Shown: in pieces, positions 1 to 64,000 of the stretch
Layout: every line of letters begins with the position of its first letter
Numbering within the stretch: position 1 is the first letter of the stretch
Program-made: the position numbers and the translations under genes
Virus record (IMG/VR): IMGVR_UViG_3300043411_001777
Span: 25,968-89,967 of that record
Source of the DNA: a virus
Strand: one strand, 5' to 3'
Length of the DNA stretch: 64,000 nucleotides
The notes under the pieces: generated by a model
Told to the model about the DNA's origin: nothing
Seen by the model: only the letters and a program-made list of their open reading frames with translations
Database searches by the model: none

Positions 1-129
1 GATCACCGTCGGTTCTTCAACATGGACGAAGCGTACAAGGACTACAATGCCATGTGCGACGTGCTCCAGCCCCTTGACCTCTTCTTCGAAGAGTGCACGG
101 GCTGGTACGCGGCCGTTTACAAGGGCTAA
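1..129 (+). CDS. 3' end of a CDS running in from upstream (partial; ...EECTGWYAAVYKG*)
   Basis: Frame 1 is open from the window edge to TAA at 127-129. It was not in the ORF track because it has no start within the window. Confidence 0.35.
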   Translation, partial: DHRRFFNMDEAYKDYNAMCDVLQPLDLFFEECTGWYAAVYKG

Positions 130-134
130 GGAGC

Positions 135-216
135 TTTATCCTCATTGAGGATAAAAGCCTCCCGATATGCATCGGGTTTATCCCTCATTGAGGATAAAAG
201 CCTCCCGATATGCATC
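135..216. repeat. Two tandem copies of a ~42-bp unit (tttatcctcattgaggataaaagcctcccgatatgcatc), each carrying an 8-bp-arm palindrome tatcctcaTtgaggata. The first copy also has the hairpin cccgat-atgc-atcggg.
   Basis: Read directly from the sequence. Copy 1 is 135-173 and copy 2 is 177-216, with one inserted c. It lies in the convergent gap between the + CDS ending at 129 and the - CDS ending at 178. Confidence 0.8.
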
Positions 217-411
217 AGGGTCCCATTCGCCTCGGTTGTACCCGATGGCCTCCACAACATCAAAGCCAACAGCTTCGGTGCACGGATTGTTGTTTGCGTC
301 ACGCCAGCCCCCAAAACGGGCTTGGGCAATCCGGCCGTCATTCAACTCGTATATTAAGTGGCAATTGTCTCGGACATCCTTGGGGCCAGTTATGATGTAA
401 TTGATATACAT
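178..411 (-). CDS. hypothetical protein (77 aa)
   Basis: ORF with a protein-like composition. Its stop lies inside the tandem repeat, and it abuts the upstream minus gene at 416. Confidence 0.4.
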   Translation of the reverse strand: MYINYIITGPKDVRDNCHLIYELNDGRIAQARFGGWRDANNNPCTEAVGFDVVEAIGYNRGEWDPDAYREAFILNEG

Positions 412-415
412 GGGG

Positions 416-697
416 TTAAGCCTTCACAGAAGGGATGCCATAGCCGTGAGCATCCCGCCAAGCGGCTTGCTCCGGTGACCAAGCTCTGAACCGAGTATAG
501 GTCTCGTATTCCTCTTTTGGAATAGGAAAGACTTCATCCGCCGCAATGCACCCCGTAATCCGGATTGGATATCCGCGATCATCTATCCCGTAGTCATAAG
601 TGACGTACAGGTTGGTGGGCCCACCCGTAGTTACATGAGTAACCACCCCAAATGAGCCTTGACAACCTTTAACCATAAAGGTGTCGCCGACTTTCAT
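416..697 (-). CDS. hypothetical protein (93 aa)
   Basis: ORF in a tightly packed minus-strand operon. Its start overlaps the stop of the gene at 694. Confidence 0.5.
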   Translation of the reverse strand: MKVGDTFMVKGCQGSFGVVTHVTTGGPTNLYVTYDYGIDDRGYPIRITGCIAADEVFPIPKEEYETYTRFRAWSPEQAAWRDAHGYGIPSVKA

Positions 698-1254
698 GGG
701 GTAACCTCTGCCGGAACCGGCTCCATATTGAGGATCACGCTCTTAACAGCAATGGGCTGATCCGAGATATGGATGATCTGGCCCCCTGACGGGTAATGCT
801 GGTGGTATACATCGGACTGGTCAAACCAGAACAGATACTCAGATGAGGACCCATAGGTTCCGTCATCCCCCAACACCTCACTGGTACGAAGGTCCCTTCC
901 TCCAATGTGGATTGGGATTCCCATCATAGAGTAGTCAACATTCCGACCATCGGTAGCCGCAACGGAATTAGGAGTAAGGCGCTTGCTTCCGCTGGTGACC
1001 TTGCCCTTGACCGTCGAGTAAATCAAAACCTGGCCTGAGTAGGCTGAGATCACATACAGGTGTTTGATTGACCCAGGCTTATTGTCTTCTGTTAAGCGCC
1101 TACCGACATTCCGCTGCTCGACGGTGAGCCCGTCCGAGCCGGTCTGAACCTGGACGTCAGCTTTACTGACGCCAGAGGCGGACTTGAGGGTGTCGTTGGG
1201 GGTCTTAGCACCACAAGCGATGAGCAACAGAGAGAACAGGATTGCGTACTTCAT
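694..1254 (-). CDS. putative lipoprotein (186 aa)
   Basis: Internal Met gives MKYAILFSLLLIACGAKTPND, a signal peptide plus lipobox (LIAC). The ORF-track N-terminal extension is probably not translated. Confidence 0.55.
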   Translation of the reverse strand: MKYAILFSLLLIACGAKTPNDTLKSASGVSKADVQVQTGSDGLTVEQRNVGRRLTEDNKPGSIKHLYVISAYSGQVLIYSTVKGKVTSGSKRLTPNSVAATDGRNVDYSMMGIPIHIGGRDLRTSEVLGDDGTYGSSSEYLFWFDQSDVYHQHYPSGGQIIHISDQPIAVKSVILNMEPVPAEVTP

Positions 1255-1273
1255 TTCGGATCCCTTTTTTGGC

Positions 1274-1537
1274 TTACTTATTGCCGCGCATTTGATTGAC
1301 GGGATTGTCCCAGATATCCCCATCCTTTCGGATGGCTAGCTTCTCATATGGGATCTTTTCGGTCCCGATGGAGAAAATCTGCCACCACTTGGGGTCTTCT
1401 TTGCTCTTGACGTCACTGGACAAAATCCAGTGACCGAGCCTCGCCTTTTCGGCCTCAATCCAGGCTACTGTTTGGAGAACGTCGGTTTCCCGGTCGTTTT
1501 TTAGAACGCACTGGACTAACAGGGTGTCTTTCTTCAT
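1274..1537 (-). CDS. hypothetical protein (87 aa)
   Basis: ORF; its start overlaps the stop of the 1537-2007 gene. Confidence 0.45.
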   Translation of the reverse strand: MKKDTLLVQCVLKNDRETDVLQTVAWIEAEKARLGHWILSSDVKSKEDPKWWQIFSIGTEKIPYEKLAIRKDGDIWDNPVNQMRGNK

Positions 1538-2007
1538 TACTTCTCCACAAAACGCTGGGGAGGCAGATCCTCCCCCGACTTGGCGAATTCCCAGTTGAAC
1601 TTTGAGCTGGCCGCATTGTACTCAGCGACCAAGCCGTTATAGCTGGCCTTAATACCGGCCAATTCTGAGGCCCAGACGTTGTACTGCTCGCGATCCGACC
1701 TAGGCCATTGCCCTCGGGGCACACCAGCGTACGAGGCCTCTAAGGCCTGGCATTTCGCCTCCGCGATTGCGACATCGCGTTCCTTCTTTTGGAGGACTTG
1801 GGAGGCGTCCTTGAACCATTCGTACTTCCGCAGTGAAGCTCGGGGTCCGAACTCCTCTTTGGCGACTTGAGCGGCTTCACCACACCACCCAAAGCCGTAC
1901 GAAAGTCCGCCGATAACAGCGGCAATGATTGCACCGAGGATGATCACTCGAAGTGCGATTTGAAGGGGTCCTTTTTCAGCCGCGCGCTCATATGAATCCC
2001 AGCTCAT
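1537..2007 (-). CDS. membrane-anchored protein (156 aa), N-terminal TM helix then charged helical region
   Basis: Hydrophobic stretch LRVIILGAIIAAVIGGLSYGF followed by a Lys/Glu-rich segment. It sits upstream of a lipoprotein gene, so a spanin-like pair is possible but unproven. Confidence 0.5.
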   Translation of the reverse strand: MSWDSYERAAEKGPLQIALRVIILGAIIAAVIGGLSYGFGWCGEAAQVAKEEFGPRASLRKYEWFKDASQVLQKKERDVAIAEAKCQALEASYAGVPRGQWPRSDREQYNVWASELAGIKASYNGLVAEYNAASSKFNWEFAKSGEDLPPQRFVEK

Positions 2008-2008
2008 G

Positions 2009-2290
2009 TTACCACCCTTCTACAGTGTAAGTGTTTAACCCGGCATAAGTTAGGGTACAGCCCGACCCTTTAAGCCATTGCGTTAGGGTTTCGATTTCCT
2101 CAGGGGCAAGCTCACCAAGCTTTACTTCTGCCTGCCCCTCTCCGTTTACAATGGCAATTCGGACGGCCTCACCGATTAGCGTTTTGGCTTGGGCTAGGGG
2201 TGAGAAAAGGTTGGCCCAATCGTATTTCGCTTTTGCGATGATAGCGCTTAGGTCGTGCGGATCCGGGTCAATGCCGAGGATCATAGTCAT
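2009..2290 (-). CDS. hypothetical protein (93 aa)
   Basis: ORF adjacent to its neighbours. Confidence 0.5.
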   Translation of the reverse strand: MTMILGIDPDPHDLSAIIAKAKYDWANLFSPLAQAKTLIGEAVRIAIVNGEGQAEVKLGELAPEEIETLTQWLKGSGCTLTYAGLNTYTVEGW

Positions 2291-2667
2291 AGGTTCACTT
2301 TCCAGGTTACGTGAGCTTCTACCCGGCCTTGCTTGCGGATTTCAGCCAGTTCCGCCTGCATACGGTCCTGGTATTCGTGGTGCGCTTGCTGGATTTCATC
2401 GAATTCCGCTTCATCCTCGGATATGAGGGTCTGGTAACAGTCTTCCAGCGCGGCCTGGAACTCAGCCGGAGGCATGGTGGCCTTGGCTTTTGCTCGGTTC
2501 GCGGGGTTCGTGAGCGTCCGGTTTACGGGAAAGCTGTCGTCACTGTGCCTGCCCGTATGCTCGTCGTACCCTGACGATTCCCAGAACCAGTTGTCACCAC
2601 GTTTGACGAGCTTAAGCGCGGCGCAGTTATCGTCGAAGACTTTACGGACGTTGTAGGTCAGAAACAT
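2287..2667 (-). CDS. hypothetical protein (126 aa)
   Basis: ORF with a 4-nt start/stop overlap with the 2009-2290 gene. Confidence 0.5.
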   Translation of the reverse strand: MFLTYNVRKVFDDNCAALKLVKRGDNWFWESSGYDEHTGRHSDDSFPVNRTLTNPANRAKAKATMPPAEFQAALEDCYQTLISEDEAEFDEIQQAHHEYQDRMQAELAEIRKQGRVEAHVTWKVNL

Positions 2668-2852
2668 TGGTTTACCTCAGACAAATGATAGCCTCAATGT
2701 AGAGCCACTTACCCGGTCACTCGGCACCTCTCTCGTTAACTGAACAGTGTTCAGCGACCTTTTCGTTGGTCGTAGTGTTGACGATAGTGCCATAGGACAA
2801 GCCGTAGACAACGGCTATTAGATGGATCATTTTAGACAGAAGAGTCTTGAGT

Positions 2853-3251
2853 TTACATTTCATGATAGGCTCCAAAGGGAAGTAGGAGAGGCGGATTTGC
2901 CTCTCCTACTTCTAAAGAGGTTTCAGACCCTGTTTTTGTCACTTTGTGACCTGTCAAATTCAGAAGAACGTCATCTTTCCACCCCGCTTGTGTGCGCTGA
3001 ATGACCACAATCCCATAGCCGGGGCAGTAGTTGGGGTTTCCACCGCGGAAAAAGGTATGCCCCCAGAGAATAGAAGCTTTAGCATTTTCCGTTAAGTAAC
3101 GGATCTCGGCAAGCTTCATTCCCAGAGTGGCATTTTCTGCCAACTCACGCGGCAAAAGGTGACTTTCGATTAGCGTGACCTTGTCTTCCGTCCCACCATT
3201 CGGACAAGAGGTAAGCAAATCCACCCGAGCTTGAAGTTCAGTGTAGTTCAA
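2853..3251 (-). CDS. hypothetical protein, paralog of 3248-3541 (132 aa)
   Basis: N-terminus MNYTELQARVDLLTSC...LIESHLLPRELAE aligns with the N-terminus of the 3248-3541 gene. Confidence 0.5.
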   Translation of the reverse strand: MNYTELQARVDLLTSCPNGGTEDKVTLIESHLLPRELAENATLGMKLAEIRYLTENAKASILWGHTFFRGGNPNYCPGYGIVVIQRTQAGWKDDVLLNLTGHKVTKTGSETSLEVGEANPPLLLPFGAYHEM

Positions 3252-3541
3252 TTGGAATCTCCCAAAGTGGAAATGAAGGTCAGGAAATTGATTGGCTTTC
3301 TGGGCGTGACGGTAATTGGCTCTTTCCAGCCAAATAGGATACTGCTCCGATCTGGGCCGCGAGACCTAAGATAGGTGGTTGTAAAAACACACTGGGAGCA
3401 CTCATCTAGAACGGACACTTCGGCAATCTTAGCCCCATCAGGAGCCCTTTCCGCCTCATCCTCAGGTAAAAGGTGGCTTTCAATTAGCGTGCACGCAGTG
3501 CTCACGCTCTCTACTCTAGACTTTAGAAGGTCGTAGTTCAT
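3248..3541 (-). CDS. hypothetical protein, tandem paralog of 2853-3251 (97 aa; C-terminal half diverged or possibly decayed)
   Basis: MNYDLLKSRVESVSTACTLIESHLLPEDEAE matches its neighbour, but the C-terminal half is unrelated. Confidence 0.45.
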   Translation of the reverse strand: MNYDLLKSRVESVSTACTLIESHLLPEDEAERAPDGAKIAEVSVLDECSQCVFTTTYLRSRGPDRSSILFGWKEPITVTPRKPINFLTFISTLGDSN

Positions 3542-3921
3542 CCTGATTTCGCCTCGTCAAACAGACGCTGAATCTCCAGCGTACTCATTGTATTGAGCTG
3601 ACCCACAACCTTGGAAAGTAAGGCCCTTACGAAGGCATGGTTGACACAGTCATCGTAGTCAACCTTAAAGTCGAATCCGTACGGGCCTTTTACCCTAATG
3701 ACCTTGTCCGTATCCTTAAAAGGGACAACAGTGAAACTGCCCTCCGGCTCAGAAAGTGCGGACAACTCCCTCAACCGCTCGCTACGGATCGAATCTAGCT
3801 CGTCCGTGATGTGGTCAAGACAGTGCTTGGACAACCTTTCCACATGGCGAATTGTTGCCAACGCACATTCAACCTCATACAGCAGCTCATCCTCGTCTTC
3901 GCCGATTACATACTTCATCAC
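3538..3921 (-). CDS. hypothetical protein (127 aa)
   Basis: ORF with ATGA-type overlap. Confidence 0.5.
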   Translation of the reverse strand: MMKYVIGEDEDELLYEVECALATIRHVERLSKHCLDHITDELDSIRSERLRELSALSEPEGSFTVVPFKDTDKVIRVKGPYGFDFKVDYDDCVNHAFVRALLSKVVGQLNTMSTLEIQRLFDEAKSG

Positions 3922-4109
3922 TTGCGAGCCTCCATTGGAGTAACTTGTAGGTAGGCATCAGTGCGGCCCCATGCATCGATCTGCACACCCGTTCCGTCTG
4001 TGAACCGAAGGATTAGCTTTTCCCAGTCGAAATACTCGACCGAGTACAGAGTCTTCCCCATGAGGGGACGTAACTCTACGGTGTCGATAATCGGCCGCAT
4101 ACCGTCCAC
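3918..4109 (-). CDS. hypothetical protein (63 aa)
   Basis: Small ORF filling the gap; it overlaps at both ends. Confidence 0.4.
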   Translation of the reverse strand: MDGMRPIIDTVELRPLMGKTLYSVEYFDWEKLILRFTDGTGVQIDAWGRTDAYLQVTPMEARK

Positions 4110-4111
4110 GG

Positions 4112-4486
4112 TTATCCCCCAATCAGCTCAATCTCGTAAACCTCAAAGAAGAACGACCGGTCTTCCTCAGGAATCGTCTGGAACTGCTCCAGCTTCATCT
4201 CCTTGAAGATTTGTGGCAGATCACCCAACTCTTCCGCAGAGGCGAACACAGCGTGCTTAGTAAAGCTTAGCTCGCTCAGATCGTAGCCGTAGCGGCTCCA
4301 CTCATCTGAGTCAAACTCCTTGCACTTTGCAAGGTTGCGTCGATCACAATCCGATTGTGCAGTCACTAAATCCGAGAACCCGGCAATGGGGATACCGCAG
4401 CCATTACCGTCCCCACTGGGATAGTAGGTCTCGTCGTTATACTCGAAATCCTTTTCCAGCACCACGTACGCCGTCTTAGTCGACAT
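4112..4486 (-). CDS. hypothetical acidic protein (124 aa)
   Basis: ORF. Confidence 0.5.
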   Translation of the reverse strand: MSTKTAYVVLEKDFEYNDETYYPSGDGNGCGIPIAGFSDLVTAQSDCDRRNLAKCKEFDSDEWSRYGYDLSELSFTKHAVFASAEELGDLPQIFKEMKLEQFQTIPEEDRSFFFEVYEIELIGG

Positions 4487-4844
4487 CTACAGCCCTTCCT
4501 AGGTCAATTACCAGTTTCTTGGGGACAACCTTGCCACCCATCCAATTCTCCATGGGGAGGTTCCGGAAGCACTCTTCCAGAGTAGGGATGCACCCCATAT
4601 CCTCCAACACATGCTGCTCACCAATATCTCGGACGGAAACCATTTTGCCGTCCGAATTCGTAAGGTACACCCCGAATTGCTGCTCTAGCAGAAAGATCCC
4701 GAAGGCATTATGCAGCAATGCGCGATGGCGCATATCGGGCACATGCGCCTTTGTCTGATCAAACCAGTTGTGGATTGGAAGATAGTCTTCCAGAGAGCCC
4801 CCGTATTTGTGAACAGAGGCTCGCGCGTGTTGTAGGGGCTTCAC
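4476..4844 (-). CDS. hypothetical protein (122 aa)
   Basis: ORF. Confidence 0.5.
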   Translation of the reverse strand: MKPLQHARASVHKYGGSLEDYLPIHNWFDQTKAHVPDMRHRALLHNAFGIFLLEQQFGVYLTNSDGKMVSVRDIGEQHVLEDMGCIPTLEECFRNLPMENWMGGKVVPKKLVIDLGRAVDVD

Positions 4845-5113
4845 GGCCTATCCTTGATCCTACCAATTTCGCCATAGGGCAGATACGCAAAGCGTGCTAT
4901 CTTTGCGCGGCTTCGCCAATGCTGTGAATTGCACTTAGGACACAGGTTATCGGGTTCTGCCAATTTATTGGCGAGCACATCCCGAGCGCCAGTCAGCCCC
5001 AACTTTGTCGCGAACTCGATTAGGAGCTGCAATTGATCCGCAGTCGAGTATTGAACCGGTTTCCGCTCCCCCAAAAGATTGAGAAGGGCGTTAGCCTGAG
5101 GATCGAAATTCAT
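4841..5113 (-). CDS. hypothetical protein (90 aa) with CPKC motif
   Basis: ORF. Confidence 0.45.
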   Translation of the reverse strand: MNFDPQANALLNLLGERKPVQYSTADQLQLLIEFATKLGLTGARDVLANKLAEPDNLCPKCNSQHWRSRAKIARFAYLPYGEIGRIKDRP

Positions 5114-5430
5114 GCGGGCTCCCCAAAGACATTGGCCCGCAACCGGTCCGCCTTCATAACCGCTGGGGCTCGGTCACCTGTTGATGCGAGCTGGGCTTGC
5201 ACCCGCCCAATCCAATAGGTTCTACCCTCATTCAGGGCGTTAACCCTGAATGTTTCGCGTAGCAGCTCCAAACTCCGTGGATTACAAGCTTCAGGAATAC
5301 GGGCCTGCCTATTCTCTTCGGCCTGTTCCGCCTTAAATCGTGCGGATTCCTCAGGAGTCATTGGGAATGGGCAGCCACGCCAATCAAGGTCGCGGTCATG
5401 CATCCCCCGGGCTTTCTTCTTAGACTTCAT
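5110..5430 (-). CDS. hypothetical protein (106 aa)
   Basis: ORF. Confidence 0.45.
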   Translation of the reverse strand: MKSKKKARGMHDRDLDWRGCPFPMTPEESARFKAEQAEENRQARIPEACNPRSLELLRETFRVNALNEGRTYWIGRVQAQLASTGDRAPAVMKADRLRANVFGEPA

Positions 5431-5819
5431 GCTCGTCCTTGTCGAATCCGCTTAAGGAAAACCAACTCTCTTTCGCGACCTAGCTTTTTCTTTGCTTCAA
5501 CAGGAAGCAGCCTAGCTCGTTCTAGGGTGGTCATGGCTTGAATCTCAACTTCACGGAGCCGGGGGCCGGCAGCGTCCATTTCCAGATCGTACTTGAACAT
5601 TGTGATTGCCGAGAGACGGTCCTTACTCCTGGAGTAAGTGAAGGCTTTGCCTTCCCACTCAAAGTGAATAGAACCAGCACTTCGGCACCAGTAATAGCCG
5701 TTTTTTCCGATGATGGGGCAGTCCATTGGACTGAGCCTCATGTACTCATCGTCAGGAAGACTCTCCTCTGCCCACTCTTGGGCGTACCAAGGTACGTCGA
5801 GTCTCTTATAATAGCTCAT
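5427..5819 (-). CDS. hypothetical protein (130 aa)
   Basis: ORF. Confidence 0.5.
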   Translation of the reverse strand: MSYYKRLDVPWYAQEWAEESLPDDEYMRLSPMDCPIIGKNGYYWCRSAGSIHFEWEGKAFTYSRSKDRLSAITMFKYDLEMDAAGPRLREVEIQAMTTLERARLLPVEAKKKLGRERELVFLKRIRQGRA

Positions 5820-5857
5820 ACAGGCAGCGTCTCCACTACTAAGCCGTTGAGCAGGCT

Positions 5858-6202
5858 TTACTCAAGTTCCTGAGCCAGGCGTGACAGTGCCAAGCTCAAA
5901 TCCGCCAGCCCATTGTTGAACTGACAGACAAGTTCCGTGTCACCAGTGACACACTGGAGTGTGTTCCGCACTCCACACAACGCTAGGCGTGCATCATTGA
6001 TGCGCATCAGTGCCTTCTTGGCCTCAGTCTGAGTTGTAGCCAGATTCAGGTCCACAGTAGCTGATCTCAGATCACCCAGCCCATTGCTGAATTTAACAAC
6101 AAGGTCCGTGCTACCAACGGTAATCCCGAGTGTGTTTCGCACCTCACACAAAGCCTGATGTGCGCACAGGGCTTTCTTTGCTTCATTCTGAGTCGAGTCC
6201 AT
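5858..6202 (-). CDS. hypothetical protein with two internal ~50-aa tandem repeats (114 aa)
   Basis: TQNEAKKALCAHQALCEVRNTLGITVGSTDLVVKFSNGLGDL repeats as TQTEAKKALMRINDARLALCGVRNTLQCVTGDTELVCQFNNGLADL. Confidence 0.5.
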   Translation of the reverse strand: MDSTQNEAKKALCAHQALCEVRNTLGITVGSTDLVVKFSNGLGDLRSATVDLNLATTQTEAKKALMRINDARLALCGVRNTLQCVTGDTELVCQFNNGLADLSLALSRLAQELE

Positions 6203-6259
6203 AGCACCCTCCTTGGTTCGAAGGGACTACCCTAACCCCAATCCAGGTTAGCCAGAAAA

Positions 6260-6964
6260 CTAAGCTGGTTCGCCTTTTGCACAGGAAATGGCCTTTTCGA
6301 CCTTGGTGAGGACGATATCGATCAATCGATCGGCAATTTGCAGTCTCTCTGTAATTGCGTTACAGATCATTGCATCGCAAAACAGCATGCTCGTCGCACC
6401 AGTCGGTGCAGACGGATTAGTTGCGCATAGCAGCATTCTTGCTGTGGACCTGTTTAGGGGATAGGTAAAGTGTGGCTCTAAACCTTGGACGGATTTGTGA
6501 ATTCGCCCCCATTCTTGTTCCGGCACGTATTGACTCTGCGCCGCCTGGTCACAAAGTGTGATCACTTCTGTGAATACCTCGATTAAGAGGTGCGGAACCT
6601 GAGGTTGTACAGCACGAAGAATTGCTGCCCGAATAGCGAATTCCAACTCCCGCCATTCTTGGCTAGTTAATAGTTGCCAATCAGCAGCCAGCTTACGATA
6701 GCGCCGTACCACCTCGGGCCAATACTCTAAGCTTCCAGAGTCGTTAAGGTAAACGGTTAAACTCGCAAACCAATTCGGCATTACCTCCGTTGGGCAGGAA
6801 ATTGTGGATTGCCCGCCCCCCGCCTCAGGCGACAATGCTGTAAGAAGGCAGGCGGTATCTCCATCCCGGCCCCAATGCCCACGAACAAGCATTTTCGTTT
6901 GGATGAACTTGTCAAGCCGGGCTAAACGTTCAGGGAACTTCACTTCGACCCTCCCAGGTGTCAC
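6260..6964 (-). CDS. hypothetical protein, member 1 of a 3-copy family with conserved ACLLxAL-PE-G...CP(A/T)EVMP-W motifs (234 aa)
   Basis: Clear paralogy to the 7599-8258 and 52599-53609 genes (ERxxRLDxFI...ACLL(T/A)AL(S/A)PE...CPxEVMPxW...WPxV(I/V)RRY). Confidence 0.6.
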   Translation of the reverse strand: MTPGRVEVKFPERLARLDKFIQTKMLVRGHWGRDGDTACLLTALSPEAGGGQSTISCPTEVMPNWFASLTVYLNDSGSLEYWPEVVRRYRKLAADWQLLTSQEWRELEFAIRAAILRAVQPQVPHLLIEVFTEVITLCDQAAQSQYVPEQEWGRIHKSVQGLEPHFTYPLNRSTARMLLCATNPSAPTGATSMLFCDAMICNAITERLQIADRLIDIVLTKVEKAISCAKGEPA

Positions 6965-7126
6965 AGACTTGACGGCCGGCGCTGTGAATCCCGAGTTTAA
7001 GCGAGACGCAATAGCGCTGTCGGTAACAGTTACTCCCGTAAGTCACATCGCGGCCAGTTGCATAGGATGCAAACTTGCAGCTATCACACGCCGAGGGTTC
7101 CGGCTTTGTATGCCAATCCATGTAAT

Positions 7127-7645
7127 TCATTCGTCCTTCCAAAAGATGACGTCGCAGTCCCTACACCGACCCGAGCCAACAGCCCCTACTCGGCATGAAC
7201 ACGAAGACGTTTTCCCGTGCTCAATACAGCACTTCTCACACCAATTACCCCACCATTGGATATCCCAGCTAATCTCATCCCTACACCGATAGCAGTAACG
7301 TGGGCCTCGGGTCCTAACCCACTCAGCATAGCGGGCTTTGGCCTCTGAGGGCAATTGGATGTCCTCAGGCACAGGTAGGGTGCCCTTCTTGAGCCAGGCC
7401 CAATAGCAGGGTTCCTCAGGAGGAACCCTGAGGCCGAAACCACCCCCACTCATAGACCATCGGAGGGTGTTGAGGTTGTTTCCCCACGGGTATGCAGTTC
7501 CGATGTAAATTCCGTCGACTTCCATTACGACGGCAATCCGTGAGTCATAACCCACGGTTTCAACATCGGGGATAGGGCCGAACTGCCATTCAAGGTTGCT
7601 AGGAAGCATAGATTGCTTTTTCGAGGGTTGTGAGAATTGCATCAA
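7127..7645 (-). CDS. Cys-rich hypothetical protein (about 160-172 aa; start uncertain)
   Basis: ORF with a C-terminus rich in CxxC motifs. The listed start overlaps the gene at 7599, so an internal Met is possible. Confidence 0.4.
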   Translation of the reverse strand: MMQFSQPSKKQSMLPSNLEWQFGPIPDVETVGYDSRIAVVMEVDGIYIGTAYPWGNNLNTLRWSMSGGGFGLRVPPEEPCYWAWLKKGTLPVPEDIQLPSEAKARYAEWVRTRGPRYCYRCRDEISWDIQWWGNWCEKCCIEHGKTSSCSCRVGAVGSGRCRDCDVIFWKDE

Positions 7646-8258
7646 TCAAGCCGTCTGCCTCACCATTAAAACACCACAACTCTGCTTTGGAGGCGGCACT
7701 ACACACGGTCCCTGAATCTCCTACCAGGATGCAGTCCCGGTAAACTCTGTCATAGCCGGCTATTCTGCCCGACTCTGAGTTAAAATCCCAGCCGCGACCG
7801 AAGGTAAGATCCATTACCTCTGGCCCCGAACTCGCCAATTCAAACACCGCAATGGCCTCTAAAACACGGCTGCGAAGAGGTTCCTTCATTCCTGGAGAAT
7901 TGGCAATCTCACGAAGAATGGTGCTGCGGACCTTATATTCGAGCCGCTGCCAATCCTCAGCAGTCAGCTTTTCCCAGCGTCGGGCTAATGATGCATAACG
8001 TCGGATGACGGTGGGCCACTGGTTCTCTCCGCCTGCGTCGTCAATCCAAGGTGTGAGGTATGCTAGCCATAGCGGCATCACTTCGGCAGGGCATTTAGTA
8101 GCCTCCCCATCCTCTCCAAGGCCAACCTCTGGTGCGAGGGCTGCCAGAAGACAGGCAAGTTCTCGCCCCTTGCTATCCGTATAGCCCCAATCCTTGCGGA
8201 TAAGCCTGTTTTCGGCAATGAAAAGGTCGAGACGATCGCAGCGTTCAGTGTGATTCAT
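7599..8258 (-). CDS. hypothetical protein, member 2 of the CPxEVMP family (219 aa)
   Basis: Paralog of the 6260-6964 and 52599-53609 genes. Confidence 0.6.
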   Translation of the reverse strand: MNHTERCDRLDLFIAENRLIRKDWGYTDSKGRELACLLAALAPEVGLGEDGEATKCPAEVMPLWLAYLTPWIDDAGGENQWPTVIRRYASLARRWEKLTAEDWQRLEYKVRSTILREIANSPGMKEPLRSRVLEAIAVFELASSGPEVMDLTFGRGWDFNSESGRIAGYDRVYRDCILVGDSGTVCSAASKAELWCFNGEADGLIDAILTTLEKAIYAS

Positions 8259-8626
8259 TAGTTGTAATCATTCCCACGAAGATTAGGAGCGAGCTTCCGC
8301 AAGAGGTCCATGAGATAGGACACGATCGTGAAGTGCTCGTCCCCCAAAACGACGACCACGTCATCGGACTCCGTATCAATTGGGACTCCGCTACAGTATT
8401 CGTTATAGCTCAGGTCAGCAGCAATCTTCAGCTTCTGCTCCTTGTTGACTGCCACCGTGGCACATTTTGCCCGATGCCACAGATCCTCACCCACAAAACC
8501 GTCCGCAATCTCGAACTTCGCAAGGAAATCCTGGATTTCGGGGTTGTTGAACAACTCCCGGGGAACGTGGTACACGACCGAACTGGAATTCGTGACGAAT
8601 CCGATGTTAATGCCAAGCTGCTTCAT
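8258..8626 (-). CDS. hypothetical protein (122 aa), immediately downstream of the radical SAM gene
   Basis: Internal ATG (MKQLGINIGF...) at 8626 lies 2 nt after the radical SAM stop at 8628-8630. The ORF-track N-terminal extension overlaps the radical SAM gene and looks non-coding. Confidence 0.5.
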   Translation of the reverse strand: MKQLGINIGFVTNSSSVVYHVPRELFNNPEIQDFLAKFEIADGFVGEDLWHRAKCATVAVNKEQKLKIAADLSYNEYCSGVPIDTESDDVVVVLGDEHFTIVSYLMDLLRKLAPNLRGNDYN

Positions 8627-8627
8627 T

Positions 8628-9746
8628 TCACTTATTCCGGTTGTGCTCTGCGAAGGCGCAGAGCAGATAATGCACATCGTGCGGTGTTGTACAACGATTG
8701 TTGAACTTGCACTCGTAACAGGCATCCCCATTGGGTTCACCACAAGTGTACAGCTTCTCCCACAGAACCTGAGACCGGGTGTCCCACACCGTGGGGCCCT
8801 CCTTCCATGGAGGATTAAAGCTGGAGTTTGAAATTCGACCCTTCGCGTCAAAATAGCACGCGAACCGGCCCTCACTTCGCATAGCGAAGTCCGTATTGAC
8901 CCCCAGCTCGGGCCTGGAAATGAAGTAAGGCATCAGACCCTCACTGAAAGCGACCTGATACCCAGCTTCCTGAGCCTCACGCAATGCGGCTGGAAACTCC
9001 CTATGATAGACCGCCTTACTCGGCAGACCTTTATGCGAAGCACGGCCCACATCCGGGTAATAGGCCAGCAAAACGAGGTTCAGCGGACCGATATCCGGCT
9101 TACGCGAAATGAGCGCCCGCAGATTCGCGCAAACATCCTGATCGAAAATCAGGTGCACGTTCAACTGGATTTTAGGCAGCTTGACCCGTAGGTCACAGTA
9201 ATGCTTGACGAACCAGTCGAGGCCCTTGAAAGCGTGATAGGTCATGGCGACCCCACCACACACTTCGTTCGTGGCCTCCACGACTTCTGGGGTGAGCTTC
9301 AACCCTGCGGTTGTGTAGTTAGGCACCGTCCCCAACTCGCGCACGCTTCGGAGGATTTCGGGGAAATCGGGATGTAGGGTGGGCTCACCCCCACCAATAG
9401 CCATTTGGTAAGGCGGGGTGTCGAAACCCTTAATTACCTGAGCAGCCAGATCCTTTGGAGCGTGCTTAGACTTAGGCAGGCTGTCCATGTAGCAGTATGG
9501 GCAATTCACGGGGCATTTGCCCGTAATTTTGAGGTCTACCGTCTCTGGTACGGGTGAAAAGGCTTCCCTCCTCCAACCAAAGCGTTCGTTGAACGCTTCG
9601 CGGTCTTCTCGCTTGTAGGTGCCCCAGAAGTCTCCGTAGTAGTCCAGCTTAGGTACTTCCACTTCACGGACAATAATGCCAGTCTTTTCGTCGAAAGACG
9701 ACCGGTAGAAGCACTTATCGCCGAGCTTGAATTCCATTGTACGCAT
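8628..9746 (-). CDS. radical SAM enzyme (372 aa) with a ~75-aa N-terminal extension and a C-terminal 4-Cys cluster
   Basis: CxxxCxxC (CPVNCPYCY) is followed by the GGGEP SAM-binding motif. The C-terminal CGEPNGDACYECKFNNRC suggests an auxiliary Fe-S site. Confidence 0.8.
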   Translation of the reverse strand: MRTMEFKLGDKCFYRSSFDEKTGIIVREVEVPKLDYYGDFWGTYKREDREAFNERFGWRREAFSPVPETVDLKITGKCPVNCPYCYMDSLPKSKHAPKDLAAQVIKGFDTPPYQMAIGGGEPTLHPDFPEILRSVRELGTVPNYTTAGLKLTPEVVEATNEVCGGVAMTYHAFKGLDWFVKHYCDLRVKLPKIQLNVHLIFDQDVCANLRALISRKPDIGPLNLVLLAYYPDVGRASHKGLPSKAVYHREFPAALREAQEAGYQVAFSEGLMPYFISRPELGVNTDFAMRSEGRFACYFDAKGRISNSSFNPPWKEGPTVWDTRSQVLWEKLYTCGEPNGDACYECKFNNRCTTPHDVHYLLCAFAEHNRNK

Positions 9747-9909
9747 TATTGTTCCGTTGTCTCTGACAAGAGATGAGTCTGGTTGTCGGCTAAGACACGT
9801 TTATGGTAAGCGGTAGCCGTTTCGTTCACGAAGGGTTCAACCGCTGTCTTATACGTTAGACGGTGAATGGTTCCGTCAGGCTGACGGGCCCGCCAAATCC
9901 AGGTCCGCA

Positions 9910-10323
9910 TTACTTGATTACCTTCAAACTATCATCGGTAAGCTGCCAAACGGTGAATCCGTTCGACCAGCAGATCCGCACTTCGGCGGTTCGCTCATTA
10001 CTGCCGGGGTGCGCACGGCGCACTTCGACGATGATTCCCGTGTCGTGATCCTCGCCCTCGCCCTCGCCGGCTTCAACACGCATACCGACATGCCACCCAC
10101 TGAGCTGGGTCAGCTCACCAGAATCCGTCTCCGCACACCAACGGCTGTAAGCGTCCTCTTCACCAGCAAGCAGACGACGGCCCAGGTCAGCCACATCCGA
10201 TTCGGATGCTGTGTAGTCAAGGCCCGTCTCATCGGCGCGGTAAATGTAGTGGCCACCGAAGCGGCTTGCGTGAAGCCGCTCAACACCTTCAGCGAGCTGA
10301 TCGAAGAACTGAGATTCAAACAT
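9910..10323 (-). CDS. hypothetical protein (137 aa)
   Basis: Start chosen at MFESQ, which has AAGGAG 8 nt upstream. Confidence 0.5.
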   Translation of the reverse strand: MFESQFFDQLAEGVERLHASRFGGHYIYRADETGLDYTASESDVADLGRRLLAGEEDAYSRWCAETDSGELTQLSGWHVGMRVEAGEGEGEDHDTGIIVEVRRAHPGSNERTAEVRICWSNGFTVWQLTDDSLKVIK

Positions 10324-10400
10324 TGTGGACTCTCCTTGTCTAAGGAACCACAACGGGGCCTTTTTTTAGGGGCCGATCTTCGTTCGTGCCAAAGGCATTC

Positions 10401-11090
10401 TCACTTCTCGTCCAGATCTAAGCGGGTAAACCGCTTGAGCTTGGGAATTGGAGGCTTAACCCCAGTCCCCTTGCAAATCGCACAAGGGTCCCACCCATAG
10501 GAATGGGCCGTGTCCTTTCCACCTTGGCCGTCACAGCCAGAACACGTCTCGGGCTCAGGCTTAGGAGCAGCCATCTTGGTTTCTGGTGCAATCTCGGCCG
10601 TCTTGAAGGGCTCGGGTTCGGCTTGAAGGCTTTGAATAGCCAACCCTTCAAAGATAGACTTCTCGTATTCGATTACATCAGGGTCTTCTTCCACAGTTTC
10701 CGGCCATTCCTTAACCAGAGGGCAAGCATACCAGTCAGGAATCTCATCTTCCGGGACAGCCTCACACCAAGGCTCCACCGTTAGGAGGTAACCTCCCTTC
10801 CACTTATTCAATAAGTCACGCGCCTCCTCCTGATTAGCGGTCTCCCACTGGACTAACCCGCAATCATCAAGCACGAGAAACTTGCCTTTCTTTTTGTTGT
10901 GCTCAAACAGGTGAAGGCTCACGTTATTGCGCACCAAAGCGTATGCCTTCCCGGCAGGAGGGAGAATGTCATTTTTCTTTGCTACCTCTAGAAAGTCTTT
11001 GAAAAGGTTAGCATCTAGCTGATTTGCAGCTTGCAGAACCCGTTCCCAATCTGCGGCGATACGAATGCGGTCATCTTCGGTCATCATCAA
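10401..11090 (-). CDS. hypothetical protein with a C-terminal DnaJ-type CxxCxGxG zinc finger (229 aa)
   Basis: CSGCDGQGG...CAICKGTG. Confidence 0.5.
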   Translation of the reverse strand: MMMTEDDRIRIAADWERVLQAANQLDANLFKDFLEVAKKNDILPPAGKAYALVRNNVSLHLFEHNKKKGKFLVLDDCGLVQWETANQEEARDLLNKWKGGYLLTVEPWCEAVPEDEIPDWYACPLVKEWPETVEEDPDVIEYEKSIFEGLAIQSLQAEPEPFKTAEIAPETKMAAPKPEPETCSGCDGQGGKDTAHSYGWDPCAICKGTGVKPPIPKLKRFTRLDLDEK

Positions 11091-11656
11091 AGCCCTGCCT
11101 TTTGTGCTGCTTCTTCTAGAACCACACTAGCCCAACTCCACCAACAGGCGGTTTCAGCCATCGGTTCGTGTGGAGACAAAGGGTCCTCGGAGGAGCCCTC
11201 ATTAGGGTTGCTACAGTAGAGCTGCCCGTCCCCGAAACGTTCTGCTAACCAACGAGTAATACCCCAAGCGGCCCCATGGTCCCCGTAATCGAAACCGATG
11301 GCTTGGGGGTTACGGATATAGCTTAGGTGCTCGTTTTCGTTCTCTGAATCATTAGTTGCAGGGCCGATGTAGGTTAGAGAACTGACGAAAATTTCCTCTA
11401 ACTCATCTGCCCACCGCTTATTCCGGTAGGTAAACTCAGAAAACCGCCAGAGGCGGCTATACTTTTCTTGCACAAGAGCCAATGCCTTATGCCCGACCTT
11501 TTCCCCTCGCTTGTCTTTCTTCATTCTGGCGAGGTTTAGCGCGGCATGCAGAGGGCCAACCTCATCGAGAAAAGGTTGGCGGAAAGCATGAAGGAACTCC
11601 AGAACTTGCTTGCGTTTGTTGGAGTCCGCGATTCGCGTTGTGATGGTTTCGCCCAT
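11087..11656 (-). CDS. hypothetical protein (189 aa)
   Basis: ORF with overlapping start/stop. Confidence 0.5.
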   Translation of the reverse strand: MGETITTRIADSNKRKQVLEFLHAFRQPFLDEVGPLHAALNLARMKKDKRGEKVGHKALALVQEKYSRLWRFSEFTYRNKRWADELEEIFVSSLTYIGPATNDSENENEHLSYIRNPQAIGFDYGDHGAAWGITRWLAERFGDGQLYCSNPNEGSSEDPLSPHEPMAETACWWSWASVVLEEAAQKAGL

Positions 11657-11970
11657 TATGGCTTAACCTTGTACTTTTCGCAGCAGCGCCAAATCCCATC
11701 CTCGTGCTTTTCAAGGCAGTTGCATTCCTGCACAGGAGCTGCCATTTGCTCGGGCCGGATTTCGAATTTCTGGACATTATACCAGATCCCCAAAATCATA
11801 GCAAAAGCACCGGAGAATGCAATCACATATACGTGAGCCTTGAACCAAGGCCAGCGACGGAACGGACGGTGCAAGGAACGATACGTGTTGTCGAGCCACA
11901 TAAAAAGGATGAGGCTCACGAGAAACAGAATACCAGCCGAACCGAACACGGGTGTAAACCAAGGATACAT
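11656..11970 (-). CDS. membrane protein, 2 predicted TM helices (104 aa)
   Basis: Two hydrophobic stretches: GILFLVSLILFMWL and VYVIAFSGAFAMILGIWY. Confidence 0.5.
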   Translation of the reverse strand: MYPWFTPVFGSAGILFLVSLILFMWLDNTYRSLHRPFRRWPWFKAHVYVIAFSGAFAMILGIWYNVQKFEIRPEQMAAPVQECNCLEKHEDGIWRCCEKYKVKP

Positions 11971-12329
11971 TACGGATTCGCCTTTTGTAGGAGGGCTTCG
12001 ATCGCGTCGAGCTGCGCGTTGACATCAGAAGGTAATGAGCTAACCTTTCGCATCGCGGTTTCTAGGTCCGAAGGATCAGGATCCCGCAGCGAAAAGTACA
12101 CTGTAATGTCCGTCGCAGCCACGAGCCGGTAATCCTGCATATGAAGGAGGTTTGCCACGTCGACCAATCGGTATGTGGCTTTCGTCAAATTGCCGTTGAT
12201 GGTTTCAACCAGACCGTATAGCCCTAGGCTGACGGCTACAACCGGCATGCCCCGCACAGCCGCACGGATTTCCGCAACGTTCTCCGGAGAGAGGTTAAAG
12301 TCCCAATCTTCTTTCCAGTCGCTACTCAT
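11970..12329 (-). CDS. hypothetical protein (119 aa)
   Basis: ORF. Confidence 0.5.
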   Translation of the reverse strand: MSSDWKEDWDFNLSPENVAEIRAAVRGMPVVAVSLGLYGLVETINGNLTKATYRLVDVANLLHMQDYRLVAATDITVYFSLRDPDPSDLETAMRKVSSLPSDVNAQLDAIEALLQKANP

Positions 12330-12332
12330 TTC

Positions 12333-12617
12333 TCACCTGGCGTCAGCACAAACAGAAAGAGCCCCCTGGGGTCGGCCAGCCGTACGCGGGCAGCCATACT
12401 GCACAAGTACCCGCTGCACCGTGCGTCGTGAGGCATCATAAGTGCAGCCCTGCGAAAGAAGCCACACGCCAAACAGATCGGCCAATGCCCGTACAATGCG
12501 AGGTTCGGATGAGAGTCCGTGCATACGGACGTGCTCGGCGCCGTTCAACGGGCACGTCTGAAGCCAACGGGTGAACCGCCGCAAGGCGGATGCTTCTCGG
12601 GTTGCACGCAAATTCAT
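12333..12617 (-). CDS. hypothetical protein (94 aa)
   Basis: ORF with an Arg-rich, less protein-like composition. Confidence 0.3.
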   Translation of the reverse strand: MNLRATREASALRRFTRWLQTCPLNGAEHVRMHGLSSEPRIVRALADLFGVWLLSQGCTYDASRRTVQRVLVQYGCPRTAGRPQGALSVCADAR

Positions 12618-12906
12618 TTCAACACCTCATCAGACCAGATAGGCCTACGAACTCGAAAGTCGGGAACCGTCACACCCAAAACTTCATAGCCCCCGTCTGA
12701 TTCTTCCACCCGAACATTCCAAAAGGGAACTTTTGGGTGGCCTAATGACCAGAGCTTAACCACTTCAATAGCGGCGTAGGAACTCGTAATAGCCCTGACT
12801 ACGGCGGCTTTTCAAGATAGCCAAAGAAGCCTTGGCCAACTTTACTGGCGTGGAGGCGTCATAGTATCCAGTTCCATACTTTTCATGGACTACAAGAATC
12901 AGCATT

Positions 12907-13611
12907 TCAGTCCACCTGTTCCAAGAGCATCCTGACTCCCTTAAATAGGGAGTCCAGTTCGTCAGAGAAACGCCGAGCCTTTTCGGAAGGCGTCACAACC
13001 TTTACCTGAGGTGTATACCGGCTCAGCTTCTCGATTGAGCGGTTGAGATTGCACCGAGCTTCAAATTCTGAGGCCAGCTTCATCTCAACCGTTTGGAAGA
13101 TCCAGGGCCGATTCGCAAACCGCTCCATAATGGACTTTCGAGTCGCCATAAAGGCGTCCTCAGACACCCACGCGAATTCTTTACGGATATTCGCCTCGTA
13201 TTGGTCGAATACCTCACGGGGAGCCGCGAAGATGGAAAGGTCACAATCCAAGACGATTTTAGCCGCTGGGTTTGCAACCACATCCTCCCGATGCCGGGTG
13301 GCCAAGATCAACTCGGCTACCAAGGCCCATTCGGGCATTGAAGCTCCGCGCATGAACTGGACCGCCAATTCGGCGGACTGTTCCTCACTCCCTGGGGACC
13401 TCACGTCCAACACAAGGTCGTGAAACCACAGCGCCAATTCAATGGCACGGCGACGATTTGGGCTTGGGAAGATCCGGTCCAAGGTGGCAAAGCACATCTC
13501 TAGGTGTGAGAGCGTGTGGTAATGCCGATGAGGCTGACGGTAAGCCGCCTCAATCGTGGCATAGAAATCCGCATGCTCTTCCCCAACCGTTTGAACCCAA
13601 CGCTTAAGCAT
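12907..13611 (-). CDS. HD-domain phosphohydrolase-like protein (234 aa)
   Basis: H..H...(27 aa)...HD arrangement (RHYHTLSHLE ... LALWFHDLV), typical of the HD superfamily. Confidence 0.55.
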   Translation of the reverse strand: MLKRWVQTVGEEHADFYATIEAAYRQPHRHYHTLSHLEMCFATLDRIFPSPNRRRAIELALWFHDLVLDVRSPGSEEQSAELAVQFMRGASMPEWALVAELILATRHREDVVANPAAKIVLDCDLSIFAAPREVFDQYEANIRKEFAWVSEDAFMATRKSIMERFANRPWIFQTVEMKLASEFEARCNLNRSIEKLSRYTPQVKVVTPSEKARRFSDELDSLFKGVRMLLEQVD

Positions 13612-13829
13612 TAGTCACGACCCCAATCATTTTTGACGTCGAAAACGATAACCCGATTGGGGTCGTCGTAATCCGGAGCATATTGAGCGAGCTTCGACTC
13701 ACCTTTTACCGCGTGGACCAGCATGAAATCATAATCGCGAGCAAGGCAAAGCCCATGCTGGTTGCACAGGGCATTATAGGCCTCAAGGAACGCATTTACC
13801 CGATCGTTTTCCATGATTCTAACCTCCAC
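13611..13829 (-). CDS. hypothetical protein (72 aa)
   Basis: ORF with an ATGA overlap onto the HD gene. Confidence 0.45.
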   Translation of the reverse strand: MEVRIMENDRVNAFLEAYNALCNQHGLCLARDYDFMLVHAVKGESKLAQYAPDYDDPNRVIVFDVKNDWGRD

Positions 13830-13866
13830 AGAAGCTACCTAAACAGCTCCCGAAGTTAGGATCTTT

Positions 13867-14781
13867 TCAGTAACCACCCTGAAAAGGTTTAACCACACCC
13901 TCTGCCAATGCAGAATGGAAGCGGTCAGGATATCCCTCTTCGTACATAGACTGTACAGTCTCGAAATTCTCCCACGCGAATTCACGAAACCACCCCGAGG
14001 TGATACTCGTGCACACCTTCTCATGGGCGATGTTGAAGCTCAACCGACGGTCAACACCGAAATTGAACGGGATCTGACTCCGCTCCAAAGCAAGCACTTG
14101 AGTCTCCTCAAGGACCGCCAAGAGCTGGATTTCCTTTGGCTGCTTTCGGAAGAGCTTTTTGCTGCTCAACACTTCCTGCCCATCGACCGCGAAGAACCAG
14201 TAAGCCGGCTTATCGAGGTGCTGGACCGCAATGTGCAAAGTGTCGTGATCGTACTTGTACGGCACCCCATCCCCATTGAAGAATTCCCCCTTGGAACGCT
14301 TCAGATTCGGGTGCTGGTAGGAAAGGGTTTCCTTTTCCCGAAGCTTTGGCCAATCCCCAAGAGGAGCCAAGTCCGGAGACAGCTCCCTCAGCTTGAGGAT
14401 GTCCCCCATCGTCTTACGGAAGAAGGGGGAATCCTTCTTATACCGGTGCCCAAGCTTCAGCGCTAGGAGTACCGAAAGAGGGGGGAGGTATGCCGAGATG
14501 TTCTTGCCATTTACAGGCACGGTGACAACAGGCCAGCTCTCCGTCCGGGCCATTTCCAGAAGAGTTGCAGCAGTGGACCCGGACCAGGCCAATTCCAAAT
14601 CCAGGATCTGGCCAGGAACGGACAATGCCGCATGATTCTCGTCAATGACGTGGAGGCCCGCTTCCAGGAAATTCTGGAGAGCAGGCAAACGGATTCCTTC
14701 GATGATGAAGTCTAGGTCGAGAGGGGTTCGGCCGAGATCAACACCGTGTCGCAAACACGCTTCACTTCCGACGAGCAACAT
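13867..14781 (-). CDS. Pol-beta-superfamily nucleotidyltransferase-like protein (304 aa)
   Basis: N-terminal GS-x9-DLDF (LVGSEACLRHGVDLGRTPLDLDFII) minimal NTase motif, followed by a helical C-terminal domain. Confidence 0.45.
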   Translation of the reverse strand: MLLVGSEACLRHGVDLGRTPLDLDFIIEGIRLPALQNFLEAGLHVIDENHAALSVPGQILDLELAWSGSTAATLLEMARTESWPVVTVPVNGKNISAYLPPLSVLLALKLGHRYKKDSPFFRKTMGDILKLRELSPDLAPLGDWPKLREKETLSYQHPNLKRSKGEFFNGDGVPYKYDHDTLHIAVQHLDKPAYWFFAVDGQEVLSSKKLFRKQPKEIQLLAVLEETQVLALERSQIPFNFGVDRRLSFNIAHEKVCTSITSGWFREFAWENFETVQSMYEEGYPDRFHSALAEGVVKPFQGGY

Positions 14782-14785
14782 ACGT

Positions 14786-15121
14786 TTAGCACCTTAGCGA
14801 GCTGGGCAGCCAGGTCCCAGCAACAAGCGCCCCTTGATTGTGGGGGTTAAAATAACCGTCCAAATAGTTCATCGGATCTCCAAATTGGAGATCCGTGAAA
14901 TCCACATCAATTAGAACCTTGTGCTTTTCGCATAATTCCTGCACTTCGGAACCCGTTTCTGCGATCTTCGCCAGAGCATTCAGGTATTCGGAAGCAGGGT
15001 TTTCTAATTCCTTAGCCCTCTTAACCAGAGCGTAAAGCTCCTTGAGCTTGGTTTCAAGCTCAGGTTTGATGGCTTCTGGTACGGGTGCGGACAATTCAAA
15101 GTCTATACCGGCCATGATCAC
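14786..15121 (-). CDS. paralog family P, member 1 (111 aa); conserved N-terminal F-L-SAPVP-E and C-terminal AG(T/V)W(L/I)PSSxxC-COOH
   Basis: Aligns with four other tandem paralogs. The C-terminus is VAGTWLPSSLRC. Confidence 0.6.
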   Translation of the reverse strand: MIMAGIDFELSAPVPEAIKPELETKLKELYALVKRAKELENPASEYLNALAKIAETGSEVQELCEKHKVLIDVDFTDLQFGDPMNYLDGYFNPHNQGALVAGTWLPSSLRC

Positions 15122-15663
15122 TTCCTTAGTGGTTCTCTGGTTGATTTGAACCCACCCTTGCCGCGTCGTGCGAATTGGCGAGGCGTGGTCAATGCTTCCT
15201 CAACAGGCCAGCCGTGCTCGATTCGGTCAAGAAGAGCTGAGTAGCTGAGCCCAATCTGCTTCGCCCACTTGTTGAGTGTTTGAGTAGTCCCGTTCATCGT
15301 AAGCATTCGTGGCTGTCGAGAGGGAGTGGAAACAGCCTTGTCATGGTCCCATCCGCGATAAACTCGCCCCTTAACCAGATTCCTGGTCAAGCCCTTTTCC
15401 CTCTCGACCTCTCGAAATCCTCTCTTCCTGTTGTCGACCCTAACTCGCTTTGTGTACTTCAAACATCCACACGACTTGTTTCTGAACAAGTCGTGGTATG
15501 TGAGCATGAAGTGCACACCGCAAATGCACTTCATTTCACAGACAGCGTATTTCTTGGTTGCCTTGGCTCGATTCAGCCCAAGGAATGTGGTTGTTGTGAA
15601 CGGTTTGAACCCCTTGGCCGGAAGAATGGGGGTCGGCCGCTTCTCTTTCTCCACGCTCAGCAC
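15118..15663 (-). CDS. homing-endonuclease-like DNA-binding protein (zinc-finger region plus C-terminal HTH) inserted in the paralog array (181 aa)
   Basis: Cys cluster CEMKCICG...SCGC. The C-terminal TLNKWAKQIGLSYSALLDRIEHGWPVEEAL resembles the HTH tail common in phage HNH/homing endonucleases. No clean HNH catalytic motif was seen. Confidence 0.4.
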   Translation of the reverse strand: MLSVEKEKRPTPILPAKGFKPFTTTTFLGLNRAKATKKYAVCEMKCICGVHFMLTYHDLFRNKSCGCLKYTKRVRVDNRKRGFREVEREKGLTRNLVKGRVYRGWDHDKAVSTPSRQPRMLTMNGTTQTLNKWAKQIGLSYSALLDRIEHGWPVEEALTTPRQFARRGKGGFKSTREPLRK

Positions 15664-15986
15664 CGCATTGAACTATGGAGCCAGGTTCCTGCAACACGGG
15701 CTCCCCTTACCATATCCGACTCGTAGTCGTCGTAATCCTCCCTCCGACCGAAATCGTAATCGGTGAAACTTGCGTCAAGGACGACCCCGTAGCCCTTTGC
15801 AAGCTTCTCCAGCTTTCGAGCTTGCTCAGTGACTTCCTCGCAAGCTGCCTCATAGGTGTGAACCCCCTTCTCGGCCTCGCGTGCCTTCTGCACTGCGGCG
15901 AACAGCTCCTTAACCTGGGCTTCCAGGGTGGCGGAGACTTCGTTGGGGACGGGAGCGGACAGAGAAAACGTTGGCGTATCAGACAT
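15657..15986 (-). CDS. paralog family P, member 2 (109 aa)
   Basis: MSDTPTFSLSAPVPNEV...FTDYDFG...ARVAGTWLHSSMRC. Confidence 0.6.
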   Translation of the reverse strand: MSDTPTFSLSAPVPNEVSATLEAQVKELFAAVQKAREAEKGVHTYEAACEEVTEQARKLEKLAKGYGVVLDASFTDYDFGRREDYDDYESDMVRGARVAGTWLHSSMRC

Positions 15987-15998
15987 AGATTAAACCTC

Positions 15999-16358
15999 TT
16001 AGCAGCGGTATGAACTGGGAACCCAAACACCGGCCAGAACCGCACCGGCCATGGTGTCGAAGTAGGTGAAAGAGTCGTTTCCGAATGGGGTGTATTTGGA
16101 AAAGCTAACGTCAACGACCACATTGTGGTCGTTTGCAAGGGTCTCCATTTTTTCTGCGACTTCTGCAACGTGGCGAACCGCTTTGATATAGCGGCTCATC
16201 AACCTATTAGCCGCTTCATGCGAATTCCTAGCCTCGGATTCCATCGCCTGAGCACCCTGCATAGCAAGGAGCAAAGCCTGAAATTGGGCTTCAAAGGTCG
16301 CTTTGACCTCTTCAGGAAGGGGGGCGGATAGGTTAAACGTGTGTGTTTCTTCTGACAT
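15999..16358 (-). CDS. paralog family P, member 3 (119 aa)
   Basis: FNLSAPLPEEV...VLAGVWVPSSYRC. Confidence 0.6.
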   Translation of the reverse strand: MSEETHTFNLSAPLPEEVKATFEAQFQALLLAMQGAQAMESEARNSHEAANRLMSRYIKAVRHVAEVAEKMETLANDHNVVVDVSFSKYTPFGNDSFTYFDTMAGAVLAGVWVPSSYRC

Positions 16359-16368
16359 TCGGTCTTCC

Positions 16369-16689
16369 TTAGCAGGACATTGAGCTAGGAAGCCAAACCC
16401 CGGCTAGGCTGGCCCCGGAAGCCTCGTCGGCTTGACCCCAAAAATAGTCTGGGTGCCCAAAGACATAATCGGAGAAATTCGTCTCAACGAATGCTTTGTG
16501 TTTGTTCAAGAATGCGTGAAGGTCTGTGCCTAGATTGGCTACCTTCTTAAGGGTCTTGAACAGTTCCGCCTGTTCCTGAGCTTTCTGAACTTCCGCGTAC
16601 AAGGCCTTAACCTTGGCCTCCAGCTCAAGCTGGATTTCGGGGGAAAGGGGGCCCTTATTTGCTTCTACTGTAAAAGTCAGCGGTTCCAT
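16369..16689 (-). CDS. paralog family P, member 4 (106 aa)
   Basis: LTFTVEAN...FSDYVFG...SLAGVWLPSSMSC. Confidence 0.6.
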   Translation of the reverse strand: MEPLTFTVEANKGPLSPEIQLELEAKVKALYAEVQKAQEQAELFKTLKKVANLGTDLHAFLNKHKAFVETNFSDYVFGHPDYFWGQADEASGASLAGVWLPSSMSC

Positions 16690-16692
16690 AGA

Positions 16693-17013
16693 TCAGCACT
16701 CCATCGAGCTAGGAATCCAAGTACCTGCGATACGGGCACCTGTGCCCTCATCATGATCGAAGTATGACTTTCCATTGAATGGATAGTCACAGAAATTCGT
16801 TTTCACGTTGAGCTTGTGCTCAGCAGCGAAAGCGTTAAGCTTTACGCCCAGCGCGGCCACCTCATGGAGGGCCTCGAAATAGCCCTCCAAAGCTTTAGCC
16901 TTTTGGACAGCAGCGAACAGTCCCTTAACCTGCGATTCCAGCTCCGCCTGTACGGCGGGGGTAATCGTGGTTCCAGAGTCATGCCCCAGAGTAAACGTAG
17001 GAGTATCAATCAT
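16693..17013 (-). CDS. paralog family P, member 5 (106 aa)
   Basis: Start MIDTPTFTL aligns with the N-terminus of member 2. Its ATG lies 2 nt after the tnpB stop (TGAaaATG). The C-terminus is IAGTWIPSSMEC. Confidence 0.6.
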   Translation of the reverse strand: MIDTPTFTLGHDSGTTITPAVQAELESQVKGLFAAVQKAKALEGYFEALHEVAALGVKLNAFAAEHKLNVKTNFCDYPFNGKSYFDHDEGTGARIAGTWIPSSMEC

Positions 17014-17015
17014 TT

Positions 17016-18281
17016 TCAGCCTTTGTCGCAAGAAGTTCCGCAAGATAATGACCGTTGCTCCAAACTACCCCGATCAGGGTTCTGTTTCGATTCCTGCTTC
17101 AACGAAGATTGCCGGCTATCCGGGCTTACACCCCCTCCACAAGCGTTTTGAGCCTCCGGCCAACTGGCGGCGGCTAGGATATTGATCGCTGCATTCGTGT
17201 CCGCGTTGCAGCCAAAACCACAACTCAAACACTTAAACACCGACTGGGAAGCCCGATTACCAGCGTCAACGTGCCCACACGATGAGCATCGCTGACTTGT
17301 GTATTGCGGCGGAACAGCCACAATTTCACAACCGTAACGCTTCCCCTTATACTCAAGCTGACGCCGAAACTCTCCTAACGACGCATCATGCATTACACGG
17401 TTCAGCCCACGCTTTCGCGTGCCTCCAGACTTCACCATGTTCTTAACCTTCAAAGCCTCAATTGCAATTTGACCGTGGCTTTTGGTCAACATTGTTGATG
17501 CCTTATGTAAGGCATCTCTTCTTACGTTCCGTACCCTGCGGTGCAAACCGGCTCGCTTGGCCTTCGCCTTGCGGCGGTTGTTGCTCTCAGGCTGCTTACG
17601 GCTCAACGCCTGGTCGAAACGCTTCAGTTTTTTCTTGACTTTCCCAAGCGCCTTCGGGTTCTCAATCATGGTGCCATCGGAGAGCGCCGCCAGTATGGCC
17701 ACGCCCATATCGAGACCGACGGACGGAAATCCATTTGGTTCGGCTTCGGGAAAATCCGGTCCGACAACTGAAACGAACCATCGTCCGCAGTCCTCGGTGA
17801 TTGACGCCTGAGAATGCTTGCCGAGAGGAAGGTATCCTTTCTCTCCCGGCATGAGTCGAACACGGCCCAAGCTGGGCAACTTGATACTGTCCTCACGAGC
17901 GATGATGTGGTCTGTTAACCTGAAGCCGCCGATTCCACGGTTCTTGTTCTTAAACTTTGGGTAGCCGGGTTTTTCGCCTTTCTTGACGCGGTCGAAGAAG
18001 CGTTTGAAGGCTTGGTCAAGGTCACGTAGGGCTTCTTGGGGAGCGCATTTGCTGGCTTCGTACATCCAAGGCACGCCACCATCTTCGATGGGTTTCTTTT
18101 TGAGAAGGTTCAATTCGCGGTGAAGGTCGATCGCGCTGGGGGTTTTGCCCGTCGCCTTGTAAGCCTCTTGCTTTTTCGCCAGTCCCCAATTCCAGGCCCA
18201 TCGGGCATTGCCGGCTGCTTGAAGCATTTGGCGCTTCTGCCCTTCGGAGGGCCGAAGTTCTGCTCGGTAAGCGATTCTCAT
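17016..18281 (-). CDS. tnpB: TnpB-type RNA-guided endonuclease (IS200/IS605 OrfB family; 421 aa), catalytically intact
   Basis: Helical N-terminal region, RuvC-I D (VGLDMGV), RuvC-II E (IAIEAL), zinc ribbon CSSCGH...CLSCGF, RuvC-III D (NADTNAAINI), and an extended C-terminal tail. No tnpA neighbour. Confidence 0.85.
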   Translation of the reverse strand: MRIAYRAELRPSEGQKRQMLQAAGNARWAWNWGLAKKQEAYKATGKTPSAIDLHRELNLLKKKPIEDGGVPWMYEASKCAPQEALRDLDQAFKRFFDRVKKGEKPGYPKFKNKNRGIGGFRLTDHIIAREDSIKLPSLGRVRLMPGEKGYLPLGKHSQASITEDCGRWFVSVVGPDFPEAEPNGFPSVGLDMGVAILAALSDGTMIENPKALGKVKKKLKRFDQALSRKQPESNNRRKAKAKRAGLHRRVRNVRRDALHKASTMLTKSHGQIAIEALKVKNMVKSGGTRKRGLNRVMHDASLGEFRRQLEYKGKRYGCEIVAVPPQYTSQRCSSCGHVDAGNRASQSVFKCLSCGFGCNADTNAAINILAAASWPEAQNACGGGVSPDSRQSSLKQESKQNPDRGSLEQRSLSCGTSCDKG

Positions 18282-18321
18282 GTGTTAGTGTTACCGAAAA
18301 TATAGCCTAACAAGTTGGGGC
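17016..18321 (-). mobile_element. Possible tnpB-only IS200/IS605-like element or domesticated copy. Ends cannot be placed: 40 nt upstream and 2 nt downstream of the tnpB ORF are all that is non-coding.
   Basis: Based on gene content only. No LE/RE hairpins were identified. Confidence 0.3.
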
Positions 18322-18675
18322 TCAAAAGCTATAATCGTGATACGCCTGGCGGAACCCCAGACCAAGGCGGGTTCCACTATTGATCCCCTCACCCTTCTTA
18401 ACCCAATACCCATTCTTCCGGAGCGTGAACGTATAGACTGTCCCCTTTGGGTCCGGGGCGTACGAATACGACTGACTGTCGCTCATTCCGTTCCCGTCCG
18501 TTCGGGTAGCAGTGTCCTCCTGCACCTTGATCGTCTTGCCGTTCTTGGCGACCTCGATCACCGTACAAGCGTGACGGTCACTGTAGAAGAGCAGCGTTGC
18601 TCCCTGACCCACCTCCGGAGCCGGCTGGGTGGAATCTTCCATGATACGGTTCATAATACTTCCAAAGACGCGCAT
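18322..18675 (-). CDS. hypothetical protein (117 aa)
   Basis: Start at MRVFGS, with GGAGGTG 8 nt upstream. It is the first gene of the minus block after the divergent region 18676-18779. Confidence 0.55.
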   Translation of the reverse strand: MRVFGSIMNRIMEDSTQPAPEVGQGATLLFYSDRHACTVIEVAKNGKTIKVQEDTATRTDGNGMSDSQSYSYAPDPKGTVYTFTLRKNGYWVKKGEGINSGTRLGLGFRQAYHDYSF

Positions 18676-18779
18676 GTCTATCACCTCCAAACATGGAACC
18701 ACGAAGGACCACGAAGTTAGGGCCCTAAATTCTGCCTTGGTCGTGGTTTGATAGCTGTAACGAACAAAGGTTCTCCATA
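18676..18779. promoter_or_regulatory. Divergent intergenic region, likely carrying promoters for the minus block (18675 downward) and the plus block (18780 onward)
   Basis: The only strand switch here. 104 bp without ORFs. Confidence 0.35.
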
Positions 18780-19214
18780 ATGAGTGTTGAGTTTACAGGG
18801 TTCTACTCAGGTAAGGTTCATCGGGCGATTAAGCCCAAGCCGAACCTGATGCCCTTTATCTGTTCCATCCGAAGCCCAGCTCTAGACGAGGGCTTTTTCC
18901 GCTTCCTTAATGCTGATGGCAAACCTATTTCAGGCCCGCTCGCCCTCAGCTCCCCGATCGAAGTCCCAGCGTGGGAAACCAACCACTCGTTTGTGGTCTT
19001 GTCTCACCCACTAGATACAACAGGGTTCGGTTTTTTCAACCACCGGCTGGTGGCTCAAAAGCTGTTTCCCCAGCATAGGCAGGCTCCGGCATTCGGTATT
19101 TACCGGCCCGGTACGTTCGACCCTGACCTTAAGGTATCCCTGAGCGTATTCGGTGACGTCCTGGTTTTTCCGCTGATTATCAGCAATACCCTCTTGGAGC
19201 TTGCCAAGCAATGA
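18780..19214 (+). CDS. hypothetical protein (144 aa)
   Basis: ORF; first gene of the plus block. Confidence 0.5.
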   Translation: MSVEFTGFYSGKVHRAIKPKPNLMPFICSIRSPALDEGFFRFLNADGKPISGPLALSSPIEVPAWETNHSFVVLSHPLDTTGFGFFNHRLVAQKLFPQHRQAPAFGIYRPGTFDPDLKVSLSVFGDVLVFPLIISNTLLELAKQ

Positions 19215-19425
19215 TGCGTTTTTTGGTTGTTTTCGCGCTGTTCGTTTCGTGTGATACGGATTACACAGATGAGCCTCAGTGTAAGGACGGTGAAGTCCAA
19301 TGCCGAAGGGCGTGCGTACCTCTGTCGGATGTGGATCTGGTTATCGAGTGTCGAGGGAACCTGCCCTAAAACAATTCCTGTTAGTGGGTAGTCCCTCCGT
19401 AACAGGGAATCAGGAGAAAACGAAA

Positions 19426-19770
19426 ATGCGTGAGATTTGCACAACTTGTGGCTTTGAGAAGAAGGCTGTTCACATTCACGGGGATGAGTGGGACGTTCAT
19501 TGCTCTGACTTCTGTGCTGAAGTCGGATATACACACCGCAAGGCTTTCCTCACCCTTAAAGCTGGGGAATGGGGTTATTTTCCGTGCGCGAAGTGCGGGA
19601 CCATCCTAGAGGACATTTACTCGGGTCCGGAAGCCCCGCTTAAGGAGCGCATCTGTTCCGGATGCCACAAGAGGATTCGCTTTGAGCTAACCCGCGAAGC
19701 TTTGGAAAGGGCCCTGCCCTTCCTGCCGGAAGCTGATGCAGCCCTTGCTCGTGAAGCTCTGGATTTTTGA
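19426..19770 (+). CDS. zinc-finger protein (114 aa)
   Basis: Start MREICTTCG, with CAGGAG 9 nt upstream. Cys pairs CTTCG...CSDFC...CAKCG...CSGCH. Confidence 0.5.
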   Translation: MREICTTCGFEKKAVHIHGDEWDVHCSDFCAEVGYTHRKAFLTLKAGEWGYFPCAKCGTILEDIYSGPEAPLKERICSGCHKRIRFELTREALERALPFLPEADAALAREALDF

Positions 19771-19812
19771 AAATGGCTTTTGAGGCGCAATTCAAACAGA
19801 GGGTTCAGGAAA

Positions 19813-20157
19813 ATGGCAACAGTTAGAGAGGCTTTCGCGTCCTACAAGGAAGCACTCGCAATGCGCATGGTGGCGCTTAAGCAGCATGACTACTATAGCG
19901 CCCTAAACTTTGCGGGGGTCTTAAGCCCCTACACACCCGACGAAATCAAGAAAGCCCAGGACGCTAGAACAGCGTTCTCTAATGCGGACCGGGCGTACCT
20001 GCGGGCGGTATCCGCGCTCGCAGAAGCCTTAGACGAGGCTGGGTTCGGGGATCCTGGCGACGATTGGATAGGCAATATGGCCCGATTGGAAGAGGAAGCC
20101 GGAGGATTTCCCGGTGTCACAGGCGGATTAGTCCGACGATCGAAGAAAAAGGGCTAA
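19813..20157 (+). CDS. hypothetical protein (114 aa)
   Basis: ORF; an internal Met start is preferred. Confidence 0.45.
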   Translation: MATVREAFASYKEALAMRMVALKQHDYYSALNFAGVLSPYTPDEIKKAQDARTAFSNADRAYLRAVSALAEALDEAGFGDPGDDWIGNMARLEEEAGGFPGVTGGLVRRSKKKG

Positions 20158-20185
20158 ACAATTCCACTGCCCCGGTCCCTAATAC

Positions 20186-20680
20186 ATGAGCATCACCTTC
20201 TCAACGGAAATTAGTCGCCAGGTCGAAGAGGCCTGTTACTGCGTTGACGGTAACCCGGATCCCGATTGCCGTTGGTGCAAGGGCACGGGGGTTGAGGTTC
20301 GTGACGAACCCCTCGCCAGTGTGAATTTCAGCAACACCAATGTCGGAATGATCTTCCAGGCATTGGAGCTTCCTTCCGAGGAATGGGGCCAGTGGACTCT
20401 GGCTCAGATCCCTGGGATCCGTCGCAAGATCGTTCTTGCAATGCAGAAGCGTGCGGCCCTTGAGGATCTCGTCTACTCGGATTTCGAGGAAATGACTCGG
20501 GGCCGGGTGGAGGTGTCGGACAACACTTGGATGAAGGCGGGCCCTTCCAAGCTGGGAGGCACTGGGGCTCGGCTGGTTCTGTTTGAGAACACTGCGGATG
20601 ATCTGGTGAATCGTTTGATTCGCCTGAATTCCGTTCTGGCGGACGCGCAGGAGAATTCCTGTGGTGTTACTTGGAGTTGA
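20186..20680 (+). CDS. hypothetical protein (164 aa) with an N-terminal CxxxGxxDxDCxWCKGTG zinc-finger-like motif
   Basis: ORF. Confidence 0.5.
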   Translation: MSITFSTEISRQVEEACYCVDGNPDPDCRWCKGTGVEVRDEPLASVNFSNTNVGMIFQALELPSEEWGQWTLAQIPGIRRKIVLAMQKRAALEDLVYSDFEEMTRGRVEVSDNTWMKAGPSKLGGTGARLVLFENTADDLVNRLIRLNSVLADAQENSCGVTWS

Positions 20681-20683
20681 GCC

Positions 20684-20872
20684 ATGGGTTTCTTGTTCGT
20701 TAAAGGGGAGTGGATAAAAATCAAAGAAGGAGCACCCTCTTTCCAAGATGCAAAGGGGGTTATCGTCTATAGGCGTCAACCTCTGTACGACTCCACATCG
20801 AATACTTACGATGTTAAGATCGGTGACGAAATCGTAACTGATATCCCCGAAGACTGGATTTCCAAAACCTAG
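20684..20872 (+). CDS. hypothetical protein (62 aa)
   Basis: Small ORF in operon context. Confidence 0.4.
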   Translation: MGFLFVKGEWIKIKEGAPSFQDAKGVIVYRRQPLYDSTSNTYDVKIGDEIVTDIPEDWISKT

Positions 20873-20884
20873 TGGAGTTGAGTC

Positions 20885-21214
20885 ATGAATGCTGAGTGGA
20901 CCGATGTGGCTGGTGATATCGAGTGGCGTGGCATTACCCTTACCTTCGATGAAGGGGACTCGAATTACCTCGATACTCCGGTTTGGAGTGTGTCACGGAG
21001 TTTCCCTGGACGTGGCCTTCCCAGTAGCTTTTCTCGAATTGAGGTTAGTTACAACCAAGACACCCTCTTTTTCGAGGCTACTGCCCTTGGCCTTAACACA
21101 AGGGGTCGGGGCGTAGGGCCAACTCCTCAGGAAGCGCTAGAAGCCGCTCTGGCGCAGATTATAAGCTCCGTTCGGATTTTCCAGGATTGGGTCACCGAAA
21201 CGGCGGCAAGCTAA
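20885..21214 (+). CDS. hypothetical protein (109 aa)
   Basis: ORF. Confidence 0.5.
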   Translation: MNAEWTDVAGDIEWRGITLTFDEGDSNYLDTPVWSVSRSFPGRGLPSSFSRIEVSYNQDTLFFEATALGLNTRGRGVGPTPQEALEAALAQIISSVRIFQDWVTETAAS

Positions 21215-21438
21215 TGGCAAAGCACTCCACCCTAAATTGGACCCCAAACCCAGAGGCCGCACAAAAGGCGCGGGTTAGAGCCGTGCAGGTCCACAATGCA
21301 GCCCTTGCAAGGGGCCTCTTTTTCAGCAAGGAATGTGCTGCCCTTAGCATCGCGCTAAAGGACCTTCGCGCCTACAACCCCGATTCTATCAGTGAGCTTA
21401 ACAAACTCGCGGATGAGCTGGAAAAACGACTCTTATGA
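21214..21438 (+). CDS. hypothetical protein (74 aa)
   Basis: ATG overlaps the previous stop (TAATG). Confidence 0.45.
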   Translation: MAKHSTLNWTPNPEAAQKARVRAVQVHNAALARGLFFSKECAALSIALKDLRAYNPDSISELNKLADELEKRLL

Positions 21439-21647
21439 AGCCATGGTCCGCCACCTACAGGTTCAATAAGCGCTCCAGTCGCACTATCTTGATAGATACT
21501 TTTCACAGCGGGCATCGGAGCTGGTCGCGTTACGGCGAACGCCTGATCGCCCCTCTGCGGAATTGGAAATCTTCACGGCTTAAAGTTTAGGGGCTAAGTT
21601 GAGGCGTTCCTTGGGTCTTTCTATCAGAATCGATCAGAGGATTTACT

Positions 21648-21878
21648 ATGGGCCAGCCAATTCCCCACTATTTCGTCCTTAATGGACACACCCTCGGCTA
21701 CGTATACGAGGGCCACAGTTCTTGGTTCAACATCCTTCACGCCAGCGTGTTGAAGGGCAGCAACTACGACCGATTGGGCGGTCCAGTTCCTATCGGGGCA
21801 CTGGATATTCTCGTCCCGGCTACGTTGGCTGACTTCGATGCCTTCCGGGTTTTGGCGCCACCCTTCATGCGCTCATGA
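21648..21878 (+). CDS. hypothetical protein (76 aa)
   Basis: GAGGA lies upstream. The end overlaps the kinase gene start (ATGA). Confidence 0.45.
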   Translation: MGQPIPHYFVLNGHTLGYVYEGHSSWFNILHASVLKGSNYDRLGGPVPIGALDILVPATLADFDAFRVLAPPFMRS

Positions 21879-22273
21879 AGTTCGTTCTCGTTGCCGGTCT
21901 GCCCGGAAGCGGCAAGACCTTTTATGCCAAGGCTCGTTCTTCGGCAGAAGGTCTCCTCTTGATCGATGATCCACGACCGGAAACGGGCGGGTTCGGAGCG
22001 GCTGTTGAAGGCCTTCAAGGCCACAAGGGTGCGGTCATAACCGACCCTTGGTTCTGCTCACCTGTGACCCGAGCCGCCGCTGAAAAGGTCATCCGGACCG
22101 CTTTCCCGGAAGCGGTTTTTGAATGGGTGTTCTTTGAGCCTGACGTTGAGGCCTGTGCAAAGAACTTGTGGCGACGCGCTACGCAGGGGGACACCCGCAA
22201 GGTGACGCTGCAAGCGTTTGTTAGTGTGTACGTCCTGCCACCTGGAGTTGAGAGACTTCCGGTGTGGAAATGA
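21875..22273 (+). CDS. P-loop NTPase/kinase-like protein (132 aa)
   Basis: Walker A motif GLPGSGKT at the N-terminus. Confidence 0.6.
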   Translation: MKFVLVAGLPGSGKTFYAKARSSAEGLLLIDDPRPETGGFGAAVEGLQGHKGAVITDPWFCSPVTRAAAEKVIRTAFPEAVFEWVFFEPDVEACAKNLWRRATQGDTRKVTLQAFVSVYVLPPGVERLPVWK

Positions 22274-22304
22274 GAAAGGGCCCAATCGGGGCCTTTTCTT
22301 CGTT

Positions 22305-22649
22305 CTACTTGCCCGCTTCAAACTCGCAGTAGTGCCAACTCTCTCCGTTATGGAAAAGCATTGTGCAGCCATCAACCGGCAGACAACGCCAATCGTACTT
22401 GGCATCCGGTTCCCGAACCAGCATCGGACAGCTATCCTCGTCATACCAAGAGTAGGACGCGAGGTGTCTATCCTGGTGGTATATCCCACCTATCGCAGTA
22501 TGGGTTAGCAGGTATGCAGTAAAAACCCCCAGCGTGGCCCAAACCCAATTGATTCCCACCTTCCTTTTGGCTCCCAACCATAGGAGTCCGAAGAACAAGA
22601 GTAGGAAAAGGAAACTGGGAATCCAACCATAAGTGATAAAATCTTTCAT
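22305..22649 (-). CDS. membrane protein (114 aa)
   Basis: Internal Met start MKDFITYGWIPSFLFLLLFFGLLWLG, with 2 hydrophobic segments. The upstream part of the listed ORF uses a TTG start and overlaps other frames. Confidence 0.45.
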   Translation of the reverse strand: MKDFITYGWIPSFLFLLLFFGLLWLGAKRKVGINWVWATLGVFTAYLLTHTAIGGIYHQDRHLASYSWYDEDSCPMLVREPDAKYDWRCLPVDGCTMLFHNGESWHYCEFEAGK

Positions 22650-22659
22650 CGGAAACCTT

Positions 22660-22857
22660 TTACGGAAGTCGCTCATGCCGTCGAGCATGGCAGTCACAGA
22701 CGCAAAGCCCAAATGGGCCACCTTTCTTCTTGGTACAGGTATAGAACCCAGGCAAATCCTTGGGCTTACACCGGCACCCAGAAACTGGCTTGACGACAAC
22801 CTTGTAAATGCTAAGGATTGCCGAGGTTACGACAATCCCCAAGATTACCTCAATCAA
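22660..22857 (-). CDS. small membrane protein (65 aa)
   Basis: N-terminal hydrophobic helix IEVILGIVVTSAILSIY and a Cys-rich tail. It competes with a plus-strand ORF that is more likely spurious. Confidence 0.3.
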   Translation of the reverse strand: MIEVILGIVVTSAILSIYKVVVKPVSGCRCKPKDLPGFYTCTKKKGGPFGLCVCDCHARRHERLP

Positions 22858-23098
22858 CGATCCACCCCTCCGAGAGGAATTCCCCTAGGTCCAGCTCTTC
22901 GAACGTACAGCCCAAAGCCTTCTCTGGATCAAGCAACTGCGCGTCAAAGGCTACTTCCACCTTTGTAGGGTCCTTTGCTGGACGTAGGAAAGCATAGCGG
23001 GTCCCCCCGCCTGGACGGCTTTGCTTTGGGTTGACCACAAATAAGTAACGGCTAAGCCAAGCCTCAGGGTTGACGATAATATCGCGAGTATCGCTCAC
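22850..23098 (-). CDS. hypothetical protein (82 aa)
   Basis: ORF. Confidence 0.45.
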   Translation of the reverse strand: MSDTRDIIVNPEAWLSRYLFVVNPKQSRPGGGTRYAFLRPAKDPTKVEVAFDAQLLDPEKALGCTFEELDLGEFLSEGWIVD

Positions 23099-23109
23099 TT
23101 GAGTCTGCC

Positions 23110-23484
23110 TCAGGGACGCTTTAGAGCGTCAACCTTCTTGAGGAATGCGAACAGCTCTTGCAAGTCAACGGACTTCACCCCGTAGCTTGAGCTGTTGCCG
23201 TAGTAGTCGACATCCCTATCACTATCCTCGACTACTACCGTCTTGATTAGCTCCTTGTAGGCACGATGCGTTAGATCCGGAGCCCAACGATAGAGGATTT
23301 CGTCCAAATCCCTAAACTCGGGTTCGGGTTCCCCATCACGAGGATACTCGGCCACACCGCCGTAGCAATCCCCACCCCCGATACCACCCTTAAACCAGCG
23401 AATGCTGATATTCGGGTAACCCCGACTGGCCCAACCCCTTTGGGTTAAGTCGGCTAGGAAGTCTTCAAACGTGAATTCGTTCAT
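23110..23484 (-). CDS. hypothetical protein, paralog of 23763-24179 (124 aa)
   Basis: Shared motifs F-DLD-(I/V)L---AP-L---AY--L...YYGN with its paralog. Internal Met start MNEFTFEDF. Confidence 0.5.
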   Translation of the reverse strand: MNEFTFEDFLADLTQRGWASRGYPNISIRWFKGGIGGGDCYGGVAEYPRDGEPEPEFRDLDEILYRWAPDLTHRAYKELIKTVVVEDSDRDVDYYGNSSSYGVKSVDLQELFAFLKKVDALKRP

Positions 23485-23491
23485 ATCAGCC

Positions 23492-23761
23492 TCAAAGAGC
23501 CATATCGGCCGGGTTAGCGGTAAACCCGTTGAGAACGTTAAGGAGAATCTCCTGAGCCTCAATCAGGGAGGGCCAGGAGTCTTTACTTACCCAGAGCTGG
23601 GTTCCAGCTCCCTGCCGGAAATCAGAATCGGGCTTGCCGTAAAGGAAGCAGTTCCAACCGCTAGCTCGCTGCTTAACGATCAGGGTGTAGCGGGTCTTGC
23701 CCACCACCACAATCTTACGACATTCAATCTGCTCCCAACCATCCAAAGACTTGATTTCCAT
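23492..23761 (-). CDS. hypothetical protein (89 aa)
   Basis: Internal start MEIKSLDGW, placed to abut its neighbours. Confidence 0.4.
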   Translation of the reverse strand: MEIKSLDGWEQIECRKIVVVGKTRYTLIVKQRASGWNCFLYGKPDSDFRQGAGTQLWVSKDSWPSLIEAQEILLNVLNGFTANPADMAL

Positions 23762-23762
23762 C

Positions 23763-24179
23763 TCAACCTCCAAATCCTGGCACGTTCTCACACAGAAAGT
23801 CGTAAAGCTCCCGGAGCGTGATCCACTCTTCACGGTAATCCGTGCAGTTCCCGTAATACTCGTTCTCCGAGTATTCATGCTGATGAACGAGAGCGACAAG
23901 CTTCCGGTACGCCGAGAAAGACAGGTTAGGGGCTAGCTTAAGCAGCACCGTGTCTAAGTCGGTAAACGCAGGCGGAGGACCCTCCTTCCACCAAGGTTGT
24001 GGGTTGGAACTATCCCAACAACTCCCGCCGCTGACGCCCCCAAGCTCCCAACGAGTCCCTAGAACGGGCTCGGGGAAGCGGTCGTAACATTCCTTGCTGG
24101 AACGGCCATACCTGGCCCCCCAAGGAGCCTCCCCCAGTCCCAACGAAGCACACTCAGCCACGAAAGTTTTGAAATCCAT
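23763..24179 (-). CDS. hypothetical protein, paralog of 23110-23484 (138 aa)
   Basis: MDFKTFVAEC...FTDLDTVLLKLAPNL...YYGNCTDY. Confidence 0.5.
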   Translation of the reverse strand: MDFKTFVAECASLGLGEAPWGARYGRSSKECYDRFPEPVLGTRWELGGVSGGSCWDSSNPQPWWKEGPPPAFTDLDTVLLKLAPNLSFSAYRKLVALVHQHEYSENEYYGNCTDYREEWITLRELYDFLCENVPGFGG

Positions 24180-24252
24180 GCCAAGTCTACCCGCCACCGC
24201 CAACGGCTTAGCCCATCTTTTAATCCCCTATACCTCTTCGGGGTAAGAGGGC

Positions 24253-25983
24253 TTGATGAAACGATATGCCGGCCACCTCCCAGAGGACTTTTGGCCCAAA
24301 CAAGAGAGCGAACTCAATAAGCTTTTAGCGTTAAGAGTACCCCATTACCCAGGGTCTGTTTACGGGGAAATGTTCAGCCTATTGTTTTTCAACAAGCAGT
24401 TGAAAACCACCCTCGGGACCAACAATCCCGAAGTTGTTAAACTGTGTCAATCAATGCATGATAGCATTGTAGAACATGCTGATAGGTTTGTGGCATTTCA
24501 AAATGAGATTGATGATGCTGGCAAGCCTAATAACCTTGGTGCATTCATTGCTGGGGACATCATTTCGAGGGTTGCCGAACTTTATGCAAAGCAATTCAGA
24601 ACCTTGGGGGACTGTCTAACAGAGGCTTGGCGTCTAAACATAATGGCTGTGGTTCAGCGCGCGGGTAAGCTGAAAAAGCAGGCTCCCCCCGAAGTTCTAG
24701 CCGCATACAAGGCCAAGGACTTCCAAACGGTTAGGGATTGGCTTGAGTCTGTTGCCACTTTGGGCCTGGCCTCTACACCCAAATACCTCATGGTTTACGT
24801 GTTTGACTACGTTGGGCCGTCTTTCCAGCTCTTGTTTGAGCAGTTGAAGGATGCTCTGGCAAAGCAAGCAACCTCCGGAGAGGATGATATATACCGCGAG
24901 TTTGACATGAATGGGTTGAAGGTTGTCATAGACGACACTACGGTCACCCCGGCTCAAACTCGGCAATATGTGAAATACATCGACGAGGCTTACAACCGGT
25001 TTCGCGCTAAGGGCATGGGGAAGATTTGGTATGGCACCCTCTTCATCTCCTGTAAAGCCTGTGGAGGAGTCAATAACCTAAACCCAGAACTAGGAACCGC
25101 AGCCCATTACAACATCCCCAAGGATTGGGTTCGGATATTCGAGCGGCCTGGCGCAGAGATAACGGAGTATATCGCGCACGAGCTAGGGCATCGCTACTGG
25201 TTCAAGAAGATGAGCCAGTCTCAGCGGACCAAATTTGAGCAATTGATTAGGGTCTACGACCGGCCCCACCCCAAACTAGCCCCAGACCGCTTGGACATCA
25301 AACAGTTAGATTCTGCCCTCGTATCGATGCGTGACCTTGCCACGAAGCTTTATTTCGAGTTGGAGGGTCACTTAAAGGTCTTCATGAAGACCCGAATAGC
25401 ACGGCCCAAGGCCATTGCGCAATTTACCAAACTTTTCGAGCAGGAAGTCAAGAAGTACGATGCAGGGTTGCGCGAAATCATTAGCGATCTAAGCACGCTC
25501 GCCCTCGTCAGGGAATACGAGAAGGCAGAGGGCTGGAAATCAAAAGCGAAGATGGACGAGGTTTTGCAGCAGTTAACACAAGCCGTGTCTGACCTTAACA
25601 TCAGGACTTTGCCGGAAGAGGATTTCAAGGCTCTTCGAGAGAAATGGGTGTGGTATGCGGCATCCCGGGCTGAAAATGCCAAGCTCTTCCTTTTTTCTTA
25701 TCTCTCCGGGGCGTCGGTCTATATTGAGAAAGAACAGCGTAGAGTTGAGTTGGACCGTCTCCATGAGAGAGAGGAGGCTTTCCTAGCGGATCCACGGCCG
25801 GTTATCCCGGTAAGTGACTACGGGAAGAACAACGCAGCGGAGGCTTTTGCCGAAGTGTTTGCATGGTACATCATGGGTAAGGACTTGACATCCGACCAGA
25901 AGGATTCGTTCCGTGCGGTGTTGGCAGGGAGCACCCTGGCACAGCGCATTGCTGCATTGTGGAGACGTAAGCATGGACATTGA
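24253..25983 (+). CDS. large protein with a C-terminal HExxH zincin-like metallopeptidase module (576 aa); paralog family Z, member 1
   Basis: IAHELGHRYWF with an E about 19 aa downstream. The C-terminal NAAEAFAEVFAWY motif is shared with the 25973-27400 and 55525-56607 genes. Confidence 0.6.
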   Translation: MMKRYAGHLPEDFWPKQESELNKLLALRVPHYPGSVYGEMFSLLFFNKQLKTTLGTNNPEVVKLCQSMHDSIVEHADRFVAFQNEIDDAGKPNNLGAFIAGDIISRVAELYAKQFRTLGDCLTEAWRLNIMAVVQRAGKLKKQAPPEVLAAYKAKDFQTVRDWLESVATLGLASTPKYLMVYVFDYVGPSFQLLFEQLKDALAKQATSGEDDIYREFDMNGLKVVIDDTTVTPAQTRQYVKYIDEAYNRFRAKGMGKIWYGTLFISCKACGGVNNLNPELGTAAHYNIPKDWVRIFERPGAEITEYIAHELGHRYWFKKMSQSQRTKFEQLIRVYDRPHPKLAPDRLDIKQLDSALVSMRDLATKLYFELEGHLKVFMKTRIARPKAIAQFTKLFEQEVKKYDAGLREIISDLSTLALVREYEKAEGWKSKAKMDEVLQQLTQAVSDLNIRTLPEEDFKALREKWVWYAASRAENAKLFLFSYLSGASVYIEKEQRRVELDRLHEREEAFLADPRPVIPVSDYGKNNAAEAFAEVFAWYIMGKDLTSDQKDSFRAVLAGSTLAQRIAALWRRKHGH

Positions 25984-27400
25984 ATTTGTTATCCACGACC
26001 CGGATATGACAGACCGTAGGGGTGTTGACCGTGGGTATCACGTGGCCCGGATTGATGCTTTCGTAGATAGTGCAAGCTTTCCAGAAATGGAGGAGCCTCC
26101 CAATCCACCCGCCTCTGTCCCAGAAGGGAAGGTGCACATCGGGTTCATCAAATTCACTTGGATCCCTAAAAAGGAATGGCAACGCATAGTCCCCACCGTT
26201 TGGCATTATTCTTACCTTTTCAGGGGGTACCATAAATTTGAGGGTTACGTCAAAGACGGCAAACAGGAGAGTCTTTACAAAGCCATCCTTTACGATCTGA
26301 TTTGGGACCCAACCATAGGACCAGATAAGGCTATTACGAAGGCGAAAAAAAAGCTTATGCCGGATATGCTGAAATTCAAGTCTCAGATTGTTGACAAACC
26401 CTTTGTGGACTACATCCGTGTTTCCCCAGAGGTTCAGCGCCAAGGGGTTGGGACACAGCTCTACATCCAAGCAGCCAAATACCTAGCCACCAAAGGATTG
26501 AAGCTCCACGCATCCACTTTGCAGTCCGACGCCGCTAAAGCCTCTTGGGAGGCCATGAAACGGAAAGGTCTCCCCGTCAAGAAATACAAGAAGCGCGTCA
26601 CACTGGACTATCGAAAGCTTGCGGCCTTGTACCTCACCAAACGAGCCTCGCAATTCCAGGCTGAAATGGGGAAACTTGAAAGGCTGACTCAGCCCCTACA
26701 GACCAACCCCGGAAACGCTGGGGCCGTGTTTGACAGTTTGGACCATATCACGAAGCTGCTCAATATGCTGGAGGCGGCTAACACCGATCCAAAGCTCGAA
26801 ACGGCGATTGACAGCACTCGGGGGTATTGGCGAAAACAGTCCGAAAAGCTGCGTTCTAATGACGGCATGGCCGAAGTAGGTCAGGCCTTGACCACTGCAC
26901 ATATGGGGCTGGAGACGTTGATTAAACGCATTCAGACGGCTGCGACCCCTGAGATTCGCATTGATGGGGTGCAGATCCACAATACGGCAAACGCTCCCGA
27001 AGAGCATTTCAGGCCATTCATCAGTAAGGCGCTGTCTCTTCTAGGGCCCTTTAGGTCTTGCCCTATTCATATCGTGAGGAAGGATCAGGTTCCTATGACC
27101 GTGGGGCATCCTGGGGCCTATTACAAGGCCAGCGAGGACAACATTTATTTCGTTTGGCCTGTTCCCGATGAGCGGGATGCGGTAGAACGGTTGCTACACG
27201 AGATCGGACATCGGGTCTGGTTCAAAAACCTGAACTCCGAACAGCGGTCCGATTGGGAAGAGGCTTTTGGCTCCTACGCATTTGAAACCCCCTATGCAAG
27301 AATTTCCCCGAAAGAGGAATTTGCAGAGGTTTTCGCTCATTGGAGGCTCAAAAAAGCCATCCGTGAGAATGCCCTGCGTATGGAAATAGCAACCCGTTAA
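25973..27400 (+). CDS. GNAT-like N-terminal module plus HExxH zincin-like module (475 aa); paralog family Z, member 2
   Basis: VSPEVQRQGVGTQLYIQAAKYL resembles the GNAT acetyl-CoA motif A. LHEIGHRVWF and the EEFAEVFAHW tail follow. Start MDIEF overlaps the previous stop by 11 nt. Confidence 0.6.
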   Translation: MDIEFVIHDPDMTDRRGVDRGYHVARIDAFVDSASFPEMEEPPNPPASVPEGKVHIGFIKFTWIPKKEWQRIVPTVWHYSYLFRGYHKFEGYVKDGKQESLYKAILYDLIWDPTIGPDKAITKAKKKLMPDMLKFKSQIVDKPFVDYIRVSPEVQRQGVGTQLYIQAAKYLATKGLKLHASTLQSDAAKASWEAMKRKGLPVKKYKKRVTLDYRKLAALYLTKRASQFQAEMGKLERLTQPLQTNPGNAGAVFDSLDHITKLLNMLEAANTDPKLETAIDSTRGYWRKQSEKLRSNDGMAEVGQALTTAHMGLETLIKRIQTAATPEIRIDGVQIHNTANAPEEHFRPFISKALSLLGPFRSCPIHIVRKDQVPMTVGHPGAYYKASEDNIYFVWPVPDERDAVERLLHEIGHRVWFKNLNSEQRSDWEEAFGSYAFETPYARISPKEEFAEVFAHWRLKKAIRENALRMEIATR

Positions 27401-27416
27401 CCCTTGGGGGGTCACA

Positions 27417-27635
27417 GTGGTATCCTGGCGCACAGAAGATAACGAAAGTGTCGATATGGGCAAAGCTCTCATCATCAGCGAGACCAATTCCGCTATCCTA
27501 GCCAAGCTCGAATCCAAGGAGGAGATTTGGATCCCGAAGTCCGTCGTTCATGACGACTCTGAGGTTTCGTCGTTGGATGACGAAGGGGTCTTGATTGTCA
27601 AGCATTGGTGGGCGGAGAAAAATGGCTGGGCCTGA
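27417..27635 (+). CDS. hypothetical protein (72 aa)
   Basis: ORF. Confidence 0.4.
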   Translation: MVSWRTEDNESVDMGKALIISETNSAILAKLESKEEIWIPKSVVHDDSEVSSLDDEGVLIVKHWWAEKNGWA

Positions 27636-27647
27636 GTAAACCATTTA

Positions 27648-27974
27648 TTGAGCCCCCTCAGCATGGCTGACCCAAAGAAAATCGCGAAACTTTACATGGA
27701 CAACCAGGCTAACCTTTACAGGCGTGCGGGTATAACTCCCATGGTCATTAAGTACGATCTAGCCAAGAAAGCTTGGGTTTACGAAGCCGGGGCAAAGTCT
27801 GGGGACCTTGGGATCACCAGCAAAACGGTTTCCATCACCACTATGCGTAAGAAACTCGCACAGATCCTCGGAAAAGACTTCCCTTCCGCTGCGCGAAATG
27901 ACGATGCGTGGACCTTCCGCATGGAAGGATATTCCGCAAAGAGCGAATTCGCAACGTACACTTATTCCGGGTGA
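27648..27974 (+). CDS. hypothetical protein (108 aa)
   Basis: ORF. Confidence 0.45.
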   Translation: MSPLSMADPKKIAKLYMDNQANLYRRAGITPMVIKYDLAKKAWVYEAGAKSGDLGITSKTVSITTMRKKLAQILGKDFPSAARNDDAWTFRMEGYSAKSEFATYTYSG

Positions 27975-28203
27975 CCCCTTGCCAATACAATCAGGCCCAC
28001 GTGTTGAACTCTCGTGCTATTCCTGCCAATTTCACAAGCAGGAGCGGTATCGAGTCCAGGGTGACTCCGGCTACAACCATTCCTGCACGAAGCTAGGGAT
28101 TGCCTTACCAGAGGTTCCAGGATGCCCGCCAGACCCCAAGTGCCCGTTCATCCTAGAGGCACTTGGGGAAGCTGTAATCGGGGTCGCAGCGATGAAGAAA
28201 GCC

Positions 28204-28464
28204 CTAATCGGGGTCGGCTAGATCGTGAATCGCCGATAGGTCCAACTTCTGGATCGCCTCTTCGACATTGGATCTAGGGGTGCCCATGTGGTCATGCTCT
28301 TCGAGCGCTTGAAGTGCGGGCTGAATCATCCGGAGCATGCCTCCCACCCGGCATTCAGTCTCCTCAATCTCACGCTTGACTCGTTGAAGGATGCCAGCCA
28401 CCAGATCCCCATCGGGACCGAAGGTCTTGAGGCGCTCCATCATGTAGTTTACATAGCTGTCCAT
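28204..28464 (-). CDS. hypothetical protein, paralog of 28464-28805 (86 aa)
   Basis: Shared F(G/S)PDG-LVA--L--V--E(I/L)E motif. Confidence 0.45.
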   Translation of the reverse strand: MDSYVNYMMERLKTFGPDGDLVAGILQRVKREIEETECRVGGMLRMIQPALQALEEHDHMGTPRSNVEEAIQKLDLSAIHDLADPD

Positions 28465-28805
28465 TACCCTTCCTTGAACTTAGGGAGCTGTGGCAACACC
28501 GCTTGAATTGCGCTCGTTACAGCTTCACGAGTCCAATCCGCAGAAACGTACCATTCTACGGTCTTAAACACAGGCCGGATGGTCTGAAACAGAACCTCAG
28601 GGGAAATCCAAGCATCATCCTCGGAATGCTCATCCTTTTCCGATTCCAACTCGGAAAGGACCCACTCCAATGCCTCAGCAACTAATGCGCCGTCAGGACT
28701 AAAATCCCGCAGAAACGTGGCCATATCCCTGGCATCACGTCGCGTGTTCGCGTCGAAAGATTCGACCGTCTTGTAACAGAGATAATTGTAGGCGCCACCG
28801 CTCAT
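28464..28805 (-). CDS. hypothetical protein, paralog of 28204-28464 (113 aa)
   Basis: MATFLRDFSPDGALVAEALEWVLSELES. Confidence 0.5.
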   Translation of the reverse strand: MSGGAYNYLCYKTVESFDANTRRDARDMATFLRDFSPDGALVAEALEWVLSELESEKDEHSEDDAWISPEVLFQTIRPVFKTVEWYVSADWTREAVTSAIQAVLPQLPKFKEG

Positions 28806-28850
28806 TGGGATCCTCCTGGAACATAGAGAGGACCCACATAGCGGTGAAAG

Positions 28851-29300
28851 TTAGTCCTTTATCAGCTTGATTCCGAACGTGGGCCCGACTCGGAGTAGTG
28901 TGAGCGGGCCCAGGTTGAATTGGCCCGTTGTCTGGTCGGCCAGCTCACTGTTCAGCTCCACGTGCTTCAAGAACGAATTCCAAAGCCCCTGAGCAGCTTC
29001 CATTGTCATGGAGAAACGCTGTGAGATCGCCGCAACCAACTCGTCCCCTAGATAGATTATCCTCCCCGGATAGGAATAGCGCCGACGTGCTGCCCGAGAC
29101 TCTGGCTCAGGCAGGATAGACAGGTACGCCTGACCCTTCACTTTCCCGAAGCAAAGCGAAACGGGAGCGTGCATTTCCAACGTGGACGTATCCCAGATAA
29201 TGCTTTCGATTACCGAGGTTACGTGATAGACATCGGGATTTGAGTCCACGTTAATCGTCCTTCTCGTCCAAGTTCTCTTCCAGAGACTGTTCATCAGCAA
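28851..29300 (-). CDS. hypothetical protein (149 aa)
   Basis: ORF. Confidence 0.5.
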   Translation of the reverse strand: MLMNSLWKRTWTRRTINVDSNPDVYHVTSVIESIIWDTSTLEMHAPVSLCFGKVKGQAYLSILPEPESRAARRRYSYPGRIIYLGDELVAAISQRFSMTMEAAQGLWNSFLKHVELNSELADQTTGQFNLGPLTLLRVGPTFGIKLIKD

Positions 29301-29430
29301 GGACCTTTTTAGGAAGGTGCACTTTATGCGCGGTTGAGGTTCCGTTTCGGATAGCCTTAACCTCGGCTAGAGCCCCCTCAAACATATTATCACCAAGAGG
29401 CTTTGGCGTTGCCCTAGACTTCTTCTTCAT
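29251..29430 (-). CDS. small basic protein (59 aa)
   Basis: Internal start MKKKSRATPKPLG. Low confidence. Confidence 0.3.
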   Translation of the reverse strand: MKKKSRATPKPLGDNMFEGALAEVKAIRNGTSTAHKVHLPKKVLADEQSLEENLDEKDD

Positions 29431-29710
29431 CGTCGTCTCCCTCTTCGTCTCCCTCTTCGTCTCCATCCACGGTTTCTCCTTCACACCCGGGACCATATAC
29501 GGTCACCGAATCCCCAGAACGGGGATCCTCTTCATACCCCCATTCATGCTCCAGTAACTGCCCTTCACCATTGTGAAATGCCCGATAGGCGTCAAACTTC
29601 GTTGAACCTTCGGGAAGGTCCACCGTAAGCTCCGCCTCGCCCTTAATGGGGACGACCACCGTCCACCGCACGAATCCGGGCTTGACCCCCGGCCGTATTT
29701 CTGGAATCAT
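29414..29710 (-). CDS. hypothetical protein with a strongly acidic C-terminal tail (98 aa)
   Basis: ...GETVDGDEEGDEEGDDDEEEV. Confidence 0.45.
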   Translation of the reverse strand: MIPEIRPGVKPGFVRWTVVVPIKGEAELTVDLPEGSTKFDAYRAFHNGEGQLLEHEWGYEEDPRSGDSVTVYGPGCEGETVDGDEEGDEEGDDDEEEV

Positions 29711-30129
29711 ACCTTCGTCCCTCTTACCACAGCAGTGACCAACTTCCCGTCATACTTGCCCGGGAAGTTCGCTGCGAACCACGCATGCGCAGCTCCCGGG
29801 GTCGAGAGCCCATTTTCCTGGACGAGATTACGGATCTCATCCTCTGAAAGCTGAGCCGGCGTTGCCGGAAGCAACGGCCTGAGAATATCATTCTCAGCGC
29901 GAAGCTGCTCCGCAGTCTCTCGCTTCGACTCGTCGGAAGCGATGGCTTTTAGGGTCAGCTCGTTGTTTTCGATGGCCTTACGGATGGTGCCAGCGACCAC
30001 CTTATCCTCAGGATTCTTATCCTGACGGGACGCATCCCCAATCACCACGCCAAGGACATCTCGCTTGAGCGCGTCCTTGGACTTAATGGCTTCGATTCGA
30101 AGAGCTTTGATTTCGTCAAACAGCGACAT
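29707..30129 (-). CDS. GatB/YqeY-domain protein (140 aa)
   Basis: MSLFDEIKALRIEAIKSKD... and the C-terminal FPGKYDGKLVTAVVR match the YqeY fold signature. Confidence 0.6.
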   Translation of the reverse strand: MSLFDEIKALRIEAIKSKDALKRDVLGVVIGDASRQDKNPEDKVVAGTIRKAIENNELTLKAIASDESKRETAEQLRAENDILRPLLPATPAQLSEDEIRNLVQENGLSTPGAAHAWFAANFPGKYDGKLVTAVVRGTKV

Positions 30130-30922
30130 TTGCCTTACTCCTGGCGGCATATTCCGAAACGGCTGCCACCACAATACTTGGATCACAATTGTACAGGTCT
30201 GCCGAGCTAAAAGGGTTCAGCTCCATCAGGAAAAGCTTATCGTCACACCGACACACGTCCAGTACGTAAACACCAGCGTCTACGTCAAGTTCGCGTGCAA
30301 TTTCCTCTGCAAAAGCCCAAGGATTATAATTCCAGGGGTTATGGTCCTCATACAGGGGCATCCCCGGCTTGTTGTCCTTGTACCCGCTTCCAGTGACGAC
30401 CTTTCTGTCAACCACTACGAACCGGTATTCGGTTCCCACGTTGCGGACGGGAGACACGATGATCGGAATGTTAAGATCATCGTAGTAAACCCCGTAATCC
30501 AACAGCTTAAGGAGAGCACCTATCGTAGGGGCATCTACCTTACTCACCACCCGCCCGCTGAATTCCTTGTCTGGCCGGTCAGGACGGACAAAGACACTTT
30601 CTGAGGCCCCCACCGCCTCAAAGTAGACCCCAGGCCCTGGGAGGGAGACAAATTGGTTTACCGTCGTCTGCACCCACGGCTGTTGAAGCGACCACTTACC
30701 CGCCTTTGGGTAATACGAAGAACAGTTGAAATCGAAGGTGCCGAAATTCGACCCGACTGAACGCTTAGAGCCTTCAATGCTCCCGCGATATACACGGGGG
30801 ATTTCCTCGGAAACTGTTGTGGCTGCCTTTACTGGCCCCATCCACTGATGGCCTTGGCGCTCAATCTCAGCCTTTAGGCTGGTGTGCTCGTTGAAGACAC
30901 CCTTTTCCAGAACCCAAAGCAT
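30116..30922 (-). CDS. ATP-grasp-fold enzyme (268 aa)
   Basis: C-terminal YVLDVCRCDDKLFLMELNP is the typical ATP-grasp Mg/ATP motif (E-x-N). The start was chosen to avoid a 44-nt overlap. Confidence 0.55.
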   Translation of the reverse strand: MLWVLEKGVFNEHTSLKAEIERQGHQWMGPVKAATTVSEEIPRVYRGSIEGSKRSVGSNFGTFDFNCSSYYPKAGKWSLQQPWVQTTVNQFVSLPGPGVYFEAVGASESVFVRPDRPDKEFSGRVVSKVDAPTIGALLKLLDYGVYYDDLNIPIIVSPVRNVGTEYRFVVVDRKVVTGSGYKDNKPGMPLYEDHNPWNYNPWAFAEEIARELDVDAGVYVLDVCRCDDKLFLMELNPFSSADLYNCDPSIVVAAVSEYAARSKANVAV

Positions 30923-30923
30923 A

Positions 30924-31478
30924 TCAGACCCCTGCCTCAAAATCGATTTCGTCGATCGGCTGGACAATCATCCAAGCCGTTTCAGTCGCAGAATTGTTCT
31001 GCGTTTCCTTTACAAGGACCCCATCCTTGTAAAGCAACGATACCTTTCCATCTGTCCACTCCAAGGATTTGGAGAAAGCGTTCACCACGGCGAGCCCGGC
31101 CCCTACTCCAGGGTTTCCTTTATCCTCACACTGACAGGCATGCATTTCCTCCAGCATTACTCGGATAGGCGTCCGCTCCATCCCTGGCCTTTTGGTGGAC
31201 AGGTCGGGCAGCCCTGTAAAGGTGAAGAAGATTTCCCGGCTTTGCTTGTAGACCTTCACCTTCACCTCAAAACCGATCCTCTGAGGAGAGAAGAAATTGT
31301 CTAGGGTTGCCATTACGATCTGACGTACCCCTTCCCGCTTGTAATTCGCGAGGTACATATCAGGGCGCTTACGGATGGCATCGATGGAAGAAAGCAGTTT
31401 CAAGGTAGGTCTCCTACAGGAGGGTACCAACGACAAGCCCCAACTTAGGGTTCCAAGTTGGGGCTTGTCTGCGCACAA
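30924..31478 (-). CDS. GyrB N-terminal (GHKL ATPase)-like fragment protein (184 aa), likely degenerate
   Basis: LSSIDAIRKRPDMY is like GyrB RKRPGMYIG, and GVGAGLAVVNAFSKSLEW is like GyrB GVGASVVNALS. The N-box/G1 motifs are not evident. TTG start. Confidence 0.35.
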   Translation of the reverse strand: MCADKPQLGTLSWGLSLVPSCRRPTLKLLSSIDAIRKRPDMYLANYKREGVRQIVMATLDNFFSPQRIGFEVKVKVYKQSREIFFTFTGLPDLSTKRPGMERTPIRVMLEEMHACQCEDKGNPGVGAGLAVVNAFSKSLEWTDGKVSLLYKDGVLVKETQNNSATETAWMIVQPIDEIDFEAGV

Positions 31479-31493
31479 AACGGGGAGCTGGGT

Positions 31494-32453
31494 TTATGGC
31501 TCTACAAAGGGCTGGTCCGCTGCTTCCTTAGCAGCCTCCACACGCTTGATCAACTCGGCATTGATCGCCTGGTCCATCCATGCTGAGGTGTTCAAAGGCT
31601 TGGTCATACCCTCATTATAGGGTACGAAGAAGACGTTATTATCCCCAGCAGCAGCCTTGCCCATGGTCTGAATCTGCTCGTAGGCGATGAACTGGGGCGT
31701 GATAGAGGCCCCCAGGATGGCATTGGCGTCCGCCACGGACTGAGCGTCCAACAAGCGCTTCTGCGCCTGAATCTGGGCAACCTTGAGATCCGCCTGGGCC
31801 TCTGCAACCTGTGCTTCACCCCGAGCACGCGCTGTCTCAATCTCCACCACCTTCTTAGCCCGAGCTTCCTGGGCATCGGTCACCACATCGGGAAAATCCA
31901 GGTCTGTCAGACTGACCCGCTTGATCTTCACCATACCGTGCTGGGAACTCGCCGTGACTGCCGCCTGTACCTCTTCGATAACAGAGGCGCGAGACTTCAC
32001 CAACTGATCCGTCGAATACCTCGAAATGACCTTCTGGGCTTCCTGAGCCGCATTCGGAATCACATAGGTCTCTGCCAACTGATTGAGCGTGATAACATAG
32101 GGTTCCCCACTAGCGCGAGGGGTCTGTTCCGGCTTCAAATCCTGAAAGGCATTCTTTACGGCCTCTACATCGTTGAGGTCCAACGAAATCAGAATGTCAA
32201 GCGTGAACTTGAAATTCAGAGAATCGTTGCACAACACATCCATCGGAATCTTGAAGTTCTCATCCGTGGTTTCCATGAGATACATGCGACAGCGCCCAAT
32301 GCATGTATGATTTCCAGGCTGGAGAATCCCAGGGTCGAAACCGCTGGGCTCCCGCAACCGACCGATATGGCCCGCAGGCACCGGCTCCGTGCAAGCCGAA
32401 AGAACGAAGAGCAGACCGAAAATAGCGAGCAGACGATACATATTATTCAGCAT
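31494..32453 (-). CDS. SPFH/band-7 (prohibitin/HflC-like) lipoprotein (about 315-319 aa)
   Basis: Signal peptide plus lipobox MYRLLAIFGLLFVLSAC. A central SPFH-like region is followed by an Ala/Gln/Glu-rich coiled coil. Confidence 0.6.
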   Translation of the reverse strand: MLNNMYRLLAIFGLLFVLSACTEPVPAGHIGRLREPSGFDPGILQPGNHTCIGRCRMYLMETTDENFKIPMDVLCNDSLNFKFTLDILISLDLNDVEAVKNAFQDLKPEQTPRASGEPYVITLNQLAETYVIPNAAQEAQKVISRYSTDQLVKSRASVIEEVQAAVTASSQHGMVKIKRVSLTDLDFPDVVTDAQEARAKKVVEIETARARGEAQVAEAQADLKVAQIQAQKRLLDAQSVADANAILGASITPQFIAYEQIQTMGKAAAGDNNVFFVPYNEGMTKPLNTSAWMDQAINAELIKRVEAAKEAADQPFVEP

Positions 32454-32730
32454 CCTTATTACGCAGGTTCTTGAACTGGTTACGGAATTCATTGTATTCT
32501 CGGCCTACAGGAACCTCTTCCTTAGGCTGAGGTGGGACGACAACAACAGGACGAACAGCGGCTTCCTTTTCCTTGTGGTCATCCACAAAGATGGGGTTTG
32601 GGGGCTCCACATTAAACGTTTTGGACGGTTGGATTTCCCCTGCCGTATTCATGCAGAAATACGCGCCAATGCTGGCGGGAACGATGGCGAAAACAACTAC
32701 TGTCCAAAAAACGCCCACATACTTAATCAT
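32443..32730 (-). CDS. small membrane-anchored protein (95 aa), possible NfeD-like partner of the SPFH protein
   Basis: N-terminal TM helix VGVFWTVVVFAIVPASIGAYF and a Pro/Val-rich C-terminus. Confidence 0.4.
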   Translation of the reverse strand: MIKYVGVFWTVVVFAIVPASIGAYFCMNTAGEIQPSKTFNVEPPNPIFVDDHKEKEAAVRPVVVVPPQPKEEVPVGREYNEFRNQFKNLRNKDAE

Positions 32731-33431
32731 GGCTGGCCTTTAGCTTGAAGGTATCGCGCTAGAAACGCGCTGGGGCTCTCACTGATTAGTCCCAGTGCCT
32801 TACGTGCTCGTGTGCGAGCCTCGTTTTTAGCGATATCGGGTTCCTGAGCACTTGTATTCGAGTTGAGCTTGCTGGTTGCCCTATCGGCCCGAGCCTGGAG
32901 GTAATCAGTAAGCGTCTGATTTGCGGCCCTAACCTTGTCTTCAAGACCACGCTGTGGTCGTTGTAGATCATAAATCAACGCACGGACACGCTCGCGCTCA
33001 TCCTCGGCCTTATTGAGGGCCGAACGGGCTGCCTTTATGGCAGGGTCAGTCAAAGTGAAGTGTTGCCGGATCTCCGACAAAGCTTCCTCGAATGGGGACT
33101 TTGTATAGCTGGCCGCATTGGACGCCTTCAATTGGCGGTGCTCAGTCCACTTCCACCCCGACTCCAGCTCCAGCATCTCAACCAATGCCGGTGAGAAATC
33201 GTCGCCGACCCCACCTTCAAGTACAGAGATGCCCACAGCCACGAGTCGGGCGGCGTAGACCTCCTTAAGGTGTTGGCGAGCATCAACAGCATCCTTGTCT
33301 GCATTGGCTTGAGCCTGAACCAGCTTGGCTAGTTGACTGGCGTAGACTGGATCCTCTTGCAGAGCTTTCAGCGCCTGTTGTGCACTGTCTAGAACAGCTT
33401 GCAGTTCCGCTTCTCGCTTTGGAATCGTCAT
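32727..33431 (-). CDS. hypothetical coiled-coil protein (234 aa)
   Basis: ORF. Confidence 0.5.
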   Translation of the reverse strand: MTIPKREAELQAVLDSAQQALKALQEDPVYASQLAKLVQAQANADKDAVDARQHLKEVYAARLVAVGISVLEGGVGDDFSPALVEMLELESGWKWTEHRQLKASNAASYTKSPFEEALSEIRQHFTLTDPAIKAARSALNKAEDERERVRALIYDLQRPQRGLEDKVRAANQTLTDYLQARADRATSKLNSNTSAQEPDIAKNEARTRARKALGLISESPSAFLARYLQAKGQP

Positions 33432-33460
33432 AACCGCTACTACCTTGCTAGAGTCGAGGT

Positions 33461-34372
33461 TTAGGTCGAAATCTCGTAGTTGCAGACGAAAACCTCATCC
33501 GTAACCGGTTTCGCCTTACGAGCGACTTTCCCGTAATTGTAATCCATGACGTGAAGATGGAAACCTTCTGCCAAGAGCTTTGTTACCACAAGGGGATTAT
33601 CGTCGCTATCCGCCCGATAGACATTGGACAAGCCGACACTATCACCCCTCTCGTTCAAACGCATGCACGTATCGTACAGGGTTAGGTCTTGGGTACGCCC
33701 CCAGAAAGTGTTGTACCCAGCCCCATTGTGGGCTCCCGAGTAGGGAGGATCCATATACACCATGGACCCTTCGGGAATGGGCACCTGATCGAAGGGGAGG
33801 CTGTGATAGCTCAGCTTATGCTGATGGGGCTGGAGGTGTTTACGGAAAGCAGTGATTTTCTCTTGGGTCCGCGAATTGAATGAGCGCTGTCCCCAAGTCT
33901 GATTGAACCCCATATTCAGGTTGAACCGGAGCATGTTGTTGGTGCAACTCAGCATAAGGGCGTAGAGCCGAGCGGGAGATTTCTCCCTGTTGTACTCAGC
34001 CCGTAATGCATTATATCCGTTTTGGGTTAGAGCTGTAGCACAAAAAGCCTTTACAAGCTCGACAAAGCCCGGGTCCTGGATTAAGGCTTTGTGTGCTCCG
34101 ACCAAGTCCCCAATGAGATCGTTGACTATGACGTGTTCGTATCGGTCAATGACATTGGTGTAGACAGCCCCACCTCCCGTGAACAAGTCGACAAAGGTGG
34201 AGGGCTTAGGGTCGAATTTGGGGATGAGTTGGTTTAGGAGAAGGAATTTGCTTCCGGTGTAGTTGAAGGGCGGTTGGACGTAATCCGGACTTTCAGAGAG
34301 GAAGGCGAGCAAATCTGTCACAACAGATCCCCATTGCTGTCTACCGAGACATCCTTTCCGCATCTGGCACAT
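33461..34372 (-). CDS. DNA N6-adenine methyltransferase, Dam-like D12 class (303 aa; N-terminus uncertain)
   Basis: FNYTGSKF, FTGGGAVY (SAM-binding) and catalytic DPPY (MVYMDPPYSG). Confidence 0.8.
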   Translation of the reverse strand: MCQMRKGCLGRQQWGSVVTDLLAFLSESPDYVQPPFNYTGSKFLLLNQLIPKFDPKPSTFVDLFTGGGAVYTNVIDRYEHVIVNDLIGDLVGAHKALIQDPGFVELVKAFCATALTQNGYNALRAEYNREKSPARLYALMLSCTNNMLRFNLNMGFNQTWGQRSFNSRTQEKITAFRKHLQPHQHKLSYHSLPFDQVPIPEGSMVYMDPPYSGAHNGAGYNTFWGRTQDLTLYDTCMRLNERGDSVGLSNVYRADSDDNPLVVTKLLAEGFHLHVMDYNYGKVARKAKPVTDEVFVCNYEIST

Positions 34373-34587
34373 TGTACGTGCGAGCTACACCCGTCGAATT
34401 CTAGGTATTTACCTCGGGTATGCCAGCCCAACTTTTGGCACAGCCACGACCAGCTCAGCCCCTTTTTGTTGGCGTAGTAGCTGAGACGGTCGACTAGCAT
34501 CAAAAGCATCAAAATGCTACAGAAGAGGCCGATGATGTACAACCCCCACATAGGAATCTGAGTGCTCACTTCCATTCCCCTTCCCAA
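34318..34587 (-). CDS. small membrane protein (89 aa)
   Basis: Hydrophobic helix LYIIGLFCSILMLLMLV. Its 3' end overlaps the putative methyltransferase N-terminus, so one of the two starts is wrong. Confidence 0.3.
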   Translation of the reverse strand: MGRGMEVSTQIPMWGLYIIGLFCSILMLLMLVDRLSYYANKKGLSWSWLCQKLGWHTRGKYLEFDGCSSHVQCARCGKDVSVDSNGDLL

Positions 34588-34865
34588 TCGATCGGAGCGG
34601 CATCATAGGCAGCCTGAACCCGAGCTAAAAGCTCGGACAAAGGCTTCATTGAGTCCCAAGGAGTCTCAGGGCATTTGGTGCTCCGAGGAAACCTCTCCCG
34701 GAGGCCGAGAGTTTGAGCTTCCTCAAACCCATGATGGGCTTGGAACAAGCTCAATTCCACTTCCCCAGTTTCAGGGGTCCAACATGGAATTGCGCACCAC
34801 CCCTGAACAGCTAAGTTCGTAGCCGCAGTTTCCAGCTCTTCGGGGGTGTCAAAAGTCAGGGGCAT
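34566..34865 (-). CDS. hypothetical protein (99 aa)
   Basis: Internal start MPLTFDTPEEL. Confidence 0.4.
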   Translation of the reverse strand: MPLTFDTPEELETAATNLAVQGWCAIPCWTPETGEVELSLFQAHHGFEEAQTLGLRERFPRSTKCPETPWDSMKPLSELLARVQAAYDAAPIDWEGEWK

Positions 34866-35050
34866 GCAGTTTCCGCAGCCGCAGCCGCACACTTCTTCTT
34901 CCGGCGATCATGGAAGAACTTGGTGACTCCCGCAGCGCCCAGAAGGGCGCTGCCCAGCACAGCCCCATGGAAAGGGCAGGGGCAGATCACGAACCCCATC
35001 ATAAACGTTCCAAAACCAGCAGCACCCGTCTTAACCTTCGACATACTCAC
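34856..35050 (-). CDS. small Cys-containing membrane protein (64 aa)
   Basis: FMMGFVICPCPFHGAVLGSALLGAAG. Confidence 0.35.
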   Translation of the reverse strand: MSMSKVKTGAAGFGTFMMGFVICPCPFHGAVLGSALLGAAGVTKFFHDRRKKKCAAAAAETACP

Positions 35051-35056
35051 AACTCC

Positions 35057-35311
35057 TTACAGCATCTTCGTTAGAAGAGAGACCACTTGCTCTTTGGCCT
35101 CTTTGATGGAGACCGCTTTTCCTGCAATGGGTTCGATATTGTATCCTGGGATTTCCAGGATGAACCAAAACGGACCCACGTTACCACTCCCACTATCACC
35201 TACAGACGCTACCGTCTTACCCTTCACTTTTAGGTGGTATTCCCCCTTTCCTATAGAAGAAAAGAGCACGGGGGCGAAATACGAAGTGGTTGGATAATAG
35301 GACCAAGTCAT
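35057..35311 (-). CDS. hypothetical protein (84 aa)
   Basis: ORF. Confidence 0.45.
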   Translation of the reverse strand: MTWSYYPTTSYFAPVLFSSIGKGEYHLKVKGKTVASVGDSGSGNVGPFWFILEIPGYNIEPIAGKAVSIKEAKEQVVSLLTKML

Positions 35312-35319
35312 CTCATTCC

Positions 35320-35742
35320 TTAGATTCGCTTCAATGCGAAGGTTCCGTCGAAGGTTGCGTCCGGAATTTGCTCACACAACCAACGGCTAGCGCTGTTCTC
35401 ACCCTTCCCAGTATAGTACGTTACCACCCAAGAGGTGGGGCCTAACTTTTCGAGTATCTTCCACCGGTACTGGTTGACTACCAGCCATTCCGCAGTCAGC
35501 TCAAAAACCGTATGGGAGATCCCCGCCCCTTCCTCAATAAGAGTGTACCAAGGATAGCTGAAACTGAGAGGTGGGGGTTCCGGCAGAGGCTCTTTACCCT
35601 CAAGAAGCCGGGCAAGAAGCGCAGACTTTGAAGCGTCAATGTTCAACGACCACAGAGACCCGGGAAAGGGAATACCGTTTTGGGCGCGGATTTCCAACCA
35701 CCGGAGAAGGGCGTTAATGTCGGCAGAACGGGTCTCAAGCAT
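35320..35742 (-). CDS. hypothetical protein (140 aa)
   Basis: ORF. Confidence 0.5.
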   Translation of the reverse strand: MLETRSADINALLRWLEIRAQNGIPFPGSLWSLNIDASKSALLARLLEGKEPLPEPPPLSFSYPWYTLIEEGAGISHTVFELTAEWLVVNQYRWKILEKLGPTSWVVTYYTGKGENSASRWLCEQIPDATFDGTFALKRI

Positions 35743-36150
35743 TCAATAGTCCTTCCTGTTCCAATAATCAGCCTCGTAGTCCGGACCGTAATCAGGATCT
35801 CTCCGAGCCCGCTCTCTTACCTGCCACGACCTTCGAGCCTGCTCTTTTACCTGCAACCGAGTTGGACGGCTTGCGTCGATATGTGCGGGTTCACCCAGAC
35901 GTGAGGCCATTTCACGCCGCATCTTGAGAATGACGGGAAAACACTCTTCTGGCGTGATGGTGGTGTTATAGGTCATACTCATTTCTAACGCACGCCGCTC
36001 CAAAAGCAGGATGGAGTTGGTTAAATGGCTGGTCTTCATATCGGTAAACAGGATCTGTCCGCCCCCGCTAGGGGACCAAAAATCCCGTTCGTAGGCGAAT
36101 TCTACACGAAGAGACGCGATCATGGCTTGAAGATGCAAGGGCAAGGACAT
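35743..36150 (-). CDS. hypothetical protein (135 aa)
   Basis: ORF abutting 35742. Confidence 0.5.
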   Translation of the reverse strand: MSLPLHLQAMIASLRVEFAYERDFWSPSGGGQILFTDMKTSHLTNSILLLERRALEMSMTYNTTITPEECFPVILKMRREMASRLGEPAHIDASRPTRLQVKEQARRSWQVRERARRDPDYGPDYEADYWNRKDY

Positions 36151-36170
36151 AGGGCCTCCTTTGAGGCCTT

Positions 36171-36401
36171 CTACCCAGAAGTTCGCCCGGTAAGCTTAAC
36201 CGTATTGCACTTGGGGCAAGCCACGGCATGATGATTTGTAGTGTAGCCGTACTCATCCGTAGACGAAAACGCATTCAAGGAAAGGAATTCGGTGTCCCCT
36301 TGCAGGACGTCCCTCCCGAAATTCTTCAACTTGCGCCATTCATACACGTAACCGCACACACAGGTTTCCGTGAAAGTCTGGGTCTCGATATCGTATTTCA
36401 T
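36171..36401 (-). CDS. zinc-ribbon protein (76 aa)
   Basis: CVCG...CPKC. First gene of the minus block; the divergent gap 36402-36455 follows. Confidence 0.45.
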   Translation of the reverse strand: MKYDIETQTFTETCVCGYVYEWRKLKNFGRDVLQGDTEFLSLNAFSSTDEYGYTTNHHAVACPKCNTVKLTGRTSG

Positions 36402-36455
36402 TCAGCACCTCCTGACTAAGGAACCGAAGAGGCCCCCAAATTTAGGCCCCTAACT

Positions 36456-36656
36456 TTGAAAACCTCGGCGGTAGCTTCTTTGGAGGCACTGAGTATGAAC
36501 GTCGCATTTATTTCTGACCTAACGGACGATTTGAACCCTGGGCAGTTCCAGTTGCTAATCTGTCACCTGTTTTCGGTGCAGAACCCCACGGCGATTCGGC
36601 TTCGGGCTGCAATTAAGGCTTGGCGAATGAGCGCTGGCCTGGCCAAGGATTGTTGA
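36456..36656 (+). CDS. hypothetical protein (66 aa)
   Basis: ORF; first in the plus block. Confidence 0.4.
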   Translation: MKTSAVASLEALSMNVAFISDLTDDLNPGQFQLLICHLFSVQNPTAIRLRAAIKAWRMSAGLAKDC

Positions 36657-36657
36657 A

Positions 36658-37020
36658 ATGTCTTACGAAGGTTATGCTCAGGTGCTCTGCGACAACGGGC
36701 ATCTATACGAGACCGGTGATGACTACATGCCTCAGGAGGATTGCCCCCACTGTGGCCGACCCCCTTGTTGGGTCAACCCGGTGAACGATACGAATTGTGA
36801 TGCGGTCGGGCGCATCCCCGAGGAGCTGTTCAAGCTCCTCTTCTTGGACAAGAACACGGACCCACCGACCTTCTTCGTTCCTACGGAAGACGAGTGGAAG
36901 GCTATCATCCACATGCATAAGCATGATGGCGGCACCCCGCTCATTCCAATCCACCCCGAACTACTGAATAAGTTGCTCGCTCAACACGGGAAGTCGTTCA
37001 AGGGAACGCATTTCCGGTGA
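36658..37020 (+). CDS. hypothetical protein (120 aa) with CPHCG motif
   Basis: ORF. Confidence 0.5.
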   Translation: MSYEGYAQVLCDNGHLYETGDDYMPQEDCPHCGRPPCWVNPVNDTNCDAVGRIPEELFKLLFLDKNTDPPTFFVPTEDEWKAIIHMHKHDGGTPLIPIHPELLNKLLAQHGKSFKGTHFR

Positions 37021-37041
37021 GCCTTAGAAAGGAGAAATGAA

Positions 37042-37251
37042 GTGATTCAGCGTGACCAGCAGATTATTGACCATGTGGCTAAGATTCGTCCTGATATGCT
37101 GCCCGCCGTCAAGGCGATTGTTGAGAACCCCTACGGTAATCAGCAATATCAGGCAATGCATGTTCTGATGATCTTCGGGTTCGAGGCCGGACGCCAGTTC
37201 CAGACCGAGAACCCGAATACCGAGCTGAACAACCCGAATGTGTACCTGTGA
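37042..37251 (+). CDS. hypothetical protein (69 aa)
   Basis: ORF. Confidence 0.45.
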   Translation: MIQRDQQIIDHVAKIRPDMLPAVKAIVENPYGNQQYQAMHVLMIFGFEAGRQFQTENPNTELNNPNVYL

Positions 37252-37469
37252 GCCAAATCTTGAATCCTCAAGAAGAGGCGGCTTTGTGGGAAGACGTAGT
37301 TGCACTACGGACGCGGCTCAGGGTGTTTCAAACAACGCTTGTTAGCCAGCGTATTAGCCCGAACCTCCAATTTCATTTGGGGGACGCGCTATACCAACTC
37401 AACGAGTTGGTGGCTGCCTGGAAGTGGCGTCTGGACGCAAACCCGGGAAAGGCTGATGTTTCAGGATGA
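37248..37469 (+). CDS. hypothetical protein (73 aa)
   Basis: ORF with start/stop overlap. Confidence 0.45.
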   Translation: MSQILNPQEEAALWEDVVALRTRLRVFQTTLVSQRISPNLQFHLGDALYQLNELVAAWKWRLDANPGKADVSG

Positions 37470-37651
37470 AACCCATCAGTTGGCTGCCTGACTACCAGAA
37501 CATGACTGACGAGGAATTGCTGACTGCTCTTGAAGAGGAAAAAGCAGCCGTCAAAAGGCTGGAGAAGCTCTCCAAGTGCTCTTATGCACACCTCACTCAA
37601 GCACTAGAGTCTGCATTCCACGAGGAATTGGCAGCAAGGAAAAAGGTCTAA
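37466..37651 (+). CDS. hypothetical protein (61 aa)
   Basis: ORF with an ATGA overlap. Confidence 0.4.
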   Translation: MKPISWLPDYQNMTDEELLTALEEEKAAVKRLEKLSKCSYAHLTQALESAFHEELAARKKV

Positions 37652-37911
37652 TGGCACACATTCAACTCGACGTTACTGGAATCCCTGGTGTGGGAAAGAC
37701 CGCCATCATTCAGGTCATGACCGAAGCGCTAATAGCTAAGGGCATTGACGTCCACTTCTGTGACAGCCCGATTGACCCGAGCCCAAGCCCATTCCCATCG
37801 GAGCGTATTCGGACCCCCGAAGAGCTTGATCGGGTGGTCCAGTCGATCATTTCCACCGGGACGGCGGTGTTTGTCGTGGAACGAACTACACACCCTCATG
37901 GTGTCAAGTGA
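37651..37911 (+). CDS. small P-loop NTPase (86 aa)
   Basis: MAHIQLDVTGIPGVGKTAIIQ Walker A motif. The start overlaps the previous stop (TAATG). Confidence 0.5.
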   Translation: MAHIQLDVTGIPGVGKTAIIQVMTEALIAKGIDVHFCDSPIDPSPSPFPSERIRTPEELDRVVQSIISTGTAVFVVERTTHPHGVK

Positions 37912-38105
37912 AAGCCTCAGTGTGGGCGGATATTCGCCATAATCCAGATGGAACAATGTCTTGGGGCGTGGAATGCGACAACCCAGCCCTTACTATTGAC
38001 GGGCACTTCTTAACCGTCATCCCGGGTGACGCCACTGAGCAAACCCGTAAACAGGCCGAACACCTCGTCGAATCCCTCAAAACCTTTTCCATTGGAAAGC
38101 GCTAA
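37908..38105 (+). CDS. hypothetical protein (65 aa)
   Basis: ORF. Confidence 0.4.
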   Translation: MKASVWADIRHNPDGTMSWGVECDNPALTIDGHFLTVIPGDATEQTRKQAEHLVESLKTFSIGKR

Positions 38106-38107
38106 CA

Positions 38108-38494
38108 ATGTTCACTGAGCTGCTCCGTGAAGCCGAGCTTCGCAAGGACTGCGCTAATCCACCCGAAGCGGCTTTTTATGAAGGTCGGATTACTGCATTT
38201 GAGGAAATGATTGCGCTCTTCAACCCTAAACCGACAACAGAAGTCCAGCGGAAAGAAATGCTGGCCCAACTCCGGAAAGTTCACCAGGAACTAGGTAAGG
38301 CTATTCGGGAACTTCGGTTTCCTATTAACGTCCCTGACGACCCGGCTCAGCATGATGTGCACACCAGCCACTGTTGTTTCGTGCATCATTGCAAGTATGG
38401 GGATGACGATTGTCCAGTTGTCCTAGGGCAAAAGAAGCAGGAATACCCGTGTGAAACGTGTGGGTGGGAATCAGACGAAGGAATAGAATACTAA
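38108..38494 (+). CDS. hypothetical protein with a Cys/His-rich C-terminus (128 aa)
   Basis: HCCFVHHCKYGDDDCP...CETCG. Confidence 0.5.
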   Translation: MFTELLREAELRKDCANPPEAAFYEGRITAFEEMIALFNPKPTTEVQRKEMLAQLRKVHQELGKAIRELRFPINVPDDPAQHDVHTSHCCFVHHCKYGDDDCPVVLGQKKQEYPCETCGWESDEGIEY

Positions 38495-38522
38495 CTCCTC
38501 ATCCCGGTCGGGTATCTAAAAC

Positions 38523-38780
38523 ATGAAGACCTACACCACAGTTTACAACTACGGGTTCGGACAGAAGGTGGAGACCATGGTTTTCGAGATCGACCGGTAC
38601 GTTTGTACCGAAAACATCGAATACCTGTTGTTCTACACGGATTCCGATCCGACTCATCGTGTCCGTCTCCGCGATTTGGATGCGAACGAGAACGTGGGGA
38701 TTTACTTCTTTCGCGGTGCACCCGAAAAGGCTCGCGCTAAGTTCGACGAAATCGTCAGCAACGTAAAGAGCTACGAATAG
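38523..38780 (+). CDS. hypothetical protein (85 aa)
   Basis: ORF. Confidence 0.45.
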   Translation: MKTYTTVYNYGFGQKVETMVFEIDRYVCTENIEYLLFYTDSDPTHRVRLRDLDANENVGIYFFRGAPEKARAKFDEIVSNVKSYE

Positions 38781-38823
38781 GGTAGATTGTATCGCGCAAT
38801 TCAGCGCGATACGGGAATGAGTC

Positions 38824-39207
38824 ATGGAACACTGCGAAGTAGTGGATATGCTAGGGGCGACGATTGTCAGCATCTCTGGCATGCAGGATGAAAGCGAAGC
38901 GGTCATCTTTACGGCCCAAGATGGTCGTAGCTGGCATATGTGGTATCAGCCGGATTGCTGTGCACGATGCTATATCGTGCAGATTGACGGCGACGTTCAG
39001 GACTTGATCGGGTCCCCGCTCCTCATGTCCGAAGAAATCAGCAACGAAGGCGCGTCAGCGCCCGAAGGCTACTACGAGTCTTACACCTGGACCTTCTACA
39101 AGTTTGCGACCATTAAGGGATATGTCACCCTGCGGTGGTTAGGAAGCAGCAACGGCTATTACAGCGAGTCAGTTTCATTCGCCCGTGTTGCTCCTGATAT
39201 GAATTGA
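38824..39207 (+). CDS. hypothetical protein (127 aa)
   Basis: ORF. Confidence 0.5.
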   Translation: MEHCEVVDMLGATIVSISGMQDESEAVIFTAQDGRSWHMWYQPDCCARCYIVQIDGDVQDLIGSPLLMSEEISNEGASAPEGYYESYTWTFYKFATIKGYVTLRWLGSSNGYYSESVSFARVAPDMN

Positions 39208-39223
39208 AACCCTGGGAGGGTTC

Positions 39224-39526
39224 ATGAGCGTTCCTCTTTCGCATTGGTTTGCCGCGTGTGAAGACACGGGCTTAGAAGAGCCCAGTTGGTCGAATAACAG
39301 TTTCCCAGCCATATGGGAACGCGGAAAGACCGATGGGGTTAATTGGGTTCTTGCCGTACACCTCTTCTGTGATGAAGCGCATGCTATGCTTCATCCGGAC
39401 CCGGGTGCTTTCGATAATCCACAGGATGTCCCCAATACTATTCCTGTCGGAACGTACAAAACCCCCGCAGCGCTTCGTAAAGCGCTATGCAAGCTGGCAA
39501 AGCCCAAGCCCGGAGACGATTCGTGA
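39224..39526 (+). CDS. hypothetical protein (100 aa)
   Basis: GGGAGGG RBS upstream. Confidence 0.5.
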   Translation: MSVPLSHWFAACEDTGLEEPSWSNNSFPAIWERGKTDGVNWVLAVHLFCDEAHAMLHPDPGAFDNPQDVPNTIPVGTYKTPAALRKALCKLAKPKPGDDS

Positions 39527-40269
39527 ACAGAATTCCTGTACAAGACCTACCTGTTCCGCGCCTTGAACTCTACTGGCGGCCCCTTACAAAGGATGGCGCC
39601 TTTGGCGACGGTTATGGGAATAACTGGGTTGTGGAATACAACCTCGTCAAAACCTTCTTTTCCAAGCAGGAAAAGACGCCCCTCGGGGCTACGAAAATCA
39701 GCCGACACCGCCACCCAGTAGATGCCGACGATGACACCATCGATACCCCGATTCGGGATGGGTGCCATATCAAATATGATAGTTTCGAACTCAAGCTCCC
39801 CGCTTTCGCTCGATGTGAGGGGTTTGATTGGGCTGTCGCAATCGAGCCGCGAGAATACTTACCTTACCCCGAAGAGGAAACTACTCCCCTGGGGGAAATG
39901 GCAAATCCTCTGGAGGTTTGGGGTCTCGTGGCCGATATCAGCCGGCTAAAGGTTGCTTACAACGGAAGTAGCGAGCCTCTAGAGCTTGAAGTTTTGGAGA
40001 AAGCGCATTCTCTTCTGCGAGACCTCTGTCGGGCTATTGAGTCTCAGTGGGCGAGCAAGGGGCGGGTTGATCCCGATCTGCATATCGCCTATGTGGCTGC
40101 TAAGCGCTACGTTGACCCGGATTTCGAAAAGAGGGAGCTAGACAAGGAATCGCTCATGCGTAACAAGATCCGCGAAGCTTTCAGCCACAGTTCAGTGGGC
40201 TGGGATAAGGATTTGGAGGACGAGCTGCTTGTTATCATGGCTAAGAATGCCGATACCAGCGGTACATAG
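39523..40269 (+). CDS. hypothetical protein (248 aa), GTG start overlapping the previous stop (GTGA)
   Basis: The ORF-track start at 39487 would overlap the gene at 39224 by 40 nt. An in-frame GTG sits at 39523. Confidence 0.45.
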   Translation: MNRIPVQDLPVPRLELYWRPLTKDGAFGDGYGNNWVVEYNLVKTFFSKQEKTPLGATKISRHRHPVDADDDTIDTPIRDGCHIKYDSFELKLPAFARCEGFDWAVAIEPREYLPYPEEETTPLGEMANPLEVWGLVADISRLKVAYNGSSEPLELEVLEKAHSLLRDLCRAIESQWASKGRVDPDLHIAYVAAKRYVDPDFEKRELDKESLMRNKIREAFSHSSVGWDKDLEDELLVIMAKNADTSGT

Positions 40270-40272
40270 GGT

Positions 40273-40539
40273 ATGAACAGTGATCTGCTACTTACCCTCT
40301 CCCGCCTTTTTAGCCGCAGCCCGCGATGGGAGGCGTGTTTCTGGTCTATAGGGATGCAGAATATGGCAGCAAAGTTTGGCCTGCCGACCCTATTCAAGGA
40401 GGCCGCCTATGAAATCTTCATGGACGACTTCAAGCTAAGCTCAACTGATGTCGACCTAATCCGTCGCCATTGCAGGGCTCTTGCCAAGACTGGGGTTATT
40501 GACCACACCCTGACTTGGAATTTGGAAGTGCCGGGCTAA
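40273..40539 (+). CDS. hypothetical protein (88 aa)
   Basis: ORF. Confidence 0.45.
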   Translation: MNSDLLLTLSRLFSRSPRWEACFWSIGMQNMAAKFGLPTLFKEAAYEIFMDDFKLSSTDVDLIRRHCRALAKTGVIDHTLTWNLEVPG

Positions 40540-40604
40540 CTCTTAGCCCCCCTCCGGGTAATACCTTTGTGGGCCAAGAAAGGCCCCAGAGAAAAGGAGG
40601 GATC

Positions 40605-40850
40605 GTGTTCTACACGCTGACAGAGGACGAATACCAGGCGCTACTCAACTCCGCGAAGGAGGCGAAAGCAGCAAATGCGAAGAAACTGCAAGCCTTCTGC
40701 ACGCGCGTGGCCGACGAATTGCCTGTGATCTGGAGGTCGGAGGGCACGCCGAGGCCCTGGGGATGCATCCTAACTCAGGGCAGCGGGTACTGCGACTCGT
40801 GCCCCGCGAAGGATGTTTGCCCGCACCCCCGAAAGCACTGGAGCAAGTGA
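40605..40850 (+). CDS. hypothetical protein (81 aa) with CDSCP motif
   Basis: GTG start 8 nt after GGAGGG. Confidence 0.4.
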   Translation: MFYTLTEDEYQALLNSAKEAKAANAKKLQAFCTRVADELPVIWRSEGTPRPWGCILTQGSGYCDSCPAKDVCPHPRKHWSK

Positions 40851-41152
40851 TGAAGCGCGATCTGTCGAAGTTGATGGAAGGATTGGAGATCAAGGTGTCC
40901 CAGGGCCGCAATGGCAGGTGGTACGCTTACGTGGCCGCCCCCCATGCGTGGGGCAACGTCTTCGGTCAGTATGCTATGGAGGATCCAGGCAAGAACTGGT
41001 GGAAGGACGCCTCCGGTGACACCGAGGACGAGGCACGCGAGAAGGCTTGCCAGCTCGCTGGCGTCGCATTCGGCAACCGCCTGGCCCAGGCCCTGGCACC
41101 CATCGCAGTGCCCGCGAAGGTCATCCCCGCGCCGAGCCAGGTTACCCTGTAA
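40850..41152 (+). CDS. hypothetical protein (100 aa)
   Basis: Start MKRDLSK overlaps the previous stop (TGATG). Confidence 0.45.
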   Translation: MKRDLSKLMEGLEIKVSQGRNGRWYAYVAAPHAWGNVFGQYAMEDPGKNWWKDASGDTEDEAREKACQLAGVAFGNRLAQALAPIAVPAKVIPAPSQVTL

Positions 41153-41355
41153 TGGCCTGCCACTACTGCAATCCAAAGGCAAGCTCTAAGCACGTCGAGT
41201 GCCCCGCCCATAAGCGGGACCGTCTCCGCTGGGAGCGAGAACAGGCCGAAGAGGAAGAAGACTACAAGCGCCATGCTTGGGCTTCCGAAGCGGGCCTCAT
41301 CCCAGCCGTTTACGACACTATGAGCGGTGGCAGTTTCCTGATGCCTAACTCTTAG
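41152..41355 (+). CDS. small zinc-binding protein (67 aa)
   Basis: MACHYCNPK...ECPAHK. The start overlaps the previous stop. Confidence 0.4.
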   Translation: MACHYCNPKASSKHVECPAHKRDRLRWEREQAEEEEDYKRHAWASEAGLIPAVYDTMSGGSFLMPNS

Positions 41356-41376
41356 GCCTGCAAGGGTAGTTAGATC

Positions 41377-43110
41377 GTGAACGAAGAAATCCCAGAGAAC
41401 CTCCCCGCCATTGTTGACGTGATTCGTGCCGAAACCGTCGCGGATACAAGCGAACCCGTCGCAATTGGCCAGTGGTTCTGGCGCCGGGCCAAGCCCGAAC
41501 GCTATCTCGTCTGCGTTACCCATGTAGGTTCAAACTTCGCTATGGTTGAAACCGTGGGAGGCCGAACCGAACGAATTCTATTGGAAGATTGGGAACGCCA
41601 TTGTCGAAAGGCAAAGGCCCCTAATCGCTATATCGACACCCAGGTTGGCTTCCACAAGGAACGAGTGCAAGAGCTTCTGTCCGAAGTGCAGGCCGTCACG
41701 GCCCGACTCGGACTTCAGCCTACTGAAGCGCTCGGCAATAGCACGTCCAGCACCAGCCTCGCAGTCGTGCATGGTGTGGGTGACGTCCAGGCCCACAAGC
41801 TCGAATTGATCGAGGCGAAGAGCAAGACACTCCCCGAGCTTTTCAAGGAAATCGAGGGCCAGCATGCCGCTATGGCCATGTGGATGAAAGCCTCACTCAT
41901 CCCCATGAAGGCAATTGCAGCTCAGGCTAGGCAGGCAACGTCGAGCATTGACAGTCGGATCATGATGGTCGAGCTATACGCGGGCTTGACTGAGGAACTG
42001 ACCCAGATCCTGGACGGGGAGCCCGCCCCAAATGACACGCGCATCCACCTGTTTCAGCGCCAGCATTACATGGATGAGGAATGCCTGGCTCAATATGAAG
42101 CCGGGGGCATGGATTTCCGTGGCATCGGTGCTTTTGACAAGTGGCTTGCCCGCCCCCAAAACCTGAATCGTATCCTGCCTTTCCCACGCAGTATCGTTGC
42201 ATTTCAGGTACGCCGAAAGGCTAAGGATTACGGCGAGGCCCGCTCACTGTCTGAAGCGATCCGCTTCTGGGAAATGGGAGAAGCCGACAAGCTGACGTTC
42301 CTGTATATCCGAAACGGAGATACCCTTCACCGATTGAGCACGGCTGTTGAATTCGGCGAGAATCTTTTCCCGGACCATGAGAATGAGGAACTTCTGGGCG
42401 AGGGTCCGAAGTGGATCGTACAGAGTAGCTTTGGATTCGAGAGGGTCATTTCAGAGCGCGAGCATGACGCAGTCATGCTAAAGCGGGAAGAAGAAAACGC
42501 AAAATACAAGCGTGAGCTGGCGGCGTGGAAATCAGAGTCTGAAAAGACGCGCAGTCATTTTGAGCCATATAAACCATATGGGCGGGACACCCATGTTCCC
42601 CTCTCACGTGACAGCGTCTATTACGATGATGCTATGCGGTCGATGGCGGAGAGTGCGGTTGCACACAACCGGATTGCCGTCGTAATCCAGGGGCTTCTGG
42701 ACCGCTCGATTGCGCTCCACCCTCACCCTCCCTGGCAGCTTTGGACCCCGGAAGGTTTTACGGGCGCGCTGGAACTCGTTTTTGACGCGTCCCGGGGCAT
42801 TGCTAATGGGGAGCCGCCGAACTTTGAGGCGTACTTTGCCCGGCTTGGAGAGAGCATTAAGGCTGGCTCCATGGTGATTGGAGCGCAGGAGCTGTGGGAA
42901 CGCGCAGAAGCTGAAAAGGAAAACGACCGGCGACGGAGAAGTTATCGATACCGTTCGGACGAGTGTTACGAGAAGTCCAGTTTCCCTATGGGGGAAGCCC
43001 TCCAAAGAAGTACGGATGCAACAACGTTCACTGCGGTAATCCGTTCGCCTACGTCGAAAAGGACTGTCCAACTTCGTGCCCAAGGTGTGGCGCCAGTATG
43101 GGACGGCTAA
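41377..43110 (+). CDS. large hypothetical protein (577 aa) immediately upstream of rtcB. Its C-terminal ~50 codons overlap an alternative-frame zinc-ribbon ORF.
   Basis: Long ORF with no recognisable motifs. Confidence 0.5.
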   Translation: MNEEIPENLPAIVDVIRAETVADTSEPVAIGQWFWRRAKPERYLVCVTHVGSNFAMVETVGGRTERILLEDWERHCRKAKAPNRYIDTQVGFHKERVQELLSEVQAVTARLGLQPTEALGNSTSSTSLAVVHGVGDVQAHKLELIEAKSKTLPELFKEIEGQHAAMAMWMKASLIPMKAIAAQARQATSSIDSRIMMVELYAGLTEELTQILDGEPAPNDTRIHLFQRQHYMDEECLAQYEAGGMDFRGIGAFDKWLARPQNLNRILPFPRSIVAFQVRRKAKDYGEARSLSEAIRFWEMGEADKLTFLYIRNGDTLHRLSTAVEFGENLFPDHENEELLGEGPKWIVQSSFGFERVISEREHDAVMLKREEENAKYKRELAAWKSESEKTRSHFEPYKPYGRDTHVPLSRDSVYYDDAMRSMAESAVAHNRIAVVIQGLLDRSIALHPHPPWQLWTPEGFTGALELVFDASRGIANGEPPNFEAYFARLGESIKAGSMVIGAQELWERAEAEKENDRRRRSYRYRSDECYEKSSFPMGEALQRSTDATTFTAVIRSPTSKRTVQLRAQGVAPVWDG

Positions 43111-43157
43111 CCGAATCCGAAATACTCTACTATGTAGAGTTTGTTCCTGGAGACTAG
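42963..43157 (+). CDS. zinc-ribbon ORF (64 aa) in an alternative frame. It is either a separate overlapping gene or the true C-terminus of the 41377 gene reached by a frameshift.
   Basis: CNNVHCGN-x15-CPTSCPRCG, GTG start. It ends 2 nt before the rtcB ATG. Confidence 0.35.
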   Translation: MLREVQFPYGGSPPKKYGCNNVHCGNPFAYVEKDCPTSCPRCGASMGRLTESEILYYVEFVPGD

Positions 43158-43159
43158 AA

Positions 43160-44386
43160 ATGCGTGTAATTCAGTCCAATGAGATGCGAGTCCCCGTCAA
43201 GATTTGGGACGGCGGCGGAAACGTTCCTTTCGAGGACGCCGTTATCGGGCAGATTTCCAATGCTGCCACCCTTCCCATCATCCACAACCATGTTGCGCTT
43301 ATGCCCGACGGGCATTTTGGCATCGGAGCCGCGGTCGGATCAGTAATCCCCACCGTCAACGCCATCATCCCTGCGGCTGTAGGCGTGGACATTGGTTGCG
43401 GTATGGCTGCGGTTCAGACTTCCCTGAACGCCTCCCAGCTTCCAGACTCACTCGCTGCACTTCGCTCTGCGATTGAGCAGGCGGTTCCCCATGGCCGTTC
43501 CGACAACGGTGGGTCGAATGACGTGGGGTCCTTCCGGGGCAACTCCCTTCCTGCAACCCACGCAAAGGCATGGGCGGATGAACTGGCCGTGGGGTACGCA
43601 AGGATCGCATCGAAGTATCCCAAGCTCGGCTCTGGTAATTCGGCCAACCACCTCGGAACTCTCGGAACCGGTAATCATTTCACAGAGTTGTGCCTTGACG
43701 AGTCGGGCCAGGTTTGGGTGATGCTGCATTCGGGAAGCCGCGGGGTTGGTAACCGTTTCGGTATGCATTTCATCGCCTTGGCGAAGGAGGATATGATCAA
43801 GGCTGGCCTGACGGCGGTCGACAAGGATCTGTCCTACTTGACCGAGGGGACCCAGCATTTCAACGATTATGTTGAGGCCGTGGATTGGGCGCAGAAGTAC
43901 GCCCGAATCAACCGCCAGCTCATGATGGGGGAGGTTATCCGCGTGATGCGTGATTTCCTCCCACCATTCACGCTGACCGAGATGGCGGTCAACTGCCACC
44001 ACAACTATGTGGCGCGCGAGCACCACTTTGGACAGGATGTCTGGCTCACCCGTAAGGGGGCTGTTTCTGCTGCACAAGGGCAGTTGGGCATCATCCCTGG
44101 ATCGATGGGTGCCAAGAGCTTCATCGTTCGTGGGAAGGGCAACCCCGAGTCCTTCCATAGCTGTTCGCACGGTGCGGGTCGGTCTATGTCTCGGGGTGAG
44201 GCCAAGCGCCGTTTCTCACTTGAGGACCACGAGAAGGCCACTGTTGGGGTGGAGTGCCGAAAGGATGTCGGAGTCATTGATGAGACCCCGGCTGCGTACA
44301 AGTCGATTGACAACGTTATGGCGGCTCAGACGGATCTCGTCGAGATTGTCTACACACTCAAGCAGGTTCTTTGTGTGAAGGGGTAA
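43160..44386 (+). CDS. rtcB: RNA 3'-phosphate/2',3'-cyclic-phosphate ligase RtcB (408 aa)
   Basis: Start MRVIQSNEMRVPVKIWD, with GGAGA upstream. The protein also carries the RtcB hallmarks HNHVALMPDGHFGIG, GCGMA, GTLGTGNHF, LHSGSRGVGN and CHHNY. Confidence 0.85.
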   Translation: MRVIQSNEMRVPVKIWDGGGNVPFEDAVIGQISNAATLPIIHNHVALMPDGHFGIGAAVGSVIPTVNAIIPAAVGVDIGCGMAAVQTSLNASQLPDSLAALRSAIEQAVPHGRSDNGGSNDVGSFRGNSLPATHAKAWADELAVGYARIASKYPKLGSGNSANHLGTLGTGNHFTELCLDESGQVWVMLHSGSRGVGNRFGMHFIALAKEDMIKAGLTAVDKDLSYLTEGTQHFNDYVEAVDWAQKYARINRQLMMGEVIRVMRDFLPPFTLTEMAVNCHHNYVAREHHFGQDVWLTRKGAVSAAQGQLGIIPGSMGAKSFIVRGKGNPESFHSCSHGAGRSMSRGEAKRRFSLEDHEKATVGVECRKDVGVIDETPAAYKSIDNVMAAQTDLVEIVYTLKQVLCVKG

Positions 44387-44389
44387 CCT

Positions 44390-44662
44390 ATGCGAACCAT
44401 GAAGCCATTTACCCAACCGGCCACGACTAAAATGGTCACAGACCGTGTGATTTGTGACGTGTGCAGGAAGGATATCCCGAATCCGGGTTGGTACGAAAAG
44501 CAGGAATGCCAGGTTTCTATGGAAACGGGGTCCACATATCCCGAATGTGGAGACCTTGAAAAGGTCGAATTCGATATCTGTGTCCCGTGTTTCACGGAAA
44601 AGCTGATTCCTTGGTTCGCGGCCTTTAACGCCCCCCCTAGGGTTTTGGACACGAGTTACTGA
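44390..44662 (+). CDS. zinc-finger protein (90 aa)
   Basis: CDVC...CVPC. Confidence 0.45.
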   Translation: MRTMKPFTQPATTKMVTDRVICDVCRKDIPNPGWYEKQECQVSMETGSTYPECGDLEKVEFDICVPCFTEKLIPWFAAFNAPPRVLDTSY

Positions 44663-44845
44663 TGATGACGGGAAGTTTGACCTCTACGACGTTTACGGTA
44701 ATAGTCCCGAGACCTACATCCCGAACGTGGATGTTTCGCTCTCGTACAAGAAGCGCCTCCGCCTATTGAATGAGGCTGCTAAACCTTGGATCAAGCAAGT
44801 AATTCGGGAGCAGTTTCCAAACCTCCAATGGGAGTGGGATACATA

Positions 44846-45229
44846 ATGTGGGTGAAATTCTACGCGGATAGCGGCCGATATGCCTATGAAGAGAAATACT
44901 TCTGGGAAGACAACCCCGACCCTGAGGCACTATCCTCCGAATTAGAGGATTGGGCCGATCGGGCGAGCAGGAACTGGGAACGGGTTTCGGCAGGCTATGA
45001 TCTGCTGGAAGCTCTCCCGCCTGAGGTTCATGCGGATTTGCTTGAGGAGTTTACGCGACGTAAGGCATACGCCGAGAAGATGTTAGCGCATCTTGCTGAG
45101 GTTCCTCCACCACCCCGTAAATATGGGGCTAGAATGCCACAGCCTCTACAAGAAACAGTTGGAGACCGCCCAACAGCCCAGGATTTGGCGCAGCTAGTGA
45201 AAGAGATGGTGGACGAGGATGACGAATGA
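44846..45229 (+). CDS. hypothetical acidic protein (127 aa)
   Basis: Start MWVKFYAD, with GGGAGTGGG upstream. Confidence 0.45.
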   Translation: MWVKFYADSGRYAYEEKYFWEDNPDPEALSSELEDWADRASRNWERVSAGYDLLEALPPEVHADLLEEFTRRKAYAEKMLAHLAEVPPPPRKYGARMPQPLQETVGDRPTAQDLAQLVKEMVDEDDE

Positions 45230-45398
45230 TCTCCTCTACGACGAGGTGCCGTTCGATCTACACGCGGCCCTCATCGAAGCATACTTCGACTACATAGCTG
45301 AGCTGTTCCGCAACAGATTCAGGCACCTCCAACCCATTTCGGTTGAGGTTGACTTTGGCGACAAATGGGGTTGGACAAATGACGCAAACAACGGGTAA
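45219..45398 (+). CDS. small ORF (59 aa, MTNDLLYDEVPFDLHAALIEAYFDYIAELF...), below the ORF-track threshold
   Basis: Protein-like translation. Its ATG overlaps the stop of the 44846-45229 gene (ATGacgaATGA). Manual translation. Confidence 0.3.
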   Translation: MTNDLLYDEVPFDLHAALIEAYFDYIAELFRNRFRHLQPISVEVDFGDKWGWTNDANNG

Positions 45399-45693
45399 TG
45401 TCGAAAACCCGGCTCTTCTTATCCAAAGCGCTTTCTTCCTTGCCAAAGCAAAGAAGACGCTCAAACGCTATTCTGAGTTAGATCAGATCGTTGAAGGCCC
45501 CCCGCAAGGGATTCTCAAGGCAGAGGCCGACTTCATAGAGGGCCAACGCGGCCTAAGGCACCTTTGCGGAAAGAACCTGCATTCCAAGCTCAAAGACCTT
45601 CCCGACGAGTTGCTTGAAACGTGGCTTTTGGCTGGGGAGGAACTCAGCAACGCCTGCGCCAAAATTAGAAACGACCGAAAGGGCAGCACATGA
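45379..45693 (+). CDS. hypothetical protein, paralog of 45690-45998 (104 aa)
   Basis: C-terminal ...LLAGEELSNACAKIRNDRKGST compares with ...ALAGEQIHKICTQIRNDRKDNK. Confidence 0.45.
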   Translation: MTQTTGNVENPALLIQSAFFLAKAKKTLKRYSELDQIVEGPPQGILKAEADFIEGQRGLRHLCGKNLHSKLKDLPDELLETWLLAGEELSNACAKIRNDRKGST

Positions 45694-45998
45694 CCAATGA
45701 TATCCCAAACGGGTATTTCCGACAGGATATGACTGCTCCTAGCATTGGGGGCATAGACCCAGTTCTTCTTGCTCATTTCGCGTACTTCTTTGCTAGAGCA
45801 ACAAAACGCCTCGCAACCGCCACTGTTCCCCAAGAACTTCAAGAAGCGGATTCCTCCGCAAGTTTCCACGGGCGAAGACTACGCTCAATCCTCGGAAAGC
45901 TTCCGAATGATGACTTACTTGAAAGATGGGCGCTAGCCGGCGAGCAGATTCACAAGATTTGCACCCAAATCAGAAACGACCGAAAGGACAACAAATGA
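45690..45998 (+). CDS. hypothetical protein, paralog of 45379-45693 (102 aa)
   Basis: Tandem paralog; its stop overlaps the purA-like start (ATGA). Confidence 0.45.
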   Translation: MTNDIPNGYFRQDMTAPSIGGIDPVLLAHFAYFFARATKRLATATVPQELQEADSSASFHGRRLRSILGKLPNDDLLERWALAGEQIHKICTQIRNDRKDNK

Positions 45999-47128
45999 TC
46001 AGTTTCGCGGACATTGTAGTAGACCTCCGTTACGGCGACTGTGGCAAAGGCGCCGTAGTTTACGAGCTTTGCAAGGACCCCCGTTACGACATCGTCCTCC
46101 GGTGGAATGGGGGGTCCAACGCTGGCCACACGATTTACCACAATGGGGTGAAATTCGCCACCCACCTCATTCCCACTGGAATCTTCCACGGTAAGCTTTG
46201 TGTGATCGGGTCCGGTTGTGTGGTTAACCCGCGCAAGTTTTTTGAGGAGCTTGAGTCCCTTCGCAATATGGGCATTGAAACCGAGGGTAAGGTTTTCATT
46301 GCCAAGAACGCCCATATTGTGACCGAAGAGCATATTGCCTCCGAACAAGCCGAATCCAAAATCGGCACCACTAAACAGGGGATTGGCCCTGCCTACGCTG
46401 CAAAGCACGCCCGTACTGGCATTCGAGCAGAGTCCGTCCCCGAGCTGGCACCTTACCTCGTTGACCTCTATGAGCTGTTCTACAGCTCAACACCCTATGG
46501 AGTCCTAGCCGAAGGGGCACAGGGGTTCGACATTGATATTGACTGGTGTGCAGAATACCCTTTTAGCAGCTCATCCATTGCGACCGTTGCAGGAGCTATT
46601 CAGAATGGCATTCCTTGGGACAAGGTTCGCAAGGTGTTCGGGGTGGCTAAGGCTTACGACACTTATGTGGGCTCCCGGGACTTTGAACCCAAGAACGCGA
46701 TTTTCCAAAAGCTGCGCGAGCTGGGCTCTGAATTTGGGGCTACTACAGGCCGTCCTCGCCAGTGCAATTGGTTGGACCTATATGGGTTGACCAAGGCGAT
46801 CGAAGTGAACAGCGTTACAGACGTGGTCATTTCCAAGATGGATATCCTACGGGAGCTGAACAAACAGACTGACAACCAGAACTGGTGCTTTGCGCATAGC
46901 CGCGAATCCCTTCCTGGGGAGGATTCATTCGTGGCTTATCTCAGCGATCACCTTATGAAGCTGCAAAGCGTGAAACGCCTCCATTGGAGGAATTCGCCAA
47001 CAGATTCAATGGGGAATGGGACGATGTTCTGTCGGGGCACAAGCCGAACTGACAAAACGCAATTAGAAATCATGCGTGACATTCTCCGTCAAGAGCAATT
47101 TAGGTACATTTCCAAGGAAGGGCTATGA
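45995..47128 (+). CDS. purA: short adenylosuccinate synthetase-family protein (PurA-like; 377 aa); PurZ candidate not excluded
   Basis: GDCGKGA P-loop (PurA GDEGKGK), NGGSNAGHT, GIGPAYAAK, GATTGRPRQCNWLDL, and SKMD (a TKLD-like guanine motif). It is about 50 aa shorter than bacterial PurA. AAAGGA RBS. Confidence 0.8.
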   Translation: MISFADIVVDLRYGDCGKGAVVYELCKDPRYDIVLRWNGGSNAGHTIYHNGVKFATHLIPTGIFHGKLCVIGSGCVVNPRKFFEELESLRNMGIETEGKVFIAKNAHIVTEEHIASEQAESKIGTTKQGIGPAYAAKHARTGIRAESVPELAPYLVDLYELFYSSTPYGVLAEGAQGFDIDIDWCAEYPFSSSSIATVAGAIQNGIPWDKVRKVFGVAKAYDTYVGSRDFEPKNAIFQKLRELGSEFGATTGRPRQCNWLDLYGLTKAIEVNSVTDVVISKMDILRELNKQTDNQNWCFAHSRESLPGEDSFVAYLSDHLMKLQSVKRLHWRNSPTDSMGNGTMFCRGTSRTDKTQLEIMRDILRQEQFRYISKEGL

Positions 47129-47631
47129 CCTCAGTATTCCTGGATTCTGATGGTGTTTGCGCTGATTTTGACCGCGGATTCCCTGAAATCTTTGGCATTG
47201 ACCACCGGTCAATCCCAGAAGAAGAGATGTGGCGGCTGGTTGCGGAACTCCCAACCTTTTTTGATGAGCTGCCTCTTATGCCAGATGCAGAAGAGCTGTT
47301 CAATGGGTTGCGGGACTACGATCCTATTATCCTAACCGCATGCCCTAAGGCTTGTTTTCAAGCGGCTGCAATCGCTAAGAAACGATGGGTTCGGCGGCAC
47401 TTCGGGCTTCATGTAAGAGTGCTTCCGGTTTGGGGTGGGAAGAATAAACCCCTCTACATGCACCAGCCTGGGGATATCCTTATTGACGATTGGCAGGACA
47501 ATATCACGGCTTGGAACGCTTTTGGCGGAACTGGCATCCTGCACTTGGATGCAGCTTCCTCGCTTGAGGTTGCACGTATGTCCTTAGCCTATGACACGGA
47601 TAGGGCAGCCCGTCGACGGGTTCGGGAGTAA
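47125..47631 (+). CDS. HAD-superfamily 5'(3')-deoxyribonucleotidase-like protein (NT5C family; 168 aa)
   Basis: N-terminal FLDSDGVCADF (the DxDx(V/T) motif I of HAD, as in deoxyribonucleotidases). Confidence 0.65.
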   Translation: MTSVFLDSDGVCADFDRGFPEIFGIDHRSIPEEEMWRLVAELPTFFDELPLMPDAEELFNGLRDYDPIILTACPKACFQAAAIAKKRWVRRHFGLHVRVLPVWGGKNKPLYMHQPGDILIDDWQDNITAWNAFGGTGILHLDAASSLEVARMSLAYDTDRAARRRVRE

Positions 47632-47634
47632 GGT

Positions 47635-48387
47635 ATGGATTCAAAGTTTCGTGTTCTTCCTCCCGAGCACCTACTTTCTACGGGGCTTCTGTTCGAGATC
47701 AACAGAGCCGTCCTGCACAAGTTCGGACTGGCCCTCGCATACACCACGGACGACACTGATGCGTCCAAACCAGCCTATCTGTCTATCCTAAAAGTGGATG
47801 ACCCCGAGGGGCTAATCTTCGGCGAAGACCTACGTTCTTCGGGCTACCGCAAGTACAAGGACTTTCTTAACGAAGAAACCCCTAAGCTTGCGTGTCGTCT
47901 GGGTACCTTTGGTTGGCTAGATCAGCCTGGGAATGTCGTGACTAAGATAGAGCAATTTACAGGGGAGTACCGTTGGTTGTCCAACTTCTTCGATGTCGAA
48001 GTGGTTTTGGATGGCGTGACGTACAGCTCCACTGAGCACGCTTACCAAGCGGCGAAGACTCTTGACCCGATTGAGCGGGAACGTGTCCGATTGGCCCCCA
48101 CGCACGGGGCCTCCAAGCGGGAGGGGCGAAAGATTACCCTCCGCCCCGGCTGGGACAGCATCAAAAACGATGTCATGTTGGACCTTCTTCGGCAGAAGTT
48201 CGCGCGTCCGGACTTGAGGCGGCTTCTCGACGAGACTGGGGAAACTCAGCTTGTTGAGGGCAATCACTGGCATGATGTGTGGTTTGGCGTGTGTAGCGGC
48301 AAGTGTCGTAGTCCTCATGCTAAGCCTGAGGGTGCCAATCATCTAGGCCGAATGCTCATGCAGGTCCGTGACGAGAACAGGAAATGA
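47635..48387 (+). CDS. NADAR (YbiA/DUF1768)-domain protein with an N-terminal extension (250 aa)
   Basis: YRWLSNFFDVEVVLDGVTYSSTEHAYQAAK ... GWDSIKNDVMLDLLRQKFA ... ETGETQLVEGNHWHDVWFG matches the NADAR signature. Confidence 0.7.
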   Translation: MDSKFRVLPPEHLLSTGLLFEINRAVLHKFGLALAYTTDDTDASKPAYLSILKVDDPEGLIFGEDLRSSGYRKYKDFLNEETPKLACRLGTFGWLDQPGNVVTKIEQFTGEYRWLSNFFDVEVVLDGVTYSSTEHAYQAAKTLDPIERERVRLAPTHGASKREGRKITLRPGWDSIKNDVMLDLLRQKFARPDLRRLLDETGETQLVEGNHWHDVWFGVCSGKCRSPHAKPEGANHLGRMLMQVRDENRK

Positions 48388-48677
48388 AACCGATTACACC
48401 CCAAGAGGTTGTCCGCAAGGTTAAACCTATCCCTCCCGAAATCATTGAGGCTTTCAATGATTTGATCAGGGAGAACATTTCCGGTAATTCGGCCAAAGTC
48501 CTGCTGCGACAAGCTATTTCACGGATAGCCCAGAAGACTGGGTTTAACGAACAAAAGATTCTTCGTTGTTGGTGGTTAGACAACGTGGAACCCATCTTTC
48601 GAGAAGCAGGTTGGGATGTGACATATCGGGACTCACACTACTACGAATCGTATTACCTTTTCACGGTGAAGAAGTGA
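48384..48677 (+). CDS. hypothetical protein, paralog of 48674-48982 (97 aa)
   Basis: KPITPQEV...IPPE(I/V)IE(A/V)FNDLI(R/A)EN(I/F)SGNSA...FTVKK. Confidence 0.5.
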   Translation: MKPITPQEVVRKVKPIPPEIIEAFNDLIRENISGNSAKVLLRQAISRIAQKTGFNEQKILRCWWLDNVEPIFREAGWDVTYRDSHYYESYYLFTVKK

Positions 48678-48982
48678 AACCAATTACACCCCAAGAAGTA
48701 GCTGACCGCAAGGTTAAGTCTATCCCACCCGAAGTCATTGAGGTTTTCAATGACTTGATTGCGGAGAACTTTTCCGGCAATTCCGCAACCGTCACGGTGA
48801 CTCAAGCAGTCACCCGCATCAAAAAGAGGATGGGGAGGCGGACTAATGATGAACAAATCGTTGAACGGGGCTGGTTGGACATTGAGCCTATCTTTCGAGA
48901 AACGGGTTGGGATGTGGTATACGACCAGCCTGGGTACAACGAATCCTACGAGGCGAACTACACTTTCACGGTGAAGAAGTGA
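48674..48982 (+). CDS. hypothetical protein, tandem paralog of 48384-48677 (102 aa), GTG start overlapping the previous stop
   Basis: GTGA overlap. The protein ends TFTVKK. Confidence 0.5.
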   Translation: MKPITPQEVADRKVKSIPPEVIEVFNDLIAENFSGNSATVTVTQAVTRIKKRMGRRTNDEQIVERGWLDIEPIFRETGWDVVYDQPGYNESYEANYTFTVKK

Positions 48983-49446
48983 TGGCGTGGACCTCCAACC
49001 TCAAAATCCTCGAAATGAACCTGTTTGACGCCCCAAAAGGGGCTTTGCTGGTTCATGCCTGTAATTGCATGGGCCGATGGGGGAGCGGTATCGCCAAGGT
49101 CTTCGCAGAGAAAAAGTCGAAGGCTTACGTTGAATACCAACACCTCTGTTCAAGGGGCGTAACCCCAGGTATGGCCGACATTCTTTCTGAGAATGTCGGC
49201 GTCCTCTTCACCTCCAAGGGCTACGCCAGCACCGTTGACAGTCCAGCTCAGATCCTGACAGCGACACGATTGGCCGTCAATGACCTTCTGGCCAAGTGTC
49301 GCTCGGAAGGGCTGTCGCTGGTGTACTCCAACAAGTTCAATTCCGGGCTGTTCAAGGTCCCCTGGGTGGACACTGAGAAAGTGCTGGCAGAGGTTCTGTC
49401 GGGTTACCCTGAAATCGAATGGGTGGTTTGTGACTACACCGGCTAA
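48982..49446 (+). CDS. macro-domain protein (ADP-ribose binding/hydrolase; 154 aa)
   Basis: LVHACNCMGRWGSGIAKVF matches the macro N-x(2)-G-x(2)-G-x-G-(I/V)-A motif. Confidence 0.75.
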   Translation: MAWTSNLKILEMNLFDAPKGALLVHACNCMGRWGSGIAKVFAEKKSKAYVEYQHLCSRGVTPGMADILSENVGVLFTSKGYASTVDSPAQILTATRLAVNDLLAKCRSEGLSLVYSNKFNSGLFKVPWVDTEKVLAEVLSGYPEIEWVVCDYTG

Positions 49447-49621
49447 CGATTTAACCGTTTTGCTTGGTAAAAACACGGCTGAGCTGCACCTTTGGTGTGC
49501 TCAGAACGAGATGAGCTTTCGGGTGTGGCGAGGCCTACTCGCGACCACGGTAGTGGCCAACCGAGTCAATGTCGTTTTGGACGACAACGGTCGTGTTACA
49601 CAAGTTCTCGGAATTGGATGA
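49430..49621 (+). CDS. possible small protein (63 aa from GTG)
   Basis: An open frame continues for 64 codons after the macro gene; start unclear. Weak evidence. Confidence 0.2.
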   Translation: MTTPANDLTVLLGKNTAELHLWCAQNEMSFRVWRGLLATTVVANRVNVVLDDNGRVTQVLGIG

Positions 49622-49679
49622 TTTGACCCTAAGTAGAAATTACCTGTGGGTACTACCACTAGGTATCTAACAACGTGAG

Positions 49680-50210
49680 GTGCGGGTGGAATTAGAATTG
49701 CATGAGCCTTGGGTCCCTGATCTGGGGCAACTACAGCTCCCTACTCTAAAAGGAGAGTTGTTCAGTGTACGTGACCTGTCACTGGCTGATTATGGGCTCG
49801 ACGAACTGTTTAATGTAGCGCAAGAGGTTTGCTCCGCCTGTGAGGCGTGGACCCCTGGTAATACGAAAGCCAAAGTAGCCTTTATGAAGGCAGGCCGATC
49901 GCTTTTCCACCGATGGTCAAAGCGTTCCAAACGAAATCAGTTGCCTAGTATGTATGAGGGGTCTCTCACCCATTCTGGGGATGTATTCCTCGAATACGAT
50001 GAATTTGGGTTACACTTAAACCCGTGGGGGCCGGCTTATGCTGACCAGCCTTCTGGTTTCGGTTCGCCCTACAAGGTTTGTGCACGTCGCTATGGGTCTA
50101 ACGTAAACCTTTGGATGACACCGTTTTACCTGACGTTAATTACGTACGACCAGCTACGGGCGCTGGCGTTGCAAACTCCCCAGAATGAGCTTCAAAATGA
50201 AGAAGAGTAA
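49680..50210 (+). CDS. hypothetical protein (176 aa)
   Basis: GTG start next to GAGGTG. Confidence 0.45.
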   Translation: MRVELELHEPWVPDLGQLQLPTLKGELFSVRDLSLADYGLDELFNVAQEVCSACEAWTPGNTKAKVAFMKAGRSLFHRWSKRSKRNQLPSMYEGSLTHSGDVFLEYDEFGLHLNPWGPAYADQPSGFGSPYKVCARRYGSNVNLWMTPFYLTLITYDQLRALALQTPQNELQNEEE

Positions 50211-50523
50211 TATCCACGCTCATCTCACGGAGGCAGGTATCACCCCTCCTTCGGAGATCGAATACCACGCGAAGGTGCGCGAGATCGCGTATTTCCTGGG
50301 GTGTACTGATGCTGAAACGGTGGCTCTGATTCGCGATGATCGCGATCGTCTGCTGGAAATTCATGATCTGGCCTCAACCTGGAATGAAATGTGGCGGTCG
50401 CAGACCTACTGCCCGAGTGATCGGGCTCAACTGCTGGTGATGCTTTCAGCCCCCATCATCAATCACGGTGCGGTGCTGGCGAAGTTCTCAGAGATCACGA
50501 ATAGCGGGCTAACTTCCATCTAG
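50185..50523 (+). CDS. hypothetical protein (112 aa)
   Basis: ORF. Confidence 0.4.
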   Translation: MSFKMKKSNIHAHLTEAGITPPSEIEYHAKVREIAYFLGCTDAETVALIRDDRDRLLEIHDLASTWNEMWRSQTYCPSDRAQLLVMLSAPIINHGAVLAKFSEITNSGLTSI

Positions 50524-50540
50524 ATCGTGGTTCTCTAACC

Positions 50541-50858
50541 ATGATGGGATATCAATCAGCGTTAGAGTGGCTTGGTGGTGCTGGGGCCTTTACCGTGATG
50601 ACGGGTGGTAGGATCATGCGGGCTGGGGATAATCTCCTCATCCTGAAGTTCCCACGTCCGGGAGCGGGAAAGCCTAACTACTGCGAAATCGAATACATGC
50701 CAGGCCCGGATCTCTACAAGATGACCTTCAAATCGGTCCATGGGATCAATGCGAAGACTCTTGTGGAGGAAGACGGGATTTACGGAGATTCGGTCAAGGG
50801 CTTTTTCGAGAGCACTACGGGTCTTTACCTGAGTGTTCCGAAGATCCGTAGGGCGTAA
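50541..50858 (+). CDS. hypothetical protein (105 aa)
   Basis: ORF. Confidence 0.45.
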   Translation: MMGYQSALEWLGGAGAFTVMTGGRIMRAGDNLLILKFPRPGAGKPNYCEIEYMPGPDLYKMTFKSVHGINAKTLVEEDGIYGDSVKGFFESTTGLYLSVPKIRRA

Positions 50859-50870
50859 GGGAGAACTCTC

Positions 50871-51047
50871 GTGTATATCGAGGGCAAGACAATTGAGCGC
50901 GTTGTAAAGCGCTCTGAGCCGGATTTCGAGGTTCTAGAACTGCACTTCACTGATGGAACCTCGGTTGAAGTCGGTTCTCAGTATCGCGGGTCCGAGGGGT
51001 ATTCACTACTGGAAACCTCTGATATCGATGAAACTAAGGGTCTTTGA
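50871..51047 (+). CDS. small ORF (58 aa, VYIEGKTIERVVKRSEPDFEVLELHFTDG...), GTG start
   Basis: GGGAGA lies 7 nt upstream of the GTG. Manual translation. Confidence 0.3.
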   Translation: MYIEGKTIERVVKRSEPDFEVLELHFTDGTSVEVGSQYRGSEGYSLLETSDIDETKGL

Positions 51048-51068
51048 CTGTAAGTTAAGGGGCATAAA

Positions 51069-52046
51069 ATGACGGTCGAATCTAGGACACTGATTCAGTG
51101 GCTCCAGGCGCATGGCTTTACGGAGGTGCCGAAGGCCGGGTCTAGTCACCATAAGTGGCAACACGAAAGCACAAAAGCTAAGGTCACGGCTATTCCAACG
51201 CAACGGGAAATGACCCCAAACACACTCACCCTCTGTTTGCGTGAAATCCAACGTGCGGGTTTCCGAAAGCAGGCAGTCCGAAAGGAATTATTCGCGATGC
51301 AAGCAGGCTCTGCAAAGTTGCAAGTTAGCACTATCGACCTGAAGAAGCCAGTTGAGGCCCCAGTAGCTCAATCGGCTCCGTTGATTCAGGCGGAAACCTC
51401 GGCTCCGTCGGCTCCAGTAACCACGGCTAACGTGGCCTCACCCTCTCCTCTCCAGAGCCGTGTTGATGCTGTGCTCAGGCGTGCAGGCGAAGTCATTGGT
51501 CTACCGGCCTTCGCGAAATTCAAGACCACACCAGAGACGGTTGGGCTTTTGACGGCTCTCCTTGAGATCCTGACTCAGGTGGAGGATCTCTTTTTGGAGA
51601 CCGCGTTGAAGGCTGAGGCTCCCAAAACGGAGCTTGCGCCCCTTCCCACATTTACTATGGTCCCCACCCCCTTTGCACTCCCTACCAAGCTCGTTCCCAT
51701 TGGGATCCTCACGGAGGAACACCTTCGGGATGAGGCGCGGTCCCTTCAGCTCCCTAATGGGATGCCGCTGAATGAACTTCGTGAACAGGTTCGAGAGCTT
51801 CTTCTCACTGAAAAGTGGCTCCCTCTCGGGTCAACTTTTCCGGGGTATGAGCTGTCAAATCACAAGCGAATCCGCTCCTATCGAGAGCGAGGATTTCCAA
51901 CCACGCATCGCCGAAAGCTTGCTAAGATTCGGATGCCCGTCGAAGGACGGATTACCCTTCGTGGTCCGGACAAGAAAACCACCAATATCCTGTTGACCAA
52001 CATGGATGCCCTTTGGGCAGATTTGGAAAAGTCAGCGGCCCGGTAG
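51069..52046 (+). CDS. protein with an N-terminal HicA/YcfA-like domain fused to a low-complexity linker and a basic C-terminal domain (325 aa)
   Basis: LIQWLQAHGFTEVPKAGSSHHKWQH...KVTAIP....TLTLCLREIQRAGF matches the HicA toxin fold signature (GSHH). An Ala/Pro-rich linker follows. Confidence 0.5.
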   Translation: MTVESRTLIQWLQAHGFTEVPKAGSSHHKWQHESTKAKVTAIPTQREMTPNTLTLCLREIQRAGFRKQAVRKELFAMQAGSAKLQVSTIDLKKPVEAPVAQSAPLIQAETSAPSAPVTTANVASPSPLQSRVDAVLRRAGEVIGLPAFAKFKTTPETVGLLTALLEILTQVEDLFLETALKAEAPKTELAPLPTFTMVPTPFALPTKLVPIGILTEEHLRDEARSLQLPNGMPLNELREQVRELLLTEKWLPLGSTFPGYELSNHKRIRSYRERGFPTTHRRKLAKIRMPVEGRITLRGPDKKTTNILLTNMDALWADLEKSAAR

Positions 52047-52058
52047 TATAGTATAGTA
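52044..52058. repeat. (TAGTA)x3 pentanucleotide repeat. It includes the stop codon of the 51069-52046 gene and lies upstream of the GAGAGGA RBS of the next gene.
   Basis: Read directly from the sequence: tagtatagtatagta. Confidence 0.8.
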
Positions 52059-52074
52059 TAGAGAGGACCCCATC

Positions 52075-52602
52075 ATGGCCAAGAAAACTGCTCCCATTTC
52101 AACCGAACCCAAGCTCCTAAAGGAGCCCGCAAAGCCCCACGATCCGAGCACGGATCCGCTTCCCGAACGGACTTATCAAGAAACAACTCTTGGGGATAAC
52201 TTGCTGTACCTTTCTGAGAGTGAGATGGGCCGGCTTTCTGCGGAAACCAAGCAGCTTCTGATCGAGGCACTCAATACCCATGAAATCGGTATTGAGTGCC
52301 TCGGGGAATCTTCCTATTCGTCCCCGTCCATCACCTTCCGGAAAGTGGAAACGAAGGAGGTGCTCAACCCTTGGTATACTGGGGCTCTAAAAGAGCGCGA
52401 GCGGCGGATTGCGAAGTATCAGAAAGCCCTTTCTCTTTACAAAGAGAAACTAGCCGCTTGGGAAGCACAGGCACCCTTGCGGAAGAAGCTCGAAAAGGAA
52501 AAGAAGGAGAAGGCTGAGGCGGCAGCAAAGGCTGAGCGCCAGCGCAAGTACGAAAAGTCCAAGAAGGATTACCTTGCCTTGAAGAAGGAATTCGAGCAAT
52601 GA
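52075..52602 (+). CDS. hypothetical protein with a Lys/Glu-rich coiled-coil C-terminus (175 aa)
   Basis: ORF with a GAGAGGA RBS. Confidence 0.5.
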   Translation: MAKKTAPISTEPKLLKEPAKPHDPSTDPLPERTYQETTLGDNLLYLSESEMGRLSAETKQLLIEALNTHEIGIECLGESSYSSPSITFRKVETKEVLNPWYTGALKERERRIAKYQKALSLYKEKLAAWEAQAPLRKKLEKEKKEKAEAAAKAERQRKYEKSKKDYLALKKEFEQ

Positions 52603-53609
52603 CGGACCCCTACGATGAATGGTTCGCCAACAATATGCACGTACTCCAAGAGTACGGTTCCGGATATATTGCAATCCACCACACAAAGGGTGTCCGTGCT
52701 TTTGGCGCGACTTCTGCGGAGTTTAAGCAGGCGTTAGAGAAACTGGACCCGAACGAGGGGCCCGACCTTCTTACCACTCACACAGACGTCTACTTGTCAA
52801 GCCCTCCTCTGCCCTTCTTTTCCGGGGCTCTCCCGACCTTTGAAGGCCCCCAAGCTCCTGAATTGGCAATTCCAGACGCAAAACAAACTCGTGACCTGAA
52901 CATGAGCGAGCGCTGTGCTAGACTCGACCAGTTTATCGCAGAGGGGCGGCTCGTCCGTGGAAAGTGGGCCGAAACAATAGACGGCAAAGAGTACGCCTGC
53001 CTTCTCGCAGCCCTTTCGCCTGAAGCGGGGCGGTTTTTTAGCCGGGCATCTTGTCCCGCTGAAGTAATGCCCGCCTGGCTTGCTCACCTCACCGTTTGGA
53101 TGAATGATGCGGGGACCGAAGAACAGTGGCCTACGGTCATTAGACATTATGCGTCGCTAGCTAAACGCTGGCACGTTCTATCTCCAGAAGATTGGGACAC
53201 CCTCGAAAATACCCTTAAGGTTGAGATACTTAAGCTATGCCTAGGGCATGCAGGCCCAGCTTCCGAATACGGAGAAAAAGCTATCTCGCTTTATGAGCGT
53301 AGGATGGCTAAGGAACAGATAGACCCAGAGGAATGGCTGAACCTCCGCGTTGAAACGTCTTATTTCACGCGGAAGAATTCCGGCCCACCCTGGCGAGCGG
53401 CCTTTGCTGTTTATTATGCAACCCGCTTCGACGACGGTTGTAGACTGAGCATCTACGGCGCAGGCAGTCTAGCTTCTATGGCGCGACACACTTGCGGGGA
53501 TAATCTTCCCGTTGACACCCTCATCTTCATGATCCTCGACGAACTCGAAAAAGCCATTTCCGGCAAGTCGTGCGGTCCCTACTGCTGCGGAGTATTTCCC
53601 GATGAGTAG
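52599..53609 (+). CDS. hypothetical protein, member 3 of the CPxEVMP family, with a ~100-aa N-terminal extension (336 aa)
   Basis: SERCARLDQFIAEGRLVRGKW...ACLLAALSPEAG...CPAEVMPAWLAHLTVWMNDAG...WPTVIRHYASLAKRW. Confidence 0.6.
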   Translation: MTDPYDEWFANNMHVLQEYGSGYIAIHHTKGVRAFGATSAEFKQALEKLDPNEGPDLLTTHTDVYLSSPPLPFFSGALPTFEGPQAPELAIPDAKQTRDLNMSERCARLDQFIAEGRLVRGKWAETIDGKEYACLLAALSPEAGRFFSRASCPAEVMPAWLAHLTVWMNDAGTEEQWPTVIRHYASLAKRWHVLSPEDWDTLENTLKVEILKLCLGHAGPASEYGEKAISLYERRMAKEQIDPEEWLNLRVETSYFTRKNSGPPWRAAFAVYYATRFDDGCRLSIYGAGSLASMARHTCGDNLPVDTLIFMILDELEKAISGKSCGPYCCGVFPDE

Positions 53610-54324
53610 TGTCCTCCAATTCCATCTGCCACCAGACTCAACTCCAGAATTGCGGGCCGTGATGCGTGCAATCACGGATGGTGTGCCACTAATCCCTCCG
53701 CCTGGCTCCTCCGAAGAGGAAATTGCTAGGATGGAAGCCGGTGTCATCAAAGGTCGGGCAATGCTGGCCGAAAGCCTTAAAAAGATTGAGGCAACAGGCC
53801 CCAGTAAGACTGATCACATTGTGATCAGCGGCACACGTCGGGGTCGACCCACACTCGGGTTCGCATGCATGAACTGTGGTCAGGAATACATTTTCGAGGG
53901 GGCCCAGAGCATGCCCATCGATGTATTTGCGGGTGCCAGTAAAGGCTTCACCAAGACGCACCGCAAGTGCAAACCGAGTGAGGCTGGTAGGGCTCGGTTC
54001 ATTTACACCAACACTTGGGAGTGGTTCAATTCCTGGGATTGCGGGACTTCATCCTGCGTCATTTACTGTGTATTCAATAATACTTACCCAGATAAACTCG
54101 GGATTCCATCCGACTCTTCCGACCTGGGACGTTGTATCCGTCTTCTAGACGTTGCCCCTAACGAATGGCGCGAGAGCATGCATCGTGTTGCGGATAAATA
54201 CCCGGAATGGCGGCCCTTAGTTGACAACTGGGCTGAGCTGGAAGCGCTCTATCGTGAAGAGGCACCGAACCACACCGGGCCGACACCGAAAACCAACACT
54301 CGACTAAAGGAGTTGGGATGCTAA
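53602..54324 (+). CDS. hypothetical protein (240 aa)
   Basis: ORF with overlapping stop/start. Confidence 0.5.
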   Translation: MSSVLQFHLPPDSTPELRAVMRAITDGVPLIPPPGSSEEEIARMEAGVIKGRAMLAESLKKIEATGPSKTDHIVISGTRRGRPTLGFACMNCGQEYIFEGAQSMPIDVFAGASKGFTKTHRKCKPSEAGRARFIYTNTWEWFNSWDCGTSSCVIYCVFNNTYPDKLGIPSDSSDLGRCIRLLDVAPNEWRESMHRVADKYPEWRPLVDNWAELEALYREEAPNHTGPTPKTNTRLKELGC

Positions 54325-54866
54325 GCCAACTGCAAGATATCATTAAGCACCAACTTCCGGGCCTGCTCGAATCCCACCACATTTGGGATAGCCTGTGCAT
54401 TAACAAACGACTCCCCCGCACATACCGGGTGTGGACCCTACTCGGGGACCTGCGGCTGTGCCTTCACAAATTCGACCCCTGTGATACCCACGAGGCGTTC
54501 GACCACCCGCACCCATGGCCTGGGGCCTTCGTCATCCTGGACGGGGCTTACAAGATGCGTGTGGGCTATTCCAAGGACCGCGAATCCGGGCCGGAACACG
54601 TCGCCGAATTCTACATGCCACGGTATTCGGGGTACGAGATCACAAACCCACTAACGTGGCACGCTGTGATCCCTCAGGCCACCACATACACGGTAATGCT
54701 CAACTCCCCGCCTTTTGCGAGAGACGTGGCCCATACTCAAGTGCGGATCCCCCAAGGGGAGGATCTCGACCGGATGACTCCGATGGAGCTTCAAGAGCAT
54801 CTCGACAAGTTCAAGCTCTTTGCTTGTATGTATGAGATGTTTGGGGTGGTTAAGTCAGATCCCTAG
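54318..54866 (+). CDS. hypothetical protein (182 aa)
   Basis: ORF; last gene of the plus block. Confidence 0.5.
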   Translation: MLSQLQDIIKHQLPGLLESHHIWDSLCINKRLPRTYRVWTLLGDLRLCLHKFDPCDTHEAFDHPHPWPGAFVILDGAYKMRVGYSKDRESGPEHVAEFYMPRYSGYEITNPLTWHAVIPQATTYTVMLNSPPFARDVAHTQVRIPQGEDLDRMTPMELQEHLDKFKLFACMYEMFGVVKSDP

Positions 54867-54877
54867 TCAGATCCCTA
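54854..54877. repeat. Perfect 12-bp tandem duplication gtcagatcccta x2. It contains the stop codons of both convergent genes (TAG at 54864-54866; TGA on the minus strand at 54867-54869).
   Basis: Read directly from the sequence. Confidence 0.8.
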
Positions 54878-55223
54878 ACCCAGAGAGAATCTTTTCGCCT
54901 GCATCGATTAGGTGTAGGCGAACGAAATCGAGATAGGTAATCAGCTCCGAATAGGAGCTGACGGCAGCCTTTTTAACAACGGGCTTACCCAGAAGAGTGC
55001 ATGAACATTGGCAAGTCCCCATCGGAACTCCGAAAAGGGACTTCGTGCTGATGTTGATTGACAACTGGAATTCCCAAAAGTTGAGGGTGTAGACTTCACA
55101 CCCAATACCCACTTGGGTAGCCATTTTGGCTGTTGGGAACCTATCACGGATGATTTGTCGGGCTTCTTCAGGGAGCATGCCTGGTTCTACCCGATCAACT
55201 TTTGCTGCACTCCAGAAATCCAC
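54867..55223 (-). CDS. hypothetical protein (118 aa)
   Basis: ORF. Confidence 0.45.
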   Translation of the reverse strand: MDFWSAAKVDRVEPGMLPEEARQIIRDRFPTAKMATQVGIGCEVYTLNFWEFQLSINISTKSLFGVPMGTCQCSCTLLGKPVVKKAAVSSYSELITYLDFVRLHLIDAGEKILSGLGI

Positions 55224-55519
55224 TGAAACTCCGTTTCGAGCGCCTGAAGCCGCTCAATGATTGGCAATGAGGTACTGTTGCGCTTAAGAGCTGGGGTTAG
55301 GTCGTTTATCGCTTGAAGCATTTTCTTCACCCGAACCTGCTGATTGTGTTCCAGTTCAAAGAACCAATCGGCTGTGATTTCGGAAGTCTTACCCAAGAGA
55401 CCCTTAGTCTGTTTGAGCTTTAGACTCCCCCTGAAAAAGCCCAAGTTTCTAAGGAGATGGGCGTTATCATGGTTCAGGTATGTCGAAATAGCCTTTTTCA
55501 AGGGTTGGGCTTTTCGCAT
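55187..55519 (-). CDS. stand-alone duplicate of the N-terminal domain of the adjacent zincin-like gene 55525-56607 (110 aa)
   Basis: GKTSEITADWFFELEHNQQVRVKKMLQAINDLTPALKR...LQALETEFQW compares with GNSSQITADWYHGMGPQQRTRVKKMLQEVWNLTHAVKR...LNDLVLEFKW. Confidence 0.45.
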   Translation of the reverse strand: MRKAQPLKKAISTYLNHDNAHLLRNLGFFRGSLKLKQTKGLLGKTSEITADWFFELEHNQQVRVKKMLQAINDLTPALKRNSTSLPIIERLQALETEFQWISGVQQKLIG

Positions 55520-55524
55520 CCAAG

Positions 55525-56607
55525 TTACCTCAGGTTTTCCATGATCTCTTGGATTTCCGGATGCAGAGGCCTGCCCAGCACAAAATGCTTAAATGCTTCC
55601 GCGAAGTTTTCCTTCACAGAAGTCCCCCCATATGGGGTGACCGCGATGGGAGCCCGTAACACCTCTTTTGTGGGCAACGTGTCTGGCAAAAGCGGGATAA
55701 TCTCCGCCACAAGAGTTGCGTCCAACGTTGGGTCTTTCACTGCGGCACGCACGAGCTTACCAAGCTCAACCCATGGGGGTGTTCGCTCAATAACATCCAA
55801 GATTTTCCCCATTAGGGGAGTTGAGGTGGCTTTGCCGCCTTTACGGACTGACTGTACAACACGCAATTGCTGCTCAGCTTCAGCACGCTTCATTTGCGGT
55901 GTGATCTCCAAAACCTTATACACAGGTTCAGTGGACAACTCCACAAACCGCCTGCGCGTTTCCAAGTCCTTCCAAAAGCGATAGTCATACCGATGACCAA
56001 ACTCGTGAATAATCGTCCCCACATCCTCCGCAGACCGAGTGGCCTTCAAACTCAAATAGACCACATCCTTATCGGGAAAGTAAGAGGCGTTGGTTCTGCC
56101 CCCAAGACTTTTGGTAATGAACACCTTACAGGATAAGAGTGCGGCAGGAAAGCCCCGTAAGCTATTAGCTGCGGCCTCCAAACATTCCAGAGCTTTCGCA
56201 GCATTCGCTTTGCTAACGCCAGGCATAAGGTTGACAATAAAAGGCCCGAATTCGAATTGGTCTGACTCCGTCTTCACCTTAGGTGCTAGCCACTTGAACT
56301 CAAGCACCAGATCGTTAAGGCGAGCAATTGTATCGGGATAGGTTTCTTTCCGTTTTACGGCGTGGGTAAGGTTCCAAACCTCTTGGAGCATTTTCTTGAC
56401 CCGCGTTCTTTGTTGGGGCCCCATTCCATGATACCAATCAGCAGTGATTTGGGAGCTGTTTCCGAAGAAGCCTTCTGAGGTATAGATTTGAAGGAGCGCT
56501 TCCAAAGCAGTAAACGCCTTTAGCACAGGCCCGTTGATGCCCTCAGATTGATAATCTGGAATTGCATCAGCCAATTGCTGATACGGAGTTTTAGCTGTTT
56601 TTCGCAT
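55525..56607 (-). CDS. HExxH zincin-like metallopeptidase-fold protein (360 aa); paralog family Z, member 3
   Basis: IIHEFGHRYDY and the C-terminal ENFAEAFKHF tail are shared with the 24253-25983 and 25973-27400 genes. Confidence 0.6.
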   Translation of the reverse strand: MRKTAKTPYQQLADAIPDYQSEGINGPVLKAFTALEALLQIYTSEGFFGNSSQITADWYHGMGPQQRTRVKKMLQEVWNLTHAVKRKETYPDTIARLNDLVLEFKWLAPKVKTESDQFEFGPFIVNLMPGVSKANAAKALECLEAAANSLRGFPAALLSCKVFITKSLGGRTNASYFPDKDVVYLSLKATRSAEDVGTIIHEFGHRYDYRFWKDLETRRRFVELSTEPVYKVLEITPQMKRAEAEQQLRVVQSVRKGGKATSTPLMGKILDVIERTPPWVELGKLVRAAVKDPTLDATLVAEIIPLLPDTLPTKEVLRAPIAVTPYGGTSVKENFAEAFKHFVLGRPLHPEIQEIMENLR

Positions 56608-56621
56608 ACAAATTACCTCAA

Positions 56622-57170
56622 TTAGGGGATCCGGTCGGCAATTTGCCCACCCTTCATCGTCCGCAACTCACCCGTACTGCTCGCAGACCAAGTCGTCTGA
56701 TCTTCTAGCGTCCAGCCTAGCTGGAACACCCCGGATAGGTCCACAGGCTCGTCCATGAGCACAACGGGAGTGCTGGAAGGTCCGATTGCCCCGCCAGTAA
56801 TCACATTCATTTGAAGATCAATCCTACCTGTTGCAATATCACCAATGGCGGTGATATTGAGAGACCCCTCAAAGTAAATCTGACCCGAATCTGCAAAATC
56901 GAATAAGGCCAACTCCGCCCCAGCGGTCAGCGCCGCTGAGGCCAAACCCGCACGTAACCGCAATCTACAGCCGTCACCAGGGTCCACGACCAACTTGATC
57001 CAGCCGGCAAAGCAAAGCCGGTTATCCACAACCGCGGGCATCCCCGTTAGCACACAGGTAAATGCGGTCTCCGCGCTCACGTTGGTAATGGTGGAGGAAG
57101 CCCCACCATCCAAATGGAACGGTATCGAGGCTAGTATGTATTCTAGAGAACCGCCGTTAAAGGTTGCCAT
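56622..57170 (-). CDS. hypothetical Gly/Ala/Thr-rich, probably beta-rich protein (182 aa)
   Basis: ORF. Its composition resembles fibre or beta-helix segments, but this is speculative. Confidence 0.45.
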   Translation of the reverse strand: MATFNGGSLEYILASIPFHLDGGASSTITNVSAETAFTCVLTGMPAVVDNRLCFAGWIKLVVDPGDGCRLRLRAGLASAALTAGAELALFDFADSGQIYFEGSLNITAIGDIATGRIDLQMNVITGGAIGPSSTPVVLMDEPVDLSGVFQLGWTLEDQTTWSASSTGELRTMKGGQIADRIP

Positions 57171-57220
57171 TTTTAGGAACTCCCCCCTAAGCCTTCAAAA
57201 GGGATAAGAGGAATACCATG

Positions 57221-57640
57221 TTACGGCTGCTCTAAAGACACAGCCTGCCAATCAGGCCACACCGCACTCAACTCAGCAACGAGCGAACCCATAGCATCAT
57301 AAGCCTCATCACTGTCATTGTCCATAAAGGAGGAGACAGAATGTGCCAGCTTTAACAACGTCTGAATACGTTTCTGCGCAGTTGGCCGGTCCGGCTTCGC
57401 TGACCGGACCCGATCAGCATTGATGATGAGCTGCTCACGCTCCTTAACCAACCGTTTTAACTGCACCTTCTTTTTGTCGACGGCGAACGTAGCACTGTTC
57501 CACCACGTGGAACCAGGCCTCCCCAAATCAGAGGCCCCTATCTTGGCGTCATTTAACTGACGGGTAATGTCGGCAATGATGCGCTCAAGTTCAGCAATTT
57601 CCGCGTCTTTCCGCTTCAACGCAGTAGGTAGATCGGTCAT
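57221..57640 (-). CDS. hypothetical protein with an N-terminal coiled coil (139 aa)
   Basis: ORF. Confidence 0.45.
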   Translation of the reverse strand: MTDLPTALKRKDAEIAELERIIADITRQLNDAKIGASDLGRPGSTWWNSATFAVDKKKVQLKRLVKEREQLIINADRVRSAKPDRPTAQKRIQTLLKLAHSVSSFMDNDSDEAYDAMGSLVAELSAVWPDWQAVSLEQP

Positions 57641-57657
57641 GTTTAGGGGTAATCCGT

Positions 57658-58638
57658 TTAGAGTAGGTCGGAAACATCCGACTCAAGTATAGCGCCATCC
57701 GCTGATGATATGCAATAAGGAGAAAACCAAATCCGCTCCTTATGCCGGTTTTTCGCATTCCCCTCATCCGAGGACTGCCCATACGCTCGGGTGGCCGAGT
57801 AGCTAAAACAACGCCACGACGACGGCATTTCATGCTCACCATCGTATCCGCACAACGCAATTCTTATTCGGGGGTCTTCCCCGTGCTCCAGAGCCCATTC
57901 CCGAACCTTAGCCGATAGGTCCGGTTCTTCGTGGGTGTATAGGCCCGCATAGGTGCCCTCATCCGAGTAAGGCGGGTCTAGGAACACCCCTACAGTCTTG
58001 CCTCTGTAGAGAGCCCCCGTAGTGACTACCCGAGACCAATCCCCACAGCACACCCTGACGTGCCGTAGCCGCTCCCTGAGCGAAAACAGATAGTCCCACA
58101 CGTCCTGCGTAGGTCGGTTGATGCCAACGCCTGTAGTGACGAGATTGGGGAGCTTACGGCGAACCCCGGGCGTGCCTTCCGGAGCTGGGACTTTACGGCT
58201 GTCTAAGACTCGGCCATTATCAATGTACCAGGGGCCTTTTCCGCTGCACCAGGCCGCGCCGATCCATGAGGAGATTCCCCATACCCACAGCCCAGCAACC
58301 TGACTGTCAAAATAGAAGGGGTCAGCCTCTAGCTTTGCAATCCGTGCAGCCCCCTCGTTCACTAGCCAAAGGTGGGTGGCGATTAGATCCGTCTCATTGA
58401 CGGGACGATCAGCCCAGACGGCAACCCCTTCCGGGTCATGTTGAATCGCCCGGAAGAAATTGCAAATGAAGCCGTTCAGGTCATTTACGGTTTCAATGCG
58501 TGGTTTGTGGGGTCGTGCCAACAAAACGGCACCCGACCCCACAAACGGTTCCGCATAATGGTCTACGTCACCGAGAGCCCTCCAAACTTCGGCCCCCACA
58601 CGACTTTTACCACCGAAATAGGCAAATGGAGAGCGCAT
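57658..58638 (-). CDS. DNA N6-adenine methyltransferase, Dam-like D12 class (326 aa)
   Basis: FAYFGGKSR, EPFVGSGAV and catalytic DPPY (VFLDPPYSDEG). Confidence 0.8.
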   Translation of the reverse strand: MRSPFAYFGGKSRVGAEVWRALGDVDHYAEPFVGSGAVLLARPHKPRIETVNDLNGFICNFFRAIQHDPEGVAVWADRPVNETDLIATHLWLVNEGAARIAKLEADPFYFDSQVAGLWVWGISSWIGAAWCSGKGPWYIDNGRVLDSRKVPAPEGTPGVRRKLPNLVTTGVGINRPTQDVWDYLFSLRERLRHVRVCCGDWSRVVTTGALYRGKTVGVFLDPPYSDEGTYAGLYTHEEPDLSAKVREWALEHGEDPRIRIALCGYDGEHEMPSSWRCFSYSATRAYGQSSDEGNAKNRHKERIWFSPYCISSADGAILESDVSDLL

Positions 58639-59003
58639 TAGGGCCGAACGAGCTTCGTCACGTCTGAAATCTCACCCGTCATTTGACGGGAAAGGTCTTC
58701 CCAGGAAATGCCGTTCTCTTTCCAATTTTCACCCGTAACCCACCACTTAGAGCCTAGCTTAATCGCTACGTAACGGTAGGTCCGGCTTGAAAATTGGGGA
58801 GTACGACGCCAAAAAATGACGTCTTCATGCCGATAGATATCTTCGCCGAGAGGTGAGGCACGCTTAGCGTGCTCCAACTCAACTTGAAGTCGATTTCTCT
58901 GCCGGAGAGATTTGGCACGGAATTCTTCTGCCCTTTTATTGAATTGCAAGGCCTCGATTTCCAAATCATGCAAAGCCTTGTTAAGTTGCTCAACCTTGGT
59001 CAT
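58638..59003 (-). CDS. hypothetical protein (121 aa)
   Basis: ORF with an ATGA overlap. Confidence 0.45.
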   Translation of the reverse strand: MTKVEQLNKALHDLEIEALQFNKRAEEFRAKSLRQRNRLQVELEHAKRASPLGEDIYRHEDVIFWRRTPQFSSRTYRYVAIKLGSKWWVTGENWKENGISWEDLSRQMTGEISDVTKLVRP

Positions 59004-59967
59004 TTGGCACTTCCTTAAGGTACTTATTCCACTGCTTAAAGGGGATCATGAAGCCCGCCGCGTTCTTGTGCCCACCACCTCCAAATGAAGTGGCAATCTT
59101 GCTAACGTCGGCGCGGTCACAAGACCGCAAAGACACCTGAGCCATAGGCTCTCCGTCCTTGTAGTGAAGATACCACACCACACCGAAAGGCGCGTCCAAG
59201 GCCAAGACGTTTCCGATTTCGGACTGGTAATGGGCAGAACATACAGCGGGAACCAACCAAGGACGCTTTCGCCAGAAAGCCCACCAGGGCTTATGCCCTA
59301 GTCGAATCATTCCCTTATGCTTCACGGAACGCTTAACCTGCTCCTGCTCTGCCTTATAAAGAGCCGTACCGATCAGCTTGGCATTTTCAAATGCCCCCAG
59401 TGCCTGCATCTCTTCGTATGCCGGGATCGAAAAATCCAGGTTAACGAGAAACGAGTTGATTTCCTTTGAATCTGGGAGCTTCCACGTCCAAAGGTCGCGA
59501 TCCTCGGCATAGGCAATGAACCAAGGGACCTCTTCACCAGGGAAGAAGTGCTCCCAGCACATCCCACAACCAGAATGATCCATATCGAACTTGCAATATG
59601 GCAAGTCCCCAAGCTTTTCCTGCGCCGAAATGTGGTGGTCCAGACAAATGAAGGACTGCGCCCTGGCGTTCCAGGTATCCATTGCTTCGCGGCCTAGGGT
59701 CACATCCGCCATAATGACGTGCTTGCCAACAGGGTCCGCTTTAGGGGTCACCCCTGGAATTGTCGGGACCAGCTCGATATTGGCGTCAGGCACCCCCATT
59801 TTCCGGAGGAAGAGAACGATGACCAAAGCTGACATCATCCCGTCAGTACAGTTCTTGTGGAACGAAATAAGGTAAAGGTCGTTAGGGTGCCAATTTCTAT
59901 TTACCACGGTCAAGTCCTTAAAAGGATGAGAGAAACACATTCCAGCCCAGTATTGGGGGAAACTCAT
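58990..59967 (-). CDS. DHH-DHHA1 family phosphoesterase (NrnA/RecJ-like; 325 aa)
   Basis: DHH motif I LISFHKNCTDGMMSA, motif III ICLDHH, and the DHHA1 GGGHKNAAGF. Confidence 0.7.
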   Translation of the reverse strand: MSFPQYWAGMCFSHPFKDLTVVNRNWHPNDLYLISFHKNCTDGMMSALVIVLFLRKMGVPDANIELVPTIPGVTPKADPVGKHVIMADVTLGREAMDTWNARAQSFICLDHHISAQEKLGDLPYCKFDMDHSGCGMCWEHFFPGEEVPWFIAYAEDRDLWTWKLPDSKEINSFLVNLDFSIPAYEEMQALGAFENAKLIGTALYKAEQEQVKRSVKHKGMIRLGHKPWWAFWRKRPWLVPAVCSAHYQSEIGNVLALDAPFGVVWYLHYKDGEPMAQVSLRSCDRADVSKIATSFGGGGHKNAAGFMIPFKQWNKYLKEVPNDQG

Positions 59968-60235
59968 TAGGGTTATGCTTTTTTCCTGTCTCTTTCCAGA
60001 GACAAATGACCTTCACCATAAGCTGTTTGCAGGGGTGGTTCCTGGTGTATTCCTTGATCAGGAAATCAAGGAACTCCGAGGTGGGCTTACTTTGTAAAGC
60101 GGGTCCGATAACCACACCCAAATTGTCCGAGCCCACTAATTGGTGGCCATCCCACCAACGGCAATCCGGGCTTATGGAGCCATAGATAACCTTTTCCCAC
60201 CACCAATCCTGCAACCAAATGATCTCAGGTCCCAC
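59918..60235 (-). CDS. hypothetical Trp-rich protein (105 aa)
   Basis: ORF. Confidence 0.4.
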   Translation of the reverse strand: MGPEIIWLQDWWWEKVIYGSISPDCRWWDGHQLVGSDNLGVVIGPALQSKPTSEFLDFLIKEYTRNHPCKQLMVKVICLWKETGKKHNPNEFPPILGWNVFLSSF

Positions 60236-60527
60236 TGTTCCAATCCGGGCGTAAGTCTACCAGAGCCTGGAACTGCTGGCCCGAGCCGAGGCACAAAAAC
60301 CATTGCCACTTGGGCAAAAGCAATAGCCCAACCTCGTCCTCCACTAAGAAGTGCTCCGGCAGGGGTACCACGAGCGTTCCTAGCGGAACTACAGGTGTGT
60401 AGCCTTGGTCTACTACCCGGAGGAAAGTTTTGGCGGCCGTCTTCACAAGAACGGCTATGTGGGCCGCTCTTTCCTTTAGTAGGGGAGACGGCTGGGAACG
60501 CTCTTCTTTGGTTAGAAACCACGACAT
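60225..60527 (-). CDS. hypothetical protein (100 aa)
   Basis: ORF; first of the minus block before the divergent gap 60528-60596. Confidence 0.4.
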   Translation of the reverse strand: MSWFLTKEERSQPSPLLKERAAHIAVLVKTAAKTFLRVVDQGYTPVVPLGTLVVPLPEHFLVEDEVGLLLLPKWQWFLCLGSGQQFQALVDLRPDWNSGT

Positions 60528-60596
60528 AAGCTCACCTCAGCCGGATTCTACCCAAGTAGGGCTAAAGCCTGCCATACCTCGGGTAGCATAATTCCT

Positions 60597-61154
60597 ATGC
60601 GTGAAATAAGACGTGTCTTCACAACGAACATCCTCTGCTGGTCCGATGGAATTAGGCTGGAAGGGCAGAATATCGTATTTGGAAGCCTTTTCGGCCCAAG
60701 AAATGCAGTTCGGGCTATCTGGGCTTACCTTGTAATGAAGAAGTCCGCGGAAGTTACAATTGAGGGCCTCGACAATTACTTCAAGCTCGACACTTCCAAG
60801 TACCTCACCATCCAAGCCCCGCTTGATAAGCGCGGCGGCGGATTACACCTAACGATGCTTCAAAGCGAAGCCACTAATCAGCTCTCTGCTTGGAGCAAGA
60901 GTTTTTACCAGCTCGGGTCTGACACCTATCCCTGGCCTTTCGGGGAAACTCCGTGGGACAGCTTTTGGGGTAAGCTGACACGTATGTGTACCGTACCCTT
61001 GCGCCCGGCATGGAAAGACCAAATGTGGGAAATCGGTCGCCAATCTGGACTGATTACCGAACTCGACGGTTTTGGGGTCCCCGTCTTTAGCGTGTCGACC
61101 GACAATTGGTTTAAGGTCGTGATGCATAACATCCAAGCTGGAGTGCTCGTATGA
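60597..61154 (+). CDS. hypothetical protein (185 aa), co-transcribed with the methyltransferase-helicase gene (ATGA overlap)
   Basis: ORF. Its stop overlaps the next start. Confidence 0.5.
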   Translation: MREIRRVFTTNILCWSDGIRLEGQNIVFGSLFGPRNAVRAIWAYLVMKKSAEVTIEGLDNYFKLDTSKYLTIQAPLDKRGGGLHLTMLQSEATNQLSAWSKSFYQLGSDTYPWPFGETPWDSFWGKLTRMCTVPLRPAWKDQMWEIGRQSGLITELDGFGVPVFSVSTDNWFKVVMHNIQAGVLV

Positions 61155-64000
61155 CGCGTCTCGCGGCCACCCTAAAAATGCTGTATTACCCCACCCAAGA
61201 TCGAATCCTCGATCTTTTGGGTGAATACATAACCTTCACTAAGCCCTATTGGGTGAAAGAGCAAAAGCTCTTCCTTTTGGACCCTTGTTGTGGTGACGGT
61301 GCTGCGCTGAGCTTTCTTGCAAGCATTTGGTCCTCTTCGATTCCTACTGAAACGTGGGGCATTGAACTCCACGAGGAACGAGCTAAGAAGGCCAAGCTGC
61401 TGCTTGATCATGCCTATCACGGCAGTATGCACCAAGCCCTAATTACGGGCAAGTTTCACTGTGTCCTCCTAAACCCACCTTACGACTCTGGAGGTGAAGG
61501 GGAGCGCCAGGAAGTTCAATTCCTGCAAGACGCAACCCCATGGCTTGCCCACAATGGGATGCTCATTCTCATCATCCCGAGAAAGATTCTCCGCTTAGAC
61601 TCTTTCCGCCAGCATATGGGGGTTCACTACTCCTACGTAGACGTTTTCGACTACCCCTCTCCCGAAAAGGAGCAATTCAATCAGGTTGTTGTAATCGCAC
61701 GTCGCGATACCCATGGCTATTACCAGCGGGGGGTTCCGAATATCGACGCACCCTTCTTCCCAGAGTTGGGGAGCAAGAATTTCAATTGGGAAACTCCCCG
61801 AATTGACGAACGCCCCAAAGTTCGGGTGGTGAATTTCGATCCTGAGGAATGGGTCGATAAGCTCCCTGGCTATAGCACCCAGCAATGGCAGCGGGCAATG
61901 CTGGACCAATCGGCGCAAGCCCATACGCCTTTGATGATGCCACGCCCAGGTCACCGGGCACTGCTGCTTGCGGCAGGGCAGCTAAACGGCTATGAGCTGC
62001 GGCCTGGGTTGCTTGTTAAGGGCAGTTCAGAAAAGACCAAGCTGGTCATCCCGCAAGGGGATGAAGTTCTAGAACGGGAGAAGATCGTTACTCGAATCTC
62101 CCAGCTCGATATCACCAATGGTGTATTTGACACTTGGCTCGTTCACGAGCATCAGGATAAGACCGTTCAATGGTTCTTGGAATACGGCGACGATCTATCA
62201 AAGGCGATCATCGCAACCCACAAGCCCCTTTTCAACGGAGACACCACACCGTGGGCCCCTGAGCTGGCCAAATTGCGGGCTCCTGGAATCCTCCCCGGAA
62301 AGACAACCCCCGAGTTTTTCCAGCTTCAAGTTGAAGCCGCTTGCGCTATCGCTTTGAGGTGGCGAAAGCACAAAAACACTAATGTTTCCGGAGAAATGGG
62401 TGTCGGCAAGACCACCCTCGGAATTGTCGCCTCAGAAATTTCCAAGCACAAGAAAACGATTGTCGTTTGCCCTTCCCACCTCGTAAAGAAGTGGGTTCGG
62501 GAATGCGCGATCATTACGGGACAACCTGGGGTTGCATTTCTGGCAAAGAAGCTCTCCGATGTCGACCGGTTTTTCGCGCCCGGCGCTCCCGCTCGATTCC
62601 TGATTATTAGTAAAGAAACCGCTAAGTTGGGGGCCAAGTGGCGCCATGCTTTCCACGTTAAAACTTCCCTTCATCGGAAGTGGCGTTGGGACGGTCCCGA
62701 GAAAGTCCAGGAAAAGCTCACTTATGTGAGTGCACACTGCCCTACCTGCGGAGAAACGCCGTTCTTTGCGGAGGAAACCGCAATCCAAGTCAGCCTAGAA
62801 CAGGCTCTCCAGAACAAGACAAAGGGGAAATGTCAGGCTTTGACCCCCGTCAAGTATGGCGTCACCACGGCGGAGGGGGCCGCTGTAGCTCCCGTGTTCC
62901 CGATCCCGCCCAAAAAGGACGACGATGACCCTCGCCATCGCTGTTTCAGCTCGCTTTGGCAGAGTGAGCCTTTGTCTGCAAAGGGGACAAAGCGTTGGGC
63001 GTTGGCAAAGTACGTCAATACGCATTACCCCCGCCAATACAGTCTGATTACAGACGAAGCACACATTCTTGCGAAGTCGGATTCGGATCAGGCCCGTGCG
63101 GTCCAGCTACTGGAATCCCAAGCGGTAAAGACTCTTTCAATGACGGGGACGATCTACAGCGGCCGTGCTAGCGGGCTGTTCCATCTTCTCTATAAGACGG
63201 ATGGGGCTTTCCGACTCCTGTACAAGTACGATGAGACTCAGCTCTTTGTTGAGCATCATGGGCTGTTTGAAAGGGTCTTCAAGGAAGAAGAATACACGTC
63301 AACGTACGGCTATAAGAAGGGGAAAGGAAGTGGCCGGTTGCGGGAGATTCCGGGAATGTCTCCTGGAATGATTCCGCTATTGCTCCCGTCAACGATCTTC
63401 CTAAAGCTCAAAGACCTAGACGTAGAGCTTCCTCCATATCGTGAAATCGTGGTCTCGCTCAACCATGATGGGGATGTGCTTCGACAGGCTCAACTGTTAA
63501 AGGATAACGCGCTCGCAGTGATGCGTAAGCATCCCGAGCTGTTGGGCCAATACCTAATGGCCTGTCTCGGTTATCCCGACGCCCCCGAGAACGAAGAGAA
63601 CATCGTTCTTAGGGACGAGGATGGGTATGAGGAAGTCATCGCGCACGCGGATGCGATCCCCAAGGAATCCTATCCTAAGGACCGTTATGTTGTAAACACG
63701 GTCAAAAACGAAAAGGAAGCTGGCCGTAGGGTGCTGGTGTTCTTCTCCCAGACTCATAAGCGTGATGCCCGAATGCGGGTCCAGCGTTTGCTGGAGGCCG
63801 AAGGGCTAAAGGTCGTAGTGCTCGACAGTAACGTCACGCCCGAAAAGCGTGAAGAATGGGTAGCAGAGCAAGTCGAAAAGGGTTTCGATGTCATGTTGAC
63901 CAATGGTCGGCTGGTCGAAACCGGCCTTGACCTTTTGTTTGCTCACACTATCATCCAATACGGTACAGAGTACAGCATCAATACGCTACGTCAAAGCATT
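61151..64000 (+). CDS. N6-adenine (NPPY) DNA methyltransferase fused to an SNF2/DEAD-like helicase (DarB-like polyvalent protein); 3'-partial, at least 950 aa
   Basis: N-terminal LLDPCCGDGA (SAM-binding) and LLNPPYDSG (catalytic). Downstream come Walker A GEMGVGKT, DEAH-box ITDEAH and helicase motif III MTGT. The frame is open to the window end. It is absent from the ORF track because no stop lies in the window. Confidence 0.85.
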   Translation, partial: MTRLAATLKMLYYPTQDRILDLLGEYITFTKPYWVKEQKLFLLDPCCGDGAALSFLASIWSSSIPTETWGIELHEERAKKAKLLLDHAYHGSMHQALITGKFHCVLLNPPYDSGGEGERQEVQFLQDATPWLAHNGMLILIIPRKILRLDSFRQHMGVHYSYVDVFDYPSPEKEQFNQVVVIARRDTHGYYQRGVPNIDAPFFPELGSKNFNWETPRIDERPKVRVVNFDPEEWVDKLPGYSTQQWQRAMLDQSAQAHTPLMMPRPGHRALLLAAGQLNGYELRPGLLVKGSSEKTKLVIPQGDEVLEREKIVTRISQLDITNGVFDTWLVHEHQDKTVQWFLEYGDDLSKAIIATHKPLFNGDTTPWAPELAKLRAPGILPGKTTPEFFQLQVEAACAIALRWRKHKNTNVSGEMGVGKTTLGIVASEISKHKKTIVVCPSHLVKKWVRECAIITGQPGVAFLAKKLSDVDRFFAPGAPARFLIISKETAKLGAKWRHAFHVKTSLHRKWRWDGPEKVQEKLTYVSAHCPTCGETPFFAEETAIQVSLEQALQNKTKGKCQALTPVKYGVTTAEGAAVAPVFPIPPKKDDDDPRHRCFSSLWQSEPLSAKGTKRWALAKYVNTHYPRQYSLITDEAHILAKSDSDQARAVQLLESQAVKTLSMTGTIYSGRASGLFHLLYKTDGAFRLLYKYDETQLFVEHHGLFERVFKEEEYTSTYGYKKGKGSGRLREIPGMSPGMIPLLLPSTIFLKLKDLDVELPPYREIVVSLNHDGDVLRQAQLLKDNALAVMRKHPELLGQYLMACLGYPDAPENEENIVLRDEDGYEEVIAHADAIPKESYPKDRYVVNTVKNEKEAGRRVLVFFSQTHKRDARMRVQRLLEAEGLKVVVLDSNVTPEKREEWVAEQVEKGFDVMLTNGRLVETGLDLLFAHTIIQYGTEYSINTLRQSI

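What the first reader, a model, noticed from the sequence alone, without database searches (positions are those of the whole stretch)
47635..49446. NADAR-domain protein and macro-domain protein flanking two tandem small paralogs: a candidate counter-defence module that reverses DNA ADP-ribosylation
The NADAR domain (YRWLSNFF...TEHAYQAAK...EGNHWHDVWFG) and the macro domain (NCMGRWGSGIA) are both ADP-ribose-processing hydrolases. NADAR enzymes are reported to remove ADP-ribose from guanine in DNA, and DarG-type macrodomains remove it from thymine. Both modifications are written by DarT toxins of the anti-phage DarTG systems. A phage operon carrying both, linked by overlapping start/stop codons to two unknown paralogs (ending ...FTVKK), suggests an anti-DarTG or ADP-ribosylation-erasing island. 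The NADAR protein has an uncharacterised ~110-aa N-terminal extension.
Basis: partly seen in the sequence, partly recalled or inferred. Interest (0 to 1): 0.75.

Follow-up and report, generated by a model that had tools for sequence, protein, structure and literature searches.

The report
Phage ADP-ribose clean-up gene cassette
A large uncultured phage carries four tightly linked genes, two enzymes that process ADP-ribose and two copies of an undescribed small protein, which most likely help it resist bacterial defences that use NAD+ or ADP-ribose; both enzyme types were already described in phages in 2025-2026.

Summary
Window 47635-49446 (+) holds four translationally coupled genes: a 250-aa NADAR protein, two tandem paralogs (97 and 102 aa, 60-66% identical) and a 154-aa macrodomain protein. 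An independent assembly carries the identical 1,812 bases.

The NADAR domain (residues ~105-250) is YbiA-type. Its catalytic residues E134, K141 and E208 are intact. It is 44% identical to the T5-like phage NADAR that appears to correspond to AdfN-Bas32, a validated anti-DarTG1 factor. An anti-DarT1 role is therefore plausible, but already known in kind.

The macrodomain is not DarG-like. Its closest characterised relative is yeast Poa1p, an ADP-ribose-1''-phosphate phosphatase. That is the class to which the 2026 phage counter-defence enzyme Adpp was assigned.

The small paralogs belong to a large unannotated family (2,623 clusters). It has a confident winged-helix fold and is mostly acidic. 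In about a fifth of 96 loci it lies near phage NAD+ salvage genes, sometimes between Nmnat and Nampt, but mostly not. Its function is unknown.

The ~100-aa N-terminal extension of the NADAR protein is an orphan.

Verdict: a new variant of known phage counter-defence enzymes against NAD+/ADP-ribose immunity, plus one new protein-family lead.

The parts
47635..47949 (+). Orphan N-terminal extension (residues 1 to ~105) of the NADAR protein: a small alpha/beta domain joined by a flexible linker.
   Evidence: No NADAR homolog covers it. Searched alone it finds one hit, P0004, at E=1.9e-4. There are weak matches to the stand-alone ~90-aa phage families phrog_3954 (E=3.3e-6) and phrog_16397, and only marginal tblastn hits in phages. 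AF2 pLDDT is 50-75, with the linker (residues 90-98) below 50.
47635..48387 (+). NADAR-domain protein, 250 aa. The YbiA-subfamily NADAR domain is at about residues 105-250 (about 47947-48384). Predicted ADP-ribosyl N-glycohydrolase.
48384..48677 (+). Small paralog A, 97 aa, pI 9.1. Divergent member of an unannotated winged-helix-fold family.
48674..48982 (+). Small paralog B, 102 aa, pI 5.2, GTG start. Consensus-like member of the same family.
   Evidence: 60-66% identical to A. HMM score 138.7 bits against 102.9 for A. Keeps the family signature residues except the Q column (V42 in B).
48982..49446 (+). Poa1p-type macrodomain protein, 154 aa. Predicted ADP-ribose-1''-phosphate phosphatase (Adpp-like).
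   Evidence: Pfam Macro E=4.5e-7. phrog_335 'phosphatase' E=2e-10. PDB Poa1p 6lfq E=1.3e-11 over two segments. It shares HxCNC-G-WG-GIA, LFTS and NSG[LI]F-VPW with Poa1p and the phage Mx1 macro. His25 aligns with Poa1p H23 (the residue changed to Ala in PDB variant 6lfs) and with Adpp H24 (H24A construct listed in Table S4).
43076..44386 (+). Context: RtcB RNA ligase, same strand, 3.2 kb upstream.
   Evidence: Pfam RtcB E=1.8e-124.
45926..47128 (+). Context: divergent adenylosuccinate-synthetase-like gene (PurA/PurZ-like). Its stop overlaps the start of the next gene.
   Evidence: Pfam E=2e-77. phrog_1211. NCBIfam PurA scores 253 bits (cutoff 402) and PurZ 101 bits (cutoff 300).
47125..47631 (+). 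Context: NT5C-type 5'(3')-deoxyribonucleotidase. It ends 4 nt before the NADAR start.
   Evidence: Pfam NT5C E=3.3e-8. phrog_2643 E=2.7e-38.

Best explanation
This is an accessory counter-defence cassette of a jumbo phage (about 206-kb contig). It is aimed at host immunity that uses NAD+ or ADP-ribose, and it is not a specific two-armed anti-DarTG module.

Shown:
- Four co-directional genes with overlapping stop and start codons.
- An intact YbiA-type NADAR domain.
- A Poa1p-type macrodomain.
- Two winged-helix-fold paralogs.

Inferred:
1. The NADAR enzyme cleaves the N-glycosidic bond between ADP-ribose and guanine in DNA, and possibly RNA. That would undo modification by DarT1-like or other guanine-specific ADP-ribosyltransferases, as the phage AdfN proteins do.
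2. The macrodomain removes the 1''-phosphate from ADP-ribose-1''-phosphate. That compound is made by RES-domain NAD+ phosphorylases (aRES defence) and by Tpt1/KptA RNA repair. The reaction yields plain ADP-ribose, as Poa1p and phage Adpp do.
3. Both reactions release free ADP-ribose. The cassette therefore both reverses damage and returns ADP-ribose to the pool.
4. The two winged-helix proteins are accessory factors of unknown activity. My best guess is that they bind a protein or ligand rather than acting as classic DNA-binding repressors. The family is mostly acidic and its most conserved parts are the N-terminal tail and the wing loop.
5. The orphan N-terminal domain of the NADAR protein probably targets or regulates the enzyme.
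For: Gene structure and coupling.

NADAR:
- Catalytic residues conserved, as defined in PMC11543638.
- 44% identity to the T5-like NADAR. If IrisVonRoten/HildyBeyeler are Bas32/33, as I recall, that protein neutralises DarT1 and rescues phages on DarTG1 hosts (PMC11825919).
- Every NADAR subtype tested removes guanine-ADPr in vitro (PMC11125620), on RNA as well (PMC11833690).

Macro:
- Poa1p is the best solved relative by about 26 bits, with Poa1p-specific motifs.
- Phage Poa1p-like macrodomains (Adpp) convert ADPR-1''P to ADPR and defeat aRES (bioRxiv 10.64898/2026.01.28.702374). The conserved His is present.

Context:
- RtcB lies 3.2 kb upstream.
- The winged-helix family lies between Nmnat and Nampt (NARP2 homologs) in roseophages and several uncultured phages. 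In L028/L115 an Adpp-type macro sits in the same cassette. It is near NADAR and PncB in L029/L030/L083, and next to RtcB or PNK in others.
- Iyer et al. 2022 (PMC9503650) reported that NADAR and Macro co-occur in large phages near NAD+ salvage and RNA-repair genes.
Against: - There is no biochemical or genetic test. All functions are by homology.
- YbiA-type NADARs, including E. coli YbiA, hydrolyse guanine-ADPr in vitro but did not rescue cells from DarT1 (PMC11125620). This NADAR is structurally closest to YbiA.
- TIGR02464, the riboflavin-intermediate N-glycosidase model, scores just above its cutoff.
- The window has no NARP1 (Adps/Namat) or NARP2 (Nampt/Nmnat) gene to use the ADP-ribose produced. 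The defining NARP1 context of Adpp is therefore absent here.
- Similarity to the validated Adpp of Vibrio phage Gary is limited to the HxCNC..G.GIA motif (E=6e-5).
- A Lys (LFTSK) lies within one residue of the DarG/TARG1 catalytic Lys position, so activity on DNA is not excluded.
- In an unselected set of 96 distinct winged-helix loci, only 27 had any NAD-salvage, NADAR/macro or RNA-repair gene within about 6 kb. The link of that family to NAD+/ADP-ribose is an enrichment, not a rule.
Confidence: 0.55

Rival explanations
1. This is a dedicated anti-DarTG island in which NADAR removes ADP-ribose from guanine (DarT1) and the macrodomain removes it from thymine (DarT2).
For: The NADAR part is as in the best explanation (PMC11825919). 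Phage macrodomain mimics of DarG2 do exist (titles and abstracts of PMC11481870 and PMC13309987). There are weak macro matches to DarG: PADLOC 22.9 bits and 5m3i E=1e-3 (I recall 5m3i/5m31 as the DarG macrodomain structures). A Lys is adjacent to the catalytic Lys position.
Against: Poa1p outscores DarG by about 26 bits. The NCBIfam DarG model gives 17.9 bits against a cutoff of 250. The DarG match covers only the generic N-terminal macro motif. The second substrate loop is NSGLFKVPW as in Poa1p, not GVGNGGLDW (5m3i) or GCGLDRLQW (TARG1), and the TARG1 Asp125 position is Phe. There is no DarT-binding domain. tblastn finds no relative among phages other than Mx1, phiM-type and one Acinetobacter phage.
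Confidence: 0.12
2. An RNA-damage reversal island. Together with RtcB, the enzymes repair or clean up RNA. The macro removes Appr-1''-P (a by-product of Tpt1/KptA 2'-phosphate removal) or phosphate-end ADP-ribose. NADAR removes guanine-ADPr from RNA written by RNA-targeting ADP-ribosyltransferases.
For: RtcB is 3.2 kb upstream on the same strand. Winged-helix homologs sit next to RtcB (L008, L095), to Rnl1 with PNK and a PNKP phosphatase (L001/L002), and to PNKP (L006). Poa1p's native role is in tRNA splicing. NADARs reverse guanosine-ADPr on RNA. Iyer et al. propose this link.
Against: From established knowledge, RtcB joins 3'-P or 2',3'-cyclic-P ends to 5'-OH ends directly and leaves no 2'-phosphate, so no Appr>p or Appr1p is made. 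No KptA/Tpt1 or 2H phosphoesterase was seen among the window ORFs scanned, although about half of the small ORFs were not scanned. Five genes separate RtcB from the cassette.
Confidence: 0.15
3. Metabolic housekeeping. NADAR acts as a YbiA-type N-glycosidase on reactive riboflavin or nucleotide intermediates. It works with the upstream PurA-like and NT5C nucleotide-metabolism genes, and the macro handles free ADP-ribose derivatives.
For: TIGR02464 is just above its cutoff (73.9 against 73.7 bits). YbiA is the closest structure. The cassette directly follows a PurA-like gene and a deoxyribonucleotidase, with overlapping or near-abutting stops and starts. In T5-like phages the NADAR lies near dihydrofolate reductase, thymidylate synthase and RNase H.
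Against: That same T5-like NADAR has demonstrated anti-DarT1 activity. Phages have no riboflavin pathway. All NADARs tested cleave guanine-ADPr.
Confidence: 0.08
4. Self-immunity. The hydrolases protect the phage or the infected cell from an ADP-ribosyltransferase encoded by the phage itself.
For: Iyer et al. note that NADAR genes are co-expressed with phage ARTs in T4-like phages. Many neighbouring ORFs, including the 577-aa ORF at 41377-43110, have no annotation.
Against: No ART domain was detected in any scanned window ORF. The rest of the genome was not seen.
Confidence: 0.05

Closest known systems
AdfN (anti-DarT factor NADAR), in particular AdfN-Bas32 of T5-like phages (Johannesman et al. 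2025, PMC11825919)
   Same: An orphan phage-encoded NADAR with no adjacent toxin. It has the same catalytic E-x6-K and the EGN-W-D-WGVC region, and 44% identity over the whole domain.
   Different: It carries a ~100-aa orphan N-terminal domain that no other NADAR found here has, and a 9-residue Cys-containing insertion. It sits in an operon with a macrodomain and two winged-helix proteins. Activity is untested. The Bas32/33 = IrisVonRoten/HildyBeyeler equivalence is from my memory of the BASEL collection.
Adpp, the phage Poa1p-like ADPR-1''-phosphate phosphatase of NARP1-AP (Osterman et al. 2026 preprint, 10.64898/2026.01.28.702374), and yeast Poa1p (PDB 6LFQ)
   Same: A single-domain ~155-aa macro protein whose closest characterised relative is Poa1p. 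The His of HxCNC is conserved. It is encoded by a phage.
   Different: It is closer to yeast Poa1p itself (NSG[LI]F-VPW motif) than to Gary Adpp or T4 Tk.4, which have IGCGLAGG. It is not in a NARP1 operon, and the window has no Adps or Namat.
DarG macrodomain / TARG1 (ALC1-like macrodomains that hydrolyse thymine-ADPr DNA)
   Same: Macro fold. Weak sequence similarity over the first ~60 residues.
   Different: Scores far below the family cutoffs. The second substrate loop differs and the TARG1 Asp125 equivalent is Phe. There is no DarT-binding C-terminal domain.
NADAR + Macro neighbourhoods of large phages (Iyer, Burroughs, Anantharaman, Aravind 2022, PMC9503650)
   Same: Co-occurrence of stand-alone NADAR and Macro genes in an early/auxiliary region of a jumbo phage, near RNA-repair genes.
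   Different: In the passages retrieved by my term searches that survey does not describe the winged-helix small-protein family or this N-terminal fusion.
NARP2 (phage Nampt + Nmnat NAD+ reconstitution; Osterman et al. 2024, 10.1101/2024.02.11.579819)
   Same: In other phages the small winged-helix gene lies between or beside homologs of KVP40 Nmnat and Nampt.
   Different: NARP2 is described as a two-gene pathway. The window has no NARP2 genes. Most winged-helix loci (78 of 96) show no NAD-salvage gene within about 6 kb.

Membership tests
NADAR superfamily, YbiA subfamily | Profile match above the curated cutoff | tested here: met
   Pfam PF08719 scores 73.3 bits against a cutoff of 35.1. TIGR02464 scores 73.9 against 73.7.
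NADAR superfamily, YbiA subfamily | NADAR/YbiA fold | tested here: met
NADAR superfamily, YbiA subfamily | Catalytic Glu and Lys seven residues apart, with Glu as the third acidic residue (Asp in the DarT1-linked BC4488 type, His in the T4 type) (PMC11543638) | tested here: met
   E134, K141 and E208. All are at least 90% conserved among 78 homologs.
AdfN (phage anti-DarT1 NADAR) | Phage-encoded orphan NADAR homologous to a validated AdfN | tested here: met
   44% identity (E=2e-37) to the T5-like NADAR. That gene is 97% nt identical in IrisVonRoten and HildyBeyeler. PADLOC found no DarT among the neighbours tested.
AdfN (phage anti-DarT1 NADAR) | Removes ADP-ribose from guanine in DNA and restores phage growth on DarTG1 hosts | not testable with these tools
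   Needs biochemistry and plaque assays. Note that YbiA cleaves in vitro but does not rescue in vivo.
DarG-type / TARG1-type macrodomain | Profile match to DarG at family level | tested here: not met
   NCBIfam antitoxin_DarG scores 17.9 bits against a cutoff of 250. PADLOC DarG scores 22.9 bits over residues 9-66 only.
DarG-type / TARG1-type macrodomain | Catalytic Lys (TARG1 K84, DarG K80) and, for TARG1, Asp125 | tested here: inconclusive
   In alignment A4, K84 aligns with Ser and a Lys follows it. Asp125 aligns with Phe. The TARG1 sequence was verified against PDB 2lgr. The HMMER alignment to 5m3i puts the TKKHW loop in an insertion.
DarG-type / TARG1-type macrodomain | C-terminal DarT-binding domain (DarG2) | tested here: not met
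   The protein is 154 aa, a single macro domain.
Poa1p / Adpp-type ADPR-1''-phosphate phosphatase | Closest characterised homolog is Poa1p | tested here: met
   6lfq E=1.3e-11 over two segments. The next family scores E=1e-3. phrog_335 'phosphatase' E=2e-10.
Poa1p / Adpp-type ADPR-1''-phosphate phosphatase | Conserved His of HxCNC (Poa1p H23, Adpp H24) and the Phe of the NSGIF loop (Poa1p F152) | tested here: met
   His25 and NSGLFKVPW are present. An Adpp H24A construct is listed in Table S4 and mutations in Adpp abolish anti-defence. PDB mutants 6lfs and 6lfu mark the same residues.
Poa1p / Adpp-type ADPR-1''-phosphate phosphatase | Encoded inside a NARP1 operon (Adps + Namat), which defines NARP1-AP | tested here: not met
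   tblastn with Adps and Namat (Gary, SPbetaL1) finds nothing in the window. The other ~140 kb of the genome was not seen.
Poa1p / Adpp-type ADPR-1''-phosphate phosphatase | Dephosphorylates ADPR-1''-P to ADPR | not testable with these tools
   An enzyme assay is needed.
Winged-helix fold (small paralogs) | H-b-H-H-b-b topology with structural matches to winged-helix domains | tested here: met
Winged-helix DNA-binding regulators | Basic DNA-binding surface or recognition helix | tested here: inconclusive
   81 of 100 members are acidic, with a median pI of 5.5. The helix in the recognition position carries a nearly invariant Glu. Paralog A is basic (pI 9.1).
aRad1 (small phage inhibitor of aRES) | Sequence homology to aRad1a-g | tested here: not met
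   The winged-helix HMM finds none of the three aRad1 sequences tested (aRad1a-c, taken from Table S4). They are about 70 aa with unrelated motifs.

The most novel reading that the evidence does not exclude
The two small paralogs represent a large, undescribed family of phage winged-helix proteins (at least 2,600 sequence clusters, almost absent from cultured phages). The family would be a new functional partner of NAD+/ADP-ribose counter-defence enzymes. For example, it could inhibit or act as a decoy for host NAD+-consuming effectors, or it could tune NARP2, NADAR or macro activity through its conserved N-terminal tail and wing loop. Tandem paralogs (2 here, 4 in L032, fused pairs such as P0008) would reflect diversification against host variants.
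Probability: 0.2. Interest if true: 0.7.

Novelty: new variant of a known kind. Interest (0 to 1): 0.45.

Why it matters
The two enzymes belong to classes shown in 2025-2026 to let phages escape DNA ADP-ribosylation (AdfN against DarTG1) and RES-type NAD+ destruction (Adpp against aRES). Finding both in one translationally coupled cassette, outside any NARP operon, suggests that phages bundle ADP-ribose 'erasers' as a general module.

The practical lead is the small winged-helix family. It is abundant in metagenomic phages, has no annotation in any library searched, folds confidently, and in some phages sits between the two NARP2 genes. If it modulates or complements NAD+ counter-defence, it would add a component to a pathway now described as having two genes.

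The orphan N-terminal domain on the NADAR protein could show how a generic hydrolase is directed to its substrate.

Tried and rejected
1. DarG identity of the macrodomain: rejected on profile scores and motifs.
2. Winged-helix paralogs = aRad1: rejected. No homology, different length.
3. NARP1 or NARP2 genes in the window: none by tblastn with validated sequences.
4. Winged-helix family as an obligate NARP2 subunit: rejected. Only 18 of 96 distinct loci have a NAD-salvage gene within about 6 kb. The most frequent same-strand neighbour family is an ATP-dependent DNA ligase (9 loci), followed by Nampt (7), a metallophosphoesterase (6) and Nmnat (5).
6. Relatives of the whole cassette: no near-identical DNA in 50,697 phage records. 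The macro found no relative in IMG/VR by pattern scan. No other locus was found with NADAR-WH-WH-macro in this order.
7. Promoter and terminator scan of 40.5-51.5 kb: counts equal to the shuffled expectation, so uninformative.
8. PurZ (Z-genome) reading of the upstream PurA-like gene: unresolved. It scores below both the PurA and PurZ cutoffs.
9. PDB sequence searches of the 577-aa and 176-aa neighbours, and a winged-helix profile search: no hits.
10. Foldseek against AFDB50 was unavailable. BFVD gave only one true family member, without a name.
Full report
**1. What is there**

Window 47635-49446 on the + strand holds four ORFs joined by overlapping stop and start codons:
- a 250-aa protein at 47635-48387;
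- a 97-aa protein at 48384-48677 (ATGA overlap);
- a 102-aa protein at 48674-48982 (GTG start, GTGA overlap);
- a 154-aa protein at 48982-49446 (TGATG overlap).

Pfam places a NADAR domain at residues 111-247 of the first protein (E=3.6e-20). It places a Macro domain at residues 25-135 of the last (E=4.5e-7). Both scores are above the curated cutoffs.

The two small proteins are 60-66% identical.

The cassette is the end of a run of same-strand genes. These include RtcB RNA ligase (43076-44386, E=1.8e-124), a divergent adenylosuccinate-synthetase-like gene (45926-47128) and an NT5C deoxyribonucleotidase (47125-47631).

The window belongs to a 206,089-bp metagenomic contig. It is made of many small co-directional ORFs with no near-identical DNA among 50,697 phage records. 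Other genes include TnpB, two Dam methylases, a radical-SAM protein, and DHH and SPFH proteins. This is typical of the accessory region of a jumbo phage.

A Logan assembly of a public sequencing run carries the same 1,812 bases at 100% identity, with the same gene calls.

**2. The NADAR protein**

All 1,208 homologs found align only to about residues 105-250. Most are stand-alone proteins of 140-170 aa, up to about 60% identical.

The domain model is very confident (pLDDT 91-99). It superposes best on:

The residues shown by Schuller et al. to be needed for guanine-ADP-ribose hydrolysis are a Glu, a Lys seven residues later, and a third acidic residue. That third residue is Glu in the YbiA subfamily (PMC11543638). 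Here they are E134, K141 and E208. All three are at least 90% conserved among 78 homologs, and D214 is invariant.

The domain is 44% identical (E=2e-37) to the NADAR of T5-like phages. That gene is 97% identical in nucleotides in Escherichia phages IrisVonRoten and HildyBeyeler. To my knowledge these are BASEL Bas32 and Bas33. Their NADAR, AdfN-Bas32, neutralises DarT1 and restores plaquing on DarTG1 hosts but not on DarTG2 hosts (PMC11825919). One recent phage record already labels the gene 'antitoxin-like enzyme'.

There are caveats:
- E. coli YbiA and T4 gp30.3 cleave guanine-ADPr in vitro but did not rescue cells from DarT1 (PMC11125620).
- The NCBIfam riboflavin-intermediate N-glycosidase model scores just above its cutoff (73.9 against 73.7 bits).

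**3. The N-terminal extension**

Residues 1 to about 105 have no counterpart in any NADAR found. Searched alone they give:
- one hit at E=1.9e-4 among 5.8 billion proteins;
- marginal tblastn hits in large phages;
- weak matches to two stand-alone ~90-aa PHROG families of unknown function.

AF2 predicts a small alpha/beta domain at low confidence (pLDDT 50-75), joined by a disordered linker at residues 90-98. I could not assign a fold.

It is not the short beta-beta-alpha extension that forms the putative DNA groove of DarT1-linked NADARs.

**4. The macrodomain**

The best solved relative is yeast Poa1p, the ADP-ribose-1''-phosphate phosphatase of tRNA splicing. The match is E=1.3e-11 over two segments.

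The next matches are 5m3i and 5m31, at E=1e-3 and 4e-2. I recall these as the M. tuberculosis and T. aquaticus DarG macrodomains. TARG1 scores about E=0.6.

Profile scores against DarG are low. The NCBIfam DarG model gives 17.9 bits against a cutoff of 250. The PADLOC DarG model matches only residues 9-66.

The window protein, the macro of Myxococcus phage Mx1 (43% identical) and Poa1p share HxCNC-G-WG-GIA, LFTS and NSG[LI]F-VPW.

The TARG1 catalytic Asp125 aligns with Phe. The catalytic Lys84 aligns with Ser, followed by a Lys. The TARG1 sequence was verified. DNA glycohydrolase chemistry is therefore unlikely but not excluded.

A January 2026 preprint shows that Poa1p-like macrodomains of phages ('Adpp') dephosphorylate ADPR-1''-phosphate. 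That compound is the product of the RES-domain defence aRES. Dephosphorylation lets NARP1 rebuild NAD+ (10.64898/2026.01.28.702374). An Adpp H24A mutant is listed in its Table S4 and mutations in Adpp abolish anti-defence. The equivalent His25 is present here.

Two things do not fit:
- Similarity to the validated Gary Adpp is limited to that motif (E=6e-5). Gary Adpp, T4 Tk.4 and the L028 macro form a different subtype with an IGCGLAGG loop.
- The window contains no Adps, Namat, Nampt or Nmnat.

Poa1p-like macros are common in phages: 696 records match, mostly T4-like Tk.4.

**5. The small paralogs**

They match nothing in Pfam, PHROGs, NCBIfam, PADLOC or PDB sequences.

An exhaustive profile search finds 2,623 clusters (at 50% identity) at E<=1e-3, and 1,859 at E<=1e-10. 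Most are stand-alone proteins of about 100 aa.

Other properties:
- The family is mostly acidic: median pI 5.5, with 81 of 100 members acidic.
- Its invariant residues lie in the N-terminal tail (P3, P6), helix 1 (N25, I28), a Glu in the helix at the recognition position (E69), and the wing (G76, W77, V79, Y81, D82, P84, E88, F93).
- Paralog B follows the consensus. Paralog A is basic (pI 9.1) and differs at two nearly invariant positions.

Only five cultured phages carry the family, all DSS3P8-like roseophages. In these the gene sits between NadM-Nudix (Nmnat) and NadV (Nampt). Those two genes are homologs of the validated KVP40 NARP2 pair. The cluster lies downstream of an Rnl1-type RNA ligase, a PNK kinase and a PNKP phosphatase.

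Among uncultured phages I found:
- Nmnat-WH-Nampt (L023, L093, L107);
- Nmnat-WH-macro (Adpp-type)-Nampt (L028/L115);
- Nampt-WH (L014);
- PncB...NADAR...WH (L029, L030), and NADAR 217 bp upstream (L083);
- PncB and macro (L092);
- CinA-WH-PNKP (L006);
- RtcB within 1 kb (L008, L095);
- four tandem copies (L032).

In the wider set of 96 distinct loci, NAD-salvage genes lie within about 6 kb in 18. NADAR or macro genes do in 6 and RNA-repair genes in 9. Any of these occurs in 27.

Unbiased clustering of same-strand neighbours ranks the families as follows:

| Neighbour family | Loci |
|---|---|
| ATP-dependent DNA ligase | 9 |
| Nampt | 7 |
| Metallophosphoesterase | 6 |
| Nmnat | 5 |

NARP2 occurs in only about 1.1% of phage genomes. 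The association is therefore a strong enrichment but not a rule. My panel used single sequences and under-counts.

The family is not aRad1. It is nearly absent from bacterial genomes: two candidate-phyla (CPR) metagenome-assembled genomes.

**6. How it most likely works**

Shown: the gene structure, the domain identities, the intact catalytic residues, the winged-helix fold and the genomic associations.

Inferred: the cassette is an ADP-ribose 'eraser' module for counter-defence.
- NADAR would remove ADP-ribose from guanine in phage DNA, and possibly RNA, after attack by DarT1-like transferases.
- The macro would convert ADPR-1''-phosphate to ADP-ribose. The substrate would come from RES-type NAD+ phosphorolysis, or possibly from Tpt1-type RNA repair.
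- Both reactions yield free ADP-ribose.
- The winged-helix proteins and the N-terminal domain are accessory, with unknown roles.

I put this at 0.55. The rivals are:
- an RNA-damage reversal role together with RtcB, 0.15;
- metabolic housekeeping, 0.08;
- self-immunity against a phage transferase, 0.05.

**7. Comparison with what is known, and novelty**

NADAR as a phage anti-DarTG1 factor (2025) and Poa1p-like macro as a phage anti-aRES phosphatase (2026) are already published. NADAR-Macro co-occurrence in large phages was noted in 2022 (PMC9503650).

New here:
- this particular four-gene arrangement, outside any NARP operon;
- the orphan N-terminal fusion on the NADAR protein;
- the recognition that the 'unknown paralogs' belong to a very large, unannotated winged-helix family that is enriched near phage NAD+ salvage, ADP-ribose hydrolase and nucleic-acid repair genes.

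I rate it a new variant of a known kind, with interest 0.45.

Noticed in passing
window 45926-47128 (+): Divergent adenylosuccinate-synthetase-like gene. PHROG labels the family PurZ (the enzyme for 2-aminoadenine 'Z' DNA). NCBIfam scores are below both cutoffs: PurA 253 bits against 402, PurZ 101 bits against 300. The closest phage relative is only 42% identical, in a 735-kb uncultured phage. I did not establish whether this phage makes Z-DNA, and I did not look for DatZ or MazZ.
   Followed up: partly
window 45343-45693 and 45690-45998 (+): A second pair of tandem small paralogs (116 and 102 aa, 38% identity, E=2e-15), both ending ...IRNDRK. No match in any library. They lie just upstream of the PurA-like gene.
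   Followed up: partly
window 41377-43110 and 43076-44386 (+): RtcB RNA ligase preceded by, and overlapping, a 577-aa ORF with no Pfam, NCBIfam, PADLOC or PDB match. This could be an unrecognised partner in RNA repair.
   Followed up: partly
window 17016-18281 (-): A TnpB/IS605 OrfB-type gene (HTH_OrfB, OrfB_IS605 and Cas12f1-like TNB domains) inside the phage accessory region. I did not look for the associated guide RNA or element ends.
   Followed up: no
window 51069-52046 (+): A 325-aa protein whose first ~55 residues match the HicA toxin domain (E=2.5e-7). The rest is unannotated.
   Followed up: no
window 8628-9746, 30116-30967, 31494-32492, 33461-34372, 57658-58638, 58990-59967 (all -): Other accessory genes, in the order of the coordinates given: a radical-SAM protein, an R2K ATP-grasp protein, an SPFH/Band 7 protein, two D12-class adenine methyltransferases, and a DHH/DHHA1 phosphoesterase. 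The window has no tRNA genes.
   Followed up: no
L028 4638-9141 (also L115): An uncultured 187-kb phage has Nmnat-Nudix, an 87-aa ORF, the winged-helix gene, a 100-aa ORF, an Adpp-type macrodomain and Nampt in one cassette. This puts an Adpp-like phosphatase with NARP2, whereas the 2026 preprint describes it with NARP1.
   Followed up: partly
L032 767-2193; protein P0008: Four tandem copies of the winged-helix gene on one contig, and a 269-aa protein made of two fused copies. Repeated duplication appears to be a feature of the family.
   Followed up: partly
L027, L054, L057, L060 and others, about 400 bp upstream of the winged-helix gene: An ATP-dependent DNA ligase is the single most frequent same-strand neighbour of the winged-helix family (9 loci). 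A ~183-aa metallophosphoesterase is adjacent in 6 loci. This points to a wider link with nucleic-acid end repair.
   Followed up: partly
window 48292-48333 (NADAR residues 220-233): The NADAR domain has a 9-residue insertion relative to the T5-like AdfN-type protein. The surrounding segment reads CSGKCRSPHAKPEG and contains two Cys and one His. Its significance is unknown.
   Followed up: no
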